Assembly: GCF_006345805.1 (NCBI RefSeq)
Contig: NW_021836179.1
Coordinates: 219,415 to 283,414 of the forward strand
DNA from: Octopus sinensis
Lineage: Eukaryota
Length of the DNA: 64,000 nucleotides
Direction: 5' to 3'
Part shown: in pieces, positions 1 through 64,000 of the stretch
Layout: every line of letters starts with the position of its first letter
Numbering within the stretch: the stretch's first letter is position 1
Made by a program: the position numbers and the translations under genes
Notes under the pieces: model-generated
Database searches by the model: none
Told to the model about the DNA's origin: nothing
What the model saw: only the letters and a program-made list of their open reading frames with translations

Positions 1-85
1 TCTACATTACTGCATGTACTTTATATGCACTTTCTGACAAGTTGTGGTGCACCTGAGCACTGGATACAATAATTTCATTATATAT
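1..85 (+). mobile_element. 3' tail of a CR1/L2-like LINE
   Basis: GTTGTGGTGCACCTGAGCACTG followed by an AT-rich tail matches the 3' UTRs of the CR1-like fragments at 29221-29608 and 51495-51950. Confidence 0.6.
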
Positions 86-429
86 ATAAGACGTTGCACA
101 GGCGGTGTTGCTGATATTTTGTTCCCTCTTTTGAATTATACCGGAGACAGAAGTTAATAGTCCTTATCAGAAGTTATTACATTCACAAAACGCCTATCTT
201 CAGATAGGCGTAAACAAAGTCACGTGTGTACGTATACCGAAGGATCACCATTGCTTCTCCTAGCTTTGGTAAAATCCCGGTGAATTATAATGAATTATAA
301 CAAATGAAATAATTCGGACAAAACGAAAGAAGTTTTTAGACATCAATTCATATTTGTCAGTATTAAATCAACGTTTCCCTTTGTGAATCGTTATCTCACT
401 AGGAAAAACTTATTAAAACAATAAAGATA

Positions 430-704
430 TATTTAATATATATTTAAGCAAAGAGTAAATGAGATACGCTACTAAATACACAAATATATTTGAGGTGGGG
501 AAAAAGTAATTGAAGACATGCAATGACGAGATACGAATTGATGTCTGAAGAATAAGAAGCCAAACGAAAGTGGATGTCGCAGAATTTTTGGAATTGGAAA
601 GAAAGGTTTGGAAATCCTAATCTAAGGACGAGAGAGAAACCCGTTTTGCAGTTTGGTCGACGCACTGGTTCACTGCTGAGAAACGGGGACAAACAACGGT
701 AAGT
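430..704 (+). promoter_or_regulatory. Putative non-coding exon 1 of ZNF1, ending at splice donor ACG|GTAAGT (699-704)
   Basis: Consensus donor in non-repetitive sequence upstream of the acceptor at 3100; same two-exon layout as the other ZNF genes here. The 5' boundary is a guess. Confidence 0.45.
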
Positions 705-949
705 CGACGAAGATTTACCTGAATAATAATAAATCTGTAATTACGTTTGTGAATAATAGAATTGTTATTACGTGGAACCCTTTCGACAATTCAGTAATTC
801 TATGCAAGGGAAAACACGTATCAACATTGGAAGGAAGAGATTTGCTCCTGTAAAAGTCGTCGTTTTGGCTGACCATGGGCCGACAGGAAAATACTTCCAA
901 ACTGAAATATTGATCTGTTATTTTCGAAACGACACGCTCCACTATTTGT

Positions 950-1318
950 GGAGGCACTCCGTCGGTTACGACGACGAAGGTTCCGGTTGATCCGAATCAA
1001 CGGAACAGCCTGCTCGTGAAATTAACGTGTAAGTGGCTGAGCACTCCACAGACACGTGTACCCTTAACGTAGTTCTCGGGGATATTCAGCGTGACACAGA
1101 GAGTGACAAGGCCGGCTCTTTTGAAATACAGGTACAACAGAAACAGGAAGTAAGAGTGAGAGAAAGTTGTGGTGAAAGAGTACAGCAGGGATCGTCACCA
1201 CCCCCTGCCGGAGCCTCGTGGAGCTTTAGGTGTTTTCGCTTAATAAACACTCACAACGCCCGGTCTGGGAATCGAAACCGCGAGTCCGCTGCCCTAACCA
1301 CTGGGCCATTGCGCCTCC
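950..1318 (-). mobile_element. tRNA-derived SINE (family with head GGAGGCGCAATGGCCCAGTGG)
   Basis: Minus strand starts with A-box-like TGGCCCAGTGG and B-box-like GGTTTCGATTCC. A related body fragment occurs at ~55390-55470. Confidence 0.65.
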
Positions 1319-1357
1319 GCTCCACTATTACGTGTGATATATAAGGTAAAGTAACGC

Positions 1358-1630
1358 TGTGAGCTAGCAGAAACGTTAGCACGCCGGGCGAAATGCTTTG
1401 CGGTATTTCGCCTGCGTTACGTTGTGAGTTCGAATTCCGCCGAGGTCGACTGTTCCTTTCATCCTTTCGGGGTCGATAAATTAAGTACCAATTACGCACT
1501 GGGGTCGATGTAATCGACTTAATACCTATGTCTGTCCTTGTTTGTCCCCTCTGTGTTTAGCCCCTTGTGGGTAATAAAGAAATAGGTTTTTCGCCTGCCG
1601 TTATGTTCTGAGTTCAAATTCCGCCGAGGT
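1358..1630 (+). mobile_element. tRNA-derived SINE family S1 (octopus OK/OR-type; exact family not verified) plus a partial second copy
   Basis: GAGCTAGCAGAAACGTTAGC...GAGTTCGAATTCCGCCGAGGTCGAC...GTAATAAAGAAATA; more than 15 related copies in the window. Confidence 0.8.
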
Positions 1631-2214
1631 TGAAAATTTAATTTCCTCATGCAGTCGAAGAAGTCAAAGTGTGATTGAAGCTAAAGGACTTCACATTAAA
1701 TATTAAATAATTCCAGTATTCACTGTCATTTTTGATTATTTTGTTATTTTTTCAACCGTTCTGATCATTTTGCACTAAATCATCCATAACTTTTGTATTA
1801 TCCTCTCAAATTACACCCAAATCTCAGACAATAACAATTAATATTGTATTTATTGTCTGTGAAAATTATAGAATATAAAACAATTTTGATAAAAACTTAT
1901 ACCTACTTTTCTGACGAAAACAATGCCGTTCTGAACATTTTGGCTGCAACTGTATATATATATATATATACATATGATGGGCTCCTTTCAGTTTCTGTCA
2001 ACCAAATCCACTCTCAAAGCTTTGGTCAGCCTGAGGCTATAGTAGAAGATATTTGCCCTAGGTGCAACGCAGTGGGACTGAACCCGGGACCATGTTGTTG
2101 GCAAGCAAGCTACTTACCACACAACTGCTCCTGTGCCTATGTTAGTTTTAATTTTTGTCTTTAAGATATTTCTGTATGTATATTTTGTAATAATTGTAAT
2201 GAACTATAGTTCAT

Positions 2215-2700
2215 CATCATCGTTTAACGTCCATTTTCCATGCTAGCATGGGTTGGACGGTTCATCTGGGGTCTGGACAGTTCATAAGGCGGCGAGCTTG
2301 CAGAATCGTTAGCACGTCGGGCGAAATGCTTAGCGGTATTTCGTCTACTGTTACGTTGTGAGTTCAAATTCCGCTGAGGTCGACTTTGCCTTTCATCCTT
2401 TCGGGGTCGATAAATTAAGTACCAGTTATGCACTGGGGTCGATGTAATCGACTTAATACCTATGTCTGTCCATGTTTGTCCCCTCTATGTTCAGCCCCTT
2501 GTGGGTAATAAAGAAATAGGTTCATCTGGGGTCTGGGAAGCCAGGGGCTGCGCCAGGCTCCAGTCTGATCTGGCAGTGTTTCTACAGCTGGATGCCCTTC
2601 CTAACGCCAACCTCGCCATGAGTGTAGTGGGTGCTTTTTATGTGCCACCTGCACAGGTGCCAGATGAGGCTGGCAAACGGTCACGATCAGATCGTGCTTT
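2215..2700 (-). mobile_element. RTE-type 3' end/RTE-dependent SINE with an S1 SINE nested at 2288-2519 (+)
   Basis: (CAT)n-CGTTTAACGTCC tail identical in type to the RTE LINE at 17601-18982; interrupted by a full S1 SINE. Confidence 0.75.
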
Positions 2701-3080
2701 TTTTTACAGAATATACACATCAAAGTATCTTTATGGCCGCCATATGAAGCGTTAAAGAGCTGTATGTGTTGAGAAACATGGGTTAACAATAAGCCACGGT
2801 GAAAGCCATAATATGGTCTCTTCATCTCAAAGAAAAAGTCACGGGGTCGATTTGCTCGACTAAAGGCGGTGCTCCAGCATGGCCGCAGTCAAATGACTGA
2901 AACAAGTAAAAGAGTAAAAGAATAGATATACATATAGGCATGCATGGATACACACAATTTGAAGCTGTATCTATAGTTTACAAATTTTTACATTTCACCC
3001 AATGTTATATGATGTCATTTGTTAATTAATAAACAAATGTTGTAACATTTCTCTTTTGATCTCTCCTCTCTATCTAAATA

Positions 3081-3100
3081 CTGTTTCTTTATTATTTCAG
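3081..3100 (+). promoter_or_regulatory. Splice acceptor of the ZNF1 coding exon (TTTCTTTATTATTTCAG|ATTCACAGATGACATTGGC)
   Basis: The same acceptor and exon start recur on the minus strand ahead of ZNF-A (32396), A' (43705), B' (51489) and C (58557). Confidence 0.75.
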
Positions 3101-3681
3101 ATTCACAGATGACATTGGCACAAAACATCTTTTGTACATTGGATACATCTGGAATATCTATCATGTCTTAAAGACTAAAGGAAAATGTCTTAACGAACGA
3201 ATATAATAACCCAACTGCTATAAATCCAGGATTGAATTACTGTGAAATATTTGCTCTGAGCAACAATTCATAGCAACATATCTCCATCTCCTTACCTGTT
3301 GCTTTTGCATTCTAATTAAACTTGAATATATTTCTAAAGGGGTTTGCAGCATCTTTAGATATTGATAATGATCACAGTTGATAGCAGTAGAAATATTTCT
3401 GAGGAATAAATTATTACAAAAGAACAAGAAAAAGGAAATTATATGATTTGGTCAGAGAAGAAAGATAAAGGAAAAATTTAATACTGTGAGAAACTTCAAT
3501 GGTTGGATTGCTATGAAATATCTGCTCTCACCTGAGATTCATAGCAACATTTCTCCATCTCATTACCTGGTGCTTTGGCATTCTAATTAAACATATTTTT
3601 AAAGGTGTTTGCAGCATCTTTAGGTATCAGTGAAGATCACAGTTGACAGCAGTGGATTGGGTTTTTGTGTTCTTTGAAGAG

Positions 3682-4461
3682 ATGTCGAAAAAGTTATGCA
3701 AGACATCATATCACTGTGAAATTTGTGGTAAATTATTCTCAAGAGATATTGACTTAACTAGACACATACGTATTCATACAGGAGAGAGACCGTTTCACTG
3801 TGAGGTCTGTGGTAAATCTTTCTCTCGAAGCAGTGTATTGACTATACACAAACGTATTCATACAGGAGAGAAACCATATCATTGCGATATCTGTGATAAA
3901 GCATTCTCTGAAAATGCTAACTTAAGTAGACACAAGCGCATTCATTCAGGAGAGAAACCATATCAGTGTGATATCTGTGGTAAATCTTTCTGTCGAAGCA
4001 GTGACTTAACTTCACACAAACCTATTCATACCGGAGAGAAATCATTTCACTGTGATATCTGTGGTAAATCATTCTCTCAAAACAGTGTTTTAATTAACCA
4101 CAAACGTATTCATACAGGGAAGAAGCCATATCACTGTGTTATCTGTAGTAAATTATTCTCTGGAAATAGTGACTTAACTAAACACATACGTATGCATACA
4201 GGAGAGAAACCATTTCACTGTGATATCTGTGGTAAATCATTCTCAGAAAATAGTGTTTTAACTAAACACAAGCGTACTCACACAGGGGAGAAACCTTATC
4301 ACTGTGATGTATGTAGTAAATCATTCTCTCAAAGTCCTAACTTAACTAAACACAAACGTATTCATACAGGAGAGAAACCATTTCACTGTGCTATCTGTGG
4401 TAAATCATTTGCTCAAAAATGTAACTTAACTACACATATATCTATCCATACAAAAGTTTGA
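3682..4461 (+). CDS. ZNF1: tandem C2H2 zinc-finger protein, 9 fingers, ~259 aa, no KRAB/BTB/SCAN domain
   Basis: Nine CxxC-x12-HxxxH motifs with TGEKP-type linkers. The ORF-track start at 3643 is TTG; first ATG is 3682. Confidence 0.9.
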
Positions 4462-4494
4462 CTGTGTCACTGCTAAAGTTCAGTATGCATTCAA

Positions 4495-4690
4495 TGCCAG
4501 CCCCTCTCGCCCCTGTGCCGGTGGCATGTAAAAAGCACCTACTACACTCTCAGAGTGGTTGGTGTTTAGGAGGGGCATCATGCTGTAGAGACACTGCTAG
4601 ATCAGATTAGGGCCTGGAGCAGCCTCCTGGCTCCTCAGACCCCAGTCGAACTGTCCAACCCATGCCAGCATGGAAAACAGATGTTAAACA

Positions 4691-4727
<37 letters not shown>
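4495..4727 (+). mobile_element. RTE-type 3' end with (GAT)n tail
   Basis: GTGGCATGTAAAAAGCACC...CCAACCCATGCCAGCATGG...(GAT)n. Confidence 0.75.
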
Positions 4728-4824
4728 CAGCATCAAAATTTTATAACAGCATTTCCCTTCTAAACTATGTATTAGCTTTTGTGGATTTAACTATAATCAC
4801 ACAGCGATAATCATACTCATGATC

Positions 4825-4844
4825 AAGAGAGAGAGAGAGGTGGG

Positions 4845-4887
<43 letters not shown>

Positions 4888-4905
4888 AGAGACAGAGAGA
4901 AAGGA
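4825..4905. repeat. (GA)n microsatellite
   Basis: Direct inspection. Confidence 0.9.
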
Positions 4906-5060
4906 GAGGATAAGTGAAAACAAAAACAATACACAAAGCAAGTGTGTGCAATAAACATTGAGGATTGTCAAATTTGAAGACCAACAATACACAACAAACT
5001 AGGCTGATTGTTATGTGTGTGTGTGTGTGTGTGTGTGCATGTATGTATGTATTAATGTAT

Positions 5061-5441
5061 ACTCTTTTACTCTTTTACTTGTTTCAGTCATTTGACTGCG
5101 GCCATGCTGGAGCACCGCCTTTAGTCGAGCAACTCGATCCCGGGACTTATTCTTTTGTAAGCCCAGTACTCATTCTATCGGTCTCTTTTGCCAAACCGCT
5201 AAGTGACGGGGACGTAAACACACCAGCATCGGTTGTCAAGCAATGCTAGGGAGACAAACACAGACACATATATATACATATATATACGACGGGCTTCTTT
5301 CAGTTTCCGTCTACCAAATCCACTCACAAGGCATTGGTCGGCCCGGGGCTATAGCAGAAGACACTTGCCCAAGATGCCACGCAGTGGGACTGAACCCGGA
5401 ACCATGTGGTTGGTTAGCAAGCTACTTACCACACAGCCACT
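5061..5441 (-). mobile_element. tRNA-derived SINE family S2 (head GGCGCAGGAGTGGCTGTGTGGTAAG), ~400 bp
   Basis: Reverse complement of the S2 copy at 5690-6140; B-box-like GGTTCAGTCCC; tail GAAACAAGTAAAAGAGT. Confidence 0.85.
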
Positions 5442-5443
5442 AA

Positions 5444-5582
5444 ATGCAAAGGATTTTGTGGTACATATGTTTCTGGCTTTATTGAGCAATTTATATCAAT
5501 GTATAATTGATATAATTGATTATGCATTGATATAAATTGCTCAATAATGCCAGAAACATATGTACCACAAAATCCTTTGCAT
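5444..5582. other. Near-perfect inverted repeat: 58-bp arms (5444-5501 and 5525-5582), 1 mismatch, 23-nt loop
   Basis: ATGCAAAGGATTTTGTGGTACATATGTTTCTGGCTTTATTGAGCAATTTATATCAATG is followed by its reverse complement. Confidence 0.95.
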
Positions 5583-5689
5583 CCTGTTTTTTCTTTTGAT
5601 AAATATATCCTATCACCTACACCACTAGCTGGCATATACAGGTGCTTACAGTTATCAAGTATTCACCCTGAATTTTTTGTACCTATATA

Positions 5690-5860
5690 GGCGCAGGAGT
5701 GGCTGTGTGGTAAGTAGCTTGCTAACCAACCACATAGTTCCAGGTTCAGTCCCACTGCGTGGCATCTTGGGCTGGTGTCTTCTGCTATAGCCCCGGGCCG
5801 ACCAATGCCTTGTGAGTGGATTTGGTAGACGGAAACTGAAAGAAGCCCGTCATATATATG

Positions 5861-5932
<72 letters not shown>

Positions 5933-6140
5933 TGTGTTTGTGTGTCTGTGTTTGTCCCCCTAGCATTGCTTGACAACCGATGCTGGTGTCTTTACGTCCC
6001 CGTCACTTAGTGGTTCGGCAACAGAGACCGATAGAATAAGTACTGGGATTACAAAGAATAGGTCCCGGGGTCGATTTGCTTGACTAAAGGCGGTGCCCCA
6101 GCATGGCCGCAGTCAAATGACTGAAACAAGTAAAAGAGTA
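5690..6140 (+). mobile_element. S2 SINE, full length, with expanded internal (TA)n
   Basis: Head at 5690, (TA)n ~5868-5927, tail at ~6140. Confidence 0.85.
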
Positions 6141-6501
6141 TACTTAAATGCATAGCTAAGTTTCAGCTAGAACCACCCTGGGACATGGTTAATGTAGAGA
6201 CCCCATTTGGAAACAAGAATCAATGATGTTTCACATTACAGTTGTTCTGGGGGCACCATAACCCATTTGAGTAAAGGGTTATTGTCTGCAGTGATAGATC
6301 TGGGTGTATAGGGTGGAACTGAAATTTGTTGGAGATATTCACCCAGGAACCATTTCGATATCATAATTTGTTTCTTCTTCTTCTCCTATGTGTCTTGGCA
6401 TGATGTTAAAGAGAGGACGGTTGGCATAAGGACCAAGCTGATGCTGTTGGTGGTGACCCAGCAGGGTCATGAAGTTGATGGCGAAAAACTTAAAACATTA
6501 A

Positions 6502-8068
6502 CCCCTTACCCAACAATTATTTTGAAAATAAATGTATTTTTTCAGACATATTTTTTAATTGTTTTATTTCACTATGTTTTGAATGGTGATTTCGAGGTAT
6601 ATTTCAAACCTTATGTCAAAAAAGAGTTTATAATAGACGAAGGAACTTGTTAAGGTATATTTCAAACTTATGTCAAAAAAGAGTTTATAATAGACGAAGG
6701 AACTTGTTAAGGTATATTTCAAACTTATGTCAAAAAAGAGTTTATAATAGACGAAGGAACTTGTTAAGGTATATTTCAAATTTATGTCAAAAAAGAGTTT
6801 ATAATAGACGAAGGAACTTGTTAAGGTATATTTCAAACTTATGTCAAAAAAGAGTTTATAATAGACGAAGGAACTCGTTAAGGTATATTTCAAACTTACG
6901 TCAAAAAAGAGTTTATAATATACGAAGGAACTCGTTAAGGTATATTTCAAACTTATGTCAAAAAAGACTTTATAATAGACAAAGGAACTTGTTAAGGTAT
7001 ATTTCAAACTTATGTCAAAAAAGACTTTATAATATACGAGGAACTCGTTAAGGTATATTTCAAACTTACGTCAAAAAAGAGTTTATAATATACGAAGGAA
7101 CTCGTTAAGGTATATTTCAAACTTATGTCAAAAAAGAGTTTATAATAGACGAAGGAACTCGTTAAGGTATATTTCAAACTTATGTCAAAAAAGAGTTTAT
7201 AATAGACGAAGGAACTCGTTAAGGTATATTTCAAACTTATGTCAAAAAAGAGTTTATAATATACGAAGGAACTCGTTAAGGTATATTTCAAACTTATGTC
7301 AAAAAAGAGTTTATAATAGACGAAGGAACTTGTTAAGGTATATTTCAAATTTATGTCAAAAAAGAGTTTATAATAGACGAAGGAACTCGTTAAGGTATAT
7401 TTCAAACTTATGTCAAAAAAGAGTTTATAATAGACAAAGGAACTTGTTAAGGTATATTTCAAATTTATGTCAAAAAAGAGTTTATAATAGACGAAGGAAC
7501 TCGTTAAGGTATATTTCAAACTTATGTCAAAAAAGAGTTTATAATAGACAAAGGAACTTGTTAAGGTATATTTCAAACTTATGTCAAAAAAGAGTTTATA
7601 ATAGACGAAGGAACTCGTTAAGGTATATTTCAAACTTATGTCAAAAAAGAGTTTATAATAGACGAAGGAACTTGTTAAGGTATATTTCAAATTTATGTCA
7701 AAAAAGAGTTTATAATAGACAAAGGAACTTGTTAAGGTATATTTCAAACTTATGTCAAAAAAGAGTTTATAATAGACGAAGGAACTCGTTAAGGTATATT
7801 TCAAACTTATGTCAAAAAAGAGTTTATAATAGACGAAGTAACTCGTTAAGGTATATTTCAAACCTTATGTCAAAAAAGAGTTTATTATAGAGGAAGGAAC
7901 TCGTTAAGGTATATTTCAAACCTTATGTCAAAAAAGAGTTTATAATAGACGAAGGAACTCGTTTGCTGTCGATTTTGGCGAGTCTATCTTTTGACGAGTT
8001 AACTCGCCAGAGATAGAAAAAAACGATTTCGGTCAAAACGCATATATTCGTTTCTGCCGGGTAAGGGG
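6502..8068. mobile_element. piggyBac-type non-autonomous element: TTAA target sites (6498-6501, 8069-8072), TIR CCCCTTACCC
   Basis: TTAA-CCCCTTACCC ... GGGTAAGGGG-TTAA. TTAA duplication and CCC termini are piggyBac hallmarks; no transposase inside. Confidence 0.75.
6592..7961. repeat. 57-bp tandem repeat, ~24 copies
   Basis: Unit TTAAGGTATATTTCAAACTTATGTCAAAAAAGAGTTTATAATAGACGAAGGAACTCG; gives 19-aa periodic ORFs on both strands. Confidence 0.95.
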
Positions 8069-8599
8069 TTAAATGATACGCATTCTGATAGAAAAGACGC
8101 ACATCTTTGTTGTTTCAATTTTTTTATTCCGGGGACAAGAAAAGGAGATAAAACAAAACAATTAGTTGGAGAGAATATTTAACAAATAAACAATTATGTT
8201 TTTAATAAATGACAATTCAAACTAATGTATAACATGATGGTGATGGTTTTTGTGGTGGCGGTGGTGGTGGGGATGTGAATACTTGCATTTTGGGGACCAA
8301 TGTGTAAACAAAACCCTTGAGTTGTTGAGTAAATGTAAATGAATGCTTTATCAGTTGGAAACAACTGGAATTATTTCAAAATGGATTTTGAGATCTTAAG
8401 AGGGAGGAAGTGAAAATCAAATCCAAATAACAACAGGAGTGTCTTTGTGATAAGAGGCTTGCTTCCCAACTACATGGTTCCAGGTTCAGTCCCACTGGGT
8501 GGCACCTTAAGCAAGTGTCATCTACTATAACCAAAGCTTTGTGAGTGGCTTTGGTAGACAGACACAGAAAGAAGTCCATCCTGAATATATGAGTGTGTG

Positions 8600-8635
8600 T
8601 TTGTGTATATATGTATATACATATATATATGTATG

Positions 8636-8678
<43 letters not shown>

Positions 8679-8748
8679 TGATAAATATATGAGTGCAATT
8701 ATGAAGGTGTTTAATCTGTTCTAGTGCATGTGTGTGTGTGTATGTATG

Positions 8749-8818
<70 letters not shown>

Positions 8819-8870
8819 TATAGATAGATAGATAGGTAGATAGATAGATAGATAGATAGATAGATATAGA
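8600..8870. repeat. Compound (TA)n/(TG)n/(GATA)n microsatellite
   Basis: Direct inspection. Confidence 0.9.
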
Positions 8871-9024
8871 GTTAAACGTGGGTATTGTTCAAATTCTTTT
8901 ACTTCCTGGTACCTGTTTATGTATTTTTTCCGTGTTAATTGTTAACAAGGAAAAATACTCATTCATTTATATATATATATATCATCATCATCGATTAACG
9001 TCTGCTCTCCATGCTAGCATGGGT

Positions 9025-9069
<45 letters not shown>

Positions 9070-9077
<8 letters not shown>

Positions 9078-9940
9078 TGTGCATCTGTGACTGTCCACCC
9101 TCACCATCGTTTGAGAACCAGTGTTGCTGTGTTTACACCCCTATAACTTGGCAGTTCAGCAAAAAAGACCAATAGAAAAACTACTAAGCTTACAAAGAGT
9201 AAGTCCTCGGATCGATTTCTTCTACTAAAGGTGGTGCTCCAGCATGACCACATTCAAATTACTGAAGCAAGTAAAGGAATAAGAGAATACATATGTGCAC
9301 ACATACATATAAGTTAGTTCCTGGTAGATTATTTCCAGAGAAACCCAACCTGAGCTCTGGGCTGTTGGATTCCAGACCAATACCAAAATTCTTCAAGCGT
9401 AAGAAATGCCGGTTTCACAACAGTAACACCATAGTTATGTTACTATCATACACAAACATGTATATATATACATACATGTGTATATATAAACATGTGAGTG
9501 TGTATGTGTATATATATACACACATATATATATATATATACATACGTATATAAAAATAAGCATATCTATATATATGTGTGTATTTATGAGAAGGTTGTAT
9601 GTTATTTCAGGAAAATTTCTTTATTATTTCTAACAAGACTATGGCTATGCTGGAGCACTGCCTTTAATTGAGGAAATCGACCCCAGGATTTTTTCTTTGT
9701 AAGCCTAGTACTTATTCTATCAGTCTCTTTTGCTAAACTGCTAAGCTATGGGGAACATATACACACACATACACATATATATACAATGGGCTTCTTTCAG
9801 TTTCCATCTACCAAATCTACTTACAAGGCTTTGGTTGGCCCCAGGCTATAGTAGGAGTCACTTGTGCAAGGTGCCACACAGTGGGACTGAACCCAGAGCC
9901 ATGTGGTTGGTAAGCAATCTACTTACTACAGAGCCACTCC
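9070..9940. mobile_element. Two diverged S2 SINE pieces in opposite orientation (~9070-9290 +, ~9630-9940 -)
   Basis: Degenerate matches to the S2 body/tail and head. Confidence 0.65.
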
Positions 9941-12531
9941 CACACCTATACACACATAGAAATGTATATACACACAGACATGTATGTATGTGTATATCCA
10001 TCTATATATACATACATACATAAAGATGTATACACACACACACACACACGAGGAGGCAATGCCGACTACTCCCGGATATATTATAAGTATCCTCTTAACT
10101 GTTGCCATATCTTCATTGCTGTTCGAGCGAAGCAGACTCACAGAATATTTCTGAGACAGAAAGACTTCAAGCCAGTATCAAAACCCAATAACCAGCCCTG
10201 GTAAATAATATTCTTCTTCTATTTATTTAACACACAATTTACCACCACATTTACATTGCTAAACATTCATTAGACTTATTTCAAACATAAATATACTGTT
10301 ATATAGAAATCGTTTTATTTGCACACACCATTTTATAGACTAAACATTGTTTAAACATTTTGCAGTGTCACATCACAAGTAAAACCTTTCATTTCCAGAA
10401 TATAAAGTATGGTCGTGTTATAACTATGTCAAAACTATTTGATGGAAATGTTCATCTAAGGATACATCATTTTACGTAGTTTAAAGTGGATTTCTAAGTC
10501 TCAAGTGAAATTTAAAATTTGCAAATTAATTTCATGGCAGATAAATTAATTGGCTGTTTTTCATAAACTTAATATTTTAAAAGCTTTGTTGAGGGAGAAG
10601 GGCCTTGCATACGGCCCTTTCATTTTCCAGGGTCTCTGACAGGGATGAGTGGGAGAAACACATTCTCAAAACAAGGGGCCTAATGTGAATGCAGACAAAA
10701 GAGAAATCCTCTGCTAAAAGCAGCTCAGGGGCCAGCTTTTGGTGATAGATTTAGTCTGCAACATAGGGTGGCCACAATGGGATTTGAACTCAGTTCATAA
10801 AGAACCACATTACCTACTGGAAGGCATCGTGTCCAGTATTTAATTCTACCACCTCAAACTAGTATTTAAATTATTGACCCCTGCATAATAAAAGTCAAAG
10901 TTGACCATGCCAGAATTTGAACCCAGAACACAAAGTGTCAGTACTAATACCATTCTAACGACTCTACTAATTGAAATGTTTTTAACTGATTTTTTGATTT
11001 TAATATTAAACTTTGTATATAAATGGAATTGTTCTGGTGATTTCATTTCTATTTTATATCTTGAAGCAAACAAGAAGAATTGTTTAAATATTAAACAATT
11101 TGGTGACAACATATATTTTCTCTCTCAGCACATCTTTATCCTACATCAACATTTTAATGTGCAATGCATTAAATATGTTTTCTCACCATCTTCGATATTA
11201 TTTACCAGATGGATGGCTTCTGAGAATTACTTCACATTGTCTGCATTTATTATAAATTCTTACAAACTAACAACAAAGTCCCTAAAATGCCCCTAAAAAC
11301 ATATTCAATCATGACAACTTATGGGAGGGTCATGGTTAGAGAGTTTTTGACTATAGCATTGCTAGACAAGAATTAACTTTCAGTTAAAAATCAAAAATGG
11401 AAATCATAGTTTTAATATATTTTAAACAAATGTATTTCTTTTATTTTAAATATATTTACTGTTTATAAAAATAATTTTAATGTTTCAATATTTCAACTTT
11501 ATAAATTGTATTTTGGAATTATAAAAGTTAAACATCCTATTAAATTTAAAAAGATTGTATTTTTAATATATTTTTATAAATTACATTTAAATATTGTATT
11601 TTTAATAATAATAATCTATGTTATAAATTTGTATATTTCTTCAAGTTAACCAAGAGAATTGTCTAAAAATTAAACAATTCCAAGGTAACATCAGATATAC
11701 CAACGAACATGCACCTGTGTATAATGTAATTAATCATTTGTTATTACCTGGCCAAGGTACGACCTGGTTATGTTTCTCTAATGATGCTCTCTCAAGCAAT
11801 AATATATTCATAGAAATCAAACAGTTAAACAAGTGAACTTATTCATGTAAAAGGGGTCAGTTGGCAAAGGCATTCACACATTTTACTAAATGACTGTTTC
11901 CAGTATCTGCTCTGGTGGCCTGAGTTCAATACCTAGTGAGGTCAGCTTTACTTTATATTATGATTGATAAAGAACCAGTCAAGTACTGGAGTGGATTTGT
12001 CATCATTGTTGTTCTTCTTCCTCTTCAACCACTTCTTTCTTTCTATGTGCAAGATATTACGAAGGGGTTACACAAGTAGAGAGAAAGGCTCCTCCAGATT
12101 TCAAATCTCTTCAAGTCATTCTATATCTTATGTCATCTGGTTGACCACTTTTGATTTTAAATACAGCCAGAGAGGTCAGATCTTCTGATGCTGTTTTTCA
12201 ACTTATTTTCCATCAATGTAGACCCAGAGTTTATTTACATGCCTCCTCTTCATCCATTTCCTCCATCCTTCATCGTTCTTCTCTTTGTTTATATTATCAA
12301 GTCTGCAACAACTGTTGTAGTTGACCCTTCCACTTTTTTCAGCCGTTTAAGGCTCTGGTCTCAAAGACACTCATCTGGTCACTGCCACTGTGCTTCTGTT
12401 GTTGTTGTTGTTGTCAACACCAGCTCATTGGCCATTCCCAGCATCAGCTCTGCCACTATAAATCCGTATGGAGTCAGGATCCTTTGGTTTGTGAATCTGT
12501 GGTGTATATATATATATATATACACACACAC

Positions 12532-14515
12532 AGGAGTGGCTGTGTGGTAAGAAGCTTACTTCCCAACCACATAGTTCCGGGTTCAGTTCCACTGCGTGAT
12601 ACTTTGAGCAAGTGTTTACTATTATAGCCTCAGGCCAACCAAAGACTTGTGAGAGGATTTGGTAGACGGAAATGAAAGAAGCCCGATATCATCATCATCA
12701 TCATCATCGTTTAACGTCCGCTTTCCATGCTGTCATGGGTTGGACAATTTGAGTGAGGACTGGCGAACCAGATGGTTGCACCAGGTTCCAATCTCATCTG
12801 GCAGAGTTTCTATAGCTGGATGCCCTTCCTAATGCCAACCATTCCGAGAGTGTACTGGCTGCTTTTACGTTACACCGGCACAAGGGCCAGCCAGGCGAAA
12901 CTGGCAACGGCCAGGCTCAAATGGTGCCTTTTATGTGCCACCTGCACAGGAGCCAGTCCAGCAGCACTGGCAACGACCTCGCTCGAATCATTTTTTGCGC
13001 CACCAGCACAAGTGCCAATGAGGCAATGCTGGTAATGATCACACTCAAATGGTGCTTTTCATGTGCCACCAGCAAGGGAGCCAGACAGCTGCTTTGGCAA
13101 TGATCACACTCGGATGGTGCTGTTAGCGCTTCACTGGCACGGGTGCCAGTCATCGAATTTGGTTCAATTTTGATATATATATATTTATATATTTAAGGCG
13201 GCGAGCTGGCAGAGTGGTTAGCACGCCGGGCGAAATGCGTAGCCGTATTTCGTCTGTCGTTATGTTCCGAGTTCAAATTCCACCGAGGTCGACTTTGCCT
13301 TCATTCTTTCGGGGTCGATGAATTAAGTACCAGTTACGCACTGAGGTCGATATAATCGACATAATCTCTTTGTCTGTCCTTGTTTGTCCCCTCTATGTTT
13401 AGCCCCTTGTGGGTAGTAAAGAAATATATATTTATATTATATATAAATGTGTGTATATGTTTGTGTTTATGTTTGTCCCCCAGCTTCGCTTGACAACCGA
13501 TTTTGATGTGTTTGCGTCCCTGTATCTTAGCGATTGGCAAAAGAGACTGATAGAATAAGTATTGGGCATACCAAAGAATAAGAACTGGGGTCCATTTATA
13601 TTTAACTACAGGCGGTGCTCCAGCATGGCTGCAGTCAATTGACTGAAACAAATAAAGGAATACAATATATACATTATATATATATATATATATATACATA
13701 TGCATACATAACATATATATATATTATGAGAGACACATAAAGGGGAATGGTAATGTGGGAGGTGACAAGAATTAGAAGCAGTGGGGCAAGGGCAGAAGAG
13801 TGGCTGTGTGGTAAGAAGCATGCTCGCCAACCACATGTCTCTGGGTTCAGTCCCATTGCATGGCACATTGGGAAAATCAAAACCTTGTGAGTGGATCTGT
13901 TAGACGGAAACTGAAAGAAGCCTGTCATATATATTTATGTGTCTCTGTTTGTCCCACCAACAGAGCTTGACAACCAATATTGGTTTGATTACATCCCCGT
14001 AACTTAGCAATTTGGCTAAAGAGACCAATAGAATAAGTATTGGTCTTAGAAAGAATAAGTCCTGAGGTTGATTTGTTTGACTAAAGGCAGTGCTCCAGCA
14101 TGGCCACACTCAAATGACTGAAGCAAGTACAAGAATAAAAGAATATATATATATATATATATATACACGTGGCCTTACTTGTGCCCGGGCTAGTAGGGTG
14201 CTAAGAGCATCATCCAAGCGTGATCGTTGCCAGAGTGGTTGACTGGCTTCCGTGCCAGTGGCACGTAAAAGACACCATTCGAGCGAGGTCGTTGCCAGTA
14301 CCGCCTGACTGGCCCTCCTGCCGGTGGCACGTAAAATGCACCCACTACACTCTCGGAGTGGATGACGTTAGGAAGGGCATCCAGCTGTAGAAACTCTGCC
14401 AGATCAACATTGGAGCCTGGTGCAGCCATCTGGTTTGCTAGCCATCAGTCAAAATCGTCCAACCCATGCTAGCATGGAAGGCAGACGTTAAACGATGATG
14501 ATGATGATGATGATA
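12532..14515. mobile_element. Cluster of S2 head (12532-12685), RTE 3' end (-, 12690-13170), S1 (13198-13425), S2 pieces (13450-14145) and RTE 3' end (+, 14165-14515)
   Basis: Each piece matches families seen elsewhere in the window. Confidence 0.75.
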
Positions 14516-14744
14516 CATAATACATATATATATTATATATATACATATATATATATATACACATACACACATAATATATATATATGTTTATGTAAAAGAA
14601 GGGAAATGAAATGTTGAAGTTGATATTTAAAAGGAGACAGTGAATGAGAGAGAGAGATGAAAGTAAAAGGGGACATATGAAGGATATAAAATAGGAAAAG
14701 TATGGTTGTTGTTGTTATTGTTTATTATGATGATGATGATGATG

Positions 14745-15440
14745 TAGGTGGTGAGCTGGCAGAACAGTTAGCATGCTGGGCAAAATGCTTGGCAGCATTT
14801 TGGTTGTCTTTACGTTCTGAGTTCAAATATTGCCGATGTCAACTTCCATTCTTTCAGGGTCGATAAAATAAGTACCTTTCGAGTTCTGGGGTCGCTGTAA
14901 TCAACTTACCTGCTCCCCTGAAACTGCTGACCTTGTGCTAAAATCTGAAGCCATTCTTATTATTATTAATATTATTATTACTCGTTTGCCGCTACAGTCT
15001 GAGTTCAAATTCCACCAAAGTCGACTTTGCCTTTCTTCCTCTCGGGGTCAATTCAATAAGTACCAGTTACACACTGGAGTTGTGCAACTGGTACTTATTC
15101 CACCAAATTCCACAAGGTTGACTTTACCTCTCATCCTTTTCTGATTGATAAAATAAGAACCAGATAGGGGCTGGGTCTGATGTAATCAACTAGTCCCCTC
15201 ACCCGAAATTTCAGGCCTTCTTCCTATAGTAACAAAGGATTATTATTATTATTATTATTACTGTGACGAGCTGGCAGAATTATGTGGATGCAAAGCAGAA
15301 TTTTGACCATCTTTACATTCTGAGTTCAAATTCCACCAAGGTTGACTTCGCCTTTCATCCTTTAGGGATTGATGAATTAAGTTCTAGCTGAGTACTGGGG
15401 CCCCCCTTCCTTGAAATTGCTGGCCTTGTGCCAAAATTCA
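14745..15440 (+). mobile_element. Three older, diverged S1-like SINEs with (ATT)n tails
   Basis: GAGCTGGCAG heads, GAGTTCAAATTCCACC cores and (ATT)n tails. Confidence 0.6.
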
Positions 15441-15924
15441 AAATCACTTTTATTATAATAGAAATATCGTAAAAAATAGGGATTTTCATAGAAGGCTAAC
15501 AAACCTGCCATACACAGACAACTTCAGCTTTAATATAGAGAGATAATTAGGGTTCAGCTAACAGCTTCACCACATCCCGAAATTAGAAATGGGAGTTAAA
15601 AATTCCTTTTCTACTACTATAAGAATCTCCATGACGGTAAACATACTTTTTACGAAGGCAAAGAGAAAGACAATGAATCAACATGACCAGAATTAATTAT
15701 ATTCGTGTTTCGAGATTAAAGTAATTTGAATTTTACTTACTTCTCTCTTCAGTATAATATTTCCAATTTTTATACAGTTTCAAAGTGCTATGACTGAATA
15801 TGTACACAATCGAGCCTAATTATAATTAAATGGATAATTTTACCTATAAAGGTAATTTTAACGTACCGATTGACTTAGTAAAATTGTTAATTAATTAATT
15901 AATTAAATAATTAATTAAATTACT

Positions 15925-16280
15925 GTGCTAGTTGGGTGCAAAGAGCACCATACGAGTGTGATCGCTGACAGAGCGGCTAACCGGCTTCTTTGCCAGTGGC
16001 ACATAAAAGACACCATTCAAGTGTGATCGTTACCAGCGTTGGCTTACTGGCACTCGAGCCCCGTGCTAGTAGGGTGTTAAGGGCACCATCCGAGCATGAT
16101 CGTTGCCAGAGCGGCTATCTGGCCTCCATGCCGATGGCACGTAAAACACACCATTCGAGTGTGATCGTTACAGCATTGCCTTACTGGCACCTATACCAGT
16201 GGCATGTGTAAAAGATTCGAGCGAGGTCATTGCCAGTACTGCCTGACTGTCCCCATGCCAGTGGCACGTAAAAGCACCCA
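15925..16280 (+). mobile_element. RTE-type 3' UTR fragment with internal GTGGCACGTAAAA repeats
   Basis: Same repeated motif as the other RTE 3' ends. Confidence 0.65.
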
Positions 16281-17600
16281 CTACAGTTAGGTGCTGGGGT
16301 TGATGTAATCGACTAGACCCCACACCCAAAATTTCAGGCCTTGTGCCTATAGTAGAAAGGATTATTATTATTATTATTATCTTCAAATTATCACCAAAAA
16401 AAGATGGGGGCATGGCTGTAAGGTTAAGGAATTCACTTTGCAATCTTGTGGTTTCAGGTTCAGTCCCACTTTGCAGCACCTTAAAGAATTAATTTCTTCT
16501 AATGTTCCAGGTTGACTTAAGCCTTGTGAGTGGGTTTCGTACCTGGAACTGATAAAGCCTATGGTATATACATGTGGGTGTATATTCATGTATGCATATC
16601 TACATTTGTACTTATATGTGTATGCATTTATGTGTGTGTGTGTGTGCGTGCGTATGTCTGCTCATTCTCCTTGTTTTGACATCTGCTGCTAATTATAAAC
16701 AAATGTCACGTCAAACAAACAGAGTCGTTTGTTTGCAGTGTTCCACCAGAAAACATATCCAACCATTGTGCTGTTCATGTTGGAAGAACTTGGGGAAATA
16801 TTCTCTTGCTTGAAGCCAGCTGAAGATTGGTGACTCTCATCAAGTGTAGTCATAGACTTGACTGAGTGGAACTCACAAGAACCTGGCAAGAAACAAAACA
16901 AAATTATTAGAAGGAAAATACAGAAAAGAAAATACACCACCTGATGTATTATAAAGGTTTTGACATCCATTTTCCCTAACTGGCATGGGTAGGACAGTTG
17001 ACGAGGAAGCAGTGAACCAGAGGACATTGCTGAGCTCCAATGAAGATTTGGCAAGATTTCTACAGCTGGATGATCTTCTTAACACCAGATACACACATAC
17101 ACGTGTGTGTGTGTGTTATGCATGCATAAGAGTATATGAATGAATAAACATGGGTTTACTTATGTTTGATTGCACATCTGACTTTGTATGCTAGCATGGG
17201 TTAGATGAATATATTATTGTAGCCTTGTTTTACAGACAGACAGCCTTCCTATTGCTCACCCAAAACCATCTTGCAAGAACAAAAGTTCTTATTTCCCATG
17301 TCTTCCAAGGTGGGGGTGATTGGTTGACAGATGTTTCTGCTTGGAGCAACTTAAAAGAGATTGCAAACATAAACAAATGCACAGACACCTATGCGCACAC
17401 ACACTCAGCTCAAGTTCACTGCTTCCTGTAGCAGAAACAGCTGGAAGCTAATGAAGGTGTCTACGTAACTCTTGTTCTTTTGTCATTCATTGATTCATAG
17501 CTAAAACATACATGGACACAAATATTTATACATGGGTATGTGAAGGTATATTCATATAGTTTCACACGTGCATTTATGTATATGTGTATGTATGTATATA

Positions 17601-18982
17601 TCATCATCATGATCATTTAATGTCCTCTTTCCATGCTAGCATGGGTTGGGCTGATTGACTGAAGGCTGGTGAACCAGATGGTTGCACCAGGCTTCAATCT
17701 TGATCTGGCAGAGTTTCTACAGCTGGATGCTTTTCCTAACGCCAACCACTCTGAGAGTGTAGTGGGTGCTTTTACGTGTCACCGGCACGGGGCCAGTCAC
17801 GCGATACTGGTAATGACCTTGCTCAAATCTTTTACACGTGCCAGTAACGCAATGCTGGTAACTATCAAGCTCGAATCGCGACTTTTATGTGCCACTGGCA
17901 CGGAAGCCGGTTAGCCACTCTGTCAACGATCACACTCGTATGGTGCTCTTTGCTCCTCGCTAGCACAGATGCCAGTCATCGGATTTGATTTTGATTTCAC
18001 TTGCATCAACATGTCTTCGCAAGCAGAGTTTTAGTGTCCAAAGAAGGAAAAGGTATGCTAAATAAGTGGCTGGTTACACCCCTTGCATAGACCACGAGGT
18101 TATGTTCTCATGTGGCTTGCCGAGTCTTCTCATGAACGGCATATTTCCAAAGTGTCTGTCACTATTTTTCCCTTGGTGAGGCCTAAAGTTCGAAGGTCAT
18201 GCTTCACCACTTCATCCCAGGTTTTCTGGGTCTACCTGTTCCACAGGTTCCCTCAACCTCTAGGGTGTGGCACTTTTTCACACAGCTATCCTCATCCATT
18301 CTTGCAACATGACCATAACCAGTGCAGTCGTCTTTTGCACACCCCATCTGCTGCTTCTTAGGTCCCAACTTTTCTCTCAAGGTACTTACACTCTGTGTCG
18401 AGTATGCACACTGACATTACACATCCATCGGTGCATACTGGTTTCATTCCTTGCGAGCTTACGCATGTCTTCAGCAGTCACAGCCCATGTTTCACTGCCA
18501 TGTAGCATGGCTGTTCGTACACATGTGACATACTGTCTACCTTTTACTCTGAGTGAGAGGCCCTTTGTCACAAGCAGAGGTAAGAGCTCTCTGAACTTTG
18601 CCCAAGCTACTCTTATTCTAGCAGCTACACTTTCAGCGCACCCTCCCCTGCTACTGACTTGGTCACCTAGGTAATGGAAGCCATCAACTACTTCTAGTTT
18701 TTCTCCCTGGAATGTGGCGGAAGTTGATCTCTGCACATTTTCAGTATTTATAGCTCCCGAGCATCTGTCACACACAAAAACTATCTTCCCAGTTAGCCTT
18801 CCTTTGATATTGCTGCACCTCTTATGTGCCATAGCTTACACTGGGTACATCTTAGATTTTCTTCTTCTACCTAAACCTCTACTACAGATCGCAGGGTCAT
18901 CTACCTGAGGGATTTGTGGTTTGTTGCCTTCCCACTTTTAGGATTTTGGTGTTTTAGCTAGGTTGACTCTAAGGCCCTTTGA
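17601..18982 (-). mobile_element. 5'-truncated RTE-clade LINE: degenerate RT C-terminus plus 3' UTR and (GAT)n tail
   Basis: Minus-strand peptides SKGLRVNLAK and EKLEVVDGFHYLGD...ARIRVAWAKFRELLPLL...GSETWA are typical of RTE ORF2; frameshifted. Confidence 0.85.
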
Positions 18983-20523
18983 TAATATATATATATATAT
19001 ATATTATATTTAGCAGAAGTAACAAAGTGACCAAAATTCGAAAGTTTCGTTAATTAGCATTTATCAAACTGGTTCTTTGAAGGTATATTCCCAGACCTCC
19101 AAACACCACTTTGATGAGTGTCAAATTTCTTGGATCTTGAGTCCCTACTGTCACGCCCCTATCACCCCTACCTCTATCTTTCATCTCTCAATCACTCTCT
19201 CTTCTTCTTTTTACTCTACTATCTTACTGCTGTGACAAAGATTGGCAGTAAATCTCTTCTCTTCACCATTCTTCCAATGCAACTAGGGATGTTACTGGAC
19301 CCACCTGAGTCTCTCCCCAAAACTCAGCCACTCCTTTTCATATTATACATATATATGTATGTGATCCTGAAGAAGGTCTCTTTTATTTTTCATTCCTCCT
19401 GGGGTCAATAGAGTAACAGTCTATTGATCCCAGGAGCGGTGGAGGATCATTCTGATGATGATGGTCACCAGAATGTCATTAAACACCCCCACCAATATTT
19501 CCTAATCCACCTCATTGAACCCCCAATACTTCATAATAAACTACACCAGTTATAACTCCTCACCTAATACAACACAAAACACACTTCACCTGCCAAACCC
19601 CTTTTTCATACAAACACATCTTTCTCATTGCTACCCAAACATCGTCTCTGAATTAAATATAATTAAGAAGAACCTACCTTTCATTAATGGGCTTATTCAT
19701 TAACCAATCTTTATGATCTCAATCAGCGACAAATAATAACGATCCTCTCAACATGCTGTCTATCAGTGTATTATATGAAAGCCCACCTTTGGATAAGCTT
19801 TCCGAGTTAATCAATGTTGTGTATGATAATTGTGTGGATTATATTGAAATGTCGAGAGATTTACAGCATTTGTCAGGTTAAGAACAGTTTCATCTCCAGC
19901 TTTATTGGTATCTGTAAATCCAGGTAAATATGATGGAAACCAAGCCAACCATGACTGTCCATCATTTTCAGTACATATAATCATTAGTAATACTTATATT
20001 CCATCTAACTAGCAAAATGTTCAGTCTGTCTTGTATCTGACAAATGTCTATGAAACATAATAAAGTCTATGTTTTGCTAATTGTTCCATGTTAACGAAGT
20101 TTGAACATGATTGCTGTGTGTTGGGACATAATATAGCATGTATACCAATTAAAGTTAATTTTCTCTACGCTTAGAGTCTCGTTATTGAGTGCTTTTGGAA
20201 CAGGGAATCTCTTTGACTAATTATCGTTAAATAAATCTAAGCCACACATGACTATTTCTTTGTGATGTTGAGAGCAAATATCATTTCCAGTGAAAATAAT
20301 TATTTCTAATATTTCGACTCCATGTAATTAATGAAACTTATTAATACATCTTAGAATAGATTGTAATAAGTTGTTTAAATATTAATTAGACAGATTAATT
20401 CCCTGACAGAAATACATAAATGTTTTGTTTGTGTTTTTCAAATGATGAAGCAAACATCATCTCCCTGAAACTTAATATTTTCACAAAGCTAAATGTTTTC
20501 CTTATATTCTTTACAGATTCACT

Positions 20524-23500
20524 ATGGAAGACCAGACTGAAAATACTTTAAGGAAACTTATGCCTCAGAAATGGGCTTTGAGTTACTCAACACCAAAATG
20601 GGATGAAGAAGGAGTTGACAATAAAAGGGGTAAATACGAGGAAGATGATGGTTCAAGGAGAAGTGATGAAGGATATTGTAGTGTTAGTTCAGAGAGAGAA
20701 TCAGCAGTGAAGGCCATATCTGTGGCAAGACTCAACACACATGGAGACAAAGAAAGCACAAAAGAAACTGAAAAACAAATAGTTGTTAAAATACAGAGGA
20801 TTCGTCTTCAATATGATTGCAGCATGATGTTTATGGAGCATATAATTAAGGAGAGCAAACATTATGAAAGTCTGGGGTTAAGTGCCAATTGTATTTTAGA
20901 AAAGGTCAAAGAGAGACTTGGAATTTTGCTGAAATATACTAAAGAACAGAATATTTCTATTGAGCAGGACCTCGAATGGTTTCAACAAAGACTCTTTGAC
21001 ATTTATGTCACCTGTAACCCATACAACCACAAGACCATTGAACCAGCAAAAGTAACCACAAAATTTCGGCCGCTTCAGCCAGTTGTGACCAGAGAAGCAA
21101 ATATTGAGGAATCTGGAGAAGAATTTGAAGAAATCCCAATAATATCCAATATTGTCATCATAGAGGAGGGAGTGATGACATATTCCCACCTTTGTAAGAC
21201 AATAAGTTTAGTAACAAGAGACAGTGACAGAATTGATGTCCATTGTCCATCTTCTGTGACCAGTTTCACCAGAATCAGTGAAGACATGGTTCTGGCAACC
21301 CTCCCATTCCAAAAATGATTCTTATTATCAGCCCCAAAACCTTCAAGATCAAAAGGATACAGTTGGGGTTACATATGGTGAGTTACTTGGAAGATTCTAC
21401 ACTTATAGGTGTAGAAATGTTTGGTAAGATAGTTTACCAATTTGATTGGGAGGATAATACCATAAACTATCAATTTATTACCAAAGAAACCCCTACAGAT
21501 ATTGCTGTAGGGGTCCAGAATATACTTGTAATTACATTCGCCAGCATCAACAGAGTAATCTGTTACAAACTGGATGGCCAACAGTTATGGGAGGTAGAGA
21601 CCCATTCTCTGCACCTCCCAAGTAAAATCTCTCTCTACCAAAATTATTTCTATGTCCTCCAGGGACAAATAATTTATAGGATTTCAGCTAAAGGTGTGTA
21701 ACAAGGAGGGACATTGGCAGGAAATGCCGCTCTATTTCTGTTGGTAAAGATACCATTTTGGTTACAGATTATTGCAGCAAACCACATGGTATTCAAATGA
21801 GTAAAGACTTTTGGCCCAAACTGTCATACAACCACCAGCTACATACCCCCAGTTTAAAAGACTATATTGATATTGAGAATTGCTACAACATTACAAATAT
21901 TCTACCTATGTCTACATCTTCTATATTAATAATTTACAAAAACAAGAAAGCTAAATTATTCACTGATAACGGGGAAATAATTAACCAAAATAATTCAGTT
22001 TTCCTTGAGCTTCCTTCTTTCTGTTGTAGAATAAACGCAAACAGATTCCTGGTATTTTATCGTGAAAAGAAAGGATTTCAGTATATCACCTGTCCTGAAC
22101 TAAGAAAAGGCCCTTTAATAAAGGTGCAAACTGATTACATGAAAATATGTCATATTGTATCAAATAAGTGTCTGGCTGTGACCACAACTGAAAACAAAAG
22201 CGAGGTCCATATCCTCTTGATCAACGAAGATAAAGTTGACATTGCAGAAAGAATTTCTCTGGGACATCATAATGTCAGCATTGCTGCAACTCCAATTAAT
22301 TTTGTAGTCGTAGATGGAAACGAAAATAAAATGGTATTTTATTCCACATGTGGTGAAGAACTTTTTCAAAAATACCTTCCATTCTATGGCTACCCTCATC
22401 ACATCTACTCTGATAATGTTTATTTCTATGTCCTCTTCAGGAGACACTCTATTCTCATATGTTACGATCTACATGGACAAATAAAATGGCAGTGGGAACT
22501 GCCTTTCCCTGTTCACCCTCACATTGCTGTTTTCCAAGGAACTCTTTATGTCCCAGACACTCAACTCAACAGGGTTCTTCTTTACAAGTATCAAGACCGG
22601 TCATCTGCCTGCCTTTTACCCATTAAAAATCCTTATATCAGAAATCTAAATCTACGTCTCAAAGAAAAGGAGAATGACCAAAAACTTGTCATTGGCGAAA
22701 TATGTAATCTGGCCAATGGACAGTTGGTGGTATCTGACATCAACCATGATTGCTTGTTGTACATTTCTGAGGAAGGAGACATTGTGTCCAGATTATCTCT
22801 GCCGTCTACAGCCACAGATATATGTCGATGGGATTCTAATCATATAGGGGTCACATTACCCCTACAGAAACAATTAAGGGTCATTGGAAACCTATCAAAG
22901 AGAGTGAGAAGTGTATCATTAAGGCAGCCTTATGTACGGATGTGTAAGATGGGTGAAGGTGAAATTATTTGTTATTGTGATAAACCATCACATTTAGACA
23001 TTTTAGCCATCAATTATTATAATCAAGTCGAAGTAATTAAGACAATTAATATCCCTGTGTTTGTGAAATCATTATCAATAGACAAGAAAACAGAAAAGCT
23101 ATTAATTGTTACTAGGGAAAAAGCTTTTCAGTACAACACTAGAATAGGTGGTGGTGGTCATGGCGGTGATGGTAGTATTAGTAGTAGTGATGGTATGGTT
23201 TCCAGTGATTCAGAGACCAAAACAGAAGCTTTCTTCAAGGACATTAGTGGTGGTGGTCATGGCGGTCATCAGATGGTCCCCAGTGTTTTAATGTCCCAAG
23301 TGAAACGTCCCCTCAGTCTCCAAGGTGGATCTATTGACCAAACGTCTGTTTATCTGATAGACAGAAGCTGTATGTTTGCAATAAACGATCAGAACTTGTT
23401 GGTTACTGATCTCGTTACTAATAATCAACTTAATTATTATATCGACCTGGTGGATGTATTTTCCAGAAACATTTCTCTCAGTGAAATGTTGTCTTCCATT

Positions 23501-26074
23501 TTATATCTACAGGACCTGACAGTTTCTGATAAAGCCAGACGTATTCCTCTCCCTAAACATTTGGGAGACGAAGAACCAACGGATATTAATCGTTTGGTTC
23601 TTACTGAAAATAATCTGATTGCAGGATGTGACTGGGAGAATGGAAACATTAAGATATTCACATTGGATGGTCACCTTATGGATTCAATCAAAGTGAATGT
23701 TAATTTTGATATTAAAATGTGTCGATGGCAGTCAAACACACTGGTCATTACGAGTTGGGATTATTTTGATGATAATACACACCAACTGTTGACATTAAAA
23801 GTGGAGTTTCCATTGTCGTTGGTAATTTACAAAACGAGAAATAATTATAATTGTGTGGCTTCTTTATCAAACAATCAACTGGTTTTGAGTGAATGGAGAG
23901 ATGAAAGACATTTGCATTTTGTTGATATTGATGAAATACATTCGAATGTGAAGGAAATAAAAAAAATAGACATACCTGAACCATTAATAAGAAGAGACAA
24001 AGATGGAGATTATTCTGGTAGAATCCTGGATATTAAAGTTACTGATGAAGATGTCATCATTGTCTTAAACAGGAGATTCATCATTTTCTTCAACAGAGGT
24101 GGTCAATATTTACATTCAGTCAGACACTACATGAAGTGTTTTGATGTTGACAGGATGACAATTGATGACAGTTTTTTGTACATTTATGGTCGGTGGGAGA
24201 AATGTTTTTATTCATTTGGATATCAAAGCATTTTGTGTTTGACCCAGAAAGGGGAATACGAGAGAATATTTTTAAATGAAAGAATTTATAAAGATGAATT
24301 AGATTTCACCAGTATAAACTGTAAAGGACCAAGGTTTGTTGGAAGCTCCGAAAGGAGAGAGAGTGAATTGTATGTTGAAGGGTTGTTTATGGTGAATCGA
24401 GACAGCTTCCCGGTTGCTCGTTTACAAACAGACGAATGTCCTGTTCAAGTGAAAGATTTTGATGTCTCTGAGGAAGGAAAGACAGTTGTGTGTGAAAAAG
24501 CCAATAATGGAAATGTTAAAATATTCGATGAAGACGGCCAGTTGCTATGTCACAGAAATGTTGCAAGTTTAGTTGGTGGTGTGTGTTTTACACAAGAATC
24601 ACACATAATGGCCACGGTTCCTAAAAGGAAAGAAATATTTCATCTGAATGGAGAAGATTTGCAGACATCTCAAGTTTGGTCGAGTCTCATCCCTTATGGT
24701 GTAATATGGAGAAAAGTGGTGGGTATTTACTGGTGTGTACATAATGAATTGATTGAATGTCATTGCATAAAGATTGATGGGGACCAAGTGAACATTCTGG
24801 AATCTGTGTCGTCATTAAATCTTGATTCTGGTCTTCGTTTCCCTTCCATTACATCTGAAACGAACAAGGAAATATTCAGTAATGAATTAATTAATAAATT
24901 GGAATACAGAGGAGGAGATGGAGATGGAGGAGGAAGAAGAAGAGGTAAATCAGGTGAAATAATTGGTAAAGGTAGATTAAAGGTGAGATGTGGTAATTAC
25001 ATAGCGGAGATTAATAATTCAGGAATTGATGAAATATCAGTGAGGAGACTTCCATATAGGACAGCAATGGTCCCTTTTTCCATTCCTGCATTCGAGGAAC
25101 CTGTTGATTATGATTTGTGGGACATTAGGGACCGGAACAGTAAACTAATTAAGTTAGATGAGAATGTGAGTGTGTTGATGTTTCGAGAAAGTGTCACATT
25201 AATCAGAACAACAACAACAACAACAGTGGACATACTTCAACATGAACAACAACAACGACCACCACTGGACATATGTCGGTGGACAGAGGAACGTTTCATT
25301 GTCGCCTTTGGGAGAGAAATGAGGGTCTTCAACAGGGATCTCCATCGTTTAAAAACCATCAGTACTGAGAAATACTACAACAGGATTTATAAATACAACG
25401 ACAATCAACTCGTGTGTGGTGGTCATTATATTAGAGACATAACTCAAGAAGAGAGACACGAGAAATACAAAAGAATGTGGGAGAACAACAATTTTTACTA
25501 TTATTGCGATGACCCCGACATCTTTGACCCTTATTATGTGGATGTGGTTGATATCAAAGATGGGAAATATAAAGATGAAGTGTGTCGTGGGAAGATGGGG
25601 AGATGTGGAAGGTTGGAGGGAGATGAAGGGGTGTGGGGTGTGGGAGTCACATCTTTTGGTGATGTTTTTGTTGTGAGGAGGGAGATGAAGAAGGAGGGGG
25701 ATGGAATTTGGGAAGATTTTTGTTTTGTGGAATGGTTCAGGGAAAAGTCTTTGGTGAGGAGGATAAGAATAGATGAACCGTTTTATGATCTGGAATATTG
25801 TATTCCAAGACCTCGTCTGACCATAATTGGTGAATGTGTTTATATAACAGATTTAGAGAACAATATTTACGAAATACCTCGACATATTGAAGAGGAAACA
25901 TCTGAAGATGATGAAATCCTGGAATTAAAAGATAATCCAAAATATTTACTCCTCAGAAAGGAGGATAATGAAGTCTCTGAAGTTCTTGGTTTGGATGTTT
26001 CAGACAATTCTTTGATGGTTTTTGGAATTATTCCTGGACGTCAATCTTTTGCTTTCTTTTATTTTGACAAATAA
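20524..26074 (+). pseudogene. Intronless multi-beta-propeller (NHL-like) gene, ~1849 aa if two frameshifts are repaired; pseudogene, assembly error or N-terminally truncated gene
   Basis: ORFs 20524-21318, 21315-21701 and 21758-26074 join by adding one A at the A5 run 21311-21315 and removing GT from (GT)3 at 21694-21699. Acceptor TTACAG at 20511-20516, 7 nt before the ATG. Repeating blade motifs throughout. Fold is inferred from pattern only. Confidence 0.75.
21797..26074 (+). CDS. Intact 1425-aa frame from the first ATG after the second frameshift; about five NHL-like propeller modules, no signal peptide seen
   Basis: 4.3 kb without a stop in AT-rich DNA; recurrent motifs DICRW-x4-I/F-x-V, x-V-S/T-D and K-I-F-x-x-D-G. 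Confidence 0.75.
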   Translation: MSKDFWPKLSYNHQLHTPSLKDYIDIENCYNITNILPMSTSSILIIYKNKKAKLFTDNGEIINQNNSVFLELPSFCCRINANRFLVFYREKKGFQYITCPELRKGPLIKVQTDYMKICHIVSNKCLAVTTTENKSEVHILLINEDKVDIAERISLGHHNVSIAATPINFVVVDGNENKMVFYSTCGEELFQKYLPFYGYPHHIYSDNVYFYVLFRRHSILICYDLHGQIKWQWELPFPVHPHIAVFQGTLYVPDTQLNRVLLYKYQDRSSACLLPIKNPYIRNLNLRLKEKENDQKLVIGEICNLANGQLVVSDINHDCLLYISEEGDIVSRLSLPSTATDICRWDSNHIGVTLPLQKQLRVIGNLSKRVRSVSLRQPYVRMCKMGEGEIICYCDKPSHLDILAINYYNQVEVIKTINIPVFVKSLSIDKKTEKLLIVTREKAFQYNTRIGGGGHGGDGSISSSDGMVSSDSETKTEAFFKDISGGGHGGHQMVPSVLMSQVKRPLSLQGGSIDQTSVYLIDRSCMFAINDQNLLVTDLVTNNQLNYYIDLVDVFSRNISLSEMLSSILYLQDLTVSDKARRIPLPKHLGDEEPTDINRLVLTENNLIAGCDWENGNIKIFTLDGHLMDSIKVNVNFDIKMCRWQSNTLVITSWDYFDDNTHQLLTLKVEFPLSLVIYKTRNNYNCVASLSNNQLVLSEWRDERHLHFVDIDEIHSNVKEIKKIDIPEPLIRRDKDGDYSGRILDIKVTDEDVIIVLNRRFIIFFNRGGQYLHSVRHYMKCFDVDRMTIDDSFLYIYGRWEKCFYSFGYQSILCLTQKGEYERIFLNERIYKDELDFTSINCKGPRFVGSSERRESELYVEGLFMVNRDSFPVARLQTDECPVQVKDFDVSEEGKTVVCEKANNGNVKIFDEDGQLLCHRNVASLVGGVCFTQESHIMATVPKRKEIFHLNGEDLQTSQVWSSLIPYGVIWRKVVGIYWCVHNELIECHCIKIDGDQVNILESVSSLNLDSGLRFPSITSETNKEIFSNELINKLEYRGGDGDGGGRRRGKSGEIIGKGRLKVRCGNYIAEINNSGIDEISVRRLPYRTAMVPFSIPAFEEPVDYDLWDIRDRNSKLIKLDENVSVLMFRESVTLIRTTTTTTVDILQHEQQQRPPLDICRWTEERFIVAFGREMRVFNRDLHRLKTISTEKYYNRIYKYNDNQLVCGGHYIRDITQEERHEKYKRMWENNNFYYYCDDPDIFDPYYVDVVDIKDGKYKDEVCRGKMGRCGRLEGDEGVWGVGVTSFGDVFVVRREMKKEGDGIWEDFCFVEWFREKSLVRRIRIDEPFYDLEYCIPRPRLTIIGECVYITDLENNIYEIPRHIEEETSEDDEILELKDNPKYLLLRKEDNEVSEVLGLDVSDNSLMVFGIIPGRQSFAFFYFDK

Positions 26075-26142
26075 ATATTTCCAGAAATATTAAACTTCAA
26101 TCTTCTTCTTCTTCTTATTATTATTGTTGTTGTTGTTGTTGT

Positions 26143-26202
26143 AAATGGCTTCGCACGGGAATCGAACCTGCATCGCATACATTGCATTCTACACACTAAC
26201 AC
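26143..26202 (-). pseudogene. Degenerate tRNA-like or SINE-head fragment
   Basis: Minus strand has TAGTGTGTAGAAT (A-box-like) and GGTTCGATTCCCG (B-box); cloverleaf incomplete. Confidence 0.35.
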
Positions 26203-26342
26203 TTATTGTTGTAACATTCCTCAACACTCTCTCTTTGTGTGTGTGTGTATATCTATATACAGTATATATACATGTGTTTATATATATATACACACATATT
26301 TAGGAATGTATGTATAGAAGTAAGGCTATAAGTATGTATGTT

Positions 26343-26389
<47 letters not shown>

Positions 26390-26464
26390 GCATGCATGTA
26401 TGTATAGGAATGTCTGGTCCGAAAGCAGAGACTTTCATAATCATTGATTCTCCATTAAAAGGCA

Positions 26465-26615
26465 GACGACCACCACCGCCGTCGTGGTCGTGGCCGTCTC
26501 CGCCGTCGTGGTCGTCGTGGTGGTCGTCGTCGTCGTCGTCGTCGTCATCATCATCATCGTCATCATCATCATCGTCGCCATCATCGTCATCATCATCATC
26601 ATCATCGTCGTCATC
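26465..26615. repeat. (GTC)n/(ATC)n trinucleotide tract
   Basis: Direct inspection; shorter version at 40780-40842. Confidence 0.9.
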
Positions 26616-27554
26616 AGCGTTGTGTGTGCGTGTGTGCAGTCTGCATCTGACAGTTTTTAACGTTTAATAAGAATAGATTGTTGTTGTTGTTGTTGTTGCA
26701 GTGACATTCCAACTGCACACACACACAAACATTGCCTTTCGTCCTCGTAGGGTTGTTGTTGTTGTTGTTGCTGTTGGGGGTTCATAAAAAAAGAGAAGGA
26801 CACTTTAAGAAGCATTCAGTAAAAGCTTTCCCATAACTGGTCATTTTTCATGCTAGAAATAGAAACCACTTTACTTTTCATATAAAATTTGAAGGACAGC
26901 TAAGAAGCATTCATTTCATGCTAGAAAGAGCCACCTAAACCTTCACATTTTTGTTTCATCACAAATAAAAATTGAAAGACAATTTTCAAAGCATCCATGT
27001 CAAATATTGTCCTATAGATGGCCTAACATCATGCTAGAAATAACAGCCAAATACTCTGAAATTTGTATCGTTTTTCATCAAAAAAGTGAAGGACACTTTA
27101 AGAAGCAACTCTAAAGATATTGTCCTGTGGCGGTTTAAGTGTAAAATATTATAAAAGTATGCATCTATGAGTTTTATGTGTTTAAAAAACATAGCAAAGA
27201 CATGTGTGTATATGTAGGTATATATAAATATACATGTGTATAAATGTTCCTTGATGATGTATATGCTTCTTCCCTAATAACTTGCAGAGAAATGGATATT
27301 TTTCATGGAATTTCCTACAAATATGCTTCAGATGGTGTAGATTCCGATTCTATGGGGATTTATTGGAAAAACCTTTTTCATTCAGGGACAAACGGTTTTC
27401 CCAACTTGTAACTGGAGATGAAAAACAGATGTGTATGAAAACGCAATGCAAAAATGTTACTGGAGCTGGAATAAAGTCCCCCAAACAACAACCAAGGACG
27501 AATATCCATGCAAAATAAAAAGAAAAAAAGTTATGCTTTGTGTTTGGTAGGATC

Positions 27555-28010
27555 ATCATCATCATCGTCATCATTATCATCGTTTAACGTCCGTTTTCCA
27601 TGCTAGCATGGGTTGAACGGTTCAACTGGGGTCTGGGAAGCCAGGAGGCTGCGCCAGGCTCCAGTCTGATCTGGCAGTGTTTCTACGGCTGGATGCCCTT
27701 CCTAACGCCAGCCACTCCGAGAGTGTAGTGGGTGCTTTTTATGTGCCACCTGCAAAGGTGCCAGACAAGGCTGGCAAACGGCCACGATCGGATGGTGCTT
27801 TTTACGTGCCACCAGCACGGGGGGGGGGGCAGACGGGGCTGGCAACGGCCACGATCGGATGGTGCTTTTTACGTACCACCAGCACGGGGGGGGGGGGGGG
27901 TTGGCAGACGGGGCTGGCAACGGCCACGATGGTTCTCTTACGTGTCACCAGTACTGGTATCTCAGCTACAATTTCCATTAATGTTGAGAGATTTCGATTT
28001 CGACTTTCAC
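27555..28010 (-). mobile_element. RTE-type 3' end with poly-G expansions
   Basis: (CAT)n-CGTTTAACGTCC tail and repeated GGTGCTTTTTACGTGCCAC units. Confidence 0.75.
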
Positions 28011-28035
28011 TTTTATTTGATTTGATCATAAACGA

Positions 28036-28490
28036 TTTGATTTATTATGAGCTTCTCCCACAAAACCAGACAATTAATTCTGAAGTGTATTGCTATCAGC
28101 TGGCTAACTTGCAAATAATAAAAAAAAAAATCAAAGAATTGAGGCTGAAGATTGGACAACAGGAAAGAGTGGTAGAGTTGCAACAAAACAATGCCTGACC
28201 TCATGTCTTTGGCCACCGGAACAAAGCTACATGAACTTGTCCGGGATCTCTTAACCCCTCAACCATATTCTTCTGATATTGCACCATCCGACTACCACTT
28301 GTTCTTGTCTCTACAGAACTCATCACAAGGGAAAACATTTAACCATTTGAATGGAATCAAAATGCATCTAAATGATATTTTGTCTTTGAAATTATTCAAA
28401 TTTTATACTGATGGAATATTTAAATTGCCTAATAGATGGGAAAGGGTCGTTAATAATTAAGGGAAATTACTTCGCTGAATATAATATATT
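28036..28490 (+). mobile_element. mariner (DD34D) transposase C-terminal remnant
   Basis: IYYELLPQNQTINSEVYCYQL, PYSSDIAPSDYHLFLSLQN (the YSPDLAPSD motif) and FYTDGIFKLPNRWERVV; frameshifted. Confidence 0.9.
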
Positions 28491-28519
28491 GAAAGGTCAA
28501 TAATTTACATCCATTGCTC

Positions 28520-28900
28520 TTTATTCTTTTACTTGTTTCAGTCATTTGACTGCGGCCATGCTGGAGCACCGCCTTTAGTCGAGCAAATCGATCCCGGGAC
28601 TTATTCTTTGTAAGCCCAGTACTTATTCTATCAGTCACTTTTTGCTGAACCACTAAGTGACAGGGACGTAAACACACCAGCATCGGTTGTCAAGCAATGC
28701 TAGGGGTACAAACACACGCATATATATATATATATATACGACAGGCTTCTTTCAGTTTCCGTCTACCAAATCCACTCACAAGGCTTTGGTCGGCCTGAGG
28801 CTATAGTAGAAGACACTTGCCCAAGGTGCCACGCAGTGTGACTGAACCCGGAACCATGTGGTTGGTTAGCAAGCTAGTTACCACACAGCCACTCCTGCGC
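28520..28900 (-). mobile_element. S2 SINE
   Basis: Full head and tail on the minus strand. Confidence 0.85.
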
Positions 28901-29220
28901 CATTGTTGCATATTAAAAAAACCCTCAGAACATTCCAGACAATATAATTCTTTTATTCGTCACTAAATTGATAGACATTCAGAGAAGGGCATTGAGCAAG
29001 GCTTCAATAAATAGGAGGGAACAGGTGAGAACCTAAACCTGGTCAACTCCTACCTGCATACCAAATACATCAAAGTACTCATTGTTAAGTCTCACCAGCC
29101 ATTCATCTCCTAGCTTTTGCAGCAGCTACCATATAAGGGAGTGAGTCTCCCAGCCAAACGCTTCCTCTGGGGTCCAGATAAGTCCATTCTTTACCAGAGA
29201 ATGACTTTGCATTCACAATT

Positions 29221-29608
29221 ATATCAACCACCTCACCAACAACAACACTGAACACCTTTTTGATCTCCATGTGTCCAACACATGTGGACATGCCTACAAA
29301 GTCAGAAAACAACACAGCTCCCATGACTTTCGGAAACATATTTTCACTCTCAGAGTTGCTGAAGCATGGAACAAACTGCCTGCGTCAGTTGTTGACTGCC
29401 ATGATACTGCATCTTTTAAGGCCCTCATGCTTTCCGAAATCCGCCGAAACTACACCTGATTGCCCCCCTTCCATACTCATACACATATGTGTGTCATGAC
29501 TCATGCACTGTTCTTTTCCTGACGCTTGTACATTACCCTATGTACTACACATACACTTTAGATGAGTTGTAGTGCACCTGAGTACACAATGTTTTATTAT
29601 TATTATTT
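29221..29608 (+). mobile_element. CR1/L2-like LINE 3' fragment
   Basis: SNTCGHAYKVRKQ...FTLRVAEAWNKLPASVV is the conserved ORF2 C-terminus of CR1-like LINEs; (ATT)n tail. Confidence 0.85.
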
Positions 29609-30203
29609 TACTATGACTATCCTGCTTCCTGGTGAGAATGTAGTCAATCTGGTTTGTGTGCCACAAGATTCATAGGTGATCATATGGCTGGTGGGCTCCC
29701 CCAAAATCTGAAGTTAGCATGACAAAATCAGAGTGGGGTTGAAAATGATCAGAATATCCTCCAAAAAGTTTCTCAGTTTCATGAAGGTAATTTTCATCTG
29801 GACCCCTAAAAGCATATCTCTGCAGAGTTTAAAGAAAATACCAAGGAATCAATCTGGTGTGGGGCACTAAACTATACTTATGCCTTATGTTCTTCCTTCG
29901 TGGTCTCTTCTATTTTGTACTTGGGGTCATTATTTATTTGACAACTTTACAATATTGCAGTGTATGAAAAGCATTTGAAAGCAAATAAGCAGTAGATATA
30001 CTGCAAAGGATGCAGTATTCAAGAAAGAACAAGGTGTGTGGTTGTTAGGAGGAAGTGGTTTGATATAGAGGTCCATAAATTGCAGAAAGGGAAAAGGTTA
30101 AATAAAAAACCCGAAAGAAATCTAAGTTTTGAAAATGCTTTAATTTCAATTGCACAGAGCAGAAGATCATTAAAGATAAACAGCAAACAAAAAATTGTGG
30201 AAG

Positions 30204-32039
30204 CTAGCTCTTTCCTTTCTCCCCTGTGTGAATAAAATTGTGCTTAGTTAAGTGAATTTTTTGAGAGAATGATTTACCACAGATATCACACTGATATGAT
30301 TTCTCTCCTGTATGAATAAATTTGTGCCTAGTTAAGTGACTTTTTTGAGAGAATGATTTACCACAGATATCACACTGATATGGTTTCTCTCCAGTATAAA
30401 TAACACATTTGTGTTTCTTGAAGCTACTACTATGAGAGAACGATTTACCACAGATATCACAATGATAGGGTTTCTCTCCTGTATGAACACGTATGTGGTC
30501 AGTTAAGTGAATACTTTGAGAAAATACTTTACCACAGATATCACAATGATATGGTTTCAACCCAATATGAAGGCGTTTGTGTTTTATCAAGTTACTATTA
30601 TAAGAGAATGATTTACCACAGACGTCACAATCATATGGTTTCTCTCCTGTATGAATATGTTTGTGTTCCGTTAAGCTAATATTTCGAGAGAATGATTTAC
30701 CACAGACATCACAACGATATGGTTTCTCTCCTGTATGAATATGCTTGTGTTCTGTTAAGCGAATACTTTGAGAGAATGATTTACCACAGACATCACAACG
30801 ATATGGTTTCTCTCCTGTGTGAATACGAATGTGTTTAATTAAGATAACTTTTTGAGAGAATGATTTATCGCAAATATCACACTGATATGGTTTCTCTCCT
30901 GTATGAACACGTTTGTGTATAGTTAAGGCACCATTCTGAGAGAATGGTTTACCGCAGATATCACACTGATATGGCTTCTCTCCTGTATGAGTACGTTTGT
31001 GAGCAGTAACACTACCACGGTTAGTGAATGATTTATCACAAATATCACAGTCATTTGGTTTCTCTCCTGAATGAATAGGTTTAGTTCCATCAATATTTGC
31101 TGTGTATGAGTTACCACAAATATCGAAGTGATATGGTCTCTCTCCTGTATGAGTACGTTTGTGTTTAGATAAGGTACCACTTTCAGGGAATGATTTACCA
31201 CAGATATCACAGTGAAATGGTTTTTCACCTGTATGTGTACGTTTGTGTCTAGCTAAAACACTATTTGAAGAGAATGCTTTACCACAGATATCACAGTGAT
31301 ATGGTCTCTCTCCTGTATGAACACGCTTGTGTATAATTAAGGCACGATTATGACAATACGATACACCACAGATATCACACTGATATGGTTTCTCTCCTGT
31401 GTGAGTACGATTGTGCTTTGTTAAGGCAGTATTTTCAGAGAATGATTTACTACAGATAACACACTGATATGGTTTCTCTCCCGTGTGAATACGTACGTGT
31501 GTAGATAAGTGAGCACTTTGAGAGAATGATTTACCACAGATGTCACAATGATATGGTTTCTCACCTGTATGAATAAGTTTGTGACCAGTTAAGTGACCAC
31601 TTTGAGAGAAAGATTTACCACAGACATCACAGTGATATGGCTTTTCTCCTGTATGAACGCGTTGGTGTGTAGTTAAGTGATTAGTCTGAGAGAATGATTT
31701 ACCACAGATATCACAATGACATGGTTTCTCTTCTGTATGAATACGTTTATGTCTAGTAAAGATACTAATATGAGAAAAGGATTTGCCACATATATCACAA
31801 CGATATGGTGTCTCTCCTGTATGAATATATTTGTGTTTCATTAAGCTACTATTTTGACAGAATGATTTACCACAGACATCACAGTGATATGGTTTATCTC
31901 CTGTATGAATACGTTTGTGCCTAAGAAGGTCACTTTCTTGAGAAAAGGACTTTGTACAAATATCACAGTCATATGATATCATCTTTTTCATCATGTCTTC
32001 TAAGGATATCAATTCTACAATATTCTCTCTCTCTTCCAT
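30204..32039 (-). CDS. ZNF-A: C2H2 zinc-finger protein, 611 aa, ~19 canonical plus 2 degenerate fingers
   Basis: Uninterrupted TGEKP-linked array after a 21-aa leader [15 protein letters not shown]... Confidence 0.92.
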
Positions 32040-32864
32040 TATTTATCCTCTCAGATCCCAGTTTATATATTTTCCTTGCTTTTGTTCGTATGCTTTATTT
32101 TTTCAAATATTTCTTTGGCTGAATCTCTGTCCAGTGTTACCTTTCTTTAGCAACACTTCCATAAATTAAATCCAACTTCAATCAGCAAACAGGTTCCTCT
32201 TCTTCACACTCCAGTCAGGGAGGGTCACAAATTTCGCTAATAATATTATGTCAAAGCAAATGTTTCACAGGAATTCTTCCACGTATTTGTAGAAACAATC
32301 TGATACATCTGTTTCATGGAATAATTTCGTTTAGTCTTTAAAACACGGGAGATATTGAGGATGATTCTTCTGTTGTGCCAATGTCATCTGATGTCCTGAA
32401 ATTATAAAGAAACAACAGCGTAAGATGGTAGAGGCTACTTAAAAAATACAGAAATACGGAAAAAAAATACAAAATAAATAGTTTAAAAACTGTATATAAT
32501 AAGATTAAATGGTACTTCGTGGGAGAGGGGATCATGCTGCTATTTCATTCGTTTCATGTGGGTTTTTTTTGGTCCCCACTGTGGTGTTGTGCCTGTCGTT
32601 TTACTGCCCACTCTATTGTTTTATAACTATTTCTGGGCAATGGTAAAGTGAGCGCACACCACCGAACCGGACCCAGAACCTAGCCATAAACCTTAAGAGG
32701 GTGCACCATAAAAACACAATCAGGAATTTACCTGAATGGTAAAAGCAAATTACCTCCCCTTGTACGGTCCCACACATTCCTCTTTCTATTCGCGGGAACC
32801 CGAGTTAGGGGGTCTTTAAATGGATGAATCTTCCTAATTTTTTGCACACACCGTTTATTTTGTA

Positions 32865-33188
32865 TACTCTTTACTCTTTTACTTGTTTCAGTCATTTGGC
32901 TGCGGCCATGCTGGAGCACCGCCTTTAGTCGAGCAAATCGTCGACCCCGGGACTTATTCTTTGTAATCCCAGTACTTATTGTATCTTTTGCCGAACCGCT
33001 ACGTGACGGGGACGTAAACACACCAGCATCGGTTGTCAAGAAATGTTGGAGAGACAAACATATACACATACAAACACACACACATATACGACAGGCTTCT
33101 TTCAGTTTCCGTCTACCAAATCCACTCACAAGGCATTGGTCGGCCCGGGGCTATAGCAGAAGACACTCGCCCATGATGCCACGCAGTG
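32865..33188 (-). mobile_element. S2 SINE truncated by a deletion and fused to a MITE interior
   Basis: Ends at CCACGCAGTG and joins AAAAGGGTTTCTG; the intact counterpart is 44170-44552. Confidence 0.75.
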
Positions 33189-33538
33189 AAAAGGGTTTCT
33201 GTTATCTTCAGAAATGTAAACAAAGTCACGTGTGTACCTATACCGAAGGATCGCCACATACCCTAACTCTACCCCCCCCCCCCCATATATATTAAAAAAA
33301 CCCACTTTTCTGAAATGTATCTGGTACTTCCTGAAGTACACCGGTACTTATACCGTAAGATCGCCAGAATTAATTTATTTGCTCGAAAAATATTCAATTT
33401 GTGTAAAACAATATTAATTAATTTGTGTATCGCGCATGCGTGAATCTAATCATTTGCGCACGCGCAAGACGTTGTAGGATCGACTACTCTAGACTAGCTA
33501 GCGCGAGTGCGCGCACCGGGACCACTGTTCGCTAGTTG
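33189..33538. mobile_element. Right half of a CG-rich fold-back MITE
   Basis: Matches 45106-45448 of the complete copy. Confidence 0.6.
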
Positions 33539-33804
33539 TGCCCACTTATTGCCGATGCAAGCACAAGAGATGATGAGAATATCACAGAATGGGCGGGGGT
33601 GAAGCGTGTGTAGACACCACCTTACGGTAACACTAAAAGCTAAACCGAACGACGGGGCACAGTAAAAGATCAGATTAAAAAGGGACGATATCGCGAGATC
33701 CCTTACATAATTAAAAGCAGTCTTCGTCACCTTACATTGCCCCTCGCCAACTCCATATCCTTAAGATTTAGTGCCTCTATGTTGGCATTGTACTTAAGTA
33801 CTGC

Positions 33805-34710
33805 AGAAATAGCAGCCAAATCTCGCATTAATCATAGAACCTTTCAGTCACTGCTAGAAATAGCAGCCAAATCTCGCATTAATCATAGAACCTTTCAGTC
33901 ACTGCTAGAAATAGCAGCCAAATCTCGCATTAATCATAGAATCTTTCAGTCACTGCTAGAAATAGCAGCCAAATCTCGCATTAATCATAGAATCTTTCAG
34001 TCACTGCTAGAAATAGCAGCCAAATCTCGCATTAATCATAGAATCTTTCAGTCACAGCTACAAATATATTTCTTTACCCACAAGGAGCTAAACACAGAGG
34101 GGACAAACAAGGACAGACATAGGTATTAAGTCGATTACATCGACCCCAGTGCGTAACTGGTACTTAATTTATTGAACCCGAAAGGATGAAAGGTAAAGTC
34201 GACCTCGGCGGAATTTGAACTCAGAACGAAATACCTATTTCTTTATTACCCACTAGAAATAGCAGCCAAATCACACACAGATCATGGAATCTCTCTTCTA
34301 TAGCTAGAAATAGCAGCCAAATCACACAGATCATGGAATCTCTCTTCTATAGCTAGAAATAGCAGCCAAATCACACACAGACCATAGTCTCTCTTCTATA
34401 GCTAGAAATAGCAGCCAAATCACATACAGATCAGGGAATCTCTCTTCCATAGCTAGAAATAGCAGCCAAGTCACACACAGATCATGTAATCTCTCTTCTA
34501 TAGCTAGAAATAGCAGCCAAATCACACACAGACCATAGAGTCTCTCTTCCATAGCTAGAAATAGCAGCGAAATCATACATAGATCATAGAATCGCTCTTC
34601 CATAGCTAGAAATAGCAGCCAAATCACACACAGATCATGGAATCTCTGTTATATAGCTAGAAATAGCAGCCAAATCCCGCACAAATCAGGGACATCTCTC
34701 GTTCATAAAA
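33805..34710. repeat. 51-bp minisatellite (5 type-1 and ~9 type-2 units) split by an S1 SINE fragment at ~34065-34250
   Basis: Constant core GCTAGAAATAGCAGCCAAAT plus a 31-nt variable part; 17-aa periodic ORFs. Confidence 0.9.
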
Positions 34711-34792
34711 CACAGAAGAGACACAAAGAATCGAGGCGCCAAAGACCGAAAGTCTACAGAATTAAAAACAATGAAAATCTTCTTTGCTTAAT

Positions 34793-34965
34793 ACTTACGG
34801 AAATGTTTCATGAAGGATAGTGTTGTTATATATGTGTGTGTCAGGCAGGTGAGGAATAAACTTCAAGGGCCTATTACAAGGATCGTCATCAGCTGAGAAG
34901 GGAAGATTCTTGTCAGAAACGGATTCGCAGACTTTTCTAGGAAAGTACTTCCAATGCGCATGCGT
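34793..34965 (-). promoter_or_regulatory. Putative ZNF-A promoter/exon 1 with donor CC|GTAAGT (34798-34793) and GCGCATGCG (34956-34964)
   Basis: Donor and the GAAAGTACTTCCAATGCGCATGCG motif are conserved upstream of A' and B'. GCGCATGCG resembles the NRF1 site and GGAAGT an ETS site (inference). Confidence 0.6.
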
Positions 34966-35189
34966 ATGAACAAACTATTTAAATCGATTTCCAGTTAATT
35001 TATTCATGTTTGCGTGCGTGTTAATATCTGTCTTTACTGCTCGTCCAATCAGGTTATTCCACGTCACTGCTCACCACGCCCTTTCCACTTCTATAATCCT
35101 TTCGGTCCATTCTTTGCCATCTTCACCCAAATTATTTCATCTTGGTCGAGATGTTTCCATTTCATCTGCCGCTGTGTTCTGAGTTTAGC

Positions 35190-36310
35190 CCCTTGTGGGT
35201 AGTAAAGAAATAGGTATTTCGTCTGCCGTTACGTTCAGAGTTCAAATTCCGCCGAGGTCGACTTTGTCTTTCATCCTTTCGGGGGTCGATAAATAAAGTA
35301 CCAGTTACCCACTGGGGTCCATGTAATCGACTCAATCCCTTTGTCTGTCCTTGTTTGTCCCCACTATGTTTAGCCCCTTGTGGCTAATAAAGAAATAGGT
35401 ATTTCATCTGCCGCTGTGTTCTGAGTTCAAATTCCGCCGAGGTCGACTTTGCCTTTCATTCTTTCGGGGTCGATAAATTAAGTACCAGTTACCCACTGGG
35501 GTCCATGTAATCGACTCAATCCCTTTGTCTGTCCTTGTTTGTCCCGTCTGTGTTTAGCCCCTTGTGGGTAGTAAAGAAATAGGTATTTCGTCTGCCGTTA
35601 CGTTCAGAGTTCAAATTCCGCCGAGGTCGACTTTGCCTTTCATTCTTTTGGGGTCGATAAATTAAGTACCAGTTACGCACTAGGGTCGATATAATCGACT
35701 TAATACCTATGTCTGTCCTTGTTTGTCCCCTCTGTGTTTAACCCCTTGTGGGTAATAAAGAAATAGGTATTTCGTCTGCCCATACGTTCTGAGTTCAAAT
35801 TCCGCCGAGGTCGACTTTGCCTTTCATCCTTTTGGGGTCGATAAATAAAGTACCAGTTACCCACTGGGATCGATGTAATCGACTGAATCCCTTTGTCTGT
35901 CCCCTCTGTGTTTAGCCCCTTGTGGGCAGTAAAGAAACAGATATTTCCCTTTCATCTGCCGCTGTGTTCTGAGTTCAAATTCCGCCGAGGTCGACTTTGC
36001 CATTCATCCTTTCGGAATCGATAAATTAAGTACCAGTTACCCACTGGGATCGATGTAATCGACTGAATTCCTTTGTCTGTCCCCTCTGTGTTTAGCCCCT
36101 TGTGGGCAGTAAAGAAACAGATATTTCCCTTTCATCTGCCGCTGTGTTCTGAGTTCAAATTCTGCCGAGGTCGACTTTGCCTTTCATACTTTTGGGGTCG
36201 ATAAATAAAGTACCAGTTTCGCCCTGGGATCGATGTAATCGACTTAATCCCTTTGTCTGTCCTTGTTTGTCCCCTCTATGTTTAGCCCCTTGTGGGCAGT
36301 AAAGAAACAG
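35190..36310 (+). repeat. Tandem array of ~6 headless S1 SINE bodies (~180-190 bp unit)
   Basis: Repeated GAGTTCAAATTCCGCCGAGGTCGAC...TTTAGCCCCTTGTGG...AAAGAAA. Confidence 0.85.
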
Positions 36311-36686
36311 ATATTTCATTGACTCATTCTCTGAAAGCAATGTTTTAACTAAACCTGCTTTCATTGATATGAAAACGTAATTATATAAATGTGACACTTC
36401 ATAACAACAACTTTAACAGGCATTTTAAACTTCGCCTGAATTCAGGTCAGTGTTGTAGGTTTTAGCCACAGCAACAATTAATCCATTCGTTTCTATGACA
36501 GAGTCTTCACGCCAATGCTGTTGTAGTGTCTACAAAGGCATTTGTCAATTGTTTGTGTATATTTAATACAAATCTGCAGCTTTCTCAATTATATCATGAA
36601 AAGCAATTTTGGTGAACGTAGTCCAGCACAAACAGCTATCAAGAGTGAAAGACGGGGAGGATTAGAAGGTGGTATATTTATTCGAT

Positions 36687-37425
36687 AGGCGGCGAGCTGG
36701 CAGAATCGTTAGCACGCTGGGCGAAATGCGTTGCTGTTACGTTCTGAGTTCAAATTCCGCCGAGGTCGACTTTGACTTTCATCCTTTTGGGGTCGATAAA
36801 TTAAGTACCAGTTATACACTGAGGTCGACGTAATCAACTTAATCCCTTTGTCCTTGTTTGCTCCCTCTATGTTTAGCCCCTTGTGGGCAATAAAGAAACA
36901 GGTATACTTATTAGATATTACAAACTCATCCCCTCACACATGAACTATTGTTTTTGAACTTTTAGAACGACCTGCTGTGCTTACCTTGGATCGTAGGATG
37001 ACCTGCTGTGCTTGAGGAGACCTATTGAGTCAGGTACATCAATATCAAAATAAACATCAAATGGAAATAGCAGTTGTGATCCCTGTGCCGGTGGCATGTA
37101 AAAAGCACCATCCAAACGTGGCCGATGCCAGCGCAGCCTTGACTGGCTTCTGTGCCAGTGGCACGTAAAAAGCACCAACCGATCGGGCTGCTGCCAGCCT
37201 CCTCTGGCACCTGTGCCGATGGCACGTAAAAAGCACCATCCGATGGGGCTGCTGCCAGCCTCCCCTTGCATGTAAAAAGCACCAACCGATCGTGTCCACT
37301 GCCAGCCTCCCCTTGTATGTAAAAAGCACCGACCGATCGTGGCCGCTGCTAGCCTCCCCCGGCACCTGTGCCGGTGGCACGTAAAATACACCCACTACAC
37401 TCATGGAGTGGTTGGCGTCAAATGC
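36687..37425 (+). mobile_element. S1 SINE (36687-36900) followed by an RTE-type 3' UTR (36965-37425)
   Basis: Family matches; duplicated at 47861-48675. Confidence 0.75.
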
Positions 37426-38085
37426 TCCCATTTAGCATTTTACCAGACAGCTACGTTTCTAATTCTTTAGTCATAACGAATGAAAAGTAGGAGAGAGGGA
37501 CATCTCTGGGCATACTTGTTCAAGCGCTGGTTTTAACTAAAATACAGTCAACAACATTGACTGATTTGTGCCAATAGACAGAAAAGTATGCTCTTAAAAT
37601 AAATTATCTTTCACTGAACATTTTTAACCCTTTCGTTACTATATTTCTGATCAAAATATACCCCTCACGAGTTTCAATTAAATTCTAAAATAATCATGAA
37701 TTTAGACTAGTTTCATTAAACAACTGTAACTTTTTTACTTATCAACATATTTATGTGAAATTTGGAACATAATTAAAGAAAGGGTTCTTAATCGATTATA
37801 TTGCATAACTTTTGTCTCAAAGTGACTGTAATTACAGGTAAACTGAGCAAAAGGTAAAAATATTAAAACTTTGTTTAAACATCACCAAGGAAAATGAATC
37901 ATCAGCTAATATTTAATTCAACAAAGCTAGAATACATTTCTCGCTATAATGTATGGGTCCCTCAGAAACTCTCAGAAAAGAATTGCTTGAACCAGCATTC
38001 CGTTTGTGATATGCTTTTGAAAGGGAATGAAAGTATTCCTAATCTGGACCCTTAAAAACATATCTCTTCAAAGTTTAGAATTTAA

Positions 38086-38265
38086 CCCTTTTGTTACTGT
38101 ATTTCTGTTGAGATGCTCTGTGTTTTAAATATGACAAAGAATTTAGTAAAATAACTTAGTTATCCTTAAGCTAGTGGTAGGAACATAAATTGTGACTAAG
38201 GTTTGAATTCAAAACTTATGAAAACAAGACATTTGTATTACAGAGCCAGTTTGGTAATGAAAGGG
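38086..38265. mobile_element. piggyBac-type MITE, 180 bp, TTAA target sites
   Basis: TTAA-CCCTTTTGTTAC ... GTAATGAAAGGG-TTAA. A further left end of the same type at ~37628 has no visible right end. Confidence 0.75.
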
Positions 38266-38559
38266 TTAAACAAAATAACAAACAATCAGTCTGGTGTGGT
38301 GTACTAAACTATACTTAAGCCTCATGTTTTTCCTTTGGGGTCTCTTCTGTTTTGTACGTGGGGGTCATTGTTTCTGTACATATCTGACAACTTTACAAGA
38401 TTCCTGTGCATGAAAACTCATAACTTATGTTATTGTATAAAATATTTATTGAGTGAAGAATTTAAAACATTCATCATCATCATCATCATCATCATTTAGC
38501 GTCCGTTTTCCATGCTAGCATGGGTTGGATAAACAACAAAGAAAGAAAAGAGGTGAAAA

Positions 38560-39912
38560 TTACAAAAACAAAAGATCCTCACTTTTTCCTTTCTCTCTTC
38601 TATGGATAGATTTGTGTCTGGTCAATTTACTATTTTCAGAGAATGATCTACCACAGATATCACAATGATACGGCTTCTCTCCTGTGTGAATACGTTTGTG
38701 TCCAGTTAAGTGAATACTTTGAGAGAATGATTTACCACAGATATCACAAGGAAATGGTCTCTCACCTGTATGAATACGTCTGTGCTGTGTTAGGTTACTA
38801 TTATTAGAGAATGATTTACCACAGGTATCACAAGGAAACGGTTTCTCACCTGTATGAATACGTATGTGTTCGGTTAAGTGATTGCTTTGTGAGAATGATT
38901 TACCACAGATATCACACTGAAATGGTCTCTTTCCCGTATGAATAGATTTGTGTGTAGTTAAGACACTATTATGGGAGAATGATTTACCACAGATATCACA
39001 CTGATATGGTTTCTCTCCTGTATGAATAGATCTGTGTTTAGTTAAGTGAATACTTTGAGAGAACACTTTACCACAGATATCACAATGGTATGGTCTCTCC
39101 CCCGTATGGACACGTTTGTGTTGTGTTAAGTTAGTATTCTGAAAGAATGATTTACCACAGATATCACACTGACATGGCTTCTCCCCTGTATGAATGTAAT
39201 AGTGTTTTGTTAATGCAATATTTTCAGAGAAAGATTTACCACAGATATCACAATGATATGGTGTCTCTCCTGTATGAATACGTTTGTGTATAACTAAGGT
39301 ACTATTTGCAGAGAATGATTTACCACAGACATCACAGTGATATGGTTTCTCTCCTGTTTGAATACGTCTGTGTTTTGTTAATTGACTACTGTGAGAGAAT
39401 GATTTACCACAGATATCACAGTGATATGGTTTCTCTCCTGTATGAACACGTTTGTGCATAGCTAAGGCACTACTATGGGAGTATGATATACCACAGATAT
39501 CACAATGATATGGCTTTTCCCCTGTATGAATACGATTGTGCTTTGTTAAGGCAGTATTTTCAGAGAATGATTTACCACAGACATCACAATGATATGGTTT
39601 CTCTCCTGTATGAACACGTTTGTGTGTAGATAAGTGAGCACTTTGAGAGAATGATTTACCACAGATATCACACTGATATGGTTTCTCGCCTGTATGAATG
39701 CGTTTGTGTGCAGTTACGTGAACACTTTGAGAGAACGATTTACCACAGATGTCACAAGGATAGGGTTTCTCTCCTGTCTGAAAACGTTTTTGACTAAGTA
39801 GGTTACCCTTTTGAAGGAAGGACCTTGTACACATATCACTGTCACATGATTTCATCTCTTTTGTTATGGGTTCAGAGGAAATCAATTCTACAATATTCTC
39901 TCTCTCATCCAT
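38560..39912 (-). CDS. ZNF-B: C2H2 zinc-finger protein, 450 aa, 14 fingers (finger 5 has H>Q); acceptor and promoter deleted
   Basis: Intact ORF, but the shared 5' UTR stops at ~40145 where propeller sequence begins. Confidence 0.8.
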
Positions 39913-40142
39913 TATTTTTCCTCTCAGATCCCAGTTTATATATTTTCCTTGCTTTTGTTCGTATGCTTTATTTTTTCAAATATTTCTTTGGCTGAATTTC
40001 TGTCCAGTGTTACCTTTCTTTAGCAACACTTCCATAAATTAAATCCAACTTCAATCAGCAAACAGGTTCCTCTTCTTCACACTCCAGTCAGGGAGGTTCA
40101 CAAATTTCACTGATAATATTATGTCAAAGCAAATGTTTCACA

Positions 40143-40736
40143 GGAGATCAACAAGGATTACTATTATTGCAAAGACCCAGACATCTTTGACCCTTATTAT
40201 GTGGATGTGGTTGATATCGAAGATGGGAAATGTAAAGATGAAGTGTGTCGTGGGAAGATGAGGAGATTGGGAAGGTTGGAAGGAGTGGATGATGTGGGAG
40301 TCACATCTTTTGGTGATGTTTTTGTTTTGAGGAGGGTGATGAAGTTGGAGGAGTGCTTTGAAGGGTGGGAAGTTTTTTGTTTTGTGGAATGGTTCAGGGA
40401 AAAGTCTTTGGTGAGGAAGATAAGAATAGAAGGAGGAATAATTTTTGGTCTGGAACATTATCATATTGCAAGACCTCGTCTGACCATAATTGGTGAATGT
40501 GTTTAGATAACAGATTTAGAGAACAATATTTACGAAATACCTCGACATATTGAAGAGGAAACATCTGAAGATGATGAAATCCTGGGATATAAAGATAATT
40601 CAAAATATTTACTCCTCAGAGGGGATGATAATGAAGTCTTTGAAGTTCTTGGTTTGGATGTTTCAGACAATTCTTTGATGGTTTTTGGAATTATTCCTGG
40701 ACATCAATCTTTTGCATTCTTTTATTTTGACAAATA
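40143..40736 (+). pseudogene. Truncated paralog of the last ~200 codons of the propeller gene
   Basis: Aligns to 25479-26074; 5' part missing; premature TAG at 40504-40506 where the long copy has TAT. Confidence 0.9.
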
Positions 40737-41647
40737 AATATTTCCAGAAATATTAAAATTCAATCTTCTTCTTCTTCACGATCATCATCACCATCATCAT
40801 CATCATCGTCATCATCATCATCATCATCATCATCGTCGTCATCAGCGTTGTGTGTGCGTGTGTGCAGTCTGCATCTGACAGTTTTTAACGTTTAATAAGA
40901 ATAGATTGTTGTTGTTGTTGTTGCAGTGACATTCCAACTGCACACACGCACAAACATTGCCTTTCGTCCTCGCAGGGTTGTTGTTGTTGTTGTTGCTGTT
41001 GGGGGTTCATAAAAAAAGAGAAGGACACTTAAAGAGGCATTTATTAAAAGCTTTCCCATGGATGGTCATTTTTCCTGCTAGAAATAGAAACCAAGTGACT
41101 TCAAATTCACTCTATTTTCCATATAAAATTTGAAGGACCGTTAAGAAGCATTTATAAAGGAAATCGGCCTGTATATGGTCTCATTTCATGCCAGAAACAG
41201 TCACTGAAACCTTCACATTTTTGTTTTATCACAAATTAAAATCGAAGGTCAATTTACAAAGCATCCATGACAAATATTGTCCTATAGATGGCCTAACATC
41301 ATGCTAGAAATAGCAGCCAAATACTCTGAAATGTGTCGCATTTCTCATGAAAAAAGTGAAGGACACTTTAAGAAGCAACTCTAAAGATATTGTCCTGTGG
41401 CGGTTTAAGTGTAAAATATTATAAAAGTATGCATCTATGAGTTTTATGTGTTTTAAAAACATAGCAAAGACATGTGTGTATATGTAGGTATATATAAATA
41501 TACATGTGTATAAATGTTCCTTGATGATGTATATGCTTCTTCCCTAATAACTTGCAGAGAAATGGATAAGTTTTGAAAATGCTTTAATTTCAATTGTACA
41601 GACCATAAGATCATTAAAAATAAACAGCAAACAAAAAATTGTGGAAG

Positions 41648-43348
41648 CTAGCTCTTTCCTTTCTCTCCTGTGTGAATAAAATTGTGCCTAGTTAAGTGAC
41701 TTTTTTGAGAGAATGATTTACCACAGATATCACACTGATATGATTTCTCTCCTGTATGAATAAAATTGTGCCTAGTTAAGTGACTTTTTTGAGAGAATGA
41801 TACACCACAGATATCACACTGATATGGTTTCTCTCCAGTATAAATAACACATTTGTGTTTCTTGAAGCTACTACTATGAGAGAACGATTTACCACAGATA
41901 TCACAATGATAGGGTTTCTCTCCTGTATGAACACGTATGTGGTCAGTTAAGTGAATACTTTGAGAAAATAATTTACCACAAATATCACAATGATATGGTT
42001 TCAACCCGATATGAAGGCGTTTGTGTTTTATTAAGTTTCTATTGTCAGAGAATGATTTACCACAGACATCACAATCATATGGTTTCTCTCCTGTATGAGT
42101 GCGTTTGTGTACTGTTAAGCTAATATTTCGAGAGAATGATTTACCACAGACATCACAACGATGTGGTTTCTCTCCTGTATGAGTGCGTTTGTGATCTGTT
42201 AAGCTAATATTTTGAGAGAATGATTTACCACAGACATCACAACGATATGGTTTCTCTCCTGTATGAATATATTTGTGTTCTGTTAAGCGAGTACTTTGAG
42301 AGAATGATATATTGCAAATATCACACTGATATGGTTTCTCTCCTGTATGAACACGTTTGTGTATAGTTAAGGCACTTCTGTGAGAGAATGATTTACCGCA
42401 GATATCACACTGATATGGTTTCTCTCCTGTATGAACACGCTTGTGTTTAGTTAAGGCACAATTCTGAGAGAATGGTTTACCGCAGATATCACACTGATAT
42501 GGTTTCCCTCCTGCATGAAAAGAGTGAAATAGTTTTTCACCTGTATGTGTACGTTTGTGTCTAGCTAAAACACTATTTGAAGAGAATGATTTACCACAGA
42601 TATCACAGTGATATGGTCTCTCTCCTGTATGAACACGCTTGTGTATAATTAAGGCACGATTATGACAATATGATACACCACAGATATCACACCGATATGG
42701 TTTCTCTCCTGTGTGAGTGCGATTGTGCTTTGTTAAGGCATGATTTTCAGAGAATGATTTACCACAGATAACACACTGATATGGTTTCTCTCCTGTGTGA
42801 ATACGTACGTGTGTAGATAAGTGAGCACTTTGAGAGAATGATTGACCACAGATGTCACAATGATATGGTTTCTCACCTGTATGAATAAGTTTGTGACCAG
42901 TTAAGTGACTACTTTGAGAGAAAGATTTACCACAGACATCACAGTGATATGGTTTTTCTCCTGTATGAACGCGTTGGTGTGTAGTTAAGTGATTAGTTTC
43001 AGAGAATGATTTACCACAGATATCACAATGACATGGTTTCTCTTCTGTGTGAATACGTTTATGTCTAGTAAAGATACTAATATGAGAAAAGGATTTACCA
43101 CAGATATCACAATGATATGGTGTCTCTCCTGTATGAATATATTTGTGTTTCATTAAGCTACTGTTGTGACAGAATGATTTACCACAGACATCACAGTGAT
43201 AGGGTTTATCTCCTGTATGAATACATTTGTGCCTTAGAAGGTCACTTTCTTGAGAAAAGGACTTTGTACAAATATCACAGTCATAGGATATCTTTTTCAT
43301 CACGTCTTCTAAGGATATCAATTCTACAATATTCTCTCTCTCATCCAT
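41648..43348 (-). CDS. ZNF-A': C2H2 zinc-finger protein, 566 aa, ~18 canonical plus 1 atypical finger; paralog of ZNF-A
   Basis: Same first 9 and last 5 fingers as ZNF-A; the middle is rearranged. Confidence 0.92.
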
Positions 43349-44169
43349 TATTTTTCCTCTCAGATCCCAGTTTATATATTTTCCTTGCTTTTGTTCGTAT
43401 GCTTTATTTTTTCAAATATTTCTTTGGCTGAATCTCTGTCCAGTGTTACCTTTCTTTAGCAACACTTCCATAAATTAAATCCAACTTCAATCAGCAAACA
43501 GGTTCCTCTTCTTCACACTCCAGTCAGGGAGGGTCACAAATTTCGCTGATAATATTATGTCAAAGCAAATGTTTCACAGGAATTCTTCCACGTATTTGTA
43601 GAAACAATCTGATACATCTGTTCCATGGAATAATTTCGTTTAGTCTTTAAAACACGGCAGATATTGAGGATGATTCTTCTGTTATGTCAAAGTCATCTGA
43701 TGTCCTGAAATTATAAAGAAACAACCGCGTAAGATGGTAGAGGCTACTTAAGAAATACAGAAATACGTGAAAAAAATAGAAAAGAAATAGTTAAAAAACT
43801 GCTTATAATAAGATTAAATGGTACTTCGTGGGAGAGGGGATCCTGCTGCTATTTCATTCGTTTCATGTTGTTTTTTTTTTGGTCCCCACTGTGGTGTTGT
43901 GCCTGTCGTTTTACTGCCCACTCTATTGTTTTATACCTATTTCTGGGCAATGGTAAAGTGAGCGCACACCACCGAACCGGACCCAGAACCTAGCCATAAA
44001 CCTTAAGAGGGTGCACCATAAAAACACAATCAGGAATTTACCTGAATGGTAAAAGCAAATTACCTCCCCTTGTACGGTCCCACACATTCCTTTCTATTCG
44101 CGGGAACCCGAGTTAGGGGGTCTTTAAATGGATGAATCTTCCTAATTTTTTGCACACACCGTTTATTTT

Positions 44170-44552
44170 GTATACTCTTTACTCTTTTACTTGTTTCCGT
44201 CATTTGGCTGCGGCCATACTGGAGCACCGCCTTTAGTCGTGCAAATCGTCGAACCCGGGACTTATTCTTTTGTAAGCCCAGTACTTATTGTATCGTTCTA
44301 CTTTTGCTGAACCGCTACGTGACGGGGACGTAAACACACCAGCATCGGTTGTCAAGCGATGCTAGGGGGACAAACACACACACACACATATATATACGAC
44401 GGGCTTCTTTCAGTTTCCGTCTACCAAATCCATTCACAAGGCACTGGTCGGCCCGGCGCTATAGCCGAAGACACTTGCCCAAGGTGCCACGCAGTGGGAC
44501 TGAACTCGGGACCATGTGGTTGGTTAGCAAGCTACTTACCGCACAGCCACTC
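44170..44552 (-). mobile_element. S2 SINE in intron 1 of ZNF-A'
   Basis: Family match. Confidence 0.85.
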
Positions 44553-44895
44553 CTTAGTATAAAATATATTTAAATGGATGAATCTTTCTAATTTTCTCCA
44601 TACACCATTTACTTTGTATATAATTTCTATTTTAATAACTTTTTTTAAAAATTGCATTTCATTTTCTCGGAGTGGTACGTTTCTAAAGGAGCTCCTCATT
44701 CTCAAATGCTCGCTGAAGGTAATTTGAAAAGATCCCCTCAAAGGAATAACATCGATGCGCTAGTCTGACATTCTGCCTTAATTTTCAGCATAATTTCAAA
44801 TCTACAAGTACGAGGAAAGCAAGTCGAGGCGTATAAATTATACATAAACCCCATTCAATTATACTTTTCACAACAAATTCCTACATAATCCGGTA

Positions 44896-45448
44896 CTACT
44901 AGCGAACAGTAGTCCCGGCATGCTTGCTAGTCGTAAATAGTCGAGCCCAAACAATTTTATTAAATTTAGTAAATCAATTATTTACTTAGTAAAAAGTTTT
45001 AAAAAATGATGGCGATCTTACGGTATAAGTACCGGATACATTTAAAAAAAAGTGTTGTTTTTTTATATATGGGGGGGGGTTAGGATTAGGGTTAGGGGTG
45101 GGAGAAAAGGGTTTCTGTTACCTTCAGATATGTAAACAAAGTCACGTGTGTACCTATACCGAAGGATCGCCCCAACTCTACCCCCCCCCCCCATATATAT
45201 ATTAAAAAAACCCACTTTTCTGAAATGTATCTGGTACTTCCTGAAGTACATCGGTACTTATACCTTAAGATCGCCAGAATTATTTACCTTGTTCGAAAAA
45301 TATTTAATTTGTGTAAAACAATATTAATTAATTTGTTTATCGCGCATGCGTGAATCTAATCATTTGCGCACGCGCAAGACGTTGTAGGATCGACTACTCA
45401 CGACTAGCTAGCGCGAGTGCGCGCACCGGGACCACTGTTCGCTAGTTG
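44896..45448. mobile_element. Fold-back MITE with nested inverted repeats
   Basis: Outer IR CTACTAGCGAACAGTAGTCCCGG / CCGGGACCACTGTTCGCTAGTTG; inner IR GGCGATCTTACGGTATAAGTACC (45011) / GGTACTTATACCTTAAGATCGCC (to 45275); TA on the left flank. Confidence 0.65.
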
Positions 45449-45712
45449 TGCCCACTTATTGCCGATGCAAGCACAAGAGATGATGAGAATATCACAGAAT
45501 GGGCGGGGGTGAAGCGTGTGTAGACACCACCTCACGGTAACACTAAAAGCTAAACCGAACGACGGGGCACAGTAAAAGATCAGATTAAAAAGGGACGATA
45601 TCGCGAGACCCCTTACATAATTAAAAGCAGTCTTCGTCACCTTACATTGCCCCTCGCCAACTCCATATCCTTAAGATTTAGAGACTCTATGTTGGCGTTG
45701 TACTTAAGTAGT

Positions 45713-46615
45713 GCAGAAATAGCAGCCAAATCTCGCATTAATCATAGAACCTTTCAGTCACTGCTAGAAATAGCAGCCAAATCTCGCATTAATCATAGAA
45801 CCTTTCAGTCACTGCTAGAAATATATTTCTTTATTACCCACAAGACGCGACAAACAGGTTAAGTCGATTACATCGACCCCAGTGCGTAACTAGTACTTAA
45901 TTTATCGACCCCTAAAGGATGAAAGGAAAAGTCGACCTCGGCGGAATTTGAACTCAAAACGCAGCGACGGACGAAATACCGTAATGCATTTCGCCCGGTG
46001 TGCTAACGTTTCTGCCAGCTCACACGCAGATCATAGAGTCCCTCTTCCATAGCTAGAAATAGCAGCCAAATCACACACAGATCATAGAATCTCTCTTCTA
46101 TAGCTAGAAATAGCAGCCAAATCTCACACAGATCATGGAATCTCTCTTCTATAGCTAGAAATAGCAGCCAAATCACACACAGGTCATGGAATCTCTCTTC
46201 TATAGCTAGAAATAGCAGCCAAATCACACACAGATCATAGAATCCCTCTTCTATAGCTAGAAATAGCAGCCAAATCACACACAGATCATGGAATCTCTGT
46301 TATATAGCTAGGAATAGCAGCGAAATCACACACAGACCATAGAGTGTCTGTTCCATAGCTAGAAATAGCAGCGAAGTCACACACAGATCATAGAATCTCT
46401 CTTCTATAGCTAGAAATAGCAGCTAAATCACACAGAGATTATGGAATCTCTCGTCTATAGCTAGAAATAGCAGCCAAATCACACACAGATCATAGAATCT
46501 CTCTTCCATAGCTAGAAATAGCAGCTAAATCACACAGACATCATGGCATCTCTCTTCTATAGCTAGAAATAGCAGCCAAATCCCGCACAAATCAGGGACA
46601 TCTCTCGTTCATAAA
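45713..46615. repeat. 51-bp minisatellite (2 type-1 and ~11 type-2 units) split by an S1 SINE at ~45823-46022
   Basis: As at 33805-34710. Confidence 0.9.
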
Positions 46616-46698
46616 ACACAGAAGAGACACAAAGAATCGAGGCGCCAAAGACCGAAAGTCTACAGAATTAAAAACAATGAAATTCTTCTTTGCTTAAT

Positions 46699-46870
46699 AC
46701 TTACGGAAATGTTTCATGAAGGATAGTGTTGTTATATATGTGTGTGTCAGGCAGGTGAGGAATAAACTTCAAGGGCCTATTACAAGGATCGTCATCAGCT
46801 GAGAAGGGAAGATTCTTGTCAGGAACGGATTCGCAGACTTTTCTAGGAAAGTACTTCCAATGCGCATGCG
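46699..46870 (-). promoter_or_regulatory. Putative ZNF-A' promoter/exon 1 with donor at 46704-46699
   Basis: Near-identical to 34793-34965. Confidence 0.6.
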
Positions 46871-47074
46871 TATGAACAAACTATTTAAATCGATTTCCAG
46901 TTAATTTATTCATGTTTGCGTGCGTGTTAATATCTGTCTTTACTGCTCGTCCAATCAGGTTATTCCACGTCACTGCTCACCACGCCCTTTCCACTTCTAT
47001 AATCCTTTCGGTCCATTCTTTGCCATCTTCACCCAAATTATTTCATCTTGGTCGAGATGTTTCCATTTCATCTG

Positions 47075-47485
47075 CCGCTGTGTTCTGAGTTTAGCCCCTT
47101 GTGGGTAGTAAAGAAATAGGTATTTCGTCTGCCGTTACGTTCAGAGTTCAAATTCCGCCGAGGTCGACTTTGTCTTTCATCCTTTCGGGGGTCGATAAAT
47201 AAAGTACCAGTTACCCACTGGGGTCCATGTAATCGACTCAATCCCTTTGTCTGTCCTTGTTTGTCCCCACTATGTTTAGCCCCTTGTGGCTAATAAAGAA
47301 ATAGGTATTTCATCTGCCGCTGTGTTCTGAGTTCAAATTCCGCCGAGGTCGACTTTGCCTTTCATACTTTTTGGGGTCGATAAATAAAGTACCAGTTTCG
47401 CACTTGGGTCGATGTAATCGACTTAATCCCTTTGTCTGTCCTTGGTTGTCCCCTCTGTTTAGCCCCTTGTGGGCAGTAAAGAAAC
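47075..47485 (+). repeat. Tandem S1 bodies, 2 copies
   Basis: Shorter paralog of 35190-36310. Confidence 0.8.
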
Positions 47486-47860
47486 AGATATTTCATTGAC
47501 TCATTCTCTGAAAGCAATGTTTTAACTAAACCTGCTTTCATTGATATGAAAACGTAATTATATAAATGTGACACTTCACAACAACTTTAACAGGCATTTT
47601 AAACTTCGCCTGAATTCAGGTCAGTGTTGTAGGTTTTAGCCACAGCAACAATTAATCCATTCGTTTCTATGACAGAGTCTTCACAGCAATGCTGTTGTAG
47701 TGTCTACAAAGGCATTTGTCAATTGTTTGTGTATATTTAATACAAATCTGCAGCTTTCTCAATTATATCATGAAAAGCAATTTTGGTGAACGTAGTCCAG
47801 CACAAACAGCTATCAAGAGTGAAAGACGGGGAGGATTAGAAGGTGGTATATTTATTCGAT

Positions 47861-48675
47861 AGGCGGCGAGCTGGCAGAATCGTTAGCACGCCGGGCGAAA
47901 TGCGTAGACGTATTTCGTCTGCCATAACGTTGCGAGTTCCAATTCCGCCGAGGTCGACTTTGACTTTCATCCTTTCGGGGTCGATAAATTAAGTACCAGC
48001 TATACACTGAGGTCGATGTAATCAACTTAATCCCTTTGTCCTTGTTTGTTCCCCCTATGTTTAGCCCCTTGTGGGCAATAAAGAAACAGGTATACTTATT
48101 AGATATTACAAACTCATCCCCTCACACATGAACTATTGTTTTTGAACTTTTAGAACGACCTGCTGTGCTTACCTTGGATCGTAGGGTGACCTGCTGTGTT
48201 TGAGGAGACCTATTGAGTCAAGTACATCAATATCGAAATAAACATCAAATGGAAATAGCAGTTGTGATACCTGTGCCGGTGGCACGTAAAAAGCAGCACC
48301 CAAACGTGGCCGATGCCAGCGCAGCCTTGACTGACTTCTGTGCCAGTGGCACGTAAAAAGCACCAACCGAACGTGGCCGGTGGCACGTAAAAAGCACCAC
48401 CCAAACGTGGCCGATGCCAGCGCAGCCTTGACTGACCTCTGTGCCAGTTGCACGTAAAAAGCACCAACCAATCGTGGCCACTGCCAGCCTCCCCTGGCAC
48501 CTGTGCCGGTGCCACGTAAAAAGCACCATCCAAACGTGGCCAATGCCAGCGCAGCCTTGACTGGCTTATGTGCCAGTGACACGTAAAAAGCACCAACCGA
48601 TTGTGGCCGCTGCCAGTCTCCCCCGGCACGTAAAATGCACCCACTACACTCACGGAGTGGTTGGCGTCAAGTGCT
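47861..48675 (+). mobile_element. S1 SINE followed by an RTE-type 3' UTR
   Basis: Paralog of 36687-37425 with a different internal repeat arrangement. Confidence 0.75.
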
Positions 48676-49328
48676 CCCAATTACCATTTTACCAGACAGC
48701 TATGTTTCTAACTCTGTTGTCATAACAAATGAAAAGTAGGAGAGAGGGACATCTCTGGGCAAACTTGTTCAAGCGCTGGTTTTCACTAAAATACAGTCAA
48801 CAACATTGACTGATTTGTGCCAATAGACAGAAAAGTATGCTCTTAAAATAAATTATCTTTCACTGAACATTTTTAACCCTTTCGTTACTATATTTCTGAT
48901 CAAAATATACCCCTCACGAATTTCAATTAAATTTTAAAATAATCATGAATTTAGACTAGTTTCATTAAACAACTGTAACTTTTTTACTTATCAACATATG
49001 ATATTTGGAACATAATTAAAGAAAGGGTTCTTAATCGATTATATTGCATAACTTTTGTCTCAAAGTGACTCTAATTACAGGTAAACTGAGCAAAAGGTAA
49101 AAATATTAAAACTTTGTTTAAACATCACCAAGGAAAATGAATCATCAGCTAATATTTAATTTAACAAAGCTAGAATACATTTCTCGTTATAATGTATGGG
49201 TCCCTCAGAAACTCTCAGAAAAGAACTGCTTGAACCAGTATTCCGTTTGTGATATGCTTCTGAAAGGGAATGAAAGTATTCCTAATCTGGACCCTTAAAA
49301 ACATATCTCTTCAAAGTTTATAATTTAA

Positions 49329-49540
49329 CCCTTTTGTTACTGTATTTCTGTTGAGATGCTCTGTGTTTCTTTCAATCCCTTTAAATATAAACAAAGAATT
49401 TAGCAAAATAACTTCGTTATCATTAAGCTAGTGTTAGGAACATAAATTGTGATAAAGGTTTGGTGGAAGATTTGAATTCAAAACTTATGAAAACAAGACA
49501 TTTGTACTACAGAGCCAGAGACGGTTTGGTAATGAAAGGG
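49329..49540. mobile_element. piggyBac-type MITE, 212 bp, TTAA target sites
   Basis: Paralog of 38086-38265 retaining segments deleted there. Confidence 0.75.
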
Positions 49541-49778
49541 TTAAACAAAATAACAAACAATCAGTCTGGGGTGGGGCACTAAACTATACTTAAGCCTCAT
49601 GTTCTTCCTTTGGGGTCTCTTCTGTTTTGTACTTGGGGGTCATTGTTTCTGTACATATTTGACAACTTTACAAGATTCCTGTGCATGAAAAAGACATAAC
49701 TTATGTTATTGAATAAAATATTTATTGAGTGAAGAATTTAAAACATTATAAACAATAAAGAAAGAAAAGAGGTGAAAA

Positions 49779-51131
49779 TTACAAAAACAAAAGATCCTCG
49801 CTTTTTCCTTTCTCTCTTCTATGGATAGATTTGTGTCTGGTCAATTTACTATTTTCAGAGAATGATCTACCACAGATATCACAATGATACGGCTTCTCTC
49901 CTGTGTGAATACGTTTGTGTCCAGTTAAGTGAATACTTTGAGAGAATGATTTACCACAGATATCACAAGGAAATGGTCTCTCACCTGTATGAATACGTCT
50001 GTGCTGTGTTAGGTTACTATTATTAGAGAATGATTTACCACAGGTATCACAAGGAAACGGTTTCTCACCTGTATGAATACGTATGTGTTCGGTTAAGTGA
50101 TTGCTTTGTGAGAATGATTTACCACAGATATCACACTGAAATGGTCTCTTTCCTGTATGAATAGATTTGTGTGTAGTTAAGACACTATTATGGGAGAATG
50201 ATTTACCACAGATATCACACTGATATGGTTTCTCTCCTGTATGAATAGATTTGTGTTTAGTTAAGTGAATACTTTGAGAGAACACTTTACCACAGATATC
50301 ACAATGGTATGGTCTCTCCCCTGTGTGGACACGTTTGTGTTGTGTTAAGTTAGTATTCTGAAAGAATGATTTACCACAGAAGTCACACTGATATGGCTTC
50401 TCCCCTGTATGAATGTAATAGTGTTTTGTTAATGCAATATTTTCAGAGAAAGATTTACCACAGATATCACAATGATATGGTGTCTCTCCTGTATGAATAC
50501 GTTTGTGTATAACTAAGGTACTATTTGCAGAAAATGATTTACCACAGACATCACAGTGATATGGTTTCTCTCCTGTATGAATACGTCTGTGTTTTGTTAA
50601 TTGACTACTTTGAGAGAATGATTTACCACAGATATCACAGTGATATGGTTTCTCTCCTGTATGAACACGTTTGTGCATAGCTAAGGCACTACTATGGGAG
50701 TATGATATACCACAGATATCACAATGATATGGCTTTTCCCCTGTATGAATACGATTGTGCTTTGTTAAGGCAGTATTTTCAGAGAATGATTTACCACAGA
50801 CATCACAATGAAATGGCTTTTCTCCTGTATGAACACGTTTGTGTGTAGATAAGTGAGCACTTTGAGAGAATGATTTACCACAGACATCACACTGATATGG
50901 CTTTTCTCCTGTATGAATGCGTTTGTGTGTAGTTACGTGAACACTTTGAGAGAACGATTTACCACAGATGTCACAAGGATAGGGTTTCTCTCCTGTCTGA
51001 AAACGTTTTTGACTAAGTAGGTTACCTTTTTGAAGGAAGGACCTTGTACACATATCACTGTCATATGAACTCAACTCTTTTGTTATGGGTTCAGAGGAAA
51101 TCAATTCTACAATATTCTCTCTCTCATCCAT
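49779..51131 (-). CDS. ZNF-B': C2H2 zinc-finger protein, 450 aa, 14 intact fingers
   Basis: Colinear paralog of ZNF-B with acceptor, intron and promoter retained. Confidence 0.92.
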
Positions 51132-51494
51132 TATTTATCCTCTCAAATTCCAGTTTATATATTCTTCTTGCTTTTGTTTGTATGCTTTATTTTTTACAAA
51201 TATTTCTTTGGCTGAATCTCTGTCCAGTGTTACCTTTCTTTAGCAACACTTCCATAAATTAAATCCAACTTCAATCAGCAAACAGGTTCCTCTTCTTCAC
51301 ACTCCAGTCAGGGAGGGTCACAAATTTCGCTGATAATATTATGTCAAAGCAAATGTTTCACAGGAATTCTTCCACGTATTCATAGAAACAATCGGATACA
51401 TCTGTTTCATGGAATAATTTCGTTTAGTCTTTAAAACACGGCAGATATTGAGGATGATTCTTCTGTTGTGTCAATGTCATCTGATGTTCTGAAA

Positions 51495-51950
51495 TAAAAA
51501 TAATAATAATAATAATAAATAATAATAATAATAATTGTGTACAGTGCTCAGGTGCACTACAACTCATCTAAAGTGTATATATAATCAGGTGTAGTTTCGG
51601 CGGATTTCGGAAAGCATGAGGGCCTTAAAAGATGCAGTGTCATGGCAGTCAACAACTGACGCAGGCAGTTTATTCCATGCTTCAGCAACTCTGAGCGTGA
51701 AAAAATGTTTCCAAAAGTCATGGGAGCTGTGTTGTTTCCTGACCTTGTAGGCATGTCCACGTGTGTTGGACACATGGAGATCAAAAAGGTATTCAGTGTT
51801 GTTGTTGGTGAGGTGGTTGATAACTTTGTGGGTGTTTACCAAGTCCGTCGCCAGACGCCGGAGCCTCAGTGAATCCATGCCCAGGGAAACAATGTGCTCA
51901 GAATATGGTAGGTGTCTGACGGAGGGTATGCGTTTGGTTGCACGTCTTTT
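51495..51950 (-). mobile_element. CR1/L2-like LINE 3' fragment inserted in the ZNF-B' splice acceptor tract
   Basis: LGMDSLRLRRLATDL...NTRGHAYKVRK...FFTLRVAEAWNKLP; (TTA)n tail abuts TTTCAG. Confidence 0.88.
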
Positions 51951-52524
51951 ATAAAGAAACAATAGCGTAAGATGTAGAGGCTACTTAAGAAATACGGATT
52001 AGTTTCTATTGAGATAAGCTGTAGAAATAGACATTTATCTTAACTGAGCTTTATGCCAACAGGGCAAACACGGAGAGTGCAGGAGCAGAGTTACTTAAAT
52101 AAAGAGGCCCAAACGCATCAAGACAAAGGGAAGATAATCTCGTTCTACAAAAACTCCTCACTTCACATGTGCAGCCCTTGTTTAAGTGGAAATCGATATA
52201 TTTCGGGTTACAACTGTTGCAAACGAACCCAAGAAGTTGCTAGATTTTTTTCAAAAGACCTGGTGTGTTACTTAGAAAAAACAAAGCATACTTTAAATGT
52301 ATGCTGTGTGGACGTGTAATGACATGTATTATTGAGAGAAAAAGAGAAAAGTTGATCACAAATATCACATTTTCGGCTAAAGTAAAGCGTGTGCACACCG
52401 CCTGACCCTAATCCCAAAAACTAAACCTAACGAACGGACACTGTAAAAATATCAGATTAGAAAACAAACGATATTGTGGGGGAAAAGATAGCAGTAGCAA
52501 TAGGCCATACCGTGAGACCCTTTA

Positions 52525-52860
52525 GGCGATCTTTCGGTATAAGTACCAATGTGGGTTATTTTTCATTTGTGAAGATAAAAGAAACCATTTTATCCCACCC
52601 CAAACCCAAACCCTGACCCCCATATCTAAAAAAAAAACTTTACGGAGAGTGACGATCTTCTTGAAATGTATCCGGTACTTATACCGAAAGATAGCCAAAT
52701 AATTTATTTACTTTGTTCGAAAAATATTATTTAATTTTCTTTGATATGGATTCAGCCTTGTAATACAAACATGCGCGCAAGTCCTTGTAGGATCGACTAC
52801 TTACGACTAGCTAGCGCGGATGCCCGAGTGCGCGCACCGGGGACCACTGTCCGCTAGTAG
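52525..52860. mobile_element. Variant fold-back MITE (inner IR 52525-52696 plus right outer IR ending ...CGCTAGTAG-TA)
   Basis: GGCGATCTTTCGGTATAAGTACC / GGTACTTATACCGAAAGATAGCC. Confidence 0.6.
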
Positions 52861-52964
52861 TACCACCCTTAAACATCATTAACAGTGATTTGGGTAAAAT
52901 TACAGTGCTCCCGCCCCACTCATATCCTTACGTAGATGCATCGGGACCGCTGCATTTAAGTAGG

Positions 52965-53630
52965 GCCGAAATATCAGCCAAATCCCGCATTAATCATAGA
53001 ATTTCTCATTCATTGCTAGAAATAGCAGCCAAATCACACACAGATCATAGAATCTCTCTTCCATAGCTAGAAATAGCAGCCAAATCACACACAGATCATA
53101 GAATCTCTCTTCCATAGCTAGAAATAGCAGCCAAATCACACACAGATCATAGAATCTCTCTTCCATAGCTAGAAATAGCAGCCAAATCACACACAGATCA
53201 TAGAATCTCTCTTCCATAGCTAGAAATAGCAGCCAAATCACACACAGATCATAGAATCTCTCTTCTATAGCTAGAAATAGCAGCCAAATCACACACAGAT
53301 CATAGAATCTCTCTTCCATAGCTAGAAATAGCAGCCAAATCACACACAGATCATAGAATCTCTCTTCCATAGCTAGAAATAGCAGCCAAATCACACACAG
53401 ATCATAGAATCTCTCTTCCATAGCTAGAAATAGCAGCCAAATCACACACAGATCAAAGAATCTCTCTTCCATAGCTAGAAATAGCAGCCAAATCACACAC
53501 AGATCATAGAATCTCTCTTCTATAGCTAGAAATAGCAGCCAAATCACACACAGATCATGGAATCTCTCTTCTATAGCTAGAAATAGCAGCCAAGTCCCGC
53601 ACAAATCAGGGACATCTCTCGTTCATAAAA
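52965..53630. repeat. 51-bp minisatellite, ~13 units, highly homogeneous
   Basis: Repeated GCTAGAAATAGCAGCCAAATCACACACAGATCATAGAATCTCTCTTCCATA. Confidence 0.95.
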
Positions 53631-53713
53631 ACACAAAAGTGAAACAAGGAATCGACGCGCCAAAAACCGAAAGTCTACAGAGTTGAAAAGATGGAATATT
53701 TTCATCGGTTAAT

Positions 53714-53887
53714 ACTTACGGAAATGTTTCATAAAGGATATATGTAATATATGTGTGTCTCTGGTGGTTGAGGAATAAATTTCAAGAGCCTATTATAATT
53801 ATTAGGAGCAGAGAAAGAAAAATACATGTGGAGAACACTTAACAAGACATTCAACGTGAAATAGGAAGTACTTCCAATGCGCATGCG
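53714..53887 (-). promoter_or_regulatory. Putative ZNF-B' promoter/exon 1: donor at 53719-53714, palindrome GGAAGTACTTCC (53864-53875), GCGCATGCG (53879-53887)
   Basis: Motif and donor are conserved although the exon body has diverged from A/A'. Confidence 0.6.
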
Positions 53888-53959
53888 TCTCATTAAGCTA
53901 TTTAGGGTAGCTAACTCATCTTCAAGCCCTTTCGGTTTTAGTGTATTCTACTCGTTAAT

Positions 53960-54955
53960 CATTTACTTGTTTCAGTCATTTGACTGCGGCCATACTGAAG
54001 CACCGCCTTTAGTCGAGCAAATCGACCCCGGGACTTATTCTTTGTAAGCCCAGTACTTATTCTATCGTTCTCCTTTTGCCGAATCGCTAAGAAACGGGGA
54101 CATAAACACACCAGCATCGGTTGTCAAGCAATGCTAGGGGGACAAACACACACGCACACATATATATATATATATACGACGGGCTTCTTTCAGTTTCCGT
54201 CTACCAAATCCACTCACAAGGCATTGATCGGCCTGGGGCTATAGCAGAAGACACTTGCCCAAGATGCCACGCAGTGGGACTGAACCCGGAACCATGTGGT
54301 TGGTTAGCAAGCTACTTACCAGACAGCCACTCCTACACCTAGTTAATTATATTTATGTCTGTTTGTGTGCGTATTAATATCTGTATTTCTTTATTGGTGT
54401 TATAAACCCAAACTCGAATATCAAAGTTTAAAAGGTTTTAATCGACTGAAAATACAGCAATATACAACACAAAGAAAGATTGCTAAATTGTAAGCAAAAC
54501 CAAACTTTACATTCCTTCACACTCGCCGTCTCTCACCAAACTGGATGTGCTCTAACGACGTATTCAGCTTTTTATCTCAGATACTAAACGAACCCACAGC
54601 CTAGAGAAACACAAAGAAGAGCAGCTTTGTTCATCTAACTGCTTCATCAGAAGCAAATTGAAACAGGGGAATTGTGGCCGTTGCCAGCCTCGCCTGGCCT
54701 CCGTGCTGGTGGCACGTAAAAAGCACCATCTGGTCGTGGCCGTTTGCCAGCTTCCCCTGGCACCTGTGCAGGTGGCACTTAAAGAGCACCCACTACACTC
54801 TCGGAGTGGTTGGCGTTAGGAAGGGCATCCAGCTGTAGAAACACTGCTAGATCAGACTGGAGCCTGGTGCAGCCTCCTGGCTTCCCAGACCCCAGTTGAA
54901 CCGTCCAACCCATGCTAGCATGGAGAACGGACGTTAAACGATGATGATGATGATG
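53960..54955. mobile_element. S2 SINE (-, 53960-54335) and RTE-type 3' end (+, 54665-54955)
   Basis: Family matches. Confidence 0.8.
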
Positions 54956-55813
54956 AATAAGAAGCAAGCTGAAATAAACAAGCAAACAGAGATCAAAGCC
55001 CAGCATCAACAAAGACCTTGGATGCAATTAATAAACGAGAAGCAATCAAACATACATATTTAGGTACATATAAAAACCAAGTCAGCAAGTTTCAGTGTTG
55101 AAGACATATTTATTTAACCACGTCACCTCCACACGATTTCACAATCTTCTTCATGGAGTATATATTTTCAGTATGCAAGAAATTGTGTTCGTGTTTCTAT
55201 TAATATTTCTGCTCAGCATTATCCAATACAATCGTATATTCATAGATTAATGGAAACTAAAAGGAAGCTTGTTCGTCAGATCACTGGAATATCTCTAGAC
55301 TTACTCTTTTGTTCAATGTGTATGTATGTGTGTAAAAATATGTAGAAACAAATATGCATGCTTGTACGTACACACACAACGAAAAGGGGGTTTCTGTTGA
55401 TCCGGCCAACAGAACAGCTCCCTTTTGAAATTAACGTGTAAGAGGCTGAGTACATCACAGGTAGGTACAGGGATGGCTTAACATGTTGACTACAGGGATG
55501 TACAAACGCTCTTTCACAAAAACCCAGTTACTCTAAAGAAGGTTATCTTCAGTCTTTGTATATGGTTATACAAATTATTTCATCAATAAAATTTTAAGAA
55601 ACAGCCAGTGTCCAGGTAAACTATGTGTATCCCAGGTAAGTGGTTACGAAAAGGGTTGGCATCAGTAACAATACCTCAAACAGGAACCCTGATGATTATG
55701 AATGTTGCCAAGGGCTCATTGGTTACTGTCAAGTCCACAAGGACAATCTATGATTAAGCAGGAAAAAGGGTTTCAAAATGTTGGTTGCTGTGTGATGTAA
55801 AGAAATAAGGGAG

Positions 55814-56626
55814 TCACATATTTGTATGGATAGATATGTGTTTAGTTAATTGACCTTTCTGAGAGAATGATTTACCACAGAAATCACAGCAAAATGGTTT
55901 CTCTCCCGTATGAATACGTTTGTGAGAAGTTAAATTACAGTTTGCAGAGAATGATCTGCCACAGATATCACACTGAAATGGCTTCTCTCCTGTATGAATA
56001 CAATTGTGAATAATGAAGTTGCTTCCATCAGAAAATGATTTGCCACAAATATCACAGTGATATAGCTTCTCCCCTGTATGACTGCGTTTGTGTTTAGTTA
56101 AATTACCACTTGAAGAGAATGATTTACCACAGATATCACAATGATATGGTAATTCTCCTGTATGAGTACGTTTGTGCATAGTTAAATTACAGCCTTGAGA
56201 GAATGATTTACCACAGATATCACAGTGAAATGGCCTCTCTCCTGTGTGAGTACGTTTGTGAGTAATTAAGGTATTGTTATCAAGTGATGTTTTACCACAG
56301 ATATCACAGTGATATGGTTTCTCTCCTAGGTGAATACACCTGTAATTAGTTAAATTACAGCTTGTAGAGAATGATTCACCAGAGATATTACAGTGAAATG
56401 TTATTTCTCCTGTGTAAGTTTTTGAGTAATTAAGGCACTTCAATCAAAACATTGATTTACCATAAATATCACAGTGAAATGGTCTCCCTCTCGTATGAAT
56501 ACAGTTAATTCGCAACTTCTTGAGAACGATTTTCCACAAATGGTACACTCGTATGGTTTCTATCCAGTATGAATCTGTTTGTAATTGATGAAGGTATTTC
56601 TCCCAGAGAATGATTTACCACAAATA
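55814..56626 (-). pseudogene. Stranded C-terminal part of the ZNF-C array: ~4 decayed fingers then 6 intact fingers ending KHISIHTNM
   Basis: Frame 55814-56443 starts at TTG, not ATG; 56443-56626 has finger remnants with a TAG and indels; the C-terminus resembles ZNF1 (THISIHTKV). Confidence 0.75.
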
Positions 56627-58177
56627 TCAGACATATGGGTTCTCTCCTCTATGACAGCACGTGTGTTTAGCTAAGCCACTGCATGCAGTGAATGATTTAC
56701 CACAGACATCACAGTGATATGGTTTCTCCCCTGTATGACTGCGTTTGTGTGTAGTTAATACAATATTTTGAGAGAATGATTTACCACAGACATCACAATG
56801 ATATGGCTTCTCCCCTGTATGACTGCGTTTGTGTAGAGTTAAAGTACCATTTGCAGAGAAGGATTTACCACAAATATCACAGTGAAATGGTTTCTCTCCT
56901 GTATGAACACGTCTGTGTTTGGTTAAATTACTGCTTGTAATGAATGATTTACCACAGATTTCACAGCCAAATGGTTTCTCTCCTGTATGAGTTCGTCTGT
57001 GTTTGGTTAAATTACTGCTTGAAGAGAATAATTTACCACAGATATTACAGTGAAATGGCTTGACCCCTGTATGACTTCGTTTGTGCTTAGCTAAATTACC
57101 GCTTGCAGAAAAGGATTTGCCACAGATATCACACTGATATGGCATGTTTCCTGAATGAATACGTTCGTGTCTAGTTCTGTCACTATTTATAGAAAATGAT
57201 TTACCACAGATATCACAATGGAACGGTTTCTCTCCTGTATGAAAACGTTTGTGTGTAGATAAGTTAGCACTTTGAGAGAATGATTTACCACAAATATTAC
57301 AGGGAAATGGCTTCTCCCCTGTATGGACGCGTTTGTGCTGAGTTAAGGTACTGTTTGCAGAGAATGATTTACCACAGACATCACAATGAAATGGCTTCTC
57401 TCCTGTATGAATATGCTTGTGTTTAGTTAAGTTGCCACTTGCAGAGAATGATTTACCACAAATTTCACAGTGAAATGGCTTCTCTCCTGTATGAGTATGT
57501 TTGTGTTTAGTTAAGTCGCCACTTGCAGAGAATGGTCTGCCACAGATATTACAGTGGAACGGTGTGTTTCCCGAATGAATACGTTCATGTTGAGTTCTAC
57601 TACTACTATTTCTAGAGAATGCTTTACCGCAGATTTCACAGTGAAATGGTCTTTCACCTGTATGAACACGTTTATGTTTAGTTACGTGATTGTTTTGAGA
57701 GAATGATTTACCACAGATATCACACTGAAATGGCTTCTCCCCTGTATGAATACGATTGTGTTTTGTTAATGCAATATTTTGAGAGAATGATTTACCACAG
57801 ACATCACAATGATATGGCTTCTCCCCTGTATGACTGCGTTTGTGTTTAGTTAAAGTACCATTTGCAGAGAAGGATTTACCACAAATATCACAGTGAAATG
57901 GTTTCTCTCCTGTATGAACACGTTTGTGTTTAGTTAATACAATATTTTGAGAGAATGATTTACCACAGATATCACAATGATATGGCTTCTCTCCTGTATG
58001 AATACGCTTGTGATTAGTTAAATTACCATTTTCAGAGAATGATTTGCCACAGATATCACAGTGAAATGGTTTTTCTCCTGTATGAATACACTTGTGTTTA
58101 GTTAAGTCCAATCTCTGAGAGATTGCTTTACCACAGATATCACAATGATATAATGATTTTCCCATATTGTTCGACAT
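56627..58177 (-). CDS. ZNF-C: C2H2 zinc-finger protein, 516 aa, 18 fingers, ended by a frameshift-generated stop
   Basis: TGEKP-linked array; acceptor at 58557 of the same type as ZNF1. Confidence 0.9.
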
Positions 58178-58763
58178 CTTTTAGATGGATGAAAATAGAC
58201 CCAATCCTTGGCCTTTCTCACCAAATTAAAGTTTTACTCCTATCTTTATCCTTCTTTTTATAGCTTATTCCTTACAAATATTTCCACTGCAAACTTCACT
58301 GATATCTAAAGATGCTATAAATTAGAAAGTCATCAAAGAGTAACGAGAATGCAAAGCATCAGCTAATGAAATAGAAAAATGTTGCTATTAATCTCAGTTC
58401 TGAGCAAACATTTCATAGAATTTCTACCAAAGATTTATAGAAATAGGCTTAGATGCGTTCTGTGTAAACTTTTCCTCAAGACTTTAAAAGATGAAAAATG
58501 TTGAAGATGTATTCATTATAAAAGAAATTTCTTTGATGCCAATGTCATCCGTAAATCTGAAATAATAAAGAAACAGAATTAGATAGAGAGGAAAGATCAA
58601 AAGAGAAATGTTACAATATTTCTTTATTAATTAACAAATGACATCATATAACATTGGGTGTAATCTACATATTTGTAAACTATAGCTACACCTTCAAATT
58701 GTGTGAAGAGCTGATCTCTAACTATGGAGGGGATCTGTGGGATAGGTATATATATATATTTGT

Positions 58764-58855
58764 ACATATTCTAAAATTGGAATGACATACAGAAGATTAG
58801 CATGGCCCCCTGCACAAGGATGACATGCAAATTCGCGAAGAGCTCCATATTTTTT
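58764..58855 (+). pseudogene. U6: U6 snRNA pseudogene lacking the 5' stem-loop
   Basis: ACATATTCTAAAATTGGAA...AGAAGATTAGCATGGCCCCCTGCACAAGGATGACATGCAAATTCGCGAAGAGCTCCATATTTTTT aligns to U6 with several substitutions; the ACAGAGA box is altered. Confidence 0.9.
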
Positions 58856-59033
58856 CACAGGCGGTGCCCCAGCATGGCCGCAGCCTTAAGGCTGGATCAT
58901 ATAAAAGAGTAAGGGAGATTTGGCTGTTGTTTCTAGCACATCATAACACTACCCTCCTCTTTTACTTCTAACTTTCGCATATATTTATTAAATCTTTTCG
59001 GTTTGAACGGCAGTTTTTTAAATATTTTCCACG

Positions 59034-59440
59034 GCGCAGGAGTGGCTGTGTGGTAAGTAGCTTGCCTACCAACCACATGGTTCCGGGTTCAGTCCCACTG
59101 CGTGGCATCTTGGGCTAGTGTCTTCTGCTATAGCCCCGGGCCGACCAATGCTTTGTGAGTGGATTTGGTAGACGGAAACTGAAAGAAGCCTGTCGTATAT
59201 ATGTATATATATATATGTATGTTTGTGTGTCTGTGTTTGTCCCCCTAGCATTGCTTGACAACCGATGCTGGTGTGTTTACGTCCCCGTCACTAAGCGGTT
59301 CGGCAAAAGAGACCGATAGAATAAGTACTGGGCTTACAAAAGAATAAGTCCCGGGGTCGAGTTGCTCGACTAAAGGCGGTGCTCCAGCATGGCCGCAGTC
59401 AAATGACTGAAACAAGTAAAAGAGTAAAAGGGTAAAAGAG
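59034..59440 (+). mobile_element. S2 SINE, full length
   Basis: Head and tail match. Confidence 0.88.
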
Positions 59441-59731
59441 TAACTAAACACTTTTAAACTTCGTATACTGGTAGAATATGTTTATAAAACATCTTCTTCT
59501 CTTGGCTTTATTGAGAAAATTCTATAGTTTGTAAGATATTTGTTGTTGTTTTTTCTTCAATTTCAACCAATCACTGACGTCTATTGAGGTAAAAAAAAAA
59601 AACACTCTCCAAGAGTCCTTATCATTTATAAACTATCTTGCCTCTCTCACACCCAACACCTCAAACTCCTTGGCTAAAGAAAGTTATGACCAAAGATATT
59701 ATTGTAAATTTCTAAAAGCCACTGTGTATAT

Positions 59732-59932
59732 CAGTGCTTTTCAAACTTTTTGCTGGAGGGGAACCCCAAGGAAACATTCCACTGGCTCGAGGAACCCCTG
59801 TGCAATAATTTAATAGTCTTATGCACACATATCTGCACAGGAGAATTAAAAATTACTGCCGATTTTAGCAGTTTTGTAACTTCTTGCGGAACCCCTGGAC
59901 TGTACTGGCGGAACCCTGGTTGAAAACCACTG
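59732..59932. mobile_element. hAT (Charlie-like) MITE with perfect 8-bp target duplication GTGTATAT
   Basis: TIRs CAGTGCTTTCAAAC / GGTTGAAAACCACTG; GTGTATAT at 59724-59731 and 59933-59940. Confidence 0.88.
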
Positions 59933-59965
59933 GTGTATATAGATAAACAAGACTTGCTTGGAGAC

Positions 59966-60285
59966 TTGCATTCGGTACGATATGTTTATTTTGGTAGTTT
60001 TGACTTTAAGAGTCCCTCCTAGCGTGGGGCATTTATGTGTAATAATGCCCTCTATATAATATATATATATATATTTGCATTCGGTACGATATGTTTATTT
60101 AGGTAGTTTGACTTTAAGAGTCCCTCCTAGCGTGGGGCATTTATGTGTAATAATGCCCTCTATATAATATATATAAATATATATATTTGCATTCGGTACG
60201 ATATGTTTATTTTGGTAGTTTTGACTTTAAGAGTCCCTCCTAGCGTGGGGCATTTATGTGTAACACTGCCCTCTATATAATACAA
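59966..60285. repeat. ~110-bp tandem repeat, 3 copies
   Basis: TTGCATTCGGTACGATATGTTTATT...GAGTCCCTCCTAGCGTGGGGCATTTATG...(TA)n. Confidence 0.9.
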
Positions 60286-60377
60286 ATAAATAAATCCAAG
60301 TGGAAAAATTTACAGATTTTTTTCTCTTATGAAGATTTTATCCTATTTCTAAATTATAGATAAACATGTATGTATAT

Positions 60378-60520
60378 CTTACCTGTTATACAAATCAGTA
60401 TTTAGTGCGAAAATAGATTTGATTTCACCAAATCTCTGTCAAGAGAAGCAAGACACATCGATGCTGTTCTCGGCATCCAAAAGGTTTGCAGCGGAAATGG
60501 AAGCACTTAGCATCAAGGGA
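60378..60520 (-). promoter_or_regulatory. Candidate exon 1 of ZNF-C with donor CAG|GTAAGA (60382-60378)
   Basis: Strong donor ~1.8 kb upstream of the acceptor at 58557; no transcript evidence. Confidence 0.4.
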
Positions 60521-60724
60521 CAAAACTACCGTCTCCGCTCTCTAGTAATGTCTAATTTAATCAACTTCATCACACACCTGCTAATTGTCTAATTTAATCT
60601 GTTTTAATCTAACTTAATCTATTTTAATCTAATTTAATCGTTTGCACGCCTAAACTGAGGTAAAGTGAGTAATGATTAATATAAGTACGGTCTTCTCTTT
60701 AACTGCGTGGAATGTGAATATATC

Positions 60725-61480
60725 TGTTTCTTTATTGCCCTCAAAGGGGCTAAACACAGAGGGAGCAAACAAGGACACACAAAGGGATTGAGTCGATTAT
60801 ATCGACCCCAGTGCGCAACTGGTACTTAATTTATCGACCCCGAAAGGATGAAAGGCAAAGTCGACCTCGGCGGAATTTGAACTCTGAACGTAACGGCAGA
60901 CGAAATACCTATTTCTTTACTACCCACAACAGGCTAAACACAGAGGGACAAACAGGACGGACAAAGGGATTAAATCGATCACATCGACCCCAGGCGCAAC
61001 TGGTACTTAATTTATCGACCCTGAAAGGATGAAAGGCAAAGTCGACCTCGGCGGAATTTGAACTCTGAACGTAACGGCAGACGAAATACCTATTTCTTTA
61101 CTACCCACAAGGGCTAAACACAGACGGGACAAACAAGACAGACACACGGATTAAATCGATTACATCGACCCCAGTGCGTAACTGGTACTTAATTTATCGA
61201 CCCTGAAAGGACGAAAGGCAAAGTCGACCTCGGCGGAATTTGAACTCTGAACGTAACGGCAGACGAAATACCTATTTCTTTACTACCCACAAGGGGCCAA
61301 ACACAGACGGGACAAACAAGGACAGACAAAACGGATTAAGTCGATTACATCGACTTCTTCGACTGCATGAGGAAATTAAATTTTCAACCTCGGCGGAATT
61401 TGAACTTTGAACGTAAAGGCAGACGAAATACAGCTACGCATTTCGCCCGGCGCGCTAACGATTCTGCCAGCTCGCCGCCT
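60725..61480 (-). repeat. S1 SINE head followed by ~4 tandem S1 bodies
   Basis: Reverse complement of the unit at 35190-36310. Confidence 0.85.
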
Positions 61481-61706
61481 TTGAATCTGTGAATATATCG
61501 TAAAGAGGGACCTACTACTACTGCAGATCGCGAAGAGGTTGTGGAGAATATTTTACGTTGATTTCTGTATTTATTTAGTCGAGTTTCCTTAATTTCATAT
61601 CGTACCATTTTCACCAGATTTAGTTTTCGTTTGACCAAAATACTAAAAGTTTTTATGCATCTCACTTTTTCTGCCAATCCTCTACCATAACCAAATTTGG
61701 TCGGTA

Positions 61707-61894
61707 CTACTTAAGAAGAGTGGTCCCGGTGCGCGCACTCACGTACTCACGCATCCGGGCTAGCTAGTCGTGACTGGTCGATCCTTACTTTGTGTTTTTG
61801 TGTTTTATTTACTTTGCTAGGTAGTCGTTGTAGGATCGACTGGTCACGACTAGGCTACGCGAGTGCGCGCACCGGGACCACTCTTTTTAAGTAG
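61707..61894. mobile_element. Short fold-back MITE, TA-flanked, 36-bp terminal IR with 1 mismatch
   Basis: TACTACTTAAGAAGAGTGGTCCCGGTGCGCGCACTC (61705-61740) against 61861-61896. Confidence 0.8.
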
Positions 61895-62134
61895 TATCAA
61901 CTTGGTCTCCTAGAACCCCCTGGGATTTGAGAGTGTCTGATTCTCCTGTGTCCTGAGTGATTATTGTTCCTGCACATTTGCCACATACAAAGACGGCCTC
62001 ATCTCTTACTCTGCATGTAATTCCACTGTACCTCTTATATGTCCATAGCTTACACTAGGCGTAGTGAATAGAATTACTACTTACAATTCCGTTTTTTTCA
62101 TAACGAGCATGGCCGTTTTACCTGACGGAAACTC

Positions 62135-63180
62135 TTTACTCTTTTGCTTCTTTCAGTCATTTGACTGCGGCCATGCTGGAGCACCGCCGCTTCAGTCGAG
62201 CAAATCGACCCAGGGACTTATTCTTTTGTAAGCCCAGTACTTATTCTATCGGTCTCCTTTTGCCGAACCGCTAAGTAACGGGGACATAAACACGCCAGCA
62301 TCGGTTGTCGAGCAATGCTTGGGGGGACAAACACAGACACACACGCATATATATACACATATATACGACGGGCTTCTTTCAGTTTCCGTCAACCAAATCC
62401 ACTCACAAGGCTTTGGTCGGCCCGAGGCTATAGTAGAAGACACTTGCCCAAGGTGCCACGCAGTGAGACTGAACCCGGAACCATGTGGTTGGTAGACAAG
62501 CTACTTACCACACAGCCACTCCTGAGTCTTATCTGCTGTCTTTGCTAACAACAACATCACTAGGTTAACTTTAAGGTCCTTTGATTCCAGGTTTTGCTTC
62601 TGTGCCTGAAATTTCTTTCCCAGATATGAGGAACATTAATCACTTGGACATTCCTAACACAACCGTTTTTAACAATTTACGTACATTTAGAGAGACATGG
62701 AAGTGAGAAAGCTGTAGCGAAATATATGCCTGAATTGTGGTTGTGAGATTTGTAGGGAATACATTCTCTTTAGAACGTGAAATCTTCATACACAAAGAAT
62801 ACAGAGGAAGGGAAAATTCTCATCTTGTCATTGACAAATATAGTCACACTAGAGAGAACCCTTCCACTGTGCAAGATGTGTGACATGATTTTCTTTTCAA
62901 TCTGTTCTTCTTAGCCATAAACAGTCATGCAGAAGACAGATGTTAGAATTATGAAACGCATAAATAGTCTATACAAAGACAAAATTGTTTTAACTTTCTA
63001 CCATTCTATGGCGCAGGAGTGGCTGTGTGGTAAGTAGCTTGTTTACCAACCACACAGTTCCGGGTTCAGTCCCACTGTGTGGCACCTTGGGCAAGTGTCT
63101 TCTACTATAGCCTCGGGCCGACCAAAGCCTTGTGAGTGGATTGGGTAGAAGGAAACTGAAAGAAGCCCGTCGTATATATA
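62135..63180. mobile_element. S2 SINE (-, 62135-62525) and S2 head (+, 63009-63180)
   Basis: Family matches. Confidence 0.8.
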
Positions 63181-63184
63181 TGTA

Positions 63185-64000
63185 CACTTGCGTCGGAAAT
63201 TAATTAGCACTTCTCAAATTTCTACATTTTCTTACATTTTCTTAATTTAATTAACTTATTATCAGAAACGAACTCGTTTTTAATCAAAAATTTATTAAAA
63301 CATATCCCAGCACACCACATAATTGTTATTAATTGTGAAATTTAGTCAATATCTTGTTGCTCCTCCTTTGGCAGCAATGACAGCTGCTATGCGGGTCGGC
63401 ATGCTGTCTATGAGTGCCTGCAGGTACTGTGCAGGGATGGCCCTCCATGCAGCAAGAAGTGCCCCAAACAGCTTGTGTCGGTTCCTGTATTGCTGCACAT
63501 TCAAATCCCTACCCAATCGACTCCAGAGGTTCTCAATAGGGTTCAGGTCAGGTGACTGGCCAGACCAGTCCATGACCGTCACCCCATGGTCCTTGGCGAA
63601 ACTGGTTGTGAGCTTGGCTGTGTGGAAGGCGCGTTGTCCTGCTGGAGCACGTACTCCTCGCCACCAAAGAGGTATCCCGTACTATCTCAACGTACTTTGC
63701 TGCGTTGATGTTGCCTTCGACGGCATAGAGCCGCCCAACACCACTGTAGCTGAACGCCCCTCACACCATCAGACCACCCCCACCATGCTTCATGGTGGGA
63801 GCAATGCAGTCTTTGTTGAAGCGCTCACCCCTGCGGTGTCACACATGGACAGGCTTGTCACTGACGAGACTGAATTGCGACTCGTCAGTGAACATCACTG
63901 TCCACTACTGCTGCCTTGCCAGTCCATTGTTGTGGGCTGTAAGGAGCGGCTGTCATGGGCGGCCCTACAGGATTTTAACCAGCTTCCAGTAATCTGGTCA
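63185..64000 (-). mobile_element. Tc1-family (DD34E) transposon, right end; degenerate transposase running off the window
   Basis: FTDESQF...KHGGGGLMV, WSGQSPDLNPIENLW...SMPTRIAAVIAAKGGATRY; terminus TA-CACTTGCGTCGGAAATTAATTAGCAC. Confidence 0.92.

Follow-up and report, generated by a model that had tools for sequence, protein, structure and literature searches.

The element at positions 40143-40736 of the window (the whole 64-kb stretch of Octopus sinensis DNA analyzed here) is, as read from its sequence, a dead fragment: an ordinary truncated pseudogene derived by duplication. The object of interest is the family of its parent. Overall, we consider it probable that this fragment (copy B) is a truncated, dead duplicate, and that the patchy differences between it and its upstream relative (gene A) reflect a family of octopod propeller proteins in which loops diversify under selection and paralogs exchange variants. 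A tandem duplication of 11-15 kb had one of its breakpoints in the coding sequence of an intronless gene (about 1,850 codons). Its second unit hence opens with the orphan final 197 codons of that gene (40143-40736), the 5' part never having been present there, and this orphan has later gained a TAG codon, lost 9 nt and taken on substitutions at a neutral ratio. The A/B patchiness itself reflects the evolution of the whole octopod family, in which each protein appears to contain several beta-propellers. Two regions, one internal propeller and the C-terminal half of the terminal one, show the pattern: there every second loop changes at about 2-3.5 times the neutral rate, by replacements and in-frame indels, while the strands and the intervening loops stay almost invariant. 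The same variants, synonymous sites included, recur in many combinations across paralogs. The variable loops may constitute a single face for ligand binding that is subject to diversifying selection, and the proteins may be soluble intracellular binders with a diversified repertoire of targets.

The duplication was delineated from colinear self-BLAST blocks, and its junction was mapped by a three-way comparison of positions 40086-40175, 51306-51395 and 25421-25510. Unit 1 (25480-40145, about 14.7 kb) comprises the 3' end of gene A, a spacer and two C2H2 zinc-finger genes. Unit 2 (40143-51365, about 11.2 kb) begins with copy B and stops where the homology to unit 1 ends, its far end continuing into unrelated DNA. 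Both units hold the same elements in colinear order (3' gene segment, spacer and two zinc-finger genes on the minus strand). They meet at a GGA microhomology (40143-40145), where the end of unit 1 (...CACAGGA) is fused to coding sequence from the interior of the gene (GA(A/T)CAACAA). Since this breakpoint lies within the coding sequence of the parent, copy B was born without the first ~1,240 codons. Insertions specific to unit 1 were found at 26115-26532 and at about 27299-30122, and the substitution divergence between the units was 1.7-5% over the self-BLAST blocks. The aligned non-coding sites of both units (4,705 sites, 3.7% different, ts/tv 1.22) were used as a neutral reference. A co-duplicated pair of zinc-finger genes, at 38560-39912 in unit 1 and 49779-51131 in unit 2 (both minus strand), served as an internal control and gave a pS of 0.045 and a pN of 0.011 (ratio 0.25).

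Gene A (20524-26074, plus strand) is intronless, has about 1,850 codons and starts at the ATG at 20524. Its final 1,460 codons are open, and its longest open frame extends over 21758-26074 on the plus strand. Two 1-nt deletions shift the frame in the gene as assembled: at 21312-21313 a G is missing that is present in the O. vulgaris paralogs L002 and L003, and at 21695-21696 a G is missing relative to two O. vulgaris paralogs (GGTGGTG to GGTGTG). The part homologous to copy B (25478-26074, plus strand) codes for the C-terminal half of the terminal propeller. When the gene A ORF was used as a tblastn query over the 64-kb window, just two matches were obtained, gene A itself and copy B; the latter (match at 40144-40734) aligned to residues 1242-1438 alone.

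Protein searches returned uncharacterized proteins of Octopus vulgaris, O. sinensis, O. bimaculoides and Argonauta hians only, mostly of 1,000-2,100 aa (typically about 1,800 aa), so that in these searches the family is restricted to octopods. No Pfam domain proper to the family was annotated in any of them. The family numbers dozens of paralogs, which lie in clusters together with zinc-finger genes; in O. vulgaris the genes are single-exon and the majority are located on one 29-Mb chromosome. Many O. vulgaris gene models are split and, given these and the frameshifted gene A, part of the family may be decaying. When the last 400 aa of gene A were scanned exhaustively with HMMER against 1.84 billion cluster representatives, 15 matches were obtained; all those named were from Octopus or Argonauta, and among them no relative of the C-terminal propeller from outside the family was seen. 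No description of an octopus propeller family was found in the literature searched.

Domain searches were done with the window ORF, both halves of copy B, two O. vulgaris proteins and one Argonauta protein. None of these gave a Pfam match above cut-off; the sub-threshold matches were SGL (E=0.023) and DUF4934 (E=0.05-0.18). No Pfam match to WD40 (PF00400) was obtained at E up to 1, the resemblance being confined to the level of the fold, and no significant Pfam match to the NHL repeat (PF01436) was obtained. When the family profile was compared with PDB sequences, the best matches were the NHL domains of Brat and TRIM71, again sub-threshold (E=0.02-0.1). Neither a STAND/NACHT module nor an N-terminal effector domain was detected by Pfam in the window ORF, the two O. 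vulgaris proteins or the Argonauta protein. No signal peptide, hydrophobic N-terminus or membrane helix was evident in the proteins, so any recognition by them is probably intracellular.

The C-terminal 365 aa are predicted to form a beta-propeller. AF2, run on the last 400 aa with the family alignment, produced an all-beta model (pLDDT 78, pTM 0.80). Foldseek against the PDB returned, among the best 50 structures listed, nearly all propellers (WD40, NHL and clathrin N-terminal domain) at a probability of 1.0, with TM-scores of just 0.2-0.44. The preliminary description had spoken of propeller paralogs; the propeller fold is indeed predicted, but copy B, truncated at the junction and interrupted by a TAG, is not a working paralog. 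Over 13 consecutive loops of this first model (205-206 to 377-379), the nonsynonymous changes per codon in the family were 0.0, 2.2, 0.4, 1.1, 0.2, 4.3, 0.5, 2.2, 0.0, 1.6, 0.35, 2.0 and 0.33, a strict alternation of invariant and hypervariable loops. Most of the variation falls in loops and hairpin tips, although it extends to the ends of several strands. In this propeller the N-terminal half is nearly invariant. Successive loops of an up-and-down beta meander lie on opposite faces. Given this topology and the alternation, the six variable loops of the model probably share a single face. Of the hypervariable binding face proposed earlier for the terminal propeller, the focus of variation on loops, at every second one, is thus borne out; that the loops form one face is read from the topology of the model.

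The hypervariable elements, all on the plus strand, were located in both copies. Loop 1 (DDPDI in A, 25508-25522; 40171-40185 in B) has 2.2 nonsynonymous changes per codon, and loop 2 (RCGRLEGDEG, 25601-25630; 40264-40284) contains the 9-nt deletion of copy B. Hairpin tip 3 (KKEGDGIWED, 25688-25717; 40342-40374) reaches 4.3 changes per codon and varies in length in the family. Loop 4 (IDEPFYDLEYCIPRP) lies at 25769-25813 in A and 40426-40476 in B. Loop 5 (DLENN, 25850-25864; 40513-40527) is variable in the family and identical in A and B, and loop 6 (RKEDNEVS) lies at 25955-25978 in A and 40618-40641 in B. A second candidate hypervariable propeller face is encoded at 23549-24364 of gene A (plus strand; ORF residues 598-869; omega ~2.1, P=2e-6). 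A second AF2 model, of ORF residues 540-1039 (pLDDT 73), is also a beta-propeller, with a near-complete alternation of loops through residues 598-897.

The differences between A and B were recounted. The preliminary description had set a nearly identical coding block and a similar non-coding flank against heavily replaced coding patches, and its counts were reproduced: exactly one of 117 nt distinguishes 25806-25922 from 40469-40585, the alignment of the flanks (26615-26760 and 40843-40980) has 2 mismatches and 8 gap columns over 146 columns, and the six amino-acid patches were all found as written. Its statement that coding patches change faster than non-coding DNA also stands, since the patches differ at 26% of nucleotides against 3.7% for the non-coding sequence of the same duplication. 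The pN in the patches is 0.285, the blocks between them differ at 2.8% of nucleotides, and over the whole A/B fragment dN is 0.108 and dS 0.048. Four indels separate the copies (-9, +3, +3 and +3 nt), all of them in frame. The A/B differences are clustered, with an index of dispersion of 2.42 in 15-nt bins against 0.91 after shuffling (P<0.0002).

For the analysis of selection, eight O. vulgaris paralog loci were added, codon alignments were made, and statistics were computed on 9-10 sequences. Changes were counted per codon column by a minimum spanning tree with NG86 sites, a phylogeny-free procedure distinct from recombination-aware likelihood site models. The same patches were hypervariable in every paralog, and the intervening blocks were almost invariant. 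For ORF A residues 1242-1438, omega was 2.03 (P=8e-4) with equal-rates sites and 2.9 (P=2e-7) with the neutral spectrum of the window, and rose to 3.4 (P=9e-8) when single-nucleotide codon differences alone were used. For residues 590-865 these two references gave 1.39 (P=0.03) and 2.1 (P=2e-6), and for residues 139-450, in the N-terminal part, 0.39 and 0.56. The dN/dS test with further paralogs that had been called for thus gave values above 1 in the flagged region (2.0-3.4, P from 8e-4 to 9e-8). Over the entire gene omega is ~1.0, a value in which constrained parts are mixed with selected and possibly decaying ones.

Residues 1242-1438 were also partitioned into loops and strands by the secondary structure of the model, independently of the variation. 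Omega was 2.5 (P=0.002) in the loops against 1.5 (not significant) in the strands. The synonymous density was nearly the same in the two classes (0.19 in loops, 0.175 in strands), which counts against local hypermutation or an older age of the loop sequence. Changes confined to the lineage of gene A were nonsynonymous in 13 cases out of 13 (P=0.02). The pattern expected of diversifying selection, a dN/dS above 1 at surface positions of a binding domain, was therefore found in the family, the surface being that of the predicted structure.

Exchange of sequence among paralogs probably contributes to the patchiness. A and B were considered as a recent sister pair and rejected as such: the 3' flank of gene A is nearer to those of two O. 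vulgaris paralogs (distances of 0.027 for L003 and 0.031 for L006) than to that of copy B (0.050). The A/B patch distance (0.263) is at the top of the range over all pairs (0.13-0.26), and patch distance and flank distance are uncorrelated (r=-0.03). Other paralogs contain both states at 25 of the 53 nucleotide positions where A and B differ. Four-gamete violations affect 58% of the informative coding site pairs against 16% in the flank (Rm 90), and 51% of the pairs among 18 purely synonymous informative sites; at a pS of 0.056, recurrent mutation is implausible as the source of the latter. The dependence of the recombination signal on distance is weak (P=0.046). With nearly half of the differences shared and the history reticulate, much of the A/B rewriting would be a reassortment of an existing pool and not new change. 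Selected loop variants thus appear to be reassorted by short and frequent exchanges between paralogs, through gene conversion or recombination.

It might be asked whether patchwork gene conversion could suffice, the patches being tracts from older paralogs that arose without positive selection. The shared states, the pervasive four-gamete violations at synonymous sites as well, and the decoupling of patch from flank distance all speak for this, as does the NG86 pS of the A/B pair, which is 0.16 in the patches against 0.011 in the blocks. The patch value was, however, set aside as inflated by multi-hit codons, and was replaced by the family-wide synonymous densities of loops and strands given above. 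Conversion only reshuffles, and by itself leaves unexplained both the roughly 3-fold nonsynonymous excess of the variant pool over the neutral expectation and the equal synonymous density of loops and strands across the family; moreover, no paralog examined carried an identical patch such as a donor would have. We therefore regard conversion without selection as unlikely. Gene conversion is a component of the best explanation, namely a selected propeller family with exchange among its members, and not a replacement for it.

Neutral decay would explain the patches in another way: copy B, and perhaps gene A, would be pseudogenes, and the patches would be unconstrained loops altered further by slippage in purine-rich, low-complexity sequence. 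The stop codon in B and the two frameshifts in A fit such a history. So do the G/A-rich and indel-prone composition of the patch DNA, the whole-gene omega of about 1, and the clustering of differences in the duplicated non-coding flank too (index of dispersion 1.83 in 15-nt bins). The changes specific to copy B, however, make up just 15 of the 53 differences, and the patch divergence is about 7 times the neutral divergence of the same duplication. In addition, omega is significantly above 1 and not equal to it, every other loop is invariant, unlike the neutral expectation, and the indels keep the frame in four cases out of four. Decay as the general cause of the patches is thus very unlikely.

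For copy B itself, decay is what the substitutions indicate. Copy B (40143-40737, plus strand) retains the final 197 codons and the TAA stop of the family, is truncated at its 5' end and is, by its sequence, non-functional. The single change in the 117-nt block lies within it: T at 25843 of gene A corresponds to G at 40506, which turns TAT into an in-frame TAG (40504-40506, plus strand) at a codon that is TAT in 9 of 9 other copies. The preliminary description had counted this difference and passed over the stop codon. When changes were polarized with eight outgroup paralogs, 11 nonsynonymous, 3 synonymous and 1 nonsense change and one 9-nt deletion were assigned to copy B only, and the nonsynonymous share of its lineage was indistinguishable from the neutral value of 0.738 (P=0.42). 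Copy B therefore has the features of a truncated, duplication-derived pseudogene: homology to part of the parent that ends at the duplication junction, and a disabling mutation together with neutral substitutions. Unprocessed truncated pseudogenes at the junctions of segmental duplications likewise have co-duplicated flanks, an intragenic breakpoint, a missing 5' part and an acquired stop. From typical members of this class copy B differs only in its parent, which belongs to a hypervariable family, and an additional combination of loop variants is preserved in it.

Were copy B instead an alternative 3' exon or a small gene at work, the comparison with A would be one of two functional binding domains. 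An AG dinucleotide does precede the junction (cacag|GA), and every indel relative to A has a length divisible by 3. The in-frame indels were considered as a sign of former function of copy B and rejected in that role: two of the three length states on the B side recur in other paralogs, and the 9-nt deletion alone is unique. Against a functional copy B, the frame is stopped by the TAG after 120 codons, and direct reading of the sequence found no in-frame ATG ahead of residue 38 of the fragment. No upstream homology was found for copy B; the DNA there lies on the promoter side of a zinc-finger gene that runs on the minus strand. The putative exon boundary is, moreover, the duplication breakpoint, and the ratio of nonsynonymous to synonymous changes in the B lineage is neutral. 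A functional copy B is accordingly highly improbable; truncated at the 5' end and prematurely stopped, it is incapable of being a receptor. Least probable of all is an artefact of assembly or alignment (paralogs collapsed or fused into chimeras, or indel-rich patches aligned wrongly), for although similar tandem genes are hard to assemble and the alignment is uncertain at patch indels, the same patches vary in eight loci of an independent chromosome-level O. vulgaris assembly, omega is still 3.4 with single-nucleotide codon differences alone, and misaligned codons are expected to give an omega of about 1 and not above.

The family of gene A has the classic signature of a recognition repertoire, with hypervariable loops on one predicted face, omega above 1, in-frame indels and mosaic paralogs. 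By analogy, its closest parallel is the HNWD family of Podospora anserina (het-d, het-e, het-r and nwd), of which it is not a member, neither a STAND/NACHT nor any other Pfam domain being detectable. The HNWD genes encode STAND proteins of non-self recognition with WD40 propellers, in which a few positions of the surface are hypervariable, positive diversifying selection acting on them, and paralogs undergo exchange and concerted evolution (PMC1805685, PMC2873952). The octopus family resembles them in being a multigene family with a predicted C-terminal beta-propeller, a few hypervariable surface positions and combinatorial variants. It differs in that no NACHT/STAND, HET or other Pfam domain is detectable, in that the proteins would carry several propellers, and in that variability lies in loops of non-repetitive blades, whereas the fungal proteins have near-identical WD repeats that expand and contract. 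Recognition is demonstrated in the fungus and is a putative role in the octopus family.

A second comparison is with the B30.2(SPRY) domain of TRIM5alpha and the finTRIM proteins, in which positive selection acts on short loops (v1-v4) that vary and carry in-frame indels, within a beta-rich domain that is otherwise conserved. The genes occur as tandem duplicates, their products are intracellular, and pseudogenes frequently lie alongside. The octopus family shares these traits, the intracellular location being probable, as well as the variable loops with in-frame indels; the fold is a beta-sandwich there and a predicted propeller here, the octopus proteins have no RING, B-box or coiled-coil, and a link to viruses is shown only on the TRIM side of the comparison. 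NHL proteins (Brat, TRIM71/LIN-41) share the propeller fold, appear in the Foldseek list and have blades that motifs such as 'VVCEKANNGNVKIFDEDGQLL' resemble, but the octopus profile matches them below threshold (E 0.02-0.1) and gives no Pfam NHL match. The TRIM-NHL propellers are highly conserved RNA binders and are not hypervariable.

An immune or parasite-recognition role of the family, as suggested in the preliminary description, is a conjecture. Cephalopods are not known to have adaptive immunity, and their known lineage-specific expansions are mainly of protocadherins, zinc fingers and GPCRs; the present family is of another kind. Pseudo-V genes and silent antigen cassettes act elsewhere as donors in gene conversion. 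It is conceivable, if decidedly unlikely, that the family is an octopod-only, germline-encoded repertoire for intracellular recognition (e.g. of viruses, transposons or self/non-self), with two faces kept diverse by selection and relics such as 40143-40736 serving as donor cassettes for conversion. If the signature holds, the family would be a candidate new class of propeller-based binding proteins in animals, and an entry point into the host-parasite or genome-defence biology of the octopus. Degenerate or partial copies lie beside intact genes in O. vulgaris too (L004). ARAGORN found no tRNA genes in the window, although two repeats bear tRNA-like T-arm motifs; the window as a whole is AT-rich eukaryotic DNA with microsatellites.

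A second propeller of gene A, the intronless member of an octopod-only multi-propeller family at 20524-26074 (+), was encoded at 23549-24364 (residues 598-869 of the long terminal ORF). Hypervariable loops were found to alternate here too, with an omega (nonsynonymous/synonymous ratio) of about 2, so that the hypervariability of gene A is not limited to the terminal propeller. The 5' half of the gene (20564-23164) was 97% identical to the O. vulgaris paralog loci L003 and L002, and the 3' half (23247-26315) shared only 90-94% identity with any O. vulgaris paralog. Gene A is mosaic with respect to the O. vulgaris paralogs. The propellers are separated by a Gly/His/Ser-rich low-complexity insert at about 23160-23250 (GGGGHGGDGSISSSDG...), the length of which varies from paralog to paralog and across which the alignment is unreliable. 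At 25568-25570, within the otherwise invariant motif DGKCKDEVC, gene A has TAT (Tyr); TGT (Cys) is present in copy B (the 5'-truncated relic of the end of gene A at 40143-40737) and in all eight O. vulgaris paralogs compared.

Relative to L002 and L003, gene A lacks one G at 21312-21313 and another at 21695-21696, which puts roughly the first 390 codons in a different frame from the terminal ORF of 1,460 codons. Either the gene has recently become a pseudogene or the assembly is wrong at these sites. In O. vulgaris, the intact family gene at the locus of P0005 is followed some 4.5 kb downstream by a second, partial and degenerate copy (L004 20137-22930), which has been merged with a zinc-finger gene in the annotation; relics of this truncated kind thus seem to be common in the cluster.

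The co-duplicated C2H2 zinc-finger genes at 38560-39912 (-) and 49779-51131 (-), of 450 aa each, differed at 24 of 1,353 nt with no indels (pS 0.045, pN 0.011), and both copies are under purifying selection. Further zinc-finger ORFs were located at 3643-4461, 30204-32039, 41648-43348 and 55814-58177. Two insertions were present in duplication unit 1 (25480-40145) and missing from unit 2 (40143-51365): one at 26115-26532, containing microsatellites and a tRNA-like fragment (GGGAATCGAACC), and one of about 2.8 kb of repeats at about 27299-30122.

A 51-bp tandem repeat formed arrays of 5-13 copies in both units (33800-34700 and 46020-46606) and once more downstream (52968-53627). The unit of a 184-bp tandem repeat (35178-36319, 47089-47496 and 60720-61354 (-)) includes a tRNA-like T-arm motif (GTTCAAATTCCGCC); no tRNA was called by ARAGORN across the whole 64-kb window. 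At least seven copies of a roughly 390-bp interspersed repeat, probably a SINE-like element, were present in the window (5049-5441, 28517-28896, 32865-33188, 44173-44554, 53949-54334, 59037-59428 (-) and 62131-62524; 86-94% identity), with further copies in the O. vulgaris loci. A 57-bp tandem satellite (24 copies, 96% identity) occupied 6595-7963 and contained, on the minus strand, a mechanical ORF of 283 aa.
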